From an uncultured virus (IMG/VR IMGVR_UViG_3300032829_000001) (Duplodnaviria > Heunggongvirae > Uroviricota > Caudoviricetes): a DNA stretch of 64,000 nucleotides. Of the stretch, positions 1-64,000 are shown in pieces. The stretch lies in IMG/VR virus record IMGVR_UViG_3300032829_000001. The stretch is one strand, 5' to 3'. A program made the position numbers and the translations under genes. Within the stretch, counting starts at the first letter, position 1, and every line of letters begins with the position of its first letter. The notes beneath the pieces are model-generated. The model was not told where the DNA came from and did not search any database. It saw nothing but the letters and a program-made list of their open reading frames with translations.

Positions 1-71
1 GGTGTGAAGTACCTCGTGCCGCTGTGGCCATCAACTTGACCGTTCCGGCGCCCAGTGCGACCATCGTCTCC

Positions 72-476
72 ATGAAGCTCTCTCGCCGCGCCGGACCCAT
101 CTCGCTCCTCGTGCTCGTCGCCGCCATGTTCGCCGGCTGCCCGGCCACGTGCCAGTCGCCGGGCCCCGGAACACCCGACGGCGGCCCGAGCCCCGGTACG
201 GTCTTCAAGAACTGCTCCACGCAGGCGATCGAGCAGGCGGCGCAGAGCATCCTCGGGGCCGTCACGCAGGCGCTCGCCACCGGCAACTACATCGGCGCGC
301 TCGCCACTCTCGTGACCCAGTACGGCGCCGCCGAGGTCGCCTGCGCGGTGGAGCTGGCCGTGAACGAGCTGCAGAAGCGCGTCGAGGCCACACCGAGCAC
401 GCAGGAGGTCGACCCCGTGCTGCTGACGCAGATCGCGAACGGGAAGAGCTGGCTGGCCACCAACGGGGCGAAGTGA
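72..476 (+). CDS. Lipoprotein-like hypothetical protein
   Basis: Basic N-terminus, hydrophobic stretch, then FAGC lipobox-like motif; helical C-terminus. Confidence 0.6.
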   Translation: MKLSRRAGPISLLVLVAAMFAGCPATCQSPGPGTPDGGPSPGTVFKNCSTQAIEQAAQSILGAVTQALATGNYIGALATLVTQYGAAEVACAVELAVNELQKRVEATPSTQEVDPVLLTQIANGKSWLATNGAK

Positions 477-631
477 GGCTCCTCGCGCTGTGGCTCGTGC
501 TGGGGGCCGCCGGCTGCTACGCCACGACCAGCACTCCGCCCGGCCCGAACTGCGTGCAGGACCCGAGCAACCCCGCATGCCCGGCGCCGCTGACCGACGC
601 CAAGAAGCCCGACGCGGGGCCTGCCCGATGA
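473..631 (+). CDS. Small Pro-rich lipoprotein
   Basis: GTG overlaps upstream TGA; (V)RLLALWLVLGAAGC lipobox followed by Pro-rich tail. Confidence 0.55.
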   Translation: MRLLALWLVLGAAGCYATTSTPPGPNCVQDPSNPACPAPLTDAKKPDAGPAR

Positions 632-840
632 TGTGCCGCTGCGGCCAGGAGGCCGGCACCACACACCTCTGCCCGGCGGCGTCCGGGCCGACGTGCTGGT
701 GCGGGCAGCCGCTCTGGCAGACGCACGTGCACTACGGGCCGAAGCCGAGCACGACGTGGCCGACGCCGTACCAGTTCCCGACCACCGTGCCGACGAGCGT
801 GCCATTCGTCGTGCCCACCCCATTCGGAGGACCCCGGTGA
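628..840 (+). CDS. Small Cys/Pro/Thr-rich hypothetical protein
   Basis: ATGA overlap; MMCRCG...CWCG; coupled to the next gene. Confidence 0.45.
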   Translation: MMCRCGQEAGTTHLCPAASGPTCWCGQPLWQTHVHYGPKPSTTWPTPYQFPTTVPTSVPFVVPTPFGGPR

Positions 841-1553
841 TGCCCCAGATCGCGATCGTGTGTACCTCGAAGTCCGTCGACAAGGGCCACCTCGCGCTCA
901 TGACCGACGCCTGGGATAAGCAGGCGCAGGAGTTCTGCAAGGTGCACGGGCTCGAATACCGGCCGGTCGTGCTCTACGACACGCCCGACGACCTGCCGAC
1001 CGACACCGGCGAGTTCTGGCTACTGGTCATCGAGGACGACATCGAGGCGCCGGGCGCCCTGGGATTCCACGACGATCAGCTCGGCGTCATCTTCGCCAGG
1101 TGCCTCCCCGAGAACGACTGCGAGTCCGTCTCGCACGAGATCCTGGAGATGCTGCTCGACCCCACGTGCGAGCAGTACCGCGACTTTGGCGACGGCACTG
1201 GCCGGCAGCTCGCGCTCGAAGCGTGCGACCCGGTCGAGGAGGATCACTACATGCAGCAGGCGCAGATCGGCGACCAGCCGCCGCAGGACGTGCCCGTGAG
1301 CAATTATGTCCTGCCTTCGTACTTCGACCCGAAGGGGACTGCGCCGTTCGACCGCATGGGCAAGCTCACCGCGCCGTTCTCGATGTCGCCGGGTGGGTAT
1401 GAGATCGTCCGCGAGCCCGACGGCTCGACGAACGACGTGTTCGCCAAGGCGCACGTCGTCGCGCACGAGGTGCAGACCGAGCACTCGATGGCGCGCCGGC
1501 AGCGCAAGGAGAACACGCCCCACTCGCGCCTGGCGCGCCGCCTGGCGGCCTAG
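840..1553 (+). CDS. Putative zincin-like metalloprotease
   Basis: GALGFH, SHEILE (HExxE), EACDPVE and VSNYVLPSYF motifs. Confidence 0.5.
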   Translation: MPQIAIVCTSKSVDKGHLALMTDAWDKQAQEFCKVHGLEYRPVVLYDTPDDLPTDTGEFWLLVIEDDIEAPGALGFHDDQLGVIFARCLPENDCESVSHEILEMLLDPTCEQYRDFGDGTGRQLALEACDPVEEDHYMQQAQIGDQPPQDVPVSNYVLPSYFDPKGTAPFDRMGKLTAPFSMSPGGYEIVREPDGSTNDVFAKAHVVAHEVQTEHSMARRQRKENTPHSRLARRLAA

Positions 1554-1927
1554 CGAACGCGCCCAAAGCGGACGATCCGGTTCCAGAGGGGGATACCGTG
1601 GAGGAATGCGCGATCCCCACAGATCGGACACACGTGTGGCTGTGTCGGCAGCACGTACGCGTTGCAGGTAGCACAGCGGCAGACCTCGACGGCGGTATCC
1701 TTTGTACGGATCGCCGTGCGCAGCAGCTCCACGTTCACGTGGCACGTCGCCACGTTCGATAGCAGCTCGAACGCCTTGGCCGTCTTCAAGTCGCAGCGCC
1801 CGTCGAACGTGACGTAGTTGTCGTGGCGGAGGCGCAGGCTGATCTCGTGCCGGCCAGTCTCGTGGAGCCCGCAGGCCACGACGATGCGATGGACCTCGCT
1901 CGCGCCGGGGCGGAGCTGATGGCTCAC
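1550..1927 (-). CDS. Hypothetical protein with C-terminal zinc ribbon
   Basis: CATC...CPICG; overlaps upstream HNH stop. Confidence 0.5.
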   Translation of the reverse strand: MSHQLRPGASEVHRIVVACGLHETGRHEISLRLRHDNYVTFDGRCDLKTAKAFELLSNVATCHVNVELLRTAIRTKDTAVEVCRCATCNAYVLPTQPHVCPICGDRAFLHGIPLWNRIVRFGRVR

Positions 1928-2415
1928 CTCAGCCACTTCCAATTGTGCCGCCCGCTGATAGCCGCACGAATCGTGACCGGTCTTACCTGATACTTCTTCG
2001 CGAACGCGGCAATCAGTCGTGCGCCTGTGTTCGGTTGTCGCGCCTTGAAGGACTTGCGCATGCGAAGAACGGCTACTGCAGTCAACTTGGTGATCGGCTT
2101 CGCCTCACCTCTAGGCTCTCGTCCCTTTCTTCCTGTATCGAGGCGGTTTTCACGCTGCGACGCCCACTTCAAGTGTTTGTAGTTGCAGCACGGTGGGTTA
2201 TCGCACTTCCAATGCATGGCGACAGGGCCCGTCCGTCCAGTCTTTATTCGAAGCGCCACTCGATGCGCGCGTAGGTGTTTCTGTTGTCGGAACTTGCCAA
2301 CGGCAAACTTTCCGTATCCGTCCTTGTCTACGCCTGCTTTCCACGGCCAGCACGCATTTGGTCCTCCCGAGCGATCGACCTTCGACCAGAACCGCTCTAC
2401 GTCTGCGCGCTTCAT
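1924..2415 (-). CDS. HNH homing endonuclease (phage type)
   Basis: RFWSKVD...CWPW...GYG...AHRV...HWKCDNPPCCNYKHL...N. Confidence 0.85.
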   Translation of the reverse strand: MKRADVERFWSKVDRSGGPNACWPWKAGVDKDGYGKFAVGKFRQQKHLRAHRVALRIKTGRTGPVAMHWKCDNPPCCNYKHLKWASQRENRLDTGRKGREPRGEAKPITKLTAVAVLRMRKSFKARQPNTGARLIAAFAKKYQVRPVTIRAAISGRHNWKWLR

Positions 2416-3227
2416 CGCATCAAAAGTTCTCTTACTGGCTGCCGCCCGTCCGCTTTCGAGCTGATCGTACCTCCCCGCAGGATCTCTTTGATCTCGAATT
2501 CACCGTCACCGTACAGCTCTCGAATTAGAGGCGTGTCTGAATTGGAGAGCACTACGCATACACCCTTTCGTTTCAGCCTCCGCGCAAGTGCACACAGGTC
2601 GCGCTGATCCTTCTCCGTGAAGCCGTCACGGGTGTAGCTGGTAAACGATGCGGTGTCGCTCGTAGGCGCGTACGGCGCGTCCATATAACAGGCGTCGCCC
2701 GGCCGCGCGCGCTCCTCCACCGTGCGGAAGTCACAGTTGATGATCGTCGCCGGGGCGAGAGCGTTCGAGCAGTCCCGCAGCGTCTGCTCGTCGCAGATCG
2801 TCGGGGGTGACGAGAACGTGCCCGCTGGGACGTTGTACTTGCCGTCGCCGTTCACCCTGAACAAGCCGTTAAAATTGGTCTTGTTGAGGAAGATGAACGC
2901 CGCGGCCAGCTCGGGGCTCTCCATGTCCTCGGACAGGGACAGGTGCGCCCGCACGTGGTTGTAGAACGGCGCGCCATGCTGAGCGTAGGCGGCCGCGTAG
3001 ATCTTGAGCGAGGCGATGACGGCATCGACGTCGCTGCGCACAGCGCTGAAGGTGCGCGTGAGCATCGTGTTCGTGTCGGTCAGGTAGGCGAAGAACGGGC
3101 GCCGGGCGAAGAAGATCGCGCCCGAGCCGAGGAACGGTTCGTGGTAGCGCCCCCCGTAGGGCAGCCACGCCGAGATCTCGTCGGCGAGCTTCCTCTTGCC
3201 GCCGGGCCATCTAAGAAATGGGTTCAC
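2412..3227 (-). CDS. dam: DNA adenine methyltransferase, Dam/D12 class
   Basis: PFLRWPGGKR, EPFLGSGA, NFNGLFRVN, YMDAPY (DPPY-like), LSNS motifs. Confidence 0.9.
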   Translation of the reverse strand: MNPFLRWPGGKRKLADEISAWLPYGGRYHEPFLGSGAIFFARRPFFAYLTDTNTMLTRTFSAVRSDVDAVIASLKIYAAAYAQHGAPFYNHVRAHLSLSEDMESPELAAAFIFLNKTNFNGLFRVNGDGKYNVPAGTFSSPPTICDEQTLRDCSNALAPATIINCDFRTVEERARPGDACYMDAPYAPTSDTASFTSYTRDGFTEKDQRDLCALARRLKRKGVCVVLSNSDTPLIRELYGDGEFEIKEILRGGTISSKADGRQPVRELLMR

Positions 3228-3874
3228 GTACGTGCGCCTCGCTCACCGCGACGAGGGAAGTTAAGACATGCGAACGAGCCGAAGTGATAGCGTGCTGCTC
3301 GATCATAGGCACGAGCTGCGGCCTCGGGAGATCGAAAACAACCAAGGTGTTTTTTCTTGTAGCTGACACAAATATGGGCTTTCCACGCATATGGTCGGCG
3401 TTTTCTATCGACTACAACAGCTACCCCTTTAAATTGTGTAGTGCTGTTGCGGCGAACAGGCTGGTTCCATGCATTAGTTTGGCGAGTAGCCTTGCGGAGA
3501 TTTCGGCGACGATTATCTAACCCGTCACCATTCCAGTGATCCACTTCTCCCCGACGAAGTGGAAGGATCAAACAGTGCATCGAAACACGCGGTGCGTGGC
3601 GCCCGTAGCCTGCACACGCCTGTGCGTAGTGATACGTCTTTCCGTTTGGTCTGCGACCTATATAGTGAGTCCAGCGGTATCCCTTGACGCGCGAAAGATC
3701 CTTCGCGTCGACAACAGCATAGCCACCTAGTTGTCCACCGAGTGGCACTCGAACTGTGGCCTGGCGTGGGCAGGTCAGCAGCGTTCTATTCCGATCGCGG
3801 ACTGACGAAAGCACGCTTGACACGACGGACACGTGAAGTCTTTTGCTAGTATCTGTCCGCATACGCAGCTCCAT
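3224..3874 (-). CDS. HNH endonuclease with C-terminal AP2 domain (start uncertain)
   Basis: VDHWNGDGLDNRRRNLR; FKGV...WKAHI...HLGCF...AARAYDRAA...FACLNFP. Confidence 0.88.
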   Translation of the reverse strand: MELRMRTDTSKRLHVSVVSSVLSSVRDRNRTLLTCPRQATVRVPLGGQLGGYAVVDAKDLSRVKGYRWTHYIGRRPNGKTYHYAQACAGYGRHAPRVSMHCLILPLRRGEVDHWNGDGLDNRRRNLRKATRQTNAWNQPVRRNSTTQFKGVAVVVDRKRRPYAWKAHICVSYKKKHLGCFRSPEAAARAYDRAARYHFGSFACLNFPRRGERGART

Positions 3875-4359
3875 CCAAAGAACCGGGCCGGATTACCAAC
3901 AACGCACGCGTGGGGTTGAATGTCTTCTGTGACAACAGACCCAGCGCCTACGAGTGAGAATTTTCCGATCGACAGTCCGCACAAAATCGTTGCGTTAGCG
4001 CCAATAGAAGCACCAAATCCGACGTGTGTCGGCGAGAACATTACTCGTTCCGATCGCTGAGCGCGAGGAATGCGCGTATTCACGAACACGACATGCGGGC
4101 CGATGAACACGTTCTCTTCGAGCGTCACGCCCTCGAAGAGCTGCGCGCCGTTCTGGATGCGGCAGCCGTCGCCGATCTTCACGTCGGGACCGATGTGCAC
4201 ACCCTCGCCAATCATGCAGTTCTTGCCGATGACTGCGCCGTGAGAGATGTGCGCGAGCGCCCAGATCGTTGTGCCGTCGCCGATACCGACTGGGTCGAAA
4301 TCTGGCGGCAGGATGACAGTCGGGTGGACGCGCCGGCCTATCCACGCCGCGCCTTTCAT
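3775..4359 (-). CDS. Hexapeptide-repeat N-acetyltransferase, WbpD-like
   Basis: IGDGTTIW, IGKNCMIG, IQNG, GASIGANATILCG, VGAGSVVT, VVGNPAR and GWSCVCG tail typical of WbpD/WlbB. Confidence 0.85.
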   Translation of the reverse strand: MKGAAWIGRRVHPTVILPPDFDPVGIGDGTTIWALAHISHGAVIGKNCMIGEGVHIGPDVKIGDGCRIQNGAQLFEGVTLEENVFIGPHVVFVNTRIPRAQRSERVMFSPTHVGFGASIGANATILCGLSIGKFSLVGAGSVVTEDIQPHACVVGNPARFFGWSCVCGQILAKDFTCPSCQACFRQSAIGIERC

Positions 4360-5489
4360 CCCCGCACCGCCTCTTCAAACGCCCGCGAGCACTCGTTGAC
4401 CTGCTCGTCTGTCATCCCGTACCACAGCGGCAGATTGATGACCCGCTCGCAGAAGCGGCGGCCGTGCGCGAGCGAGCCCGTGCTGATCGAGATGCCTGCG
4501 GCGCCGGGCTGGTCCGCGATCGACTTCGGGTAGACGTGGCGCGCCTCGATGCCTTTCTGCTGCAGCTTGCCCGCGACGGTCTTGGGGTAGTCGACCTGGT
4601 GCACGTGGAGGTAGCCGTTGCCGAACGGAAAGTAGCGGCCGCTCGATTGTGCCAGTGCGTGCTGCACGTCCTTGCGTCCTTCGATCACCCTGTCGCTCAC
4701 CTCCAGCGCGCGGAGCAGCCACGCAGCCTGGATCGCGTCCATGCGCGAGTTCCAGCCCACGGCGGCGTGCTCGTAGTGCCCGGACCGGCCGTGGTTCGCG
4801 AGCGCTCGCACGCGCTTGGCGACGCGCTCGCTCCGGGTGAGTACCGCGCCGCCGTCGCCGATCCCGCCGATTACCTTGGCCGGATGGAAGCTGAGTGTCG
4901 CCACGTCGGCATCGGCGAACACGCTCTGGCCGTCGTACTTCACGCCGAACGCCTGGGCGCCGTCCTCGATCAGCGTGATGCGCTTGTCTCGGCAGACGCC
5001 CCGAAACTCGGCGAGCTTGCTGGAGCACCAGCCGAAGAGATGCACGAGGATGACGGCGTCGAACCGGCGACTGTGGTGCGCGCGCAAGAACTCGCCGATG
5101 TCCATCTGGAGGTCGACCGGGTCGATGTCGAGGAGCACCGGCGTCGCACCGACGTTCGCGACTGCCTCGAACGTGGCCCAGAAGGTGACGTTGGGGATCG
5201 CGACGCGGTGGCCCCGCTCGATGCCGCAGGCACGAAGCGCGAGCTGGAGCGCGTCCGTGCCGTTCGCGCAGGCGACCGCGTACTTGGCATCGAGCTTCTG
5301 AGCGAGGGCGGCCTCGAAGCGCTGAGTGGTGGGGCCGCCGCCGATGAACTCGTGATTGGGCCACACGACGTTGTTCAGATGCTCTTCGAAGTCGCCCTGG
5401 ATCGCTGTCGCGTCCCCGTCGGCGCGGTGGCCCATCACCAGCTCGACGTACGGCTGCAGATCGATGAATGGGATCAGCTTCTCGGACAT
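4356..5489 (-). CDS. DegT/DnrJ/EryC1/StrS aminotransferase, WbpE-like
   Basis: ANGTDAL, VHLFG, IEDGAQAFG, SFHPAK (PLP Lys), GDGGAV, GWNSRMD. Confidence 0.9.
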   Translation of the reverse strand: MSEKLIPFIDLQPYVELVMGHRADGDATAIQGDFEEHLNNVVWPNHEFIGGGPTTQRFEAALAQKLDAKYAVACANGTDALQLALRACGIERGHRVAIPNVTFWATFEAVANVGATPVLLDIDPVDLQMDIGEFLRAHHSRRFDAVILVHLFGWCSSKLAEFRGVCRDKRITLIEDGAQAFGVKYDGQSVFADADVATLSFHPAKVIGGIGDGGAVLTRSERVAKRVRALANHGRSGHYEHAAVGWNSRMDAIQAAWLLRALEVSDRVIEGRKDVQHALAQSSGRYFPFGNGYLHVHQVDYPKTVAGKLQQKGIEARHVYPKSIADQPGAAGISISTGSLAHGRRFCERVINLPLWYGMTDEQVNECSRAFEEAVRG

Positions 5490-5543
5490 GCCAGGACCGT
5501 AGCAGCTTGCCAGGAGCCTAGCAAGGCGCTATTGTCCTAGAAA

Positions 5544-6014
5544 ATGGTTCGCTTGCGTCCCCTCATCGTCGTCACCGGCACGATCCGCATCAAAGGCGGG
5601 GAGAGCGGACGTGTGCGACAGCGTCCCGGCTCGTCGCAGCGCACACGCGATGGCGACAGGCTCGTGGTCGTGCGAGAGATCAAGATCACCGACGACCGCC
5701 GAGACGGCGACGTCGTGGCGACCGGCTACGCGCGCCGGCTCACCCGCATGTGCCTGCTGCGCACGCCGTTCGGGGCGCTCTGCGATCCGAAAGACCTCCC
5801 CCGGATCAAGGAGATGTTCACCCGCGCGATCCAGGACGTCGCGGAGTTCAACGAGAAGCACAAGCACACGGTCCTGTCGAACTGCTACGTGTGGGAGGAG
5901 CTGGCGGGCAACCGCCTCAATTCTGTGCGCGGGTGGATCGACCGGCAGGTGCTGGAGAAGGACCCCGAGGTGCTGGCCGCCCTGCCCCAGCTCGCGTTCG
6001 CCGTGGCCGCCTGA
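5544..6014 (+). CDS. Hypothetical protein
   Basis: Plausible globular ORF, divergent from the aminotransferase, followed by a terminator. Confidence 0.55.
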   Translation: MVRLRPLIVVTGTIRIKGGESGRVRQRPGSSQRTRDGDRLVVVREIKITDDRRDGDVVATGYARRLTRMCLLRTPFGALCDPKDLPRIKEMFTRAIQDVAEFNEKHKHTVLSNCYVWEELAGNRLNSVRGWIDRQVLEKDPEVLAALPQLAFAVAA

Positions 6015-6089
6015 AAGTTGCACCGGCGACGGAACCGCAGTAGGCTTAAGCCTTCTCCGGGTTGCGAATCAGGTGCTCCTCCGGTCCCA

Positions 6090-6128
6090 GCCCCTCTCGG
6101 TCTCGTCCGCCGGGAGGGGCACTTTTTT
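6090..6128 (+). terminator. Intrinsic terminator
   Basis: GCCCCTCTCGG...CCGGGAGGGGC hairpin followed by a T6 run. Confidence 0.75.
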
Positions 6129-6465
6129 ATCGGGGCGGCGGCTTTATGCGGTGAGCCCGTGAGCCGGCCGCGGTCACTTCGTCTCGAACCATGTCGGCGA
6201 CGTCGCGGTGCATCTCCACCTTCATGTGCCGCACGCTGGTGTCGAGGTCGCGCAGGGCCTGACCGACCGCGTGGATCGATTCGAGGAACTTCATCTCCAT
6301 CTCGTCCCGCCGCGCCATCATCGCCTCGTTCTGCTTGAGCGTGTGGTTCATGAGCTGCCGGAAGACCATGACCACGATCAGCAGGAGGCCCGCCGCTACG
6401 ACGCCGACCGCGCCGTACTGGGCGAGCCGGCCGAAATCAGCAACCGGTGTGCCGGTCGGGTCCAT
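6127..6465 (-). CDS. Single-TM coiled-coil protein, possible holin
   Basis: LAQYGAVGVVAAGLLLIVVMVF TM plus helical tail; close to the CHAP-like gene. Confidence 0.45.
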   Translation of the reverse strand: MDPTGTPVADFGRLAQYGAVGVVAAGLLLIVVMVFRQLMNHTLKQNEAMMARRDEMEMKFLESIHAVGQALRDLDTSVRHMKVEMHRDVADMVRDEVTAAGSRAHRIKPPPR

Positions 6466-6752
6466 CCTGGCGAGTATCGCACACGTGCGTTACCCGGCCG
6501 AAGTCAAGGGTCGGTGCCTCTCGTACACGTCGAGTGGGATCTCACAGAAGAACATCAGCCTGAACTCGTAGCCGGGCTGGGCCGTTTCGCGCGCCCGCTG
6601 GATGTAGTCGAGGGGGTGCTCGGCCGACACGCCGTCGACCGGCTGCCAGGCATCCAGGTCTGGACGACGCCACATGAACGAGAGGAAGTAGGTCGGCGGC
6701 ACGGCCGGGCGATTTTACAGCGGCTCGCCCTCGGAGCGATAATCGCAATGCT

Positions 6753-7382
6753 GTGACGCTTCAAGAGGCAGCGCTCGCCGTCGCGATCACCAAGCTCGGC
6801 GTGCACGAGGTGGGGGGAAACAACTGCGGGCCCGAAGTCGAGGAGTTTCTCGCATCCGTCGGGCTCGGACCCGGCAACGCATGGTGCGCCGCTTTCCTTT
6901 ACTTCTGCTTCCGCCAGGCCGCTCGGCAGCTCGGCATCGTCAACCCGTGCCCCCGCACCGCCAAGGCCGTGCGGATGTTCGCGCTCGCCGAGGCGCCCTG
7001 GCGCGACTCCAATCCGTCTGTCGGGTCCATCTACGTGCTCGATCACGGGACGCCAGGCGACGTGCTCACGGAGTGGAAGAACGGACGCTACACCGACGAC
7101 GGCCACGCTGGGATCATCGCGTGCGTCAACGACACGGCGGCGCCAATCGACTACGCTATTCCGGGCGTCGCCGCGACACTGCTCGGCCTGCCGACGGGTA
7201 CGACGACCGTCTCGGTGCCGCCCGGCTGCATCGCAGAGATCAGCGGGAACACGAACCGCGCCGGCTCGCGCGAGGGCGACTCCGTGTGGCTCAAGGTCGG
7301 CCAGGCGCCGGAAGACATCCACGGCGGAGTGCTGCTCGGCTACGTGAACCTGGACCGCGCCGCCCAGCAGCTCGTGGCCTAG
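6753..7382 (+). CDS. CHAP/NlpC-like amidase (putative endolysin)
   Basis: GVHEVGGNNCGPEV, AWCAAF (catalytic Cys), GHAGI (His), ISGNTN. Confidence 0.75.
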   Translation: MTLQEAALAVAITKLGVHEVGGNNCGPEVEEFLASVGLGPGNAWCAAFLYFCFRQAARQLGIVNPCPRTAKAVRMFALAEAPWRDSNPSVGSIYVLDHGTPGDVLTEWKNGRYTDDGHAGIIACVNDTAAPIDYAIPGVAATLLGLPTGTTTVSVPPGCIAEISGNTNRAGSREGDSVWLKVGQAPEDIHGGVLLGYVNLDRAAQQLVA

Positions 7383-7747
7383 GACCGCTCCAGCTTTTGC
7401 TGCGCCAGTTCGGCCTTCGCCGTTTCGATTACGTTCGCGCGGAACGACCCCATGAGCTGCACGAAGATGCGGTTTCGCGAGTAGTTCGGCGCTCCGCCGC
7501 TCTCTAGTTGCTGGAGCGCCTTGTAGCAAGAACGGCAGATCGTGGCGAAGTCCTGCGCCGATTGTGTGACTTCGACATTGCCTGTGGGAACGCCAGGAAC
7601 AGACGTGGCCGGAGTGGTAGCCTGAACCTGGATGACCAGTCGACTCGCGGCGTGTGCAGCACACATGTCTTTGGTGCACAGCGCGCACTGGTAGTCGCCC
7701 AGCACCTTGCAGTCCTCGGTGTCGCAGACGGTCACCTCTTTCTTCAT
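7379..7747 (-). CDS. Cys-rich zinc-binding protein, paralogue of 60893 and 61231 genes
   Basis: VCD...C...CALCTKDMCAAH...ICRSC...LAQQKL. Confidence 0.55.
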   Translation of the reverse strand: MKKEVTVCDTEDCKVLGDYQCALCTKDMCAAHAASRLVIQVQATTPATSVPGVPTGNVEVTQSAQDFATICRSCYKALQQLESGGAPNYSRNRIFVQLMGSFRANVIETAKAELAQQKLERS

Positions 7748-8124
7748 TTCGTGGACTCCCGCACGAGGCGCGCGCGGTACGCAGCGACGACCCGCTTGCC
7801 ATAGGCGCTTCCGTTCGGGACGGCGGGGCCGTCGCCGACGAACACCGTACCGGTGTCCATGCGTACGGAGCATTCCCCTAGAGCCAGGGCAGCGTGCTCC
7901 GCTGATATACCGCTCTGTGAAACAATCACCCTGCTCGGCTTCCACCTCGGGTCGTCCGCCGCAGGCATCTCGATGCCGTCGATCGAATCTGCCCCTGTGC
8001 TTCTCGTCAGAAGCGCCGCGGCTCGGGCCGCCCGCCGGGACATCCAAGCCGCTCGATGAAGGCGGATGTAGTCGACGAGCAGAGCCCCGCCAACCACTAT
8101 GGGCCCGATCCACAGGTGCTTCAC
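7744..8124 (-). CDS. Membrane-anchored hypothetical protein, paralogue of 9668 gene
   Basis: N-terminal TM then DYIRL...RAARAAALLTRS. Confidence 0.5.
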   Translation of the reverse strand: MKHLWIGPIVVGGALLVDYIRLHRAAWMSRRAARAAALLTRSTGADSIDGIEMPAADDPRWKPSRVIVSQSGISAEHAALALGECSVRMDTGTVFVGDGPAVPNGSAYGKRVVAAYRARLVRESTK

Positions 8125-8306
8125 GACGGCTCCTTTTTCGTCGTTACCGCCGTGAAGTGCGTCCTCGGGTCGAGCGTTCGTAGGATGCCCGTCTCGGCGC
8201 GATCGGCGAATCGTCGTGACCCGAACGGCCCGAGCTGCCGCTCCACCTTGCGCGTCTCGGCGTTGTGGACGTTGACGTAGTGGTCGAACTTCTGCCGCTT
8301 GCGCAT
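8121..8306 (-). CDS. Small hypothetical protein
   Basis: Similar to the C-terminal part of 10650..11063 (HYV...T.KV.R.+GP...A.+.E.G+L). Confidence 0.5.
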   Translation of the reverse strand: MRKRQKFDHYVNVHNAETRKVERQLGPFGSRRFADRAETGILRTLDPRTHFTAVTTKKEPS

Positions 8307-9064
8307 TAGCCGCTGTCTCCTCCGCCCCCGCCGCCGCCCGAGGAGCCGCCGCCGAAGTCGAAGCCCCCCGAGGAGCCGCTAGACGATGAGCTGCCACTGC
8401 TGCCGCCCGAGGAGCCACTCCAGCCACCGCCCCCGCCGTAGTATCCCCCTCCACCGTACCCGCCATTGCTGCTCAGGACGGCGATGGCGCCGAAGATGAT
8501 GAACACGATGACGAGCACGACCAGAACGATGACCCAGTCGGGCACGTCGTCTTTCGCTGGGGGTTTCATCTTCGCGCGCTCGGCCCACGGCGTGGAACCG
8601 AGCTTGCTGATGACCGCGTCGACGCCGGCCACGACTGCCTCCGCACGCTTCTCTTGAAGGTTGAGTGGCTTCATCACGTCGGAGACGATGTGCGCGCACT
8701 GTACGTCGGTCAGCCAGCCCTGGATGCCGTAGCCGGTCTGGATCCACGCCTTCTTCTCGGGCGGAGGGACGACGAGCACGAGCACGCCGTTGTCCTGCCC
8801 CTTCTTGCCGATACCCCACTTCTTCCACACCGCGTCGGCGTAGTCGTGTGGCTCCTCGCCACCGAGTGTGGGCGCGATGAGCACGGCGATCTCGATGGAG
8901 GTCGCCTGCTCGTACGCGATGAGCTTGTTCGTGAGCGCGTCGCGCGTCGCCTGGGGAAGGAGCCCCGTCAGGTCGGTCACGAGCCCGGTAGCCGTCGGGA
9001 CGTCCGCGGCGCGCGCCGTCGATGCGAGCAGCAGGAGGCCGAGTGCAAACCCCAGCCGCTTCAC
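8306..9064 (-). CDS. TPM domain (YgcG family) membrane protein
   Basis: Signal peptide, VTDLTGLL, WGIGKKGQDNGVL, IQTGYG, TM, Gly/Ser tail FGGGSSGGGG. Confidence 0.88.
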   Translation of the reverse strand: MKRLGFALGLLLLASTARAADVPTATGLVTDLTGLLPQATRDALTNKLIAYEQATSIEIAVLIAPTLGGEEPHDYADAVWKKWGIGKKGQDNGVLVLVVPPPEKKAWIQTGYGIQGWLTDVQCAHIVSDVMKPLNLQEKRAEAVVAGVDAVISKLGSTPWAERAKMKPPAKDDVPDWVIVLVVLVIVFIIFGAIAVLSSNGGYGGGGYYGGGGGWSGSSGGSSGSSSSSGSSGGFDFGGGSSGGGGGGGDSG

Positions 9065-9654
9065 TTGCCACCGCCGAAGTCGACGACGGGGGCCCTGTCG
9101 GCGCCGGCCTGCGCGGCAAACATGAGTCGCGGCTTGTAGCCGTAGCTGCTTGCGACCAGGCTGCCCGGGAATGAGAGCACGTCGCGGTTGTACAGACCAA
9201 TGACCTCGTTCACCTTGTGCCGCTCGGTCTGGATGCGGTTCTCCGTGCCTTCGAGCTGGGTCATGAGGTCGCGATACGCTTCGGTTGCGTGCAGCGCCGG
9301 GTAGCTCTCCGCAACAGCCAGGAGCTTCGTCAGTGACGACTGCAGGGCCGTCTGCGCGCTCTCGAACGCGGCGAGCTTCGCCGGGTCTTTGAGGTCGTCC
9401 GCGGTGACGTGGATCTGCCCGGCCTTCGCGCGCGCCTCGGCGATCTCCACGAACGTGCCCTTCTCGAACTGCCCCGCCGCCTGGACGGTCTTGACGAGAT
9501 TGGGAATGAGATCGGCGCGGCGCTGGTAGGCGGCGTCGAGGTCACCGAGGCTCTGCTGCACGATCTGATCGGACGAGACGAGGTCGTTGCGCGTGCTGCA
9601 GACGAAGCCTCCGAAGACGACAGCGATGATTCCGAGCGTGATGAACGTTTTCAT
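9061..9654 (-). CDS. lemA: LemA family protein
   Basis: N-terminal TM, YQRRADLIPNLV, AVAESYPAL, QLEGTENRI, YN...FP. Confidence 0.9.
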   Translation of the reverse strand: MKTFITLGIIAVVFGGFVCSTRNDLVSSDQIVQQSLGDLDAAYQRRADLIPNLVKTVQAAGQFEKGTFVEIAEARAKAGQIHVTADDLKDPAKLAAFESAQTALQSSLTKLLAVAESYPALHATEAYRDLMTQLEGTENRIQTERHKVNEVIGLYNRDVLSFPGSLVASSYGYKPRLMFAAQAGADRAPVVDFGGGK

Positions 9655-9667
9655 GGGTCTCCTTGGG

Positions 9668-9946
9668 TCACTGATTTTGCTTACATTTGCAACGCTCGCG
9701 GCAGTGCCTGCGACAGCGGCCGTCCGAGCAGACAGCGGAACGAAAAGCGGTGCACTTCTGAGCTGTGTAGTCCTCCGTGTTAGTACATATCTCTGTACCG
9801 CCAGCACTCCTCACCAACAGCGCCTGCGCCTTCGCCGCACGCGCGTCGAGGTACTCGTGGCGACGGAGCCGGATATAGTCAGCAATCAGCAGCGTCCCTG
9901 CAGCAGCACCGGCTGCGGCGCCGACGAGCTGGAACAGGTCGCTCAC
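9668..9946 (-). CDS. Membrane-anchored Cys-rich protein, paralogue of 7744 gene
   Basis: DYIRL...RAAKAQALLVRS plus Cys-rich tail. Confidence 0.5.
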   Translation of the reverse strand: MSDLFQLVGAAAGAAAGTLLIADYIRLRRHEYLDARAAKAQALLVRSAGGTEICTNTEDYTAQKCTAFRSAVCSDGRCRRHCRERCKCKQNQ

Positions 9947-10650
9947 CCGTACACCTTCGACATCTTGGCCTCGACCTCCGCGAGCGCCGACTCGGTCACG
10001 CGGGCGTACTCCAGCGTCGTCGAGAGCTGCTTATGACCAACACGATCCTGCACGGCCTTGTCCGAGACGCCCGCGTCGAGCAGGTGCGTGATGATCGAGT
10101 GCCGCAGCACGTGCGGGTGTTGGCACGATTTGTCGACACGCGACTTCTTCAGCACGCCGGAGACGATCGTGTAGACCTCCTGGCGCGCGACGCCCCAGCG
10201 CACGCCCGTCCCGCCGCAGTGATGGCACTCGACCGTCGAGTCGCTGAACCGCCGCTTGCCCTGGCGCTTGAGCACGGGCCGCTGCCCGGAGCCGGCGCAG
10301 GTGTAGCAGCGCCCGGTCGTGATCCGGCTCGGGAAGAGGTACGGCTGCTGCTCGGGGCGCAGATCGAGTGCAGCGCGGGCCGCCAGCCACGCCGGCAGGG
10401 CCTCGCGGCAGAACGGCATCAGCATGTGCCAGGCGGGGGGCTTGCCGGCCTTTAGGTGCGCCGGCCGGGCGCGGCCGATGCGCATGTCGACGTCCTTCAT
10501 GAGCTGAAGGCCGGGCTCCGCGGTGCGGGCGCCGAACTCGTAGCACCAGGCGGTGAGCGCGAAGGCGAGGGGGCCGCCAGCTCGCGCGACGTCCATGATG
10601 GGCTTCATCTCGTGCGCCTGCAGAATGGCGAGGTGGGAGGTGGCGGGCAT
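9943..10650 (-). CDS. Tyrosine recombinase catalytic domain with CxxCxGxG zinc-finger insertion
   Basis: GARTAE (R), LK, YLFPS, HPHVLRHS (HxxR), VGH, TTLEYA (Tyr); CYTCAGSG and CHHCGGTG. Confidence 0.8.
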   Translation of the reverse strand: MPATSHLAILQAHEMKPIMDVARAGGPLAFALTAWCYEFGARTAEPGLQLMKDVDMRIGRARPAHLKAGKPPAWHMLMPFCREALPAWLAARAALDLRPEQQPYLFPSRITTGRCYTCAGSGQRPVLKRQGKRRFSDSTVECHHCGGTGVRWGVARQEVYTIVSGVLKKSRVDKSCQHPHVLRHSIITHLLDAGVSDKAVQDRVGHKQLSTTLEYARVTESALAEVEAKMSKVYG

Positions 10651-13600
10651 CAGCGCAGCGCCCCCTTCTCCAGCGCCGCCGCGGTCCCGGTTCGCACGTG
10701 GAAGTCGTTGTTGATGCGCAGGAGCAACCCGCGCTCGACCTTCTCGGCCTTCTCTGCCGTCATCGGACCCATCCGCCTGTCGACCTTGCCGGTGGCGGTC
10801 TCGACGATCTCGACGTAGTGGGCGAGGGGCTTCCGTGTGATGTCTGTGTGGCGGCTCCAGCCGACGTGGCCGCAAGAGGTGCACGCATACTCGTGGAACG
10901 TGCTGAGGCCGCGGATGCCTTTGTTGCCCCCGGTGTACGGCTTCGTCCGGCCGGTGCGGATCAAGTACGTGCCAGTGTAGCTGTCGTTGCGCCAGTCGCG
11001 GCCACGCTTGCACTTCGCGCAGCGCAGGGTCAGCGGCCAGCCGGTGCCGTTGTTGGAGCCCATCAGGGAGTGTTCCTTCCAAGAGCCAGCGCGATAAGCC
11101 CGCGTGCATTGCCGACGTGCCCTTCGGCGTCTTCCAGTCCGGGCAGCACGTCGTGGCCGTCGTAGGTGGTGACGCCATCACGAAACATCGTTGCCTGCAC
11201 CTCGGTGAGATCGCGCAGAATGCGCTCCAGGTCTTGACGCTGTTGTGGGGTGAGCGGCATCAGTTGTTCAGCTCCGGCGGACGTGCGAACTGTTCGACTG
11301 TGCCCGGTGTGATGGGGAGCGATTCGAGCCACGCCGCTTCCTCTGCAGTCGCTGTGATGTAGACGTTTCTCTCGGTGTACCGACAGAGCTGCCAGTGGAA
11401 CGTCGGGTAACGTTTCACCGCGATGATGCCGACGCGCTTGCCCGGTCCAACCGTCGCCGGGCTCACGCCGTAGACGGCCGGATACGGGACATCGAACCGC
11501 CTGAACTCCTGCATCCACGGAAACGCTGTACTCGGGCGCATCAGCCGAACAGCCCCGAGAAGATGTCGTTGCTGGTCATGCTGCCGTCGAGCAGCATCGT
11601 CCCGAAGATGAGCGCGATCGTATCTGTGGCGCTCAGCGGCTCCCCTGCGTGCTCCTGCTCCCTGAGACGATCGACCGCCTTCGCGACGCGGTGTTTGCGG
11701 AACGCGCGCACCCAGGCGTTGTAGTGCTGCAGCTCCGGAGTCAGTCTACCGGTCGTCGGCCGCGGCGGTTCCGGCCCAGGGTCTGGGAACTGTTCGGCCC
11801 AGGTCTTCTTGTCAGCCATCAGCCTTTCACTCCCGCCGCTAGCATGTCTTTGTTCTGCCGGTAGAAGGCATCCCAAGCGCTTAGGCCACTCTCCGTGGAC
11901 GTGTCTTTGCTGCGATCACCTTCAGATCGGCGTCGGTGACGCGATAGAGCTTCATGTCGTCCGTCGAGCCGAACAGCCACGTGCTGTTGTCGAAATACCG
12001 ATGGAACAGCCTCGACGGCACCGTCCCACCCATGATCGCTTGCAGGAGCACACAGCCGGGCTGGCGGAGCTTCACGTCGTAAGCGAGCGCGTAGGTTTCA
12101 GTCCCGGCCATCGCCGCCTCCATCGGTGTCGTCGCAGCAGCACGGCGGGGGCGGGCAGCTCACCCGAATCGGCTTCAGGAGCGCGCTGAGCAGGACGCCG
12201 AGCTGGATGAACAGGACGGCGATTTGGGCCAGCACGAGCCAGGCACGTTTGGTCATCGTCTGTTCCTCCTGTACTCGGCCAGCGTCGTCCGTGTCGGCTC
12301 TTTCTTCCGCCGCACGTAGAACTCCATGATCTCGTCCTCGGTGAGCGCGCTCTCGCCCGGCCCGGCGCGGTTGACGCACACGACGTCGGCGATCGTGCTG
12401 TAACCCATGCGGCTGCTGGAGCCGGTCTGGCGGGCGCGCTCGACCATGGCCTTGGCGTCTTCACGCGCACGTCGTGCCGCCTCTTCGACGAAGTAGTCGA
12501 TGATCTCCTGGGCCGTGCACGCGAACACGGTTGGAGCATCAACGATGGATGACCAGACGAGGAAGCGCTCTTCGCCGTTGTCGTCGACCTTGAAGACTGC
12601 CTCGCCCATCAGCTCAGCCTCGCCCGTACAGGTTTTGCGATCTGCTTCCGGCGCGGGGCCGGAACCTCCAACCCCGCGATCGTCTTCTCGATGATCCCGA
12701 GATCGCGGCGCGCGGCGTTCAGGACGTTCTCGATCGCCTCCCGCGGAGTGCGACCGTGCTCCGCCCACTTCCCTGCCGGCTGAAGCTCTTTCGGCCCGAG
12801 GAAGGCCATGTAGCCCGTGTCGTTGGGCAACGTGGGCAGATGCACGCTGATGCGTCCGCACGGCGAAACCACACGGGCGTGCCAGCCGAGGTTCTCCGTG
12901 ACCAGTGGCGTCCAGCCCACCCCGAGATCGCGCGCGGCCTCGTTGGCGACGTCGACAGCGTGCTTGTAGCGTTTGATCGAGCAGACCACTCGACCGCCAC
13001 CGCACGCAGGAGAGCAGTATGCATCGCCGTTCCGGACAGGCGTCCAGTCTCGCTTCGTCCACGTGGGCTTAGTCGTCATCGCCATCGTCGTCGTCCTCCT
13101 CGATCGGGTTGCCGTACCAGTCCTTCGGCCCTTCCTCGTCGATCGTCAGAACGACCATGACGAGGCAGAACAGGGCGAAGCCCAGCGCGACCCAGAATGT
13201 CATTCCCGGTCCCGCCCACGGATCTCTTCCATCACGCGCGCCAGCGCCTCCGCATCCGTTTCGCCCTCGCCCTTCACCGCACGCCCGGCGCGTGTGAAGA
13301 GCCAGAACGTCATCAGCTTGCCGCCCTGGCGGTAGTCGTTGTGCACGGCCACCATCCAGCCGGCGGCGCGGAGCTTGGCGAGCATCTCGAACGGGTCGGC
13401 GGCGGGCTTTGCGTCGGGCTCAGGCCCGAACGCCACCTCGATCACGTCACCGACCTCGGCGATCGCACCGGCGGCGACGTCCTGCCCGTTCACGCGCAGT
13501 CGGCCCGCGGCTGGAGACACGACTCGAAGAGCGGCAGTGGGTGGCAGCGTGGCGGGCTCGACGTACTCGCAGCGCTTGTTGGCGGTCCCGAAGTAGTAGA

Positions 13601-14543
13601 GCCAGTCGACGTCAGCGCTATAGCCCTGAACATGGTCGTGCTGGCTGCTCTTGTGCCCCGCCACCTTCGTGCAGCGTTCTCCAGGTTTCATCAGATCGCC
13701 TCCCCTCGCGCGTGGAGCCCGTAGGCCAGCACGAGCGCTTCTTCTTTTCGCATCGGCACACTCTTCCAGCCGCAGGCACAGACGGCGCGACTGTAGCCGT
13801 CGCGGTAGGCGTGCTCGCTGTTGAACAGGCTGCACTCCTCGAACGAGAGCATCCGATGTTCGATGGGTGCCTGCGCTTGAACGACGTGGTTCACCACGGC
13901 GTCGCGAACGGTGCCAGGGAGCAGCTTCATGACTGGCACGGCGGCATAGGGTTGTCGGGGGTGATCTTGATCCAGTCGGACATGGCGTTGGGTCGCCAGA
14001 ACAGCACGGAAGGGGCTCCGATCCTGAGCAGACCACCGGACGACCTCTCCATACCGCAGTGCCGACACACGCCTGCGACGTCAGCCTCATGCGACGAGTC
14101 CCACCCGTGGCGCGGACCGCGTTCGATTGCGCGCCTACGCGGCGCAACCAGTCCGGTTTCGACGACGCGCACGTTGCGGCGCCAATCGTCGCCGTCGAGG
14201 CAGCCGGGCATCTCGGAGATTGCCCACTCGACGTACCCGAGCACGCCTTCTTCAGTGGCCTCAGTAGCGCGCGGGATGTCCAGCGTCACTACCACTGTGA
14301 CCCTGTCGGTCACTTGACCGGCCTCCGCCCGAACATCGCCAGGAGCTTCTGTCCGCGGCGCACGCGTGAGTCCGTGGCGAAGTAGGTGTCGGGCATCGCG
14401 ATGCGAGCGACGCGCAGGAGACCAGCGACCGCCGCGACGACGCGCTTCTCGACCTCGGGATGAACGACAGTGCTGTGATGGGCGTCGAGGTCGACGCTCG
14501 GCCAGTCGTGAAGGCTCTTGACCGCCCCCGGTTTCTTCGGCAT
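10650..14543 (-). other. Cluster of about 12 short coupled hypothetical genes
   Basis: Chain of overlapping ORFs (e.g. 10650-11063, 11260-11541, 12253-12609, 12609-13085, 13927-14313) with no recognisable domains. Confidence 0.55.
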
Positions 14544-14560
14544 CGTGGGCTCAAGGTACT

Positions 14561-14670
14561 TCAACCTTATAGGGTTGACAAGATTATTTTTTAGCAATAG
14601 CTAAAACTGCTCAGGTGTTCAGTAGCGGCTGCGCTCGGCACCGTGATAGGGTTTTTCGTCTAGCGAAAAA
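14561..14670. promoter_or_regulatory. AT-rich divergent control region with three inverted repeats and TTGACA
   Basis: TCAACCTTATAGGGTTGA; TTTTAGC-AATA-GCTAAAA; TTTTTCG-TCTAG-CGAAAAA; lies at a strand switch. Confidence 0.6.
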
Positions 14671-14681
14671 GGAGCCCTGTC

Positions 14682-15662
14682 ATGTCGAACGTTCTCAAGA
14701 TGCCTGGGATCAAAGAGGTCCCGAAGGACACACCGCGTACCGACCGCAGCAGCATGGAAACGATGCTGCTCACACCCCAAGGCGTGGAGCGTTGGCGCAA
14801 ACCTCCCTTCCAGCGCGAGCTACGCGAAACGCCAAGGGTGGTCGCGTTGGCCGAAGAGATCAAGAAGGAGAGCGGGATCCTGCCTGGGATCATCACGCTC
14901 GGACAGCTCGGCGGCGAGCTGTATCTCGTCGACGGGCAGCATCGGCTACACGCCTTCAAGCTGTCGGGATTGTCAGAGGGCTTGGCTGATGTCCGCGTCC
15001 GGTACTTCAAGACGATGGCCGAGATGTCCGCGGAGTTCATCGAGCTGAACGGTGCACTCGTGCGCATGCGAACGGACGACATCACGCGAGCACAGGAGGA
15101 GCGCAACGAGCACATCGCGCAGCTTCGCAAGCGTTGCCCGTTCGTCGGCTACGACCACATTCGAAGTGCCGGCGGTAAGACCTTGCTGTCGATGGCAACA
15201 GCCATTCGAATCTGGTTCGGGTCAGCCGGCGAGACGCCGTCGACCGGCCCGGCTAGCTCCGACGCGATCAACATGCTCAACGCAGAAGAAGGCGACAAGC
15301 TGGCCCGGTTCCTTCAGATGTGTTTCGCTGCGTGGGGGCGCGACACTGAGCACTTCAGGCTATGGAGCGCGTTGAATCTGGGCATCCTGATGTGGCTCTG
15401 GCGACGAATTGTGCTCGGCACTAACCTTCCCCCATATCGAGGTGGAAGCCGCATTTTGTCGATCAAGGCCGACACGTTCGAGAAGTGCTGCATGGGACTC
15501 GCTGCCGACAGTCGCTATACGGAGTGGCTGATCGGGCGTGCACTGCGCGAGCGAGACCGTCCTCCGTGCTACAGCCGTATTCGAGAGATCTTCACGCGGC
15601 GGCTGGCTATCGAAGGTATCCGCGGACCACGCTTCCCTCACGAGGACTGGACTAAGTCATAG
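14682..15662 (+). CDS. DGQHR/ParB-like N-terminal domain protein
   Basis: FQR...PGIITLG...YLVDGQHRL; RBS AAGGAG. Confidence 0.7.
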   Translation: MSNVLKMPGIKEVPKDTPRTDRSSMETMLLTPQGVERWRKPPFQRELRETPRVVALAEEIKKESGILPGIITLGQLGGELYLVDGQHRLHAFKLSGLSEGLADVRVRYFKTMAEMSAEFIELNGALVRMRTDDITRAQEERNEHIAQLRKRCPFVGYDHIRSAGGKTLLSMATAIRIWFGSAGETPSTGPASSDAINMLNAEEGDKLARFLQMCFAAWGRDTEHFRLWSALNLGILMWLWRRIVLGTNLPPYRGGSRILSIKADTFEKCCMGLAADSRYTEWLIGRALRERDRPPCYSRIREIFTRRLAIEGIRGPRFPHEDWTKS

Positions 15663-15665
15663 CAG

Positions 15666-16100
15666 ATGACTACTCGCCAAAAGCGCAAGGACATCCGGGG
15701 CAGCTCGGTCATCACCGGGCTGCATCTCGAACGTGACGTGGCCCAACGCCTATGCGACCAGGCGCGAGAGGACGCCGCCGGCAACGTCGCTGAGCTGGCG
15801 CGCTATTACATCCGCATAGGGCTCGGGGCTACAGCCGCACAGGCGAATCGTCTTGGGGAGGGAAATCTTGCACTGAGTAGCGGGCTCGCAGGGCTCGGGC
15901 TCGACGCGTGGACGAGAGATCGACTAATTCAGGAGGTCGCCCGTCAAGGGATCGCTAAGGCGGCAATCGCCCGGCACCTGATTCGACGCGGGCTCGGGTT
16001 CTCGGAGAAGGAATCGAAGAGGCGCGAGGCCGGCTTTGCTGCGCTAGCGAACGCACGACACGGGCTCCATGACGTGTTCCGCGGGGCGAGCGAAGAATGA
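15666..16100 (+). CDS. Putative DNA-binding protein with two RHH-like repeats
   Basis: GLHL...VAELARYYIRIGLG and GLGL...KAAIARHLIRRGLG. Confidence 0.5.
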   Translation: MTTRQKRKDIRGSSVITGLHLERDVAQRLCDQAREDAAGNVAELARYYIRIGLGATAAQANRLGEGNLALSSGLAGLGLDAWTRDRLIQEVARQGIAKAAIARHLIRRGLGFSEKESKRREAGFAALANARHGLHDVFRGASEE

Positions 16101-16420
16101 CCGCCTGCCCCATCGGCCCACGCCTCCTCTCCAAGCCCCTCTTGCGCAAGCTCGAAGCGGCCGCGGCCGCGCGCGGAGTCTCTGCTGTCGCGCGCAGCCC
16201 CCGCGGCTTCCTGACCGCGCTCAAGACCGACACGCTCGACCCCTGGTGGTGCCGGCGCCGGGCGGCGTTCATCAAGCGCCACACGGCACAGGTCGCGCGC
16301 CGGCATGAGCCCCTGTGGAAGAACGGCGCGCCGACACGGCGTCACCTGGCGCTCGCGATGTGGGCGTACAGCCCGACGCCCAAGCGGCTCGCGGCATGGG
16401 CGCGGAAGGGCGCAAGGTGA
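16097..16420 (+). CDS. Basic hypothetical protein
   Basis: Coupled ORF; RRAAFIKRH...PTRRHLALAMWAYSP. Confidence 0.5.
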   Translation: MTACPIGPRLLSKPLLRKLEAAAAARGVSAVARSPRGFLTALKTDTLDPWWCRRRAAFIKRHTAQVARRHEPLWKNGAPTRRHLALAMWAYSPTPKRLAAWARKGAR

Positions 16421-16613
16421 CAGTGCAACAGCTAGTAGCTCGCGACGGCCACAAGCACTGCCCGATGGAGTGCGATCACCCACAGGCGTTCACAGCACCG
16501 GACGGCCGGCAGCTCTGTGGTTGCTGCTGGTTCGAGCACGACGTCGAGACCGAGATGGTTCTCTGCACGCCTCGGGCGTGCCCTGACCTTCCTGCGGACG
16601 CATTCGAGGCACG

Positions 16614-19600
16614 GTGAGCGCGGCCATCTACACCCGCAGGAACGCCATGGTCTTCGACGGGTACGGCGAGGACGTGAAGGTCGGCGACAGGATCACTGTC
16701 CTCACGCTGCGCCTCGCGGCTGACGGCACCCCGCGCAGTCTCGGCATAGCCCGCAGCGATATCCGGCGGGGCACGGTCATGGACGTAAACGTCACGAACG
16801 GCTGGAACCAGCGTGGCTTCGAATGGCAAACCGCTGACGGGTACGGAGAGCTTGGCTGGCTTGCGAGTGAGGGTGTCCGCTGGATCCGTGGCTGGCACAG
16901 CGAAAGATCGTCGACGGTCGATGCTCTGCTGGCTGCAGCACTTCTCGACAGGAGTGCCGCGTGAGCACCTACTGGGACGTCCGCTGCCTCGACTGCAACG
17001 AGGAGTCGGGCCTGCACCTCAACTGGGGCGCCGACACGTGCCGCGGGCTGGTCCAGTTCCGCGATGCGCTCGCTGCGCTGGCGGACAGCGTGCTGGTCGC
17101 GACCGACTACATCATGATCACCGTGCCAGGCGAAATCGGACGCGTCGACCCAAGCTTCTACAAGAAGCACGCGGGGCACGTGCTCGCGCCCGTCAGCGAA
17201 TACGGCGACATCGACGGCGACTGCAACGAGCTTCGATCGACGGGGCCACACACGACCGACGGCGCGCGCTGCCGGCTGCCGGAAAAGCACGAGGGGGACC
17301 ACGACTTCAAGCGTGTGACGCCGTGGTCGCCCGAGTGGGAGGCGGTCCGCAAAGCCGCGGCGGAGCGCCGCCGTGGCTAGAGCCGATCGTCGAAGCCTCC
17401 GGCCTCATCGCGGGGAGGCGGTGATAGTCATCGGGCTCGACGATCGGCCGATCGTCGCGATCGTGAGCAGCCTCGAAGACGCCCCCAAGGCTGGCTTCCG
17501 TTGGTCGCATCTCGGCAGCTCGGGAACGTGCCTCTTCGCAGACAAGGGTATCACCTGGATGTCGTGGGGGCCGCCCGGCGACTCTGAAGCCGTGCGCGCG
17601 CTCGAAGCGGCGTACAAGCTCGCGAGGTCGGCCGCGTGATCAAGCCCCACCAGCGCCCGGCGCCCGCCGGCAGCATCGGGCGCAACCCACAGTCGCGGGA
17701 CGCGCTAGTCGCGGCCGATCCACCGCCAGGCTTCTTTCTCGGCCAGCAGGTCACGATCGTGTCTGCAATCCGCGGCAAAAGCTTCAAGGCCGCGCACGCG
17801 AACGTCGTGGCGCTCGGCGGCAAGGCGTTCAAAGCTGAGAACACGGTGACACGGCTCGTGACTGCACACGACTACGCCGACGAGGGCGTGTCGTGGGTCC
17901 GGGGCTGGGTCGACGACACCGAGGCGCTCGTCGCGGCGCGGATGCTCGTCGGGAGCGTAGAGCCGTGAGCACGGCCACCCAGCTCGTGCTGCCCGATCCG
18001 CTCTGTGCTGAGCGTGCCGGCTGGCCTTACATCACGGTGGTGAGCGTGAGCGGCTACAGCCACGTCACGGAGGCCGCGAACCTGGCTGGCAGTACCTTTC
18101 GCTGGTACCTGAGCTGGGGCTACTCAGAATTTGCCGGGCTGTCCGAAGAGGGCGTCGTCTGGATCCGTGGCTGGCACGAACGTGAGTCGGACGAGGTTCG
18201 CGCGCTCCTCGCGGCGTGGAAGCTCTGGAGGTCGGCAGCGTGATCTCCGTCGGCGACAAGGTCACGGTCATTGGGTACACGAGTCGCACCTCTTTTGGCG
18301 AACCTCCTGTCTGTGTACTGGCCCGCGCCCACGTCGTCGACGTCGACGACAGCGAGTTCAACTGGATGGCGACACACTCAGAGATCGACAACACGACGTC
18401 GCTGAGCAGTGCCCGCCACGGCACGTGCGCCTTTGCCGAGCAGGGTGGCTGCTGGGTCGAGGGCTGGCCGGCGTTTGACAGCCCGGAGATCTCCGCGCTG
18501 CGCTCAGCGTGGCTGCTGGCGCCTGGTGCAGTTCCGCACGTCACGATGGACGATTGGAGCAGCGCTGATGTGGGCTGGTACGACGACGATCTCGACGACC
18601 GTGACCACCTTGGACGGGAGTTCAAGCCGTGAACAGCCCGGCGCTCGGGGCGAGGGTGACGATCGTCCGCTGGCGCACCGATACGCTCTGTCACGCTGAA
18701 GTCTGGGGGCACCAGTTCGCAGGATCGTTTCAGTGGAGTGATGGTAAGGCAGACGGATTCGTGGAGACCGACACCGAAGGCGTGCACTGGGCGCGCGGCT
18801 GGCTTCAGGACTGGACAGAGGAAGCCCGCGCACTGCTCGCTGCACACAAACTAGCAAGGAGCCAGGAGACATGACGACGACCGGAAGTCAGATCAAGCCA
18901 GGGGACGAAATCACAGGGCTGTCGCGCGGCGGGATGATCGGCCGCGGGGCGGTCCACACCGTGAGCAATGGCGAGTTCTTCGTGCAGCTCGTGCTGCAGG
19001 GCGGAGCGCGCTTCAACCACTACTTCAAGATGAGCGACGAAGGCATCACGTGGGTGCGCGGCTGGCACGACGACATGGAGGCGGTGAAGGCGCAACTCGC
19101 GGCGAAGAAGCTGGTCGACAGCGACGACGGCGACGAGTGAGCACAGTAGTCTGGGCCGTTAAGCAGGCTGTCACCTTCATCGCTGCCGGCGCGGTCTTGC
19201 ACGGGCAGGACCCACCGGAGGGGGGCACCGAGGGTATCGACTGGATCTGGGGAGACCACGAGCCTGGGTCAGACGAGGCTCAGGCTCTGCTCGCCGCGTG
19301 GCTACTGCGCGGTCCGAGGCCCCTCGATCTCGGACAAGCAGAACGGCTGTATGTGGCCGGGGTGCTGACGCTCGAAGAGTGGCAGCGAAACCTCGACCTG
19401 TGGGACGTCGAGTTCGCGGCTGGTAACGTGCGGTGACCCAGGCGCCGACAGACTCGTTCGCCGTCCCACTCATCGTGATCGTGCATCCGGGGCGAGCTGT
19501 CCGCGCAGTCGCACACGTGGAGGAGCTTAGGGGAACCAACTGCGACTTCGTCTGGTACTTTCGCCATAAGGGGCGTTTCGGCGGCAGGCGCCCCATCGAC

Positions 19601-21064
19601 GAAGAAGGTGTCACCTGGATGCGCAGCGATTCGCCCGTCAACAGCGAGGAGGCCGAGGCGCTGCGGGCAGCCGCGATGCTTTCAGGACTGCTCGCCCGGC
19701 ACGATGGTGTCGCGGCGTTCTTCTCGTTAGCCGATGCGCAGCCGCGGTACAACAACTGCCCACGGCACACGGAACGGTTCCGCCCGGTTCCTCGACGGGA
19801 CGTCACGCGGGTGGGGCGCAGACGATGAGCGACCGCGTGTGTGGCGGGGATCGCCCTGTGTGGCCGGGGCTCCAGATCATGTACGTGGACCCCGGATCAC
19901 GCGCGGTGTTCGCCGCCGAGATCGTCGCGTGCTTCTACAACCCCGACAGCATCGAGGGGGACTGGTTCAACTGCAAGACGGGATACTACAACCCGTTCGG
20001 CAGCGCGCTCCGCACGTGCGACGAGGGCACGACGTGGAGCCGAGACGCGAGTCCCGAAGGGCAGGCCGCGCTGCTCGCGGCATTCAAGTTGGAGCAGTCG
20101 GCCGCCTGATGGCCCTGCACCCGGCATCGGTGACGGACGGCGACAAGGTCACGGTCTTGTTCGGGACCGGGGCGGTACAACGGCCATACGTACGCAAGCT
20201 GACCGTCATCGGCCATCTGAAGTCGGGCGAGGTGCACGCGCGCCTAGGGCAGCATTCAATCGTGCTGGACTACGCAGAGTACGGCGTCACGTGGGCCAAA
20301 GGCTGGGACCGCGCAGACGATCTTCTCGCCGCATTCCTTCTTGACCTATCCGCCAGGTAGCTGGCATACTCCGCAGGCATGGCACTACGCCCTGCGATCA
20401 AGCGTGATTCCCCGCCCCTCGCCATCAGGCAGGTGCACAGCGACGTTCACCTGATCGCCCATGACGTCTTCATCCCGGTCCAGGAAGCCGACCGCGCGCA
20501 GACCGAAATGGCGCTGGCCCTCATCGGGAAGCTCCGCGATCGCGCGCTCCAGGCCATGAAGGACCAGGACGTCGACCTGGCCGACGCCGAAGAGGACAAG
20601 GTCGTCTTCGCCTTCGACTATCGGATCGAGAGCGGCCACGTCGTCGTGCAGGTGGATCAGGTCGCCGAGTGAGCGTCGCAGCCGGCGACAAGATCACCGC
20701 CTGGTTCGACGGCATTTTGACGTGCGGCACGGTGTGGGCGGTCAGCTTCAACGACGGCCTGCTGGGATGGTCTCCGATCGACGGTAGCCGGCGCCGCAAC
20801 GTGCGCCTCGACGAAGAGGGCGTCACCTGGATTCGCGGCTGGCACGTCGAAGGGTCCGAGGAGATCCAGGCGCTGCGCGCGGCGAAGAAGCTTTACGACT
20901 CGGCCGAGCGCGACACGTCGCCGACTGTGAGCGCCGGCAACGGCGGAGCCCAGGCCATCCCGATAGGGGCGCTGGTCGCGCTCACGGTGAGCAGTCGCTT
21001 CGTCGGCCAGATGACGGTCGAGCGCGCTGCCACCGTTCGCTGGCCAGACGTCGACCTGCCCTGA
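16614..21064 (+). repeat. Tandem array of 12 paralogous small genes sharing a C-terminal EGxxWxRG...ALLAA motif (plus 2 unrelated ORFs)
   Basis: Members 16614-16964, 17421-17639, 17636-17968, 17965-18243, 18240-18632, 18629-18874, 18871-19140, 19137-19436, 19433-19828, 19825-20109, 20109-20360, 20669-21064. Confidence 0.8.
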
Positions 21065-21101
21065 TTCGACACCCCTCGGCCGCCCGTAGTACCATCGGCT
21101 C

Positions 21102-21383
21102 ATGGCCGAAGTGTTCACCATCTCGGGTCCGCCCGAAGTCCAGCTCCTCGGGCCCGCCGCCGGCTCGGCGCCCTGCCCGAACGCCAAGACGCTCGCCATT
21201 GCCGGGGGCGTGAGCCGCATCGGTAGCCTCGGGCTTGGTGGGTACGGCGCCTACAAGATGTTCCAGAAGGGCTGGGCGCCCGGGGTCCTCTCGCTGGTCG
21301 GGGCGGCCGCGCTCTGGTTCAGCGGCAGCCGGCTGCTGACGGCCGCCCAGCTCGCCCGCGAGGCGTGCGGGAGCGGCAAGTGA
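21102..21383 (+). CDS. Two-TM membrane protein
   Basis: Two hydrophobic Gly-rich segments; TACCAT -10 just upstream of ATG. Confidence 0.55.
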   Translation: MAEVFTISGPPEVQLLGPAAGSAPCPNAKTLAIAGGVSRIGSLGLGGYGAYKMFQKGWAPGVLSLVGAAALWFSGSRLLTAAQLAREACGSGK

Positions 21384-30662: not shown

Positions 30663-30903
30663 TGGCGTTCCACGCGGACGGCGTTCTCGCAGGGGCGTAC
30701 CGGGGCGGCCGCGCTGACCTGTCGAAGACGTTGCTTCACGCGGTCAGTGACGTGCCGTTCACGATCGGGCGGCTGAGCCGTCGTGCCGGGCAAGCTCTCT
30801 GCGTACCGTCGCTGGACATGGCCGGGTACTATCAGCCGCTCTCCGAGGTCACCTGCCCCCGGTGCCGCGAGATCATCACGCGGCTCGTCCCGAGCTGTCC
30901 GCG

Positions 30904-31275
30904 TTAGCGGATCGTCGAGTCCTCATGCCGCAGCTCGACGATCACCGAGCCCGAGCCCGTCGCCGCAAGCTGCAGCACGTTCGCGCCGCCTGATTGCGTG
31001 TAGAGGTACGATGCTGTCGGCGGTGAGGCGCCGTTCGGGATGACGGCCACCGAGAAGTCGATCGTCTTGTTCGAGTCGAGCCCGTTCCACGTCGTGGTAT
31101 CCGTCAACGCGATCGACTGCAGGTGCGCCTTGAGCGGCCCCGCCGCGGCGTCAGCGATCATCCTCGCCTGCGTCAGCTCGTTGTCGGTGATGGCGCCGGT
31201 GGGCGTGAACAAGTAGCGCAGCATGTGCTGCGTGGCCTTAAGGAGCGTGATGAGCGTGATGAACAGGAAGAACAT
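30904..31275 (-). CDS. Hypothetical virion protein
   Basis: Hydrophobic N-terminus; C-terminus VIVELRHEDST resembles VTIELRNTL of the 31538 gene. Confidence 0.45.
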   Translation of the reverse strand: MFFLFITLITLLKATQHMLRYLFTPTGAITDNELTQARMIADAAAGPLKAHLQSIALTDTTTWNGLDSNKTIDFSVAVIPNGASPPTASYLYTQSGGANVLQLAATGSGSVIVELRHEDSTIR

Positions 31276-31278
31276 GGG

Positions 31279-31530
31279 TCACCCCTTCGTGATCTGCTTC
31301 GCGCCGATCTTGCACCGGCCGTTTCGTTGAGGCGTGAGCACGACGTGAGCGCGGAGCCCCGTTCGGCACTTCCTCTTGCCGCGGGCCTTCGCGCTCCAGT
31401 CGCCCGTGCGACAGCCGACCATCACCCAGTTCCGGCCGCGCTTCGTCCAGCGGAAGCTCCGCCGGTCGAAGGCGGCCTTCGCGAGCACCTCGCGCTCGCA
31501 GAAGGTTCCGGTGATGTGACGTCGACTCAT
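31279..31530 (-). CDS. Small basic Cys-containing protein
   Basis: K/R-rich, FDRRSFRW. Confidence 0.5.
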   Translation of the reverse strand: MSRRHITGTFCEREVLAKAAFDRRSFRWTKRGRNWVMVGCRTGDWSAKARGKRKCRTGLRAHVVLTPQRNGRCKIGAKQITKG

Positions 31531-31537
31531 TTTTTTT

Positions 31538-31981
31538 TCAGCCGATCAGCGTGTTGCGCAGCTCGATGGTGACTGCCCAGAGGCCGCCGCCTGCTGATGC
31601 CGGCGCGGTCAGTTGCAGAAACGCTGCGATGTTCCCGCTCACGTCGCCGAACCAATCGATCGCGAGCGGCGACACGACTGACGCTGCGATCGCTGCAATC
31701 GATACCGACGAGACCCACACGTCCTGCATGACCGCTGCCACGGCCGCTGGCGTGCCCGCCGGAACCGGAGTCTTGAACAACTTGAGCAGCGGGACGGCTC
31801 GAAACGGCTGCCCACCCATCAAGGCCGCGAGCGTCGTGCTCCCTGCCAGTCCCGCTGCTGAGATCTGGAAAATACCCCCCGCTGCGTCGGCTTCGAGAGC
31901 GAACTGAATCCGCGTGGCGGTGCTCTTCGTGATCACACCAACCGACGCTGACGTCGTCGGGTCGAGAAGTGTTGTCGACAT
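31538..31981 (-). CDS. Ala-rich putative virion protein
   Basis: Part of the minus-strand structural run. Confidence 0.45.
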   Translation of the reverse strand: MSTTLLDPTTSASVGVITKSTATRIQFALEADAAGGIFQISAAGLAGSTTLAALMGGQPFRAVPLLKLFKTPVPAGTPAAVAAVMQDVWVSSVSIAAIAASVVSPLAIDWFGDVSGNIAAFLQLTAPASAGGGLWAVTIELRNTLIG

Positions 31982-31990
31982 CGCTCGACC

Positions 31991-32833
31991 TCAGCTCGCT
32001 TTCTTCCTGGTCGCGACCAAGTACACACCGACGCCCGCGAGGATCACGAACATGACCGTCGTTGGGTCGACTCGGATGTGCTCGTACTGCGCCGGCACGA
32101 ACGCCTTCACGTCGAGCGACGCGCGATCCGCAGGCAGCCCGCCCGGCCCGCGCGGCGGACCGTAGTACGTCGGCGGCGGCTGGTAGTAGGCCGGCTGCGG
32201 GGCGTAATACTCGGGTCCTGGCGCGTATGATGGCATCGAAGATTCTCCTTGCGGCGGCGTGGCGTACGAAGCTGGTGAAGTGGTGGCGGGGGGCGCGGGC
32301 GCGACGGAAGTCGACGCCGAACTCGCGGCGTGCGGTGCCTTGTCGATGTAGGCCGTGAGCTGCGCCGCGAAGGCCGCGACCTGTGCGTGCGTGAGCCGTC
32401 CAGTCGCGAGTTCCTCCGGCTGCTGAACGTAGTGAACCATCGCGCGGTTCGTGGCCGCGACTGTGCGCGGGCCGACAAGACCGTCCGCGGCGATCCGCAA
32501 CGAACCGTCGCGGACGCGCGTGGCGAGGCCACGCAGGGCATCTTGCAGTCGACGAATCTTGGTCAATGGAACCGGCTTGTGCGGCGTGCACACACCTGGC
32601 GCAGCCGTGGCGCCCAGTCCGCCGAGAAGAAACGGCGCGGTACCCTTGTGGTGGCGGAACGTGCTCTTCCACTTCGCGGGCGGCTTCTCCTGTGGCAGCC
32701 ACACGTTGTGATCGTCGTCGCGCCACATGATGACCTGACCGTCGCAGATGTGCGCCTCCAGGCCGTCGACCTGCTCCTCCCACCAGCACGCTTGCGCGCC
32801 CAGAGAGGCTCTGCCGATTGCCTGCGTGATCAC
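31991..32833 (-). CDS. Peptidoglycan-binding domain protein with C-terminal TM
   Basis: IRRLQDAL...ADGLVGPRTVAA (PG_binding_1-like); Pro/Tyr linker; TM + RKK. Confidence 0.7.
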   Translation of the reverse strand: MITQAIGRASLGAQACWWEEQVDGLEAHICDGQVIMWRDDDHNVWLPQEKPPAKWKSTFRHHKGTAPFLLGGLGATAAPGVCTPHKPVPLTKIRRLQDALRGLATRVRDGSLRIAADGLVGPRTVAATNRAMVHYVQQPEELATGRLTHAQVAAFAAQLTAYIDKAPHAASSASTSVAPAPPATTSPASYATPPQGESSMPSYAPGPEYYAPQPAYYQPPPTYYGPPRGPGGLPADRASLDVKAFVPAQYEHIRVDPTTVMFVILAGVGVYLVATRKKAS

Positions 32834-33260
32834 GGAACCATCCTACTACCGGGGTAGTTGGTTCGCCAAAAGCGTCTGGGTGAGGCGCACCAGCTCCGGC
32901 TTGCCTGCTTTGATCACGATCGTCACGTCGGCGTGCATCAGCGGGTTGCCTGCGAGCTGCTGACCGACGATCTTGCCGAGCATGCTCCAGAACACAGCGA
33001 AGCTCGTGGGGACCTGTGCGGGGACGGGTGCGATGGCCGCCGGGATCATCGCCTGCTCATCCACCACGCAGCAGCACCGACGCCGACCGCAACGCCGAGC
33101 ACGAGGCCGATGATCAGCGAGGTGCGCGCTGGGCACGTCGGTGCGTTCGAGAGCACGGACCCTGGGCGCATCTCGAAGCGCGCCTTCGACCCGGGCAGCG
33201 GGATCTGCATCGTGCCGCCGTTCGGGAACGTGAGCGTGCGCGTGTTGCCGTCGGACGGGG

Positions 33261-34904
33261 TCATCGACGGGGCTCCGTCACGACGAAGTCTTTGTGGTCT
33301 GCGAACGGGGGCTGCACGTTGAAGTTGCGATCGCTCGGCAGCGTGGTGTCGATCGTGATCCAGCGCGTCGGGAAGCGCGAGTTCTTCGGCAGCCCGGCTT
33401 GCAGGTAGATGTGGTCCCAGCTCGCGCCAGTGTTGCTGGTGATCCGGAAGCGTGTCGTGAAGCCGTTCTCCATCGCGAGCACGGCATTCAACACTGCGTG
33501 ATCGTCACAGTTCGAGGCCAGTGTCCCGTCGGCGAGAAAGAAGTTGTGATTCTCCTCGACAGTAATGCACCCGACACGTGCGCGCCCTGCCGGTTCGGCG
33601 CTCTCGACGTATCCGTAGCGAAGTCCGGGCAGGGTTTCGCGCAGCGTCTCCGTTCGCTTTCGCATTCCTGGCGACGTGTATTCGTAGAGACGCCAGATCG
33701 GGCTTCTGCCCACGCCTTGGTGGTTCTTTTGGTGCTGCAGATAGTGCGGGCGGCCAAGCACCATGAGCCCGAGTCGGAGATCTTCCGCCAGGCCGTCAGA
33801 CGAAGTTGCGTAGATCGCGGACACCTTGCCGTCCCACTTGCTCCCCGGCTTTGGGTGGTACGCGTCGCCGTCTCCGTGGGCCCCGATCAGCGTCTCGACG
33901 GTCTTGCGCGACCCCGACAACATGTGTGCTGGCAGTCGCATGTCGAACGAGTTGCTGCCCTGATCGCGTAGGGCGTCGATCAGTGCACCATCATCCGTTC
34001 GAACGTGCAGCTTGTACTGGGCCCTTCCATCGTAGTGAGCACTCGCGCCCACAGCGGCGATAGCCTCTTCGATCTTTGCACGGATCTCTGGGCGCATCTG
34101 TGCGATTGCCGTACCAGACCGACGTTCTTCTGCGTGGCCTTCAGCGGCATAGATCCCCGCCAGGTACGCCTCGGCAGGCGATACTTCTCCGAGATCGAGC
34201 GACGGGATCCAGGCGGCCTGCAGAATGCGCGTGCGCTCGAACCGCCGCCGTGCAGATCGGTTTTTCGCCACTTCGGCGTACTCACCCAGTGTGCGTACTT
34301 CCAGCTTCCAGTGCTTCGATTTCTGCCCATCGAGTGCCCAGAACTTGTGGTCGGCGGTCGCAACAAGATCGGTTCCGTTCGACAGTCGCGCCTTGAGCAC
34401 ATCCTTTTCGCCCTTGTCCTGAAAGTTAACGATCGGGCGAAACTCGTGCTTCATCGTCCGGAAGTTGTATGAGAGCGCCTCGTAGTATGGCCACATGAGC
34501 TGCAACTCGCTCAGGCGGACCAGCTCATACATCCCTGACGATTTCGATCGGCAGATGATCTTCGTGCTCGCTAGCGGGAAGCAGTCGCCTCCGCCATACT
34601 GCAGCGTCCGCCACGCACTCTGGAACGTGTCCTTCTCGGTGATGTCCCCGGTGTAGCGGATGTTCTTCTTCGTGAACCAGTAGATCGACTGCAGCTCGCA
34701 TAGCTCATCGCGGCCGCGGCACGGGCTCGTGACCTCCAGTCCGATCTGGCGCATGTTCGGGTCGTGAATCGACCCGGCGGGCGGCATGCTCGGGTCGAAC
34801 GCGTTCTCGCCGAACCAGACCAGCTTCCGCAAGAGCAGAACGCGATCCTCCAGCGTGCTCACCTGATGTGCCCGCAGCATCGGCGGGACCGCGCTGAATC
34901 GCAT
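33261..34904 (-). CDS. Transglutaminase-like cysteine protease interrupted by an intein (start uncertain)
   Basis: Spliced product reads IRYTGD...TLQYGGGD|CDDHAVL...GF..RF...WDHIY...IDTT (Cys-His-Asp). Confidence 0.8.
   Translation of the reverse strand: MRFSAVPPMLRAHQVSTLEDRVLLLRKLVWFGENAFDPSMPPAGSIHDPNMRQIGLEVTSPCRGRDELCELQSIYWFTKKNIRYTGDITEKDTFQSAWRTLQYGGGDCFPLASTKIICRSKSSGMYELVRLSELQLMWPYYEALSYNFRTMKHEFRPIVNFQDKGEKDVLKARLSNGTDLVATADHKFWALDGQKSKHWKLEVRTLGEYAEVAKNRSARRRFERTRILQAAWIPSLDLGEVSPAEAYLAGIYAAEGHAEERRSGTAIAQMRPEIRAKIEEAIAAVGASAHYDGRAQYKLHVRTDDGALIDALRDQGSNSFDMRLPAHMLSGSRKTVETLIGAHGDGDAYHPKPGSKWDGKVSAIYATSSDGLAEDLRLGLMVLGRPHYLQHQKNHQGVGRSPIWRLYEYTSPGMRKRTETLRETLPGLRYGYVESAEPAGRARVGCITVEENHNFFLADGTLASNCDDHAVLNAVLAMENGFTTRFRITSNTGASWDHIYLQAGLPKNSRFPTRWITIDTTLPSDRNFNVQPPFADHKDFVVTEPRR
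33510..34583 (-). mobile_element. Intein with LAGLIDADG endonuclease, 358 aa
   Basis: Starts CFPLAS; block B ATADHKF; YLAGIYAAEG and LIGAHGDGD; ends ITVEENHNFFLADGTLASN, followed by Cys +1. Confidence 0.9.
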
Positions 34905-34989
34905 CGACGACCAGGATACCTGTGTTCCCCTACGGCCTGCAAATCCGCCAATTTGACGGCCTGGCGGCGCCCCTCGTACAGTAGTCCTC

Positions 34990-35376
34990 GTGATCACCCA
35001 GACCCCTCCGCTCGGCTTCTCGATCACCTCCGCGTTGAAGACCGTCGCGAAGGACACCTACCACGCCGCGCAGGACCCGCGCGTTCAGGGGCTGGTTGCG
35101 GCCGGCGCACAGGCATACGCGCCCGGCACCACCTCGCAGGTCATGCAGGCTGCCAGCCGCGCGCAAGCGGAGATCCGGCGGGCCCGCAGCTTCTGGTACG
35201 GGGGCAAGAAGATCGTCGTGCAGCCGGGGATGGCCCCGCCGCCGGGCGCGACGGAGATGCCGCCGAGTGATGATGACAGCCCGCCGTCAGGTGGCCCGGT
35301 CGTCAAGAGCCACATGCTTCTCTACGCCGGTATCGGGGCCGGATTGCTGCTCCTCGTCCTTCTCACGAAAAGGTGA
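34990..35376 (+). CDS. C-terminally anchored membrane protein
   Basis: MITQTPPLGFS N-terminus; TM + KR; TTGACG/TACAGT promoter. Confidence 0.6.
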   Translation: MITQTPPLGFSITSALKTVAKDTYHAAQDPRVQGLVAAGAQAYAPGTTSQVMQAASRAQAEIRRARSFWYGGKKIVVQPGMAPPPGATEMPPSDDDSPPSGGPVVKSHMLLYAGIGAGLLLLVLLTKR

Positions 35377-36002
35377 ACAACATGTACTTTGGTGCGATCG
35401 CTCCGCTTCGTCCCATGCCCTTTCACCCGCAGCCCCGTCCGTACGCGCCCCAGCCGCGCGTCGTCACGCGCGAGGTGATCGTGCGACCGCCGCCGCAGGT
35501 GATCGACCGGTACCACACGGTCTACCGGCCGGGGCCCGTGCAGACGATCGTGCGGCCAGACTACGGCGCGATCCAGCGCGCGCGTGAGGCGCAGGCGAAC
35601 TGGGACCGTGAGCACGCACGTCTGGAGCGGATGCGCGATCGGGAGTCGATGGCGCGCCTCGCGCTTCTCCAGCAGCAGCTCCTCGCGGCGCAGCAGGCGG
35701 CAGCGGCCGCGCAAGCGGCAGCTCAACAGCCGGCCGTGCAGACGCCCCTGCCCCCGACCGTCGCGCCGACCATCATGCCGCAGCCACAGCCGAGCGTTTC
35801 GCCGGCTTCTCCGGCCGTCGACCTGACGCCCACCCAGGACGCCGCCGCGGCCGCGGATGGCGGCGGGGACGCCGGTGGCGGCGCGGAGCCCGCGGGGCAC
35901 AAGCCGAAGCATCTCGTCCTCTTCGTCGGACTGATCGCCGTGGCCGGCGTCGGCGGTTACATGCTGATGAAGAAAAAGAAGGTCAAGAAGTCGGCCGACT
36001 GA
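35373..36002 (+). CDS. Low-complexity C-terminally anchored membrane protein
   Basis: P/Q/A-rich; TM + KKKK. Confidence 0.6.
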   Translation: MNNMYFGAIAPLRPMPFHPQPRPYAPQPRVVTREVIVRPPPQVIDRYHTVYRPGPVQTIVRPDYGAIQRAREAQANWDREHARLERMRDRESMARLALLQQQLLAAQQAAAAAQAAAQQPAVQTPLPPTVAPTIMPQPQPSVSPASPAVDLTPTQDAAAAADGGGDAGGGAEPAGHKPKHLVLFVGLIAVAGVGGYMLMKKKKVKKSAD

Positions 36003-36017
36003 ACAAGGAGAACGCAC

Positions 36018-36101
36018 ATGGGCAAGGGATATCTTCCGATTCTGCTGGGCGCCGTCATCGCAGGCGTCTCGATCGTCGTCGGCGTGAAGGTCAGCAAGTA
36101 G
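36018..36101 (+). CDS. 27-aa membrane peptide (not in ORF track)
   Basis: MGKGYLPILLGAVIAGVSIVVGVKVSK; AAGGAG RBS. Confidence 0.55.
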   Translation: MGKGYLPILLGAVIAGVSIVVGVKVSK

Positions 36102-36111
36102 CACTGACGCG

Positions 36112-36930
36112 ATGATCGTTCAGACGCTCCCGCTCGGGTTCTCCCTGAACCCGCTGCACTACGCCAAGAAGGCCGCGAAGACCGTCGCGCACGATGTGGC
36201 CCACCCGATCAGCACGGCGAAGGGGGCCGCTGTGGCTGTCGGGCACGCGGTCAAGGCTGGCGTCATCAAGCCGTTCGAGTGGGTCGCCTCGAAGGTGACG
36301 GCGCCGATCCGGAACCGCGTGCACACGCTGCGCAACAGGCGCGCGGCGAAGCTCGCCTGGGACAATCGCAAGTCCAAGACGCCGAACGCGGCCGAGCAGG
36401 CACAGGCGAAGGCATGGACCAAGGCTCACCTGAAGCACCAGGGGCCGCATGGCGAGGTTCTGGCGCTGTTCGCTGGATCGGAGGCGGTCACCGGCTACGG
36501 GGCCGGGCTCGGCTACGCCGTGCAGTTCGGCGACCCGGCCACCATCAGCCTCATCGCCGCCAGCATCCCGGTCTTCATGGCGCTCATGAACTCGGTCCTC
36601 AAGAAGGCCGACAAGAGCGGCGAGGCGCCGGCCAACCCCGCGGCAGACGCGGCCGCCGTCGCATCGTCCGGATCGGCTGGCACCGCTCCGGCGGGCGCCG
36701 ACGCGGGCGGGGGCGATGCAGGAGCGGCGGACGCCGGGGGCGCTGATGCGGCCGCTCCGGACGACGGCAGTGGTGGTGGCGGCGGAGGGGGAGGGGGAGG
36801 ACGAGGCGGCGGCGCCGGTGCGCTCGCCAAGAAGATGGGCATCTCGAAGAAGCAGCTCATGATCGGCGGCGGAGTGGTCGGCGGACTCCTGCTCCTCGTG
36901 CTGCTGATGCCGTCGAAGAAGCCGAGCTGA
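36112..36930 (+). CDS. C-terminally anchored membrane protein
   Basis: MIVQTLPLGFS N-terminus shared with the 34990 gene; Gly/Ala linker; TM. Confidence 0.6.
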   Translation: MIVQTLPLGFSLNPLHYAKKAAKTVAHDVAHPISTAKGAAVAVGHAVKAGVIKPFEWVASKVTAPIRNRVHTLRNRRAAKLAWDNRKSKTPNAAEQAQAKAWTKAHLKHQGPHGEVLALFAGSEAVTGYGAGLGYAVQFGDPATISLIAASIPVFMALMNSVLKKADKSGEAPANPAADAAAVASSGSAGTAPAGADAGGGDAGAADAGGADAAAPDDGSGGGGGGGGGGRGGGAGALAKKMGISKKQLMIGGGVVGGLLLLVLLMPSKKPS

Positions 36931-37128
36931 TGGCTGACGCGGCCACTCCCGCGCCCCCCTCGGCGTTCAGTACCGACGTCCAGCGCATCAAAACCGACGT
37001 CGGCATCGCCTGGGACTACTACGAGTCCCCTGTGACCGACGCGGCCGCGGTGATCGGCGTCGAGGCCGCCTGGCTGACCGGCCTGCTGCTCGCGCTCAAA
37101 GTTCTGGCGACCGGAATCTGGTACGAGT

Positions 37129-38448
37129 TCAGGAAGATTGAGGAGTAGCCTCGGCCGGCTCGGCTGGAGGCATATCGGTCTCCTCGATCACTTCGACCAT
37201 CTGTGCCCGCACTGGGTCTTTCAGGGCCCTCTCGATTCCCCCGCGACGCCCGAAGCGAAGCTCGGTGAACCCAGGCCACTCGACCCGACGCTGCTTCGTC
37301 GCACACGCACACTCGTACCAGGCAAGCGCCCGTGGCAGGTCTCCTTGCCCTTCTGCGACGTCGCCGAGCAGGCAGAACGCCGTCATGCTCGGACCATCCA
37401 GAAGCGCGCGGATAGCCCAGCGCTCCGCTTCAGCCAAATTGTCCTCGTTGTAATAGCGAAAGGCGATCGACAAGGCCGCCCAGATGCGCTCGTCGCCGAG
37501 CAGGCTGTGTGGCTCGACACGAAGGCGGAAGTCTTCGACGAGCTTGACCGCTTCGGCGATGTCTACAGCCCGACCAGCCTTGTGCTTTGCGAGATGAAAG
37601 AGAGCAAGCACGTTGCCCTTCTCGGCCTCACTGAGCAACTCGTCGATTCCGACGTCTCGCTGCGCGAGCCGGCGCTCTTGCTCTTCTGCATCACGAAGGC
37701 TCGTGTCGCAGACGATTACCGCGTCAGCCTCCCGGGGCTCGTTCGGGTAGATGATCTGATTGTGCGTCTCGGAGACCCAACGGTACTTCGTGCGCACGAG
37801 CCGCTGTGGATCGCGGTGCTCAAACGTTCCCATCTGCACACGGATCGTGTATGAGTCGACGTTGTCGGGTGCGTCTCTCACGACCGTTCGGAGATCCTCA
37901 ACTTCTGCCGACCCGAGGTACTCGTCGCTGTCGACGACCAGCGCCCACGGTGCGCGCACGCGCTCGCGGCCGAGGTTTCGAGCAGCCGCGAAGTTGATCC
38001 GGCCCCGCGGGTTGCTGTCTGTCGGCCCCCACGCCTCACGGGACATCCTGATGTCCTCGGCCTGAAAGACGAACGCGCAGTCGGCGTACGCGAGCGCGAC
38101 CTTGAGCGTCTCCTCGTCGCTTCGACCATCAACCCCCAGGACGATCTCATCTACGTGGGGAAGCACGCTGAACAGCATCCGCTCCAGACCTGCGGCGTCG
38201 CTTCGCACAATGGTGTCGAGCGCGATGAGGGGTGCCTCGGGCTCGCCAGGGTCGATGTCGACGAACAGGCGTGCAGCATTCGCACTGAAGCGCAGCCGCC
38301 CTTTCGGCGCCAGCGCGGATCGTAGCTCGGAAACACGAGGCCCGCCTCGCTGCGGGTTCGGCAGAACGAGACGGGCCGGGGCGACGAACGTCAGCTCGGC
38401 CAGTGCTTCGGCCGTCGTGTGCTCGATATCGACAACCTCACGGGGCAT
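37129..38448 (-). CDS. GT2 glycosyltransferase with TPR-like repeats
   Basis: VDEIVLGVDGRS, NFAAARN, WALVVDSDE; helical C-terminus AFCLLGDVAE..GD...A..WY. Confidence 0.75.
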   Translation of the reverse strand: MPREVVDIEHTTAEALAELTFVAPARLVLPNPQRGGPRVSELRSALAPKGRLRFSANAARLFVDIDPGEPEAPLIALDTIVRSDAAGLERMLFSVLPHVDEIVLGVDGRSDEETLKVALAYADCAFVFQAEDIRMSREAWGPTDSNPRGRINFAAARNLGRERVRAPWALVVDSDEYLGSAEVEDLRTVVRDAPDNVDSYTIRVQMGTFEHRDPQRLVRTKYRWVSETHNQIIYPNEPREADAVIVCDTSLRDAEEQERRLAQRDVGIDELLSEAEKGNVLALFHLAKHKAGRAVDIAEAVKLVEDFRLRVEPHSLLGDERIWAALSIAFRYYNEDNLAEAERWAIRALLDGPSMTAFCLLGDVAEGQGDLPRALAWYECACATKQRRVEWPGFTELRFGRRGGIERALKDPVRAQMVEVIEETDMPPAEPAEATPQSS

Positions 38449-38478
38449 TCCGTGAGGCTATCACAAGCGAGCTGCTGG

Positions 38479-38970
38479 CTAGATCTCCATCGAGTGCTGG
38501 CGCTGCACGTAGAGAACGCCGTGCACCGTCGTCGCGCTGGTGCCCGTGCGGCGCACGCGGACCGCCGCGTCCCGGATGATCCCACCGGTGCCGTAGATGG
38601 CGCTGTGCCCCGCCTTCTGGAACACGGTTCCGCCCACGGTCAGGAACGGCAGCCGCGAGATGCCGCCGGTGCCGTTGCCGCTCGTCGCGCCGATGAAATC
38701 GACGTAGAACATCGCGCCAGCACCGCTGGTGATGGTGCTGTTGTTCGTCGAGTTGCCGGCCGGCACCGCCCACGCCATCACCTCGCGCGCACGCTTGCCG
38801 GTGCTGCTGCCGGTCACGGCTTCGAGCCGCTCCAGCACGCCACCGTGCCGATCGCCGCAGGTCAGGCCGGCGCGAAACTGCGTGAGGGGAAAGATGGCGC
38901 GGGTGGCGCCGCCGCCGATCGAGAAATCGAAGTACAGCTTCTTCTTGGTGACAGGATTCGTGGTTGCCAT
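38479..38970 (-). CDS. Gly/Thr-rich beta-strand putative virion protein
   Basis: Follows leader copy 2; GAGGA RBS; beta-rich. Confidence 0.5.
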   Translation of the reverse strand: MATTNPVTKKKLYFDFSIGGGATRAIFPLTQFRAGLTCGDRHGGVLERLEAVTGSSTGKRAREVMAWAVPAGNSTNNSTITSGAGAMFYVDFIGATSGNGTGGISRLPFLTVGGTVFQKAGHSAIYGTGGIIRDAAVRVRRTGTSATTVHGVLYVQRQHSMEI

Positions 38971-39041
38971 GGTGGGTTTTTGTTCCTCTTCGGGACGGGT
39001 TCCCGGACTCGGCCGCGGTCCCGACCGCAGCAGAGGGTGAC

Positions 39042-39175
39042 GAAACGCAAAAAGGCGCCCACCGCAGAGACCATCCCTGCGAGGAGCGCCCGATTTCCGA
39101 GTCGCCATGGGGAGGAGCCTGGTAGCTCCTCTATGTCCGAAGAGGATCGCCGATAGGGACGGGAGCTGTCAAATC
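39042..39175 (-). promoter_or_regulatory. TTGACA promoter plus structured attenuator-like leader, copy 2
   Basis: Aligns with 29372-29505, with compensatory stem changes. Confidence 0.7.
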
Positions 39176-41007
39176 AGGCTGAGCGCATCGAAGCCTTCGC
39201 CCCGAAAGGTCGGCGACATCCGCGACCCGGTGTTCCCCACACGCGAGTCTTCTCCGCCCACGTGCTGTACGAGGCTCGGGTAGTGCACGGCACACGGTGT
39301 CCCGGGGACCTCCCAGAAGATCCGGTCGGCGCCGTGCCTCTCAGGCCACGCGGCGAGCTTGCCGGACGACAGGATCGCACTCGCTGTCTCGGCGGGCAGC
39401 GTGATCGCCTGGTTCGATGGATAGTACCGCTCCAGCACAGCATGTGCCGTTTCAGCAGGCAGCGTGATCGCCGCGTTCGTGGGAGTGAAGTTCGCAGCCG
39501 CCGAAATGTGTAGAAACGGCTGCTCGATCGGGGACTGCTTGTTCTGGGTCGTGAACCACGAGATGAGCGCGAGGTCGATATCGAACTCCGTGCGTCGGAT
39601 GTAGTCGAGCGCGTTCCTCGCGAGCTGAACATCGTCCTCGAACATGGTGAGCATCTGGAAGTCGGGCACCTCGCTCGTAGCTGCAAGCACGTGCAGAAAC
39701 GTTTGCGCTTGTCCGAGCGTCTCGCTGCTCGTGTGCACGACCCATCCGGCGTGCACCAGTGCCGTAGCGGCGTTACTCGCGTCCTCATCCATCGGTCCGT
39801 CATGAACCAGTATCTTCGGGCCGTCCCATCGCACGAGCCCTGCACGAACGAGCGATGAGATCGTCTTGGTCAGGTACTTTCCGCGGCCTGCACACGACAT
39901 CACTGCCAGCACGTGCTCCCTGACGGGCGTCTGGCGGTACGCGACGGGGCGAAATGGGCGAGCGAACGTTCGTAGCTCTTTCCGACGCGCTTCTCTCTGA
40001 GACGTGAGCTGCTTGATGCACGCATCAGCTTCGTTGGGTGTCGCACATGCGGCGGCATACCAGGACAGAGCCGCCGTAAAGTCGAGATCGGCAGCGGCGA
40101 TCTCGCCGAGCATGCAGAACGCGTCCGTTCGAGGTGCCCCCTGCAGCGCTCGAAGAGCCCACACCTGCGCGACGGCGCTGTCTCCGTACTTCGCATATGC
40201 GGCTGCCAGCAGGACTGCCAGCTTCGCACGTTGCACGGCCTGAGCGCTGTTCACAATGCTCTGTGCGCGGAACACATCGACAGCGCCCGCGATTCGCGCG
40301 AGCGCGCTCTCACTCGACGATTCTTCGATCCGACGCGCCAGATCCGCGAAGGTGTCTGATCGCTCAGGCTCCACCAGGCCGCGATCAGAAGCGCACTTCC
40401 AGCAGTTGTGCTTGCCGACCGTGCCGAAGATTTCCATCCAGTGATCGACCGAACACGCGTTGCCACCCCAGAAGCGGTAGCGATACAGCTCGGGCTTATC
40501 GACCTCGTTGATGGTCGCGCCTCGCGCCCGCAAGTCGTCTATCAAGGCTGTATCCTCACCGTGGGCGAGATCTCGATAGGGTGGCAGGGTCGACCGACGC
40601 GCGACCAGCGTCGGCTCCCAGGCGCGTTGCGCGCTGTAGACGGTGTACCCGCAGATGCATTCGAGGTTCACGCGGCGAAGCATGCTCGCGTCGGCGCCAT
40701 CAAGAGCCGCTACCTGCTGAGCCAGACGCTCCGGCATGTGGCCATCATCGTCATCCCAGATGGCAATGACGTCGCCCGTTGCGGCAGTTACGCTCTGCGC
40801 GCGAACGGCACCCAGGCTGACGCCACGCTTGGCACGTACGATCGTCGCGTTCTTCGGAAGTCCCACGAAAGCATCCGGAGCGTCCGCTACGATGACCAGC
40901 TCCCGGAACGGGTAGGTCTGGGCGTTCCAGTCCTCAATCGCCCGGCGCGCAAACGCCTCGCGGCCGGTCTTCGTGACCATGAGGCAGGAAACGAGAGGAT
41001 GAATCAT
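39169..41007 (-). CDS. Double glycosyltransferase (GT2 - TPR - GT-A)
   Basis: LVSCLMVT, QTYP, IAIWDDDD; TPR-like middle; MFEDDV, PSLVQHVG. Confidence 0.75.
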   Translation of the reverse strand: MIHPLVSCLMVTKTGREAFARRAIEDWNAQTYPFRELVIVADAPDAFVGLPKNATIVRAKRGVSLGAVRAQSVTAATGDVIAIWDDDDGHMPERLAQQVAALDGADASMLRRVNLECICGYTVYSAQRAWEPTLVARRSTLPPYRDLAHGEDTALIDDLRARGATINEVDKPELYRYRFWGGNACSVDHWMEIFGTVGKHNCWKCASDRGLVEPERSDTFADLARRIEESSSESALARIAGAVDVFRAQSIVNSAQAVQRAKLAVLLAAAYAKYGDSAVAQVWALRALQGAPRTDAFCMLGEIAAADLDFTAALSWYAAACATPNEADACIKQLTSQREARRKELRTFARPFRPVAYRQTPVREHVLAVMSCAGRGKYLTKTISSLVRAGLVRWDGPKILVHDGPMDEDASNAATALVHAGWVVHTSSETLGQAQTFLHVLAATSEVPDFQMLTMFEDDVQLARNALDYIRRTEFDIDLALISWFTTQNKQSPIEQPFLHISAAANFTPTNAAITLPAETAHAVLERYYPSNQAITLPAETASAILSSGKLAAWPERHGADRIFWEVPGTPCAVHYPSLVQHVGGEDSRVGNTGSRMSPTFRGEGFDALSLI

Positions 41008-41591
41008 TGGACGCGTTCCACCAGTACCTGCCAGTTCTTGAACACCAGCTTGAGGTCGCTGCGGTACAACCACAGGAAGGCGTCGATCGCCTCTGCCACG
41101 ACTTGGTCGGGCTTCGGAGCAAAGCCGTAGTCGTCGAGCAACAGAAAGCCGCCGACGCGAATCAGATCGAAGCACAGGACAGCGTCACGCAGAACATCGC
41201 GCGCGGCGTGCGAACCGTCGATGTAGCAGCCATCGTACGAGCCGAGCGGGAGCGTACGCAGAACCTCGTGCGACAGCCCTTTGCGTTTATCCAGGCGAGC
41301 GCCCGCTTCAACCGCCCGCATGTTCGCGTCGAACACCTCCTCGTAGTGTCCGTAGCTGAATGGCGCCCCTGAATCATCGCAGCCCTCGTAGGTGCCGAAC
41401 GGGTCAATGCACGTGATGCGGTCGTGTGGGCTCGTGAGCGCGTTCTGGAGCAACCAGCACGTCGAGCGCCCCTCGAACGTGCCGATCTCCAAAAAGCGCG
41501 CCGGGTGTCGTGTTAGCCGCGGTAGCACATGCTGCACCCACATCGGGGTATGCAGTGTGAACCAGTCTTCAGTGAACTGAAGCTCGTTCAC
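41004..41591 (-). CDS. Class I SAM methyltransferase (Methyltransf_24-like)
   Basis: LEIGTFEGRS, CIDPF, YIDGSH, GGFLLLDDY. Confidence 0.85.
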   Translation of the reverse strand: MNELQFTEDWFTLHTPMWVQHVLPRLTRHPARFLEIGTFEGRSTCWLLQNALTSPHDRITCIDPFGTYEGCDDSGAPFSYGHYEEVFDANMRAVEAGARLDKRKGLSHEVLRTLPLGSYDGCYIDGSHAARDVLRDAVLCFDLIRVGGFLLLDDYGFAPKPDQVVAEAIDAFLWLYRSDLKLVFKNWQVLVERVQ

Positions 41592-41854
41592 TTCAGCTCG
41601 CCGGCCTGCACGTCCGGGACCTTGCACAGGTACGGGTTCGCTGCGCGCCACGTCTTCACGCGCTCGATCATGGCCGAGACGGCGTCGAGCTGCTCCTGCT
41701 TGGCGCCTTGCCGCTTGCACTCCTCCAGGTAGAAGTCGAGCGTCGCCGGCACCGCGTTGTCCGTCGCCAGGAAGCACATCCACTGGTCCTGCGGGACGAT
41801 GGTGCCGTCTTTGTTCTTCGCGATGATGCCATGGAACTTTCCGTCGAGTTTCAT
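41588..41854 (-). CDS. Hypothetical protein
   Basis: Coupled ORF; FLATDNA...CKVPD. Confidence 0.55.
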   Translation of the reverse strand: MKLDGKFHGIIAKNKDGTIVPQDQWMCFLATDNAVPATLDFYLEECKRQGAKQEQLDAVSAMIERVKTWRAANPYLCKVPDVQAGELK

Positions 41855-41987
41855 TCGGGCTCCTTTCGTTCGCGATGGGGGCGCTTCATTTGTCCGGGGT
41901 AGAGCAACGAGAACCTATTGCCTGTGCGTACGCACGGCGTCCCTGGCGCGGCGCCACAGCGTGGGCACGTAACCATGGGCCAGCTCC

Positions 41988-42851
41988 TCACCGCACGCAG
42001 CTCGCCCAGTACCGCGACGCCTCCTCGCACGCGTACACGTGCGTCGGCCGTGCGCCTGGTGGGTTCCAGCGCAGAGGGTTCGCCGCCAGCGCGCCATAGA
42101 GCGCGTCGTTGTTGACCCGCTTGCCGGCCAGGTACGCCTTCGCGAGCGCGTCCACGTTTGTCTCGGGGATCTCGGTCGCGGGCGAGCCGTACTTGGTCTG
42201 CACGCGATTGAGCTGCCAGGTGATGCACGTGGGGGAGAGCGGGCCGAGGTGGGGGCCGGCGGAGATAGCCCAGCGGGACTTGCGCGCAACGACCGCGGCT
42301 TCAAGATCATTGGGGGTGTACACGCCGGTTCGCCAGTCGGGCAGGTACATGTCGAGCTTGCTGACGTAGTTGCTGGTCTTGTAGAGCGCGCCGTCCGAGT
42401 GCCAGAGGTAGCTGTAGTCGGGGCTGTGCGTGAAGCTCGTAGTGAGCCAGTGCTCGTAGCACCCTTCGACGCACGAGCAGCTTTCAGTGAACTCAGGGTC
42501 GTGCCCGAGCCGCCACGACCATACGAATCCGAGGTGCTCGTCGAGGGTCTCCACGGCCTTCTTGAAGTCCGACGGCGCGTAGAAGAGCTGGTCGTCCACG
42601 GCGAGAGCGACGTGGTCGGAGTCGGCGGCGAAGCGATCGATCATCTTCCCGAGCGGATCGCCCACCTGCATCCGCAACTCGGTGAACGGGGCCTCGTGCG
42701 CCATCTCGAAGTAGGCGTTTTCCTGGAGAGCCGTCGAGGCGTAGGCGATGACGTTGACCTTGTCGATTCCTGTGCAGTGGTCCTTCACGGAGCGCAGGAG
42801 GCTGTCACACTGGAGCGCGCGGTCCTTCGAGAAGACGACGAGAGTGATCAT
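41988..42851 (-). CDS. Glycosyltransferase-like protein (GT-A fold)
   Basis: VVFSKDRALQCDSLLRS, AVDDQLF, SDG...PNDLE, NRVQ. Confidence 0.6.
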   Translation of the reverse strand: MITLVVFSKDRALQCDSLLRSVKDHCTGIDKVNVIAYASTALQENAYFEMAHEAPFTELRMQVGDPLGKMIDRFAADSDHVALAVDDQLFYAPSDFKKAVETLDEHLGFVWSWRLGHDPEFTESCSCVEGCYEHWLTTSFTHSPDYSYLWHSDGALYKTSNYVSKLDMYLPDWRTGVYTPNDLEAAVVARKSRWAISAGPHLGPLSPTCITWQLNRVQTKYGSPATEIPETNVDALAKAYLAGKRVNNDALYGALAANPLRWNPPGARPTHVYACEEASRYWASCVR

Positions 42852-43032
42852 TGCCGCCGCCACACCTCAAAGCCGCCCGGCACAGTGCGCGTGTAGATGG
42901 GAATTTTCATGCGCGTCGCAATCTCGTTCCACGCTGTCCACACCGCGTTATCGTCTGTCTCTACGGTGATGCGACCCACAGTGGGCAACGCGACTAGTCG
43001 CTTCGCTATCTCCTCGCGGTCTACGCTGTTGC

Positions 43033-45189
43033 TCATGTCAGCTTCTCCAGCCGCTCGTACCGCGGCTTCGCCAGGATCAGATTCCGCACGCGTACCTGCC
43101 CGTCTGGGTCCACGCGATGGTCGCTCTCCGCGTTCTGATCGTTCCACACGTAGATGGGGTGGGGCAGGTACAGCGCTCGCTCGGCTGCCATCTCCAGCAT
43201 CGGCATCATCAGCGCGACATCGCCAGCCGTCTGGAACCACTGCCCCTCGTGCTGGAAGTCCTCGACCTTGATGTGGTCGAACAGTTCCTTGCGGAACGTC
43301 TTGGGGTGCGAGACCGACCACGGCCAGGCGCGGAACGCGTTCGCTTCGACTACGCGCTTCGGGTACGGGGCCATCCACGACTTCTCGCCCGACGACGTGA
43401 CGAAGTTGCCGTACGTCATCCAGGCACCGCGGTTGTAGGCGTCCTCGATCATGCTGAGCGCGTAGGGGTCGAGCTGGTCGTCGCCGTCTACGATCACCAC
43501 GACGTCCCCGGGTTTGCCGCGTGCTTGAATGGTCTCCACGATGTTGCAGAGCGAATGTTTGCGTCTTTTCTGCGGCACGACTGTGATCCGCGTGTCGAGC
43601 GTCGTGCTGCCGACCACGCCCACGATTGCCTCGAACGTGCCGTCCGTGCTCGCGTCGTCGACCACCACACAATAGGCCCGGCGACTGCCCATCTGGGGCT
43701 GCGCCTTGATCGACTTCAGGCACGCGCCGATGTACTTCTCAGCGTTGCGGACCGCGACCACGATCAGGAAGCGCGACACGGGCGTCTCGGCGTGGGGCAG
43801 CTCCGTGAGCCGGACCTCCTTGTCCAGCTCGCGCCACCGCTTCTGGGCCCCCTCGACCAGCCCTTTCGACGGGTACCGCGTCGGCACGTCCCCGAGGTCG
43901 AGAGCAGCGCAGTACCAGCGCTCGGCGTTCTCGACGTCGCCTTCCGCAGCCGCGATCTCGCCAAGCAGGCAGAGTGCGTCCGCGCGCACGATCGTGTCGA
44001 GCGAGCGCAGCGTCCAGACGCGCGCGTTCGCCAGGTCGCCCTTCGCGTAGTAGGCCATGGCGAGCCGGAACGACAGGCCCGCCCGCGTGTCGTCGAGGCC
44101 GTGCAGGCGTGGCGCACGGTCGCGAAACTCCAGCAGCGCGCGATCGGCCTGTTCGAGCAGGCCGGCGCCGATGAGGTACTCAGCCTGCCCGGCGAGCTGG
44201 CCGGCGTCGGGCGGGACCTTCAGGACACGTGGTGGCGCCGGAGCCGTGAGCAGGTCGGCGAACTTCTGCGACTGCTTGGCGGCGTCGAGGTACTCTTCGA
44301 CGAAGGCGCGGTAGGCAGTGGACACGTAAGCGATGTTGCCGTCGGTGGGCACGAGCCGGGATAGTTGTGCCAGGCTGCGCCAACGAGAATTCGCGCTGAA
44401 GGGGACCGGCCAGTTCAGCTCGGCCCCCGGCGTATCGTGGATCAGTGGCTTGATCCCCATCGCCATCGCCTCGGCGATCGTGTAGCCGAGCGACTCCCAG
44501 TTCGAGGCGCTGAGCAGGAAGTTGGCGCTGATCTCGTCTAGCCACTTCACCGTGTCGACCTGCGGATGGATCGTCACGTTCGGCGGCCTCGTGTATTCGA
44601 GGTACCGCAGCAGGCGAGGCTCCGGCATCGCGAGCGCGACGTGGAGCTGCACGTCCGGGCGGTGCCGTGCCCACTCGAACGCGAGCTGGAACCCCTTGTC
44701 GGCCACGCCGCGCGCGACCATCGCCACGACTGGGCCCGGTCCGCGCTCCTTGAACGGGATGCTCGCGAGATCGATGCCGCTTGGGATCACGTGCGAGCGG
44801 AAGCCCCGCAGACCAGGGAGCCGCTCCTCCACGAGCTGCTTCATGAAGTTGCTCTCGTAGATCAGGGCGTCGACGTTGGTCCAGTCGAGCCGATCGAGTG
44901 GGCCGAACGCGTCGAACCCGCGCATCCGGACGAGCAGCTTTCGGCACAGCCCAGACTGAGCGGCCTCGAAGGCGTCCTGGTTGCCCCACTCCGTCCAGAC
45001 CGCATCGGCGGCGGCACACAGCTCGGGGTCGAAGCCGTTCGCGATCGTGACCTCGTGCCCTGCTTCGCGCAGGTGCTTGACGGCGAAGCGAGAGAAGAAC
45101 GCCGGAGAGCCCGGCCCGCTCGAAACGATGGCGGTAGAGTCGAGGCAGACGAGCTTCACGGACAAGAATGATTGCCAGATTCCTGGCAT
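43033..45189 (-). CDS. Fusion glycosyltransferase: GT4 - TPR - GT2
   Basis: KGFQ, SNWESLGYTIAEAMAMG (GT-B); TPR-like middle; RNAEKYI, VVDDASTDGT, VDGDDQL. Confidence 0.85.
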   Translation of the reverse strand: MPGIWQSFLSVKLVCLDSTAIVSSGPGSPAFFSRFAVKHLREAGHEVTIANGFDPELCAAADAVWTEWGNQDAFEAAQSGLCRKLLVRMRGFDAFGPLDRLDWTNVDALIYESNFMKQLVEERLPGLRGFRSHVIPSGIDLASIPFKERGPGPVVAMVARGVADKGFQLAFEWARHRPDVQLHVALAMPEPRLLRYLEYTRPPNVTIHPQVDTVKWLDEISANFLLSASNWESLGYTIAEAMAMGIKPLIHDTPGAELNWPVPFSANSRWRSLAQLSRLVPTDGNIAYVSTAYRAFVEEYLDAAKQSQKFADLLTAPAPPRVLKVPPDAGQLAGQAEYLIGAGLLEQADRALLEFRDRAPRLHGLDDTRAGLSFRLAMAYYAKGDLANARVWTLRSLDTIVRADALCLLGEIAAAEGDVENAERWYCAALDLGDVPTRYPSKGLVEGAQKRWRELDKEVRLTELPHAETPVSRFLIVVAVRNAEKYIGACLKSIKAQPQMGSRRAYCVVVDDASTDGTFEAIVGVVGSTTLDTRITVVPQKRRKHSLCNIVETIQARGKPGDVVVIVDGDDQLDPYALSMIEDAYNRGAWMTYGNFVTSSGEKSWMAPYPKRVVEANAFRAWPWSVSHPKTFRKELFDHIKVEDFQHEGQWFQTAGDVALMMPMLEMAAERALYLPHPIYVWNDQNAESDHRVDPDGQVRVRNLILAKPRYERLEKLT

Positions 45190-45228
45190 CCGTCAAGGCC
45201 CAAGTTCGAGAGGTGATACTCTGCGGCC

Positions 45229-46107
45229 ATGCCGCCGAGCCCTCCCCGTTTCGCTCTCACCGGCGCCGCCGGATTCGTCGCCCCCCGCCACATGCGCGCA
45301 ATCAAAGACGTCGGCGGCGAGCTGGTTGCCGCGCTCGACCCGCACGACTCGGTGGGCGTGCTCGACCAGTTCTCGCGGCTGACCGAGTTCTTCACAGAGC
45401 ACGAGCGCTTCGAGCGTCACCTCGCAAAGCTCCGCCGCGCCGGGCAGGGGGTCGACTGGCTCTCGGTCTGCTCGCCCAACCACCTGCACGACGTGCACGC
45501 CCGCATGGGGCTGCGGGACGGCGCGAACGTGATCTGCGAGAAGCCCCTCGCGCTCAGCCCGTGGAATCTCGACGCGCTCAAGGAGGAAGAGGCCAAGGCG
45601 GGCCGCCACGTGTTCACGGTCCTGCAGCTTCGGCTCCTGCCGGCGCTCATATTCCTGCGGGACCGCGTCCGGGCGGAAGGGCCCTGGATGCGCCAGGTGG
45701 ACGTCCGCTACATCACTCCCCGCGGGCTCTGGTACAGGCACTCCTGGAAGAACGACGTGAACAAGAGCGGTGGCCTCGTCACCAACATCGGGATTCACCT
45801 GCTCGACGCCCTGCTCTGGATCTTCGGGCGCGCCGAGAAGATGGCCGTCAACCTGCGCACCGACACGAGCGTCTCGGGCGAGCTGTGGCTCGAACGCGCC
45901 CACGTGAACTGGTACCTGTCCGTGAACGGCGACGAGCCCTCGCGGGTGCTGAAGGTGGACAAGACGGAGATCCCTTTCTCGGACGGCTTCGGGGAGCTGC
46001 ACACGAAGCTTTACGAGCACACGCTGGCCGGGCACGGCTTCGGCATCGACGACGCTCGCGCGGCCGTGGAGCTGGCCCACCGGCTGCGGAGCTATCCGAT
46101 CAGGTAG
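45229..46107 (+). CDS. UDP-GlcNAcA 3-dehydrogenase, WbpB-like (Gfo/Idh/MocA)
   Basis: FALTGAAGFVAPRHMRAIKD, DSVG, VCSPNHLH, ICEKPL, YITPRG.WY..SWK, TNIGIH. Confidence 0.88.
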   Translation: MPPSPPRFALTGAAGFVAPRHMRAIKDVGGELVAALDPHDSVGVLDQFSRLTEFFTEHERFERHLAKLRRAGQGVDWLSVCSPNHLHDVHARMGLRDGANVICEKPLALSPWNLDALKEEEAKAGRHVFTVLQLRLLPALIFLRDRVRAEGPWMRQVDVRYITPRGLWYRHSWKNDVNKSGGLVTNIGIHLLDALLWIFGRAEKMAVNLRTDTSVSGELWLERAHVNWYLSVNGDEPSRVLKVDKTEIPFSDGFGELHTKLYEHTLAGHGFGIDDARAAVELAHRLRSYPIR

Positions 46108-46314
46108 GCCGCACGCGCCGGCACAGGCAGCGGGGGCAGCGCCGTGTCTTTGGCCCGTGCTCCACGACGAGATGGCGGCACTGGCAGCGTCGCCGCTCGC
46201 CGTCCAGGTATTCGAGAATCTTCCGCGTGATGGCGATGGTGCTGGTGTCGCCGTCGATGATCTCGCGGAGCGCTGCACGGATGTCGACGTTCTTGCCGAG
46301 CTGTACGAACAGCT

Positions 46315-46917
46315 TCATCGCGGCGGCAGCGCGATCACGACGCCGCGACGAATAGGCAGACGCGCGACCTCGTAGCTCGGGTTGACCTGCAACAGCTCGT
46401 AGATCAGCTCGGCATCGGTCGGGTATCCGTGGCGCCCGTCAAAGTCGTCGATGTCGTCCACCATGATGATGTCGTCCCGCCGGCCCGACTGCTGGATGGC
46501 CAGCAGCTCATCCCGCACGGCGGTGTGCACCTCGCCATCCTGGCCGCCCGTCACCCCGCCCGACCAGTGCGCATCCAGCCAGATGAGCGCGCGATGATGC
46601 ACGACACGCTCGTCCGCGAGCACCTGCTTGAGTGCCTCCCGCGAGTCGGCGTTCACCACCCGGACTCGCTCGTCCGCCGCGAACTTCCAGCGCGCGGCTT
46701 GCGCGAGCCTTTGATCGACTTCGACCGTGAAGACGCACTCGAACTTGTCGACCACGGCTTCGACCGTGAAACCGAGGTACGTGCCCGTCTCGATGAACAC
46801 GGTCGGCTTGTAAACCTGCACGAGCCTGTCGACGAGGTAGAGCGGGATCGTATGTGGGTGGAAGCGCTCGCCCGGCTCGGCGGTGCGAAGCAGGTGTTCC
46901 GTTGGCTCGGTGGTCAC
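46315..46917 (-). CDS. SAM-dependent methyltransferase-like protein
   Basis: FIETGTYLG, WLDAHWSGG, IMVDD. Confidence 0.75.
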   Translation of the reverse strand: MTTEPTEHLLRTAEPGERFHPHTIPLYLVDRLVQVYKPTVFIETGTYLGFTVEAVVDKFECVFTVEVDQRLAQAARWKFAADERVRVVNADSREALKQVLADERVVHHRALIWLDAHWSGGVTGGQDGEVHTAVRDELLAIQQSGRRDDIIMVDDIDDFDGRHGYPTDAELIYELLQVNPSYEVARLPIRRGVVIALPPR

Positions 46918-47552
46918 GGTCGTCTCCAGAACTGGTCGCCTGATGGTACTCCTATTGCGGTGTCGTGCGTCTTGGTGAACCCAGCCTTGGACATAAAGTC
47001 GTCGACTTCGGCGTAGAGCGGTTGTCCGGCGTAGAGGGGAACCGTCGATACCTCCATCCAGATCGCTCGCACGGCGTCAAGTCGCGCGCCGAAGCCACGC
47101 AGGACCGCTAGCTCCGCGCCCTGCACGTCGATGTGTACGTAGTCCGGGTCCTCTCGCAGGTACTCCTCGTATCGAACCACGGACGTGTGGGTCTTCTTGA
47201 ACTTGCACCACGGGTGGATGACCTCGTGCTGGAGCGGCGGAAGCAACGAGCTGGAGTACGGCCACGGCTCACCGGCAGGCCGTCTCGGGGGCCTTCCGTA
47301 CGACTCCCAGAAGTCCGCCGTGATCTCGTTGGTGGCGCCGAGCGCGATCGGATGGATGACGGCCTTGCCCAGCGGAATGACCTCGTGGAGCGTCTCCACG
47401 TTTCGCTTGAGTGGCTCGAACGCATGAATCGCTGCGCGAGGATACCGCTTGATGTACTGGAGAGTATCGGCGCCGTCCGCCGCGCCGACCTCCACGATCA
47501 CGCGCGGTCCCTCCTTGCCGAAGACCTCGTCGATCTGCTTGAACGGCAGCAT
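46914..47552 (-). CDS. FkbM family methyltransferase
   Basis: VEVGAADG, AFEP, SSSLL, HIDVQGAELAVLRG, EVS...LY.GQ. Confidence 0.85.
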   Translation of the reverse strand: MLPFKQIDEVFGKEGPRVIVEVGAADGADTLQYIKRYPRAAIHAFEPLKRNVETLHEVIPLGKAVIHPIALGATNEITADFWESYGRPPRRPAGEPWPYSSSLLPPLQHEVIHPWCKFKKTHTSVVRYEEYLREDPDYVHIDVQGAELAVLRGFGARLDAVRAIWMEVSTVPLYAGQPLYAEVDDFMSKAGFTKTHDTAIGVPSGDQFWRRP

Positions 47553-48025
47553 CACAGACACACGCTCGTGCACATCGTTGGTTGGTGCGAGTCCTCTGCA
47601 CTGCCCGTGCAAGCCGCCTGGTTGGGCGCACAGCCGAGCTTCTTGCAGCAGTCCACACTGGTTGCTGTGCACGCCCCTCCTATGCACAGGTAGTTCGTTG
47701 CTGTGCATGCGCGCTCGCCAACGTACGGGGCCACCCCGTCGCACAGCCCACCGCCACACTGGGTTCCGTCCGGCATCGGCACGAAGACGCCGTTCACGCA
47801 GGTGTTGCACGCGCTCGGAACGCAGCCTCTGTCCACCGCGGCGTCGTGCTCGGGGGAGCCTGCCGCGCCACCCTCGCCACCGGCTCCTGCCGCAGCGTCC
47901 ACGCCCGCCCCAGCGGCGCCTGCCTGCCCTCCCGCGCCCGCCCCGCCGTCGTCCGTGCGCATCGCGTCCACGGACCCGCACCCGAGCGTCGTCAGTACCG
48001 CTAGCCCCATGATGATGTAGCGCAT
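47552..48025 (-). CDS. Cys-rich lipoprotein with Gly/Ala linker
   Basis: LGC lipobox, GGAGAGGQAG linker, repeated Cys. Confidence 0.6.
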   Translation of the reverse strand: MRYIIMGLAVLTTLGCGSVDAMRTDDGGAGAGGQAGAAGAGVDAAAGAGGEGGAAGSPEHDAAVDRGCVPSACNTCVNGVFVPMPDGTQCGGGLCDGVAPYVGERACTATNYLCIGGACTATSVDCCKKLGCAPNQAACTGSAEDSHQPTMCTSVCL

Positions 48026-48458
48026 GACCCTATCTCCTTTCACGCAGCGATTGTGTGGTTGCCTTCGTGGTTGTTGGCCTGTGTGCACGGCTCCGTGGCG
48101 CCACAGCTCGGGCACGCGCGCTGGTTGTCGTAGCGCTGGCCCGGCTCTTCGCCGTACCCGCAGCTCGCGCAGTGGGCCTCGACGCGGTATCCGGCGCGCG
48201 TGCCTTCGACCGGCACTGGTCCGACCCGGGCGCCGTCGGGGTCCGGCGTGGCCGGCTCGATCGGCTCGGGGGAGTAGGCGCGGAGCAGGTTGACCGCGAG
48301 ATCGAGCGCCGCGCCCAGCGACACGTGGGTCAGTATGGCGTTTCCGTTCGGCCATTCGACCGCGACCGCGAAGCCGCCACGACGGGTGAAGATTCGAAGC
48401 TTGCCGTGGATGGCGGCCAGCTCCGCGGCGAGTTCGGCGATCGTTGAGTTGTCGGTGA

Positions 48459-48761
48459 TCATGGTGAGCACTCCGAGCAAGACGAGACGCACAGCGCGGT
48501 CTCGTAGGTTGACGTTCCGATCTGCAACAGGCACCCGACGGGCAGGAGCACCCCTAGCCCGCCGTCAGGGGGCAGCTCGCCGCATTCCGTGACGCACTGG
48601 TAGTCGTCACGGTAGAGCCCCTTGCAGGTACCGGAGCTACTGACCCATGACGGCGGCACAGAGCATGCGTCTGGGGAGCTGTCCGTCTGCGCGGCGTCCT
48701 GATTCGAGACGGCGCCCGCGCACGCCGCCATGAACAGCACCAGCAGAACCAGCTTACGCAT
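48459..48761 (-). CDS. Cys-rich lipoprotein
   Basis: MRKLVLLVLFMAAC lipobox. Confidence 0.55.
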   Translation of the reverse strand: MRKLVLLVLFMAACAGAVSNQDAAQTDSSPDACSVPPSWVSSSGTCKGLYRDDYQCVTECGELPPDGGLGVLLPVGCLLQIGTSTYETALCVSSCSECSP

Positions 48762-48957
48762 GGGACTTCTCCTTGAGGAAGAGGATGATCGTGTGGCAGT
48801 GGTAGGCCGTGTCGCTGGACTGCAGCACCTGCGTGTCGACGACTTCGAGCCGCGGGTTCGCCCCCAGCCACTCCGTGACGTGCTCGCCGAGCTTCTCCCG
48901 CTCGACGTGCCGAGTGGCCGAGAAGACCTTGACGGACGTGTACCCGGTGATGGCCAT
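48754..48957 (-). CDS. Small conserved hypothetical protein (recalled as a myxobacterial type)
   Basis: VKVFSAT...RE.LGE.VT.WL...QSSD..YHC.TI. Confidence 0.55.
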   Translation of the reverse strand: MAITGYTSVKVFSATRHVEREKLGEHVTEWLGANPRLEVVDTQVLQSSDTAYHCHTIILFLKEKSHA

Positions 48958-49224
48958 CAGATGCGCCTCGCGTGCCGGAGCACGACAGGGTTGGGGGCCT
49001 GCACCGCGCGCTGGTAGATGGCGCCGTCGAAGCCCCCGAGCGCGTAGATGACCACGCCCAGGATGGCCACGATGAGCGCCGTCTCGGCCAGCGCCACGAC
49101 CACGTGCCAGGCGAACTTGCCCAGCAGCACGGCCATGATGATGCCCACGATGACGCCGATGGGCGTGAAGAGGAACGAGAGCAGAGCGGCGAAGATGGCG
49201 GTCATGGGGAGGGTTCCTTTCGGG

Positions 49225-50169
49225 TTAGCTCTCGACCGGCGTCGAGGCCGCGAGGTTGGCGACGGCTTCCCGCTCCTCGTCCGACGCCGAAGCGACGAGG
49301 TTCGCCATGGCGACGGACGCCTGCAGCGCCTCCAGGCGCTCGCGGATCTTGAGCTGCTGGCCGACCAGCAACTCGTACGAGCCGACCTTCTGCAGCATGT
49401 CGGCGATGCGACCCTTGCGGGTCTCCAGCGCGCGGTCACCGAGCCCGGAGGTGACCTCCTCGTCGATCTTCTTGGCCATGGCCTCGGCCTCCGCCGTGAC
49501 GGCGTCGATGATGGCGTCGGTCGCCTCGTCGTTGCGCATCGCGGGGATGCGGAACACGCGGTGGGTCTTGCCGCTGGCGGCCTCGATGGCGTCGGCCGCC
49601 TTGTTCCAGAAGTCGAGCGACTGCCGCGGGATGAAGTACACGCCGCCCGTGTCGCGCAGCGTGACCGCGTTCTTGGCCTCGGCCAGCTTGACCAGCCAGG
49701 TGGTGATGTCCTCGGGGGCAAGGAGGCCCTGCTGCGCCTGGAAGCCCGCCATCACAGTCACGAGGATGTGCGCCGCCTGCTCCTTCGTGCCGTCGACCGT
49801 GTAGAACTGTGGGCCGTTGTCTTTGACGAAGCTGATGATCTCCAGCGTCGTGTAGGCCGGCGGGACGCCCTCTGCCACGATCTCCTCGACCACCGCCCAG
49901 GTCGACGGCTCCTGCTGGGGACGCACGAGCACGCGCCGTTCCGTCTTGGCGTTGATCGTCTCGCGCGTCGCCAGGTCGAGCACGGCGCGGCGGAGCGCGG
50001 TCGCGGGCTCGGGCGCCTTGCGGAAGAGCGCCATGTCGAGCCCGGCGGCTTCCCAGGCCGCGCGCAGGTCGGCGATCTTGATGGGGGAACCCGCGCGCCA
50101 GTACGTGACGCAGCCGCAGGCTTCGACTTCGGGGGTGATCAGAAGGTCTCTCTCGGGGTTGGTGGTCAT
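49225..50169 (-). CDS. Hypothetical protein of the type accompanying MoxR-VWA modules (DUF3150-like)
   Basis: VTYW, LRDTGGVYFIP, coiled-coil C-terminus. Confidence 0.5.
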   Translation of the reverse strand: MTTNPERDLLITPEVEACGCVTYWRAGSPIKIADLRAAWEAAGLDMALFRKAPEPATALRRAVLDLATRETINAKTERRVLVRPQQEPSTWAVVEEIVAEGVPPAYTTLEIISFVKDNGPQFYTVDGTKEQAAHILVTVMAGFQAQQGLLAPEDITTWLVKLAEAKNAVTLRDTGGVYFIPRQSLDFWNKAADAIEAASGKTHRVFRIPAMRNDEATDAIIDAVTAEAEAMAKKIDEEVTSGLGDRALETRKGRIADMLQKVGSYELLVGQQLKIRERLEALQASVAMANLVASASDEEREAVANLAASTPVES

Positions 50170-50183
50170 CACACGATCTCCTT

Positions 50184-50993
50184 TCACACGATGGGGGATT
50201 GCAGTTCACGTGCCAGAGAGTCAACGGTCTTCGGGTACGGCTTGTGCGCCTTGGCGCCGAGGTGCTTGCGCAGCGCCCGATCGAGTGCCCACGCGTAACG
50301 GTGGTTACCCGGGTGGCGAAACTTGCGAGTGAGACGCGGAAGCCACACGGCGAGCCAGGCTTTGGGGTCGCCGGCCCCGAGCGGCGCCGCGCCATACCGT
50401 TCGAGCGTCGCGGCCGCGTAGCGCCAGCCCTGGTGCCCGAGCCGGATCTTCGAGATATTGCGCCGGCTGAAGAGCTTGCCGTCCGGCAGCAAGAAGTGGG
50501 GCTCGGCGCGGCTGCGGTCGAGATAGAACCCGTTGAACGCCTGGTAGATGGTGCCGACGTGCCCCGGCATCACGGTGCGCCCGTCCGTCGTGATGCGGGG
50601 GACCGGGTCCGAGAAGCTCACGACGCCCGCGACCTCGTGCCGCAGCTTCTCGAAGCACCTCGCCAGGAACCACGTCTCGCCGTTGCCCGGCACGTCGTCG
50701 AGCAGGACGAACCGCCCCAGCTCCGTGGCGTCGTTGGCCGGCACCGGAAACACGTTGGTCAGCACGGCGTTGTTGCACGGGTGGCTGAAGACCGCGACGC
50801 CGACCAGCTCTCCGTGCCGATAGAGCCCGTAGCGGAAGCGCGCCGCGGGGAAGCTCGCGCTGTAGTGATGCGCCTCGACGAACGCCTTGGCGGGGTTGTC
50901 GTCCGCGATCTCCGCGACCTCGTAGGCATGGGTCTGGATGGGCTCGCCCGCGGGGCGGTACGACGAGCGGTGGCTGCGCCAGCGTTGGTTCAT
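50184..50993 (-). CDS. Mom-like DNA modification protein (GNAT fold)
   Basis: FVEAHHYS, LVGVAVF, ELGRFVL, VVSFSDP, GHVGTIYQAFN. Confidence 0.8.
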   Translation of the reverse strand: MNQRWRSHRSSYRPAGEPIQTHAYEVAEIADDNPAKAFVEAHHYSASFPAARFRYGLYRHGELVGVAVFSHPCNNAVLTNVFPVPANDATELGRFVLLDDVPGNGETWFLARCFEKLRHEVAGVVSFSDPVPRITTDGRTVMPGHVGTIYQAFNGFYLDRSRAEPHFLLPDGKLFSRRNISKIRLGHQGWRYAAATLERYGAAPLGAGDPKAWLAVWLPRLTRKFRHPGNHRYAWALDRALRKHLGAKAHKPYPKTVDSLARELQSPIV

Positions 50994-51467
50994 AGGTAGA
51001 GCCTCACCAGTGCGTGCAGCGTCTCGTGTGTGATGCGGATGTCTGACAGCGGGGCGAGCAGCGCGCAGTCCTTGAGTAGCACCACGGCGCCAGCCGGCTC
51101 GCAGAGCGCCTCGAACACAGCCGGCACGTAGGCGCCCCGATAGAGCACCTCGACTGGCACGGCGACGAACGCCGGAAAGAGAAGCCGCCGCTCCTCCGGC
51201 GTCAGGTCGGCGAGGTTGGTCGAGCGGATCACGCGATCTCCAAGCCGGCCTCGGCCAGCATGCGAGTGAGCAGCTCAGTCAATGCGTCCGTGGGAATGCA
51301 GGCGCGGTCCTGTCCACAGAGAATCGACAGGGCCTTCTCGGCAATCAGCGCGCGACGGATGTCTGGCACGAGCCAGTTCCATCCGTCGCCGACACGCTTG
51401 CGAACGTCCTTTACGAAGAGCCGCACCTGCCCATCACTCCAGTGCTGCTCTTTCGATCCCGTGGCCA

Positions 51468-51676
51468 TGTGCCAGCAACATAGCACATGCTGTGCCGGCC
51501 GGGGAAGGGGGTTTCGCAAGTCATCTAATATGCCACCGCGGTTACCACAGTGGCAAAAGTGGCCCACCGGGCTGCCACAGGGCGGGCGTTTTCGGCACAC
51601 TCGGCCGTTGCGCTGCGTGAAAGTTCTAGACAAGCAGGTGGCATTCGATATGCTTTGTTCCTGGCACAACGGAGGC
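51468..51676. promoter_or_regulatory. Divergent promoter region with two copies of TGCT(A/T)TGTT(C/G)CTGGCA(C/T)A
   Basis: Minus-strand copy 51468-51485, plus-strand copy 51651-51668; TAGACA-16-TATGCT. Confidence 0.6.
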
Positions 51677-51683
51677 CACGACC

Positions 51684-52850
51684 ATGAACCAGAAGATCCT
51701 GCACGCTCTCTTTTTCTGTCCCAGCCCGGAAGGGCACTGGGGCTTGCCCGCGCTCTTTCGCGGCGAGCCCGGCACCGGCAAGACCGCCAACATCAAGGCG
51801 GTCGCGAAGGCGTCCGGCCTGTTCTCGTACCGCATCTCGCCCGGAGAGCGCGGCGAGGGCCAGTTCGGTGTCGTGCCCGTTCCCGGCGCCGACGGGTTCC
51901 TGCACTACCCCCCGCCCGACTGGGCACACACGCTGGAGGAGAACGGCGGCATCCTGTTCGTGGACGAGCTGAACACCGCCCCACCTGCGCTCCAGTCCGC
52001 GCTGCTCGGGCTCGTGCAGCTCCGCACCATCGGGTCGTTCGTCTTCAACAAGCGCGTGCGGGTCATCGGCGCCACCAACAGCACAGAGGACGCGGCCGGC
52101 GGCTGGGACCTGCCCCCCGCGCTCGCGAACCGCTTCGGCCACTACGCGTTCGAGGGCATGGACGCCCCGAGCTGGGTGGAGGGGCTCATCGGCGGCTTCG
52201 GCAGCGACACGGAGGCGGCCACCCCGCCCGATCCCAGTGTCGAGGAGGCGCGCGTGATGGCAGCCTGGCCGGGCGCCAGCGCGGCGGCCCGCGGCCTCAT
52301 CGGCGGCTTCATCTTCCGGCGCCCCGAGCTGCTGCACAAGCGCCCGGCGCAGGGCAGCTCGCACGCGTCGATGGCCTGGCCGTCGCGCCGGTCGGTCGAG
52401 TACGCGGCCGTCGCCCTGGCCTCGGCCCGCGTGCACGGGCTGAACGAGATCGATACCGACGAGCTGCTCTCGGGCTTCGTCGGCCAGGCGTGGGTCACGG
52501 AGTTCCGCGTCTGGCAGAACCTCGTCGACCTGCCCGACCCGGCCGACCTGCTGGACGGCAAGGTCAAGTTCACGCACGACGAGCACCGGCTCGACCGCTC
52601 GCTCGCGACCCTGGGCGCCTGCACCGCGCTCGTCATCCCCGACAAGGCGGCGAACCGCGCGGCTCGCGCGGCGGCCTGCTGGCGGCTGGTCGACCAGATC
52701 AGCAAGACCACAGCGGACATCGCGGTCCCGAGCGCTCGCGCGCTCTGCGTCGCGAAGATCGTCGAGACGGTCGTCGGCAAGGAGTGGGCGACCAGCGGCA
52801 AGCCGGCGCTCTCGCGGCTCCTCCCCCTCCTGAGCGAGACCTTCGGCTAA
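51684..52850 (+). CDS. MoxR-like AAA+ ATPase
   Basis: GEPGTGKT, LFVDE, GATN, LPPALANRF. Confidence 0.88.
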   Translation: MNQKILHALFFCPSPEGHWGLPALFRGEPGTGKTANIKAVAKASGLFSYRISPGERGEGQFGVVPVPGADGFLHYPPPDWAHTLEENGGILFVDELNTAPPALQSALLGLVQLRTIGSFVFNKRVRVIGATNSTEDAAGGWDLPPALANRFGHYAFEGMDAPSWVEGLIGGFGSDTEAATPPDPSVEEARVMAAWPGASAAARGLIGGFIFRRPELLHKRPAQGSSHASMAWPSRRSVEYAAVALASARVHGLNEIDTDELLSGFVGQAWVTEFRVWQNLVDLPDPADLLDGKVKFTHDEHRLDRSLATLGACTALVIPDKAANRAARAAACWRLVDQISKTTADIAVPSARALCVAKIVETVVGKEWATSGKPALSRLLPLLSETFG

Positions 52851-54190
52851 TGGCTCTCTCGGCCAAAGACAAGCTCGCCGCCGCGATCATCCGGGTCGTC
52901 GATCCGGGCAAGCGCAGCAACGGGCAGCAGATCGGCGTCGCGCCGTACTTCGGCGTGGTCCTGCGGGGGCTCATTCGCCGCGAGATCACGGCGGACCAGG
53001 CCGCGATCATGGAGGCGCTGGGCATGACCCCGACGCTCGCCGTGAGCAAAGACGCAGTGCTGTGGTGGAGCCCGAAGTTCGTCGAGAAGACGCCCATCGA
53101 CGAGCTGGCTGGGGTGCTCGTGCACGAGGCGATGCACATCGTCCTCAAGCACAGCGACCGGGCCACGTCGCTCGGCATCGTCCCCGACGCGTCGATCGAG
53201 ACCTTCTCGAAGGCGCGCCGGTGGAACGTAGCCGCGGACCTCGCCATCAACTGTGACGTGCGGAAGATGGCGCCGCTGCCGAAGGACGGCTGCTTCCCCG
53301 AGCAGTTCGGCTTCCCCGAGGGCCTCACCGCGGAGGCGTACTATCGCCTGCTCCAGGAGGACGAGAAGAAGCAACAGGGCAGCGGGAAGGGTGAGGGGAA
53401 GCCCAAGCCGGGCGGCGCCGCCAAGGGGCACTGCGGGGGCTGCACCAACCACCCGATGCCGGGCGAGCCAGTGCCGGGCACGAGCAAGAGCGAGGGGCGT
53501 TCCGAGGCCGAGCTGGAGCGCATCCGTCGCGCGACGGCCGAGGCGATCAAGGAGTACGGCTCCAAGGCGCGCGGCACGGTCCCGGCGAGCCTGGAGCGCT
53601 GGGCCGACGAGCAGCTCGCGCCGCCGAAGATCCCCTGGCGGACCAAGCTCGCGCGGCTCGTGCGCGGCGCGGTCGCGTATCGGAGCGGGGCGGTCGACTA
53701 CACGTTCGGTCGGGTCTCGCGCCGGCAGAGTGGCGTCGGGTTCGGCACGGGGCGCCCGGTCATCCCTGCGCTGCACGCGCCGCAGCCCAAGGTCGCCTGC
53801 GTGATCGACACCAGCGGGTCGATGAGCGGCGACGCTCTGTCCGAGGCGCTCTCCGAGGTGCAGGGTGTGCTGAAGGCGGTGGGCGCGAATATAACTCTGT
53901 GCATCTGCGACGCAGAGGTGCACGGCATCAAGCCGATCGCCACCATCCGCGAGGCGCGCTCGATGCTCAAGGGCGGCGGCGGGACAGCCATGGAACCGGC
54001 GCTGGCCGCGGTCGAGAAGCTGAAGGACAAGCCCACGGTCTGCATCGTCGTGACGGACGGCTACATCGACCAGCCGCCGGAGCCGAGCTTCTCGGTCATA
54101 TGGACGATAGTTGGTGGCAATGCCAACTTCGAGATGCCGTACGGCGAGGTCGTGCACGTCGACGACGCCGCTGGGGAGAAGGCGGCGTGA
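52850..54190 (+). CDS. Putative metallopeptidase (DUF2201-like) plus VWA domain
   Basis: VLVHEAMH, NVAADLAIN, IDTSGSM (MIDAS), GGGGT, VTDGY. Confidence 0.85.
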   Translation: MALSAKDKLAAAIIRVVDPGKRSNGQQIGVAPYFGVVLRGLIRREITADQAAIMEALGMTPTLAVSKDAVLWWSPKFVEKTPIDELAGVLVHEAMHIVLKHSDRATSLGIVPDASIETFSKARRWNVAADLAINCDVRKMAPLPKDGCFPEQFGFPEGLTAEAYYRLLQEDEKKQQGSGKGEGKPKPGGAAKGHCGGCTNHPMPGEPVPGTSKSEGRSEAELERIRRATAEAIKEYGSKARGTVPASLERWADEQLAPPKIPWRTKLARLVRGAVAYRSGAVDYTFGRVSRRQSGVGFGTGRPVIPALHAPQPKVACVIDTSGSMSGDALSEALSEVQGVLKAVGANITLCICDAEVHGIKPIATIREARSMLKGGGGTAMEPALAAVEKLKDKPTVCIVVTDGYIDQPPEPSFSVIWTIVGGNANFEMPYGEVVHVDDAAGEKAA

Positions 54191-55575
54191 AGACGCACGC
54201 TGAGCGGGCCGCGCTGCTGCTCCAGGCTGCCTGCCGGCACCCGTACCTCGTGCTGCGTGCAGCACGGCAACTGGCACGCGCGCAACCGAGTACCGTGCTG
54301 ACCGGCGACTACGCCCCGCTCTTCTGCTGGCTGTGGCAAAACGCCATCGCCTCTGCAGCGCGCGGGGTTCCCGCTCCGCACGGTGAGGAGCTTCTTCAGC
54401 GCGCCGTCGCCGAAATCAAGGCTCGGTTCACTCCTGACGGGAGACCTTTGCAATGAGACTCGCTCTTCTCCAGTCGCTCACCTGCGAGGTCTGCGACCAG
54501 AACCTCGACGACCGGCGGCGCCACACCACGCGGATCGCCACCAAGCTGTTCGGCGCCGCCGCCTACGCCGTCTGCCCGTGCTGCGGCCAGGAGGTCGCGC
54601 CCCAGCACCAGACCGGCGCGTACCGGCGCCGCGCTCGCGAGCACCTGGCCGGCGAGCGCCCCGCCGAGCGCCCGGGGCTCACGCTCTACGCGCGGCGAGG
54701 CAAGGACGGGTTCCAGTGGGTCTACAGGGAGGCGCGACGGCGATGAAGCCTGGTGCGTACCGCGAGAAGGCCGTCCCGCCCTGGTACTGCAACTGCGGTA
54801 ACCCGCGCGGCTTCGAGGCGAGCGTGTTCCGTGCACAGGGCCTCGTGCCGCTGATGATCGGCCAGACGTATCGCGCACTGGTCAGGTCTGCCGGGTTCGA
54901 GCCAAAAACAGGGCATGACGATGTCAAGGGCGACAAGTGGTTGTGGGTTCACCCTGCGCTCGCGCGCCTGATTCCGAGCGGCCTGCCGATCAGCGTGCGC
55001 GAGGCAGCATGCCGAAGGATCGGCGAGCTGCCACTGTCGGAGCGCCTCGCCAAGCTCGATGAGCTGCTCGCGGTCATGTACCTGGCTGGCCCCGAAACTG
55101 CAGTCGAGACGGTGCTGCGATGAAGACCAACGACGCACAGTACGACGAGGCGCTCAAGCAGCTCGCGCGGGCGTTGCGCAAGACGGCCGGCACAGAGGGG
55201 CGGCCTCGCGCGCGCCGGAACGCACGGCAGCTCGCGCTCAAGGAGCTGCGGCACGTGCGGGCGCTGCTCGATGAGAAGGCCCCGGCGATCGTGAACCGGG
55301 CCGGCGTGCAGCGGCTCAAGACGTTCGAGGGCAAAGAGGCGCGGCTCAAGAAGGCGGGCTACGCGCCGAGCAATGGCGGCCTAGCTGCCTTCGCCGCCGC
55401 GGGCGTTCCCATTCGCCGGATCGTTCACCGAGGACGCGTGCCGCAATACTACGTCCCGCGCTGGGCGCTCGCGATCGGGCCGGACAACCCCACCAAGCTC
55501 CGTGCCGCGAAGAAGGACCCACTGCTGCGCAAGAGCGTGGTGGCCGACCAGATGTTGCGAAACTCAGCAGTCTAA
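54187..55575 (+). other. Four coupled hypothetical genes
   Basis: 54187-54456, 54453-54746, 54743-55123, 55120-55575 with overlapping stops and starts. Confidence 0.5.
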
Positions 55576-55599
55576 GACCGACAAACCAGGAGGACGACA

Positions 55600-56897
55600 A
55601 TGGAGACGAAGCGAGAGATCAAGGTTGCGAAGGGAACGCAGATAACGCGCACGATTACCGACGACGACGGTAATCGGACGTTCGCACAGGTGACGACGAT
55701 CAGTGATGATGATGGCTTTGCCACACCTGTTTCCGACGACTGCAGATTGAGACTGGACTACGAGGGCAAGGCGTGGGTCCGAGGCTGGACAGGTCCGATC
55801 GTCACCGCATTCAAGCGAACCATCGTCGCCGAGGATCGTAAGCGAAAGCTCGACAAGTCGAAGCGCGAACGCGACGAAAGCGCGAAGCGCACCGCCGTCG
55901 CGACCAAGCGTCTCCAGGAGGCAGCCGCAGCCGTGAAGCAGGCCAAGCTGCCGCGGGAGCTGCGCCCCATCGCGTTCATGGCGCTGCTGGGTCCGTACCC
56001 GACCGCGATGATGATGCGCCCCTGGATGTAGCGTGGTCTCTCCGGGCACACGGGTGATGCTGGTCTACCTGCCGACGGGCGCGCCCCCCGAGGTGCACCC
56101 TGCGCAGGTAGTCGATCTGTGCATGGGCGAGTGGGCGGGGTACTTCCGCGCGGAGACTAGATTCACCATCATGCTGGCCAAGCTCGATCTCCGCAACATC
56201 ACCTGGACGCTGGGCCACTCGGCCGACACGGGTGCCGCGCTGCTCGCGACGTATCTGCTGTGGGCGTCCGCGCGGGAGTCGGTGGCAGGATGAACACGCT
56301 CCCATACATCGGCTGCGCGCTGACCATCATCGACCCGGGCCCGATGCGGCCGCACAGCAAGTACGGCGGGTCCGCGCCACGCCGCCACCGCGATGGCACG
56401 CCCCGCCTCATGAAGGTGGTAGTCGAGGCGATGCGCGGGCTCGCTGGCTTCGACATCGAGAACGCAACAGGCGTCAAGTACGTCGGGGCCGCCGACACCG
56501 CGATCCTGTGGCGCGCCGGCAGCCGGACGGGCCGGGTGCTCCTGAGCCGCGAGGGCACGGAATGGGTTCGCGGCCACGGGCCGGCGGCGCGGGACTCGCT
56601 GCTCGCCATGCGGATGTTGGTGGGGTCGGTATGAAGATCGGCGACAAGATCACCACCATTCTGCCGGATGGTCGCCCGATGCACGCGACGGTCACGGCTC
56701 TGCGCCCGCTGATCGGAACGACACCGTTCGAGGGTTTTGCCTGGGACATCGCCGACAACCACGGTCGGGGCTCGTACTATCGGTTCGACCGCGTGGGCAT
56801 CGACTGGATCCACGGCTGGCACTCGTCCGGATCGGAGGACTTCGACGCGTTTCTTGCAGCTCGGTTGTTGATCCTCAGCCAAGGAGACCGGCGATGA
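55600..56897 (+). repeat. Third cluster of EGxxW...AA family genes (4 members)
   Basis: 55600-56031 YEGKAWVRGW; 56033-56293 NITWTLGH..ALLA; 56290-56634 EGTEWVRGH..SLLA; 56631-56897 VGIDWIHGWH..AFLAA. Confidence 0.7.
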
Positions 56898-57211
56898 TCC
56901 TTCAGGACGTCTTCCACTACTACCACCTCGCGGCTGCGCTCGGGCACATGTACCTGGCTGCGGACCGCCGGACCTACGGGCTCGACATCATCACGTGCCG
57001 GCGCGTGCGGCTCGGGGACTGCAGCCGGCGAGCAGAGGACTGGCGCAAGTGTGGGGCGCGCGCCGCACGGGTGACGATGGACCGAGGATTCGCTGCTGCC
57101 GAAGCCCGGCTAGATGCACAGAGGAGAATGCTGTTCGACCCAGACGAAGAGAGACAGCGGCGGGAGAGAAGCGAGGCGATCGCACGCTGGGAGCGGCAGG
57201 CGAACTGAGCG

Positions 57212-57861
57212 ATGAAGGGCAAGCAGCTCATTGCCACGGTGCTCGAAGGGATCAGGATGACGCCGTTCCGTCAGTACCTGACTAGCGACGGCAAGCTGGT
57301 GTGCACCTGCAAGTCGCTCGTGTCCGCAATCGAGTTCGCGGGAGTGGCGTGGTCCAGCAAGGACTGCTGCCGCCACATCGCGTGGTTGTTCGAACGACCG
57401 TCGAGTCCAGACATCTGCATCACCTTCACACCGCTCGGCCGGGAGGAGTTCGATTGGAGACTCGCCGCCCGAAAGCTGGAAGCGAGCGCCCAATGAGGCC
57501 CCTTGTTCGGTTGCGCATCCAGGCGGCACAGCTCCACACGGACGAGGCGTGGCACACGATCTCGTACGGCGCCAAGCAGGTCGTTCAGTGCTCATGCGGG
57601 GGCCGCGTTGTCGACCTACCCGAGACCGGAGAGTACGACGGCGGCGGGTGCTCGCACATCGTGGCGTTGTACGGCGGCCATTTGACGGAGGACACGTCTG
57701 TGGTTGTCCGCTCGGCTGAGGCTCTCGACGAGGTCTTGCTGCGACCGAACGACAACAGGCCGTGGCTCGCGCAACTTACCCCTCTGGGCCGCGAAATGTT
57801 CTCGTGGCGCTGGGCCATGAAGAAGCTCGTCTCAAGTTCGCCGGAGGGCCGGTCGAGATGA
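57212..57861 (+). CDS. Two tandem paralogues with SWIM-like zinc finger (57212-57496, 57493-57861)
   Basis: CxC...CxHI and TPLGRExFxWR.A.+KL in both. Confidence 0.6.
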
Positions 57862-58024
57862 GCAATATGCAATGCACCCAGGACGAGCATGACCGGCTCC
57901 GGACTGACCCGCGTGGGCGCACCGTCTTCCGTGGCGTGCAGCAGGACGACGCCGGCATTCCTCTTTTCGAACTGCACGACTGCCCATCATGCGGCAGCAC
58001 CCTTGCAATCCCACTCCAGGAGGA

Positions 58025-59272
58025 ATGATGCTCGACCTGATCGAAGACCGCTCCGCCAGTGTCACCGTCATCGGCGCCGGGTACGTTGGACTGCCGCTCG
58101 CTCTCGCGTTCGCCCGCACCGGCTTTCGAGTTCAGGTCTACGACCACGACGAGGACCGCATAGCGAAGTTGAAGCGGGGCGAGTCGTACATCGAAGACGT
58201 GAAGAACGAGGAGCTGCGGCTGATCGACCCGCTCGACTTCACCACGGACCGGAACGCTCTCACCGCCGACATCGTCATCGTCTGCGTCCCCACGCCGCTC
58301 AACAAGACGCGCGAGCCGGACCACACAGCGGTGCTCGCAGCCGCAGACGAGATCGTGCGCTTCGGTAAGAACCCCCAGCTCGTCATCCTGGAGAGCACGA
58401 CGTTTCCCGGCTTCACGCGCGAGGTGCTGTTGCCCAAGCTGGAAGTCCGCAAGCTCGACCGCGGCTTCTGGCTCGCGTTCTCCCCCGAGCGGATCGACCC
58501 CGGCAACAAGACGCACACGATCGGGTCCGTGCCGAAGGTCGTGGGCGGCTGCTCGAAGCAGAGTCTCGCGCTCGCGCAGGCGATCTACAGCACGATCACG
58601 AGAGTGGTTCCGGTCTCGTCCACCGACACGGCCGAGATGACCAAGCTGGTGGAGAACACGTTCCGCGCGGTCAACATCGCGCTCATCAACGAGGTCGCCA
58701 TCATGTGCAAGCGCCTCGGCGTCGACACGCGCGAGGTCGTCGATGCGGCGGCCACCAAGCCGTTCGGCTTCATGCCGTTCTATCCGGGCCCGGGGATCGG
58801 TGGCCACTGCATCCCGATCGATCCCCTCTACCTCTCCTGGAAGCTGCGCACGCTTGGCCCCGCGCCGCGGTTCATCGAGCTGGCGGATGAGATCAACCGC
58901 GGGATGCCCGAGCACGTCGTGGGGCTCGTGGCGGAGGCGCTGAACGACATCGGCCTGGCGGTCAAGAAGTCGCGCATCCTGATCGTGGGTGTGGCGTACA
59001 AGCGCGACATTTCCGACACACGGGAGAGCCCGGCGCTCGACATCATCGCCGAGCTGGAGCGCCGCGGAGCTGTCATCGACTACTGCGACGTGCACGTCCC
59101 CGAGCTGGGCGGTCGGCGCAGCACGTGCGCGGCTGGCGGCCGGGCCTGGGACTGCGGCGTCATCGTCACGGACCACAGCGGGCAGCACTACGAACTACTG
59201 CCCGAGATGTGCCGAGTCGTGGTCGACACGCGGGGGGTCCTCCGGGGCGTCCCTGGCGTAGTGCAGCTTTAG
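58025..59272 (+). CDS. UDP-GlcNAc 6-dehydrogenase, WbpA/WecC-like
   Basis: IGAGYVGLP, CVPTP, LESTT, FSPERIDPGN, KLVENTFR, GPGIGGHCIP, YKRDISDTRESPA. Confidence 0.92.
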   Translation: MMLDLIEDRSASVTVIGAGYVGLPLALAFARTGFRVQVYDHDEDRIAKLKRGESYIEDVKNEELRLIDPLDFTTDRNALTADIVIVCVPTPLNKTREPDHTAVLAAADEIVRFGKNPQLVILESTTFPGFTREVLLPKLEVRKLDRGFWLAFSPERIDPGNKTHTIGSVPKVVGGCSKQSLALAQAIYSTITRVVPVSSTDTAEMTKLVENTFRAVNIALINEVAIMCKRLGVDTREVVDAAATKPFGFMPFYPGPGIGGHCIPIDPLYLSWKLRTLGPAPRFIELADEINRGMPEHVVGLVAEALNDIGLAVKKSRILIVGVAYKRDISDTRESPALDIIAELERRGAVIDYCDVHVPELGGRRSTCAAGGRAWDCGVIVTDHSGQHYELLPEMCRVVVDTRGVLRGVPGVVQL

Positions 59273-59364
59273 GGGCCGTGACTGGACGGCCCGGCGGGCG
59301 TGCCGGACAGGCACAGGCCACATCGGGGCACCGCGGTAATTTAGGTGTTGCGCCGGCACAGAGT

Positions 59365-59388
59365 ATGCTATGTTCCTGGCATAGGAGG
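59365..59388 (+). promoter_or_regulatory. Third copy of the TGCTATGTTCCTGGCATA motif plus RBS
   Basis: ATGCTATGTTCCTGGCATAGGAGG before the ATG at 59397. Confidence 0.6.
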
Positions 59389-60295
59389 TAGGGACCATGG
59401 CGAGGTTTGGTATCTGGATCAACAACGCACAGACCTGGGCGTATCTGCCGTACACGTTCGTGCCGCGCGCCTTCGAGTCGCTGGCGGCCGCCGCGGCGTG
59501 GCTCGTCGCTTCGGGATTCACCAACAGCACAGACGCGACCGTTCACCTGAGCGCGTACGTGTCGGAGCTGCCCCAGAGCAGCAGGAAGGCGGCGTAGCCA
59601 TGGCGTTCGCGCCACGCATCGGCCACCAGGCGATGGAGTTCTCGGGCGGTGGAGGAGGCGCCGTGGCGTACGTCAGCCCCGACCAGAACCCGCGGCAGTA
59701 CGAGCAGCACTTCGACTGCGCCACCACAATCGCGCTGCTGAAGGCGGCGATCGCGGCGCTCGAAGGCGGCGACGGCATCGAGGCCACCCAGGCGTGCGGC
59801 GCGGCCTGGTTCCGCATCAGCACCTTCCACCACAGCGGGGCGCGGCGATGACCCGCATCGGCACCTGCGCGACCTGTGGCGGCGACATCATGCTCGTCTT
59901 CTTCGACGCCAATAACGGCTGCCGCTTCTGCATCGAGTGCGGCCGCCGCGGGCCCAACGCGCCGGTGGTCGAGGAGCAGACCTTCGTCGACCCCGAAGAG
60001 CCGACCGCCGTCGACTTCCTGTCTCCCGAAGAGGTCACGCGGATCGGCGCGCCCGACCCGGGGCTGATCGAGATCGCACGAAAGGAGCCGTCGTGAGCAT
60101 CTCTGCCTACCGCGTCCACCAGGCAATGCAGGACGCGCCGCACGACGGGAAGGACTTCCGCCAGGCACGCGCCGCGGTCGCCAACGTCCTGGCGCAGATC
60201 GCGGCGCTCAACTCCGAGCAGCTCGCCGAACTCGGGCTGCAGCGCATCAGCGGCACGCCACCTGCTACTACCGGACCCGAGAAAGGACCCACGTC

Positions 60296-64000: not shown

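Follow-up and report, generated by a model that had tools for sequence, protein, structure and literature searches.

The virus described here possesses a family of small proteins that is virus-specific and has expanded to 47 intact, tightly coupled gene copies in a record of 150,478 bp. As judged from sequence matches, pieces of the capsid and fibre genes have been copied in frame into the tails of family members in related viruses. The array and the captured capsid pieces together suggest a diversifying toolkit that would block or decoy host antiviral sensors; a diversified effector library is our best guess.

The window, i.e., the whole stretch of 64,000 nucleotides that was analysed, contains 18 motif-bearing genes: 12 at 16614-21064, 2 at 29789-30384 and 4 at 55600-56897. 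An earlier note, made from the letters alone, had placed them exactly so, and they stand far above chance. Out of the 2,751 segments obtained by six-frame translation of the complete record, an iterated HMM of the motif retrieves 47 at E<0.01, the weakest with 4e-9; the best E in a reversed-sequence control is 0.13. The estimate of about 18 paralogues thus holds for the window, but not for the record, which has 26 further copies at C1:130982-138662 and 3 at C1:7004-7868. The tight coupling of the genes is confirmed as well: in 33 of 39 pairs of adjacent family genes the two overlap, in 26 cases by 4 nt. Two genes within the first cluster, 16961-17380 and 20379/20433-20672, lack the motif. The features of the window are as follows.

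7379..7747, minus strand: Cys/His-rich (zinc-finger-like) protein; family helix at end, no SH3 motif
16614..16964, plus: family member 1, 116 aa
16961..17380, plus: non-family gene inside the array, 139 aa, Cys-containing, without motif
17373..17639, plus: family member, 88 aa
17636..17968, plus: family member, 110 aa
17965..18243, plus: family member, 92 aa
18240..18632, plus: family member, 130 aa, acidic tail, alternative start 18216
18629..18874, plus: family member, 81 aa
18871..19140, plus: family member, 89 aa, the structure-modelled one
19137..19436, plus: family member, 99 aa, shortened barrel, acidic helical tail
19433..19828, plus: family member with tail, 131 aa
19825..20109, plus: family member, 94 aa
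20109..20360, plus: family member, 83 aa
20379..20672, plus: non-family gene inside the array, start 20379 or 20433
20669..21064, plus: family member, 131 aa, 50-aa tail without recognised source
27006..27794, minus: predicted single jelly-roll major capsid protein, 262 aa, apparent source of captured tails
29789..30052, plus: family member, 87 aa, 85% identical to its G001 orthologue
30052..30384, plus: family member, 110 aa, last 10 residues (30352-30384) capsid-C-terminus-like
51684..52850, plus: AAA+ ATPase (PF07728, MoxR-like), candidate partner, unsupported
52850..54190, plus: DUF2201_N metallopeptidase + DUF2201 VWA protein, candidate partner, unsupported
55120..55575, plus: non-family gene; the G001 orthologue has the family helix at its end (score 14.2)
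55600..56031, plus: family member, long tail, 143 aa; 55948-55995 borderline capsid-like (z 4.7)
56033..56293, plus: family member, 86 aa
56290..56634, plus: family member, 114 aa
56631..56897, plus: family member, 88 aa
60893..61234, plus: Cys/His-rich (zinc-finger-like) protein, family helix at end
61231..61776, plus: Cys/His-rich (zinc-finger-like) protein, family helix at end

The family signature is GDxITV...EGxTWxRG[WH]...ALxAAxxL. The motif first drawn up is real, but looser than it was written: the strict form EG[VI]xW[IVS]R[GD]W occurs in 5 of the 18 window genes and EGxxWxR[GD] in 11. In many genes it is located at or near the C-terminus, as had been maintained; however, 6 of the 18 run on for 45-84 residues beyond the invariant Trp, so the motif is not always terminal.

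In public data the family comprises 817 clusters at 50% identity. Six relatives have 18, 20, 7-8, 1, 17-18 and 25-26 copies; three more distant relatives that were searched have none, and the family was not found in 150 other genomes of the order of G009. The relatives were collected via the capsid protein, hence the sample is biased towards viruses that share it. When viral contigs were scanned for a DNA pattern, G001, G002 and five further records came up; of the five, the four that were checked look like chance (long ORFs or stops). Sequencing runs listed no RNA holder, and contigs gave short pieces only, without usable joints. Longer fused forms were absent from 8,000 candidates of 290-2,000 aa, which is weak evidence.

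A match to an already described family, considered in the earlier note, did not emerge convincingly from Pfam, PHROG, NCBIfam or PADLOC. The 18 window members yield no Pfam match at cut-off and one PHROG at E 0.006, the 47 members of the record none in PADLOC or NCBIfam, and 113 homologues stray Pfam matches in 3 members and none in PHROGs. The family profile reaches at best E 0.48 against PDB sequences, Foldseek with the modelled member finds nothing in the PDB at E<=0.001, and the best feature score of an Atlas search (0.89) is below its bar. Against viral models Foldseek returned one row for the family member and none for the capsid protein.

The fold is predicted from a model of one member. 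AlphaFold2 gives the protein encoded at 18871..19140 (pLDDT 86.7) a single SH3/Tudor-like barrel followed by a C-terminal helix, and this is the predicted family fold. Five strands (13-17, 23-32, 35-42, 47-53, 61-63), the last two joined by a short helical turn, precede the helix (69-86). The WxRG of the motif forms the last strand, with the Trp inside it. The top structural neighbours are all SH3-fold, with Tudor, PWWP and KOW domains at Z 6-7 (maximum 7.2) and an rmsd of 1.6-2.7 A over 50-75 residues. One of them is PWWP1 of NSD2/WHSC1, likewise a barrel plus helix. Barrels of the SH3-like kind occur widely, and a Z of 6-7 says nothing on function. A PWWP domain is marked by a Pro-Trp-Trp-Pro motif at strand 2; this motif is absent from the family consensus and column table. 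Tudor readers of methylated lysine or arginine have a conserved aromatic cage; in the family alignment the only columns with conserved aromatics are F36 (46%), W38 (63%), W61 (100%) and W/H65.

The N-termini had been called barely alignable. Median paralogue identity is indeed only 19% there versus 42% in the motif; nevertheless, across the record's own members and homologues, shared core columns align well: G11 81%, I/V14 95%, T15 70%, G21 74% and V28 80%. The Glu of the EG turn is 92% conserved. As the Trp resides in barrel strand 5 and the family profile aligns to homologues across positions ~5-80, not the tail alone, the proposed split into a variable head and a constant tag ahead of EGxxW is wrong as drawn. 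In the modelled member a single barrel, i.e., one ordinary fold, largely takes the place of the modular boundary. What stands of the constant module is its end: of 215 genes outside the family, 4 likewise end in the family helix (null mean 0.2; 0 of 300 permutations), and it is kept in some of their orthologues, whereas the rest of the motif belongs to the barrel. Only the C-terminal helix looks portable.

Only 15 of the 47 members have a counterpart in G001, and median identity to G001 is 47% for the family versus 62% for other small genes and 70% for large genes. By a rough method on 10 pairs, one of them with a misplaced boundary, dN/dS stays under 1 in each of the two regions, at 0.42 and 0.32 (range 0.32-0.48). 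Jointly these data indicate maintained proteins which turn over fast. Diversification, as proposed earlier, is supported by variable loops and by a turnover exceeding that of other genes, but hypervariability by positive selection is not: in the 10 pairs no region has a dN/dS>1. A DNA cassette array (integron, shufflon), for which conserved recombination sites would be expected, finds no support; the repeats resemble each other to 60-88% and lie where the protein motifs are encoded. Codons at invariant residues match genome usage. As to a DGR, with template and variable repeats and a reverse transcriptase, RVT_1 is nowhere present in the record. A quick version of the member tree is weak, with 5 of 144 branches starred.

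The 262-aa protein is highly conserved in relatives. Its model (pLDDT 80.7) matches best the capsid protein of SPV1 (Z 8.6, rmsd 3.4 A, 136 aligned), followed by those of HCIV-1, HHIV-2 and P23-77 (Z 7.3, 7.2, 6.9), at an identity of only 6-11%. From these moderate Z values we infer a single jelly-roll major capsid protein. Unlike the viruses named, the present one has a 150-kb genome, PolA, 36 tRNA genes, collagen fibres and glycosyltransferases, and 50,697 GenBank phage records hold no match to the virus group. Singelaviria-like viruses have a second capsid paralogue and a packaging ATPase. Here, a conserved 165-aa neighbour is encoded at window 25504-26001, and a 610-aa HerA/DUF87 ATPase has, along 200 aa, a further match to a PHROG whose label is terminase large subunit.

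When 55 long tails were compared with 50 conserved viral families, ten reached z>=7, a cut chosen after the table was seen. Six are from the capsid protein, two from fibres, one from a 761-aa protein and one from DNA polymerase, i.e., virion proteins are the source of eight of ten. Leaving aside two tails from a contig found via the capsid scan, five of eight clear tails are capsid, a protein which makes up 1.6% of core residues; because conserved genes are easier to recognise as sources, this share is inflated. Fifteen more tail rows at z 4.2-6.9 match assorted genes. Three capsid segments were apparently captured (aa ~5-40, ~125-151 and 250-262); in the model they include the N-terminal arm together with strand one, and also the final strand. 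The capsid-tailed members are scattered across the weak tree. In L136 the tail is in frame and identical to the capsid gene at 108 of 109 nt (99%); other tails have drifted at synonymous sites. When 15,767 six-frame segments from seven genomes were compared with the capsid protein, three of the four top matches outside the capsid itself were in-frame family ORFs, though only one reached E<0.01. Counted by frame, matches number 6 in frame versus 1-2 in each other frame at E<0.01 and are flat at E<0.1, a modest in-frame excess.

In the window the sole, degenerate capsid tail is that of the 30052-30384 gene (z 3.1, below or at the shuffle maximum); it is clear only in the homologue P0057. The capsid-like tail of the 55600 gene is among chance-level rows. 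In place of the 50-aa tail of the 20669 gene, close homologues have capsid-derived or collagen-like tails. A fibre N-terminal motif in that tail was considered and rejected, 28 of 200 shuffles scoring equally high. Among the blastn matches listed for DNA copies of other genes in the virus' own arrays all are short and GC-rich (best E 0.001). With about 10 instances in roughly 250 members captured tails are rare and, therefore, cannot be the purpose of the whole family.

Could the tails be without meaning? The arrays would then be weakly constrained birth-and-death arrays, and the tails would have no role of their own: illegitimate recombination would have joined them in frame by accident, and behind a stable helix they would be tolerated. 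That 192 of 241 members have no tail agrees with this, as do the unrelated tails of the 20669 homologues, the degeneration of older captures and a detection that favours conserved source genes. Yet the DNA template is equimolar while five of eight independent clear captures stem from the 1.6% of core residues; the six-frame scan singles out family ORFs, and dN/dS is below 1 throughout. We consider such an accident unlikely, though by no means negligible. Alternatively, tails and helix may target virions or assembling capsids, either as co-assembled injected cargo or in superinfection interference in which capsid pieces poison the assembly of competing relatives. The predominance of virion proteins among the clear tails, the structural parts captured and the address-label look of a helix on unrelated proteins are in line with this proposal. 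It is distinctly unlikely in view of the near-identical piece in L136, which would poison the virus' own assembly, of the majority of members without such tails, and of the location of the arrays amid small non-structural genes.

The cluster starting at 55600 does lie downstream of a MoxR-VWA pair, as noted earlier, at a distance of 1.4 kb from the AAA (PF07728) and DUF2201_N+DUF2201 genes; the suggestion that the pair is a partner remains without specific support. In this version the members would be substrate adaptors of a viral MoxR-type AAA+/VWA-peptidase, with the Glu of the EG turn completing the VWA metal site while loops and tails pick host complexes for remodelling. The conserved Glu would fit, and DxSxS, T and D are all retained in the VWA protein; all 6 family-positive relatives have the pair, which is absent from the family-negative G005, and the VWA gene is absent from the family-negative G008. 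Against this, G007 (99% complete) has the VWA gene and 0 family members, co-occurrence tracks relatedness, and jumbo phages carry the same pair, for which the available text of one study proposes a role in virion assembly (PMC7824862). We regard adaptors as improbable. An equally poor chance goes to mimicry, in which barrels resembling the KOW or Tudor domains of NusG, UvrD or CarD would alter the working of host RNA polymerase, Rho or ribosomes. NusG KOW, the C-terminal Tudor domain of UvrD/PcrA and CarD are among the structural neighbours, and the glycines of strands 1-2 are KOW-like; but these matches tie with many unrelated barrels, no KOW Pfam match (PF00467) exists in 113 homologues, net charge spans -14 to +9, and a single target leaves 47 divergent copies and capsid tails unexplained. 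That the capsid-tail fusions are assembly chimeras is hardly credible: the 99%-identical case is a single metagenome contig (L136) without a read check and several proteins are singletons on short contigs, yet diverged tails with synonymous changes are located inside the 95-105 kb records G002 and G003, and P0037 was seen on 4 contigs.

The reading we favour, with somewhat less than even confidence, is a library, shaped by gene birth and death, of proteins that bind host targets and probably counter defence, some of them bearing virion-derived bait. The small SH3-helix proteins would act inside the infected cell as diversifying binders of host defence proteins. Strand 1, strand 5 and the helix would constitute a constant face, needed as the core of the fold and probably used in common for docking; target specificity would reside in the loops between strands 1-4, and co-translated arrays would deliver many binders together. 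Host sensors may be baited by peptides captured from capsid or fibre, which some copies would display. According to the accessible part of one report, bacterial defences are set off by capsid and tail-fibre proteins, the capsid having to oligomerise to do so (PMC13728456). Presented as a monomer on a scaffold, a piece of capsid might bind an immune protein that senses capsids, yet fail to supply the oligomer required to activate it. The bolder proposal, on the unlikely side in our estimate, is that large single jelly-roll viruses run an integrated-decoy library: dozens of SH3-helix scaffolds would repeatedly capture, in frame, conserved capsid, fibre and polymerase peptides read by host sensors and display them as competitive antagonists, the portable helix docking scaffolds and zinc-finger proteins on one shared machine. 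If so, the captured peptides map the epitopes that bacterial sensors recognise. If the tails are selected bait, each predicts a sensed viral surface, and the counter-defence strategy is one not found in the literature searched. These mostly open papers, without supplements, hold no account of the family, the virus group or capsid-fragment fusions; family lists in supplements (e.g., PMC7824862) could affect novelty. The 47 natural variants on one scaffold are also a compact library for defence-system screens.

Compared with known systems, the family shares with SH3-fold small barrels (Tudor, PWWP, KOW) the predicted five strands and the short helical turn before strand 5, yet it has no sequence-level match, a signature of its own and a virus-restricted expansion. 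The integrated decoys of plant NLRs arise when part of a protein bound by the opponent is fused to an otherwise constant one; this is an analogy only, from the opposite side of the conflict, as here the virus would show its own trigger peptides. Phage SH3-like proteins that inhibit defence are Nip of phage Phi3T (PMC11984713) and Orf65 of an enterococcal phage (PMC11322646), both with predicted folds and likened to the family by fold; the target of Nip is SpbK, whose trigger is the portal protein (PMC11984713). Nip and Orf65 are single genes with other domains, and the available text of both papers reports no arrays or captured trigger peptides. Bas11 Gp54 is a small non-essential SH3-related β-barrel that binds the same sensor, CapRelSJ46, as the major capsid protein; as far as the accessible text goes, it is six-stranded, single-copy, without capsid sequence and activates rather than blocks (PMC11578894). 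The zinc ribbons of Bacillus phage G (~35 copies) likewise are a lineage-specific expansion of a small domain in a large phage, differing in fold and in a proposed DNA-binding role, with captured tails not mentioned in the text at hand (PMC7824862). That expansion was called unprecedented there (PMC7824862); with 47 copies of one small fold in a 150-kb virus, the present family exceeds it.

A real virus-specific SH3-helix family, nameless in every family library searched and undescribed there and in the literature searched, is encoded in this record, and its expansion is unusually large. The 18 genes listed in the earlier note are all confirmed. Beyond these, an iterated motif HMM matches 47 of 2,751 six-frame segments of the record at E<0.01 (reversed-sequence controls: best E 0.13). 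The genes form five clusters, and 33 of 39 adjacent family pairs overlap.

Family clusters (C1, coordinates of the whole virus record)
C1:7004-7868, 3 genes, outside the window
in the window, clusters of 12, 2 and 4 genes
C1:130982-138662, 26 genes, outside the window

At the DNA level the repeats of the family resemble one another to 60-88% and fall where the protein motifs lie, and codon choice at invariant residues matches genome usage; thus the family is conserved at the protein level. Six fetched homologues (P0010, P0021, P0024, P0051, P0072, P0082) show two or three profile matches per chain, i.e., tandem unit fusions.

The predicted fold is a barrel followed by a helix. An AlphaFold2 model of the 18871-19140 product, built on a 47-row alignment (mean pLDDT 86.7), has five strands and a helix at residues 69-86, with the invariant Trp61 in strand 5. 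The closest structures to this model are Tudor, PWWP and KOW domains, all tied (Z 5.5-7.2); Foldseek against the PDB gave nothing at E<=0.001. The N-terminal positions G11, I/V14, T15, G21, V28 and W38 are kept at 63-95% in own members and homologues. EGxxWxRG had been regarded as a C-terminal tag on variable heads. Since Trp61 resides in strand 5 and the N-terminal core is conserved, this is wrong as drawn: the motif is part of the barrel. As originally written it fits 5 of 18 window genes in its strict form, and 11 when relaxed. Paralogues share a median identity of 19% in the barrel and 42% in the motif. Constraint is evident from dN/dS over ten orthologue-like pairs (barrel 0.42, motif 0.32, tails beyond the helix 0.48; rough values, one pair being mis-split).

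The portable module is the helix, and to this extent the idea of a modular tag survives. A matrix of 13 positions, built from 162 members and applied near the C-terminus with a cut-off of 11 bits, detects it in 4 of the 215 genes outside the family (null mean 0.2; 0 of 300 permutations).

Non-family genes ending in the family helix (helix matrix)
7379-7747, Cys/His-rich protein
60893-61234, Cys/His-rich protein
61231-61776, Cys/His-rich protein
C1:140100-140399, fourth gene

The three Cys/His-rich proteins are paralogues of one another. Two orthologues of the carriers in the related genome G001 (14-21 bits) and one in G002 (10.7) keep the helix; the G009 homologues do not. In the homologue P0073 a similar Cys/His-rich region is fused to an SH3-helix unit. 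As 36 of 178 members run at least 15 residues beyond the conserved Leu of the helix, the C-terminus need not be free, which disfavours a C-terminal degron.

The 150,478-bp record, of which the window is C1:62001-126000, is rated 100% complete (CheckV), has a GC content of 66% and 268 genes as predicted by a simple gene caller. Pfam and PHROG scans of proteins of at least 125 aa returned PolA, SNF2 and RecD-like helicases, thymidylate enzymes, a tyrosine integrase, collagen fibres, many glycosyltransferases, an SLT enzyme and a HerA-like ATPase, and neither an HK97 capsid nor a portal. The major capsid protein is likely the following product.

27006-27794 (-), capsid-like protein of 262 aa, by conservation and structural matches

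It is strongly conserved; among named Atlas clusters, PM2 P2 capsid domains lie nearest to it (low score, 0.76), and its predicted fold (pLDDT 80.7) best matches the single jelly-roll capsid proteins of SPV1, HCIV-1, HHIV-2 and P23-77 (Z 8.6-6.9). GenBank phages gave zero matches to it or to any family member. The 150-kb record has at least nine relatives, 89-122 kb in size, and this group with its predicted single jelly-roll capsid looks undescribed in the literature searched. The best-matching sequencing run, a wetland metagenome, may be the source of the virus; a 108-kb contig with one relative sits in a Vicinamibacterales MAG bin, possibly by misbinning.

Three tRNAs adjoin the capsid gene (26052-26284), one of them called tRNA-Ile(AAT), unusual for bacteria. 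A cluster of 33 tRNA genes (L003:2380-6634 in C1) also contains an HNH gene and an ORF resembling a homing endonuclease. A large sugar-modification set (2412-5489, 37129-47552, 58028-59272; several glycosyltransferases, methyltransferases, a DegT aminotransferase, UDP-glucose dehydrogenase) lies close to collagen fibre genes, which suggests a glycosylated virion. LemA and TPM-domain membrane genes (8306-9654, -) adjoin the tyrosine integrase gene, and a transglutaminase-like gene (33261-34862, -) is split by an intein-like region, alignments to relatives covering shorter stretches.

Searching 1.84 billion representatives with the family profile yielded 817 clusters (E<=0.001), the best 150 of which were looked at; 131 fetched homologues come from other genomes. 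Among relatives, which were reached through the capsid-like protein, copy numbers are 18 (G001), 20 (G002), 7-8 (G003), 1 (G004, 70% complete), 17-18 (G006) and 25-26 (G009 contig) at capsid identities of 74-98%; G005, G007 and G008 (62-68%) have none. The family turns over: 15 of 47 members match in G001 (88% complete; median identity 47%), compared with 71 of 140 other small genes (62%) and 51 of 82 large ones (70%). The 26-gene array clusters in a weak tree (11 changes vs 24 when shuffled), the pattern expected of local duplication.

The most interesting feature of the family is the repeated capture of capsid pieces, a sequence pattern well supported in relatives and weak in the window itself. 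It was first seen when homologues were compared with the own proteome, two tails matching the capsid N-terminus. Tails of at least 10 aa occur in 49 of 241 distinct members, and six score z>4 against capsid proteins, above all 60 shuffles.

Capsid-matching tails
P0037 and P0108, capsid aa 5-29
P0111, one G002 and one G003 member, capsid aa 125-151
P0057, capsid aa 250-262

The window gene 30052-30384 is 68% identical to P0057, and 6 of its 12 C-terminal residues equal those of the capsid, alone not significant (z 3.1). Scanning metagenomes with the capsid alignment gave 68 loci, and L136 holds the sole short match that is internal to its contig; there a family ORF has a tail identical in 108 of 109 nt to the capsid gene of L078 and adjoins a member with a collagen tail. 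When 55 tails were compared even-handedly with 50 conserved families, ten reached z>=7: six match capsid, two match fibre, one a 761-aa protein and one PolA. Without L136, capsid accounts for 5 of 8. A further 15 rows at z 4.2-6.9 are partly chance. One G002 tail comprises 58 fibre-protein residues (E 5e-17). When 15,767 segments covering every frame of seven genomes were searched, family ORFs made up three of the four top non-capsid matches to capsid, with E<0.01 for the first only. The captured pieces lie in frame; for 27 genomic tails, in-frame matches number 6 and those in each other frame 1-2 at E<0.01, and at E<0.1 the counts are flat. Homologues of the 20669 gene differ in their tails, which are capsid N-terminal, collagen-like or unassigned. 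The tails of P0100, P0098 and L142:9045-9476 resemble DNA polymerase A (P0100, z 7.1) or adenine methyltransferase stretches (z 6.9), a hint that capture extends beyond virion genes. The record encodes no reverse transcriptase; illegitimate recombination is the default inference for the capture route.

We tentatively consider the family a host-binding, likely anti-defence library. Each member would combine a constant face with variable loops and bind host targets, and captured tails would work as bait. That the tails are tolerated accidents is unlikely. Slightly less credence is due to virion addressing or assembly interference. Mimicry of KOW or Tudor domains is improbable.

The earlier note's candidate partner, a MoxR-VWA pair, would make the members adaptors of this pair, for which the odds are low. 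The pair and a DUF6744 gene occur in all six family-positive relatives and are missing from G005, yet G007 has the VWA gene with zero family members. A chaperone-peptidase pair of the same kind has been reported in jumbo phages, where it was proposed to take part in virion assembly (PMC7824862). DUF6744, a Mom-family gene and the AAA/DUF2201 pair are arranged divergently (49225-54190); the Mom gene was not found in seven relatives. A promoter-like word, TGCTATGTTCC(TGGCA), recurs upstream of six genes at a distance of 15-60 nt; two of the six are family genes and one is the AAA gene (51651, 51485, 59366; C1:132807, 134283, 50803).

Assembly chimera is very improbable as a source of the tails.

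For an anti-defence library it is pertinent that others have documented capsid and fibre proteins as defence triggers and that capsid triggers require oligomerisation (both per the available part of PMC13728456); hence a monomeric capsid piece could bind without triggering. Decoys in phage conflicts are treated in PMC12409349, none in the available part resembling captured-tail members. Two phage proteins that counter host defence, Nip (PMC11984713) and Orf65 (PMC11322646), have predicted SH3-like folds, and Gp54, an SH3-related barrel, binds a capsid sensor, but as an activator (PMC11578894).
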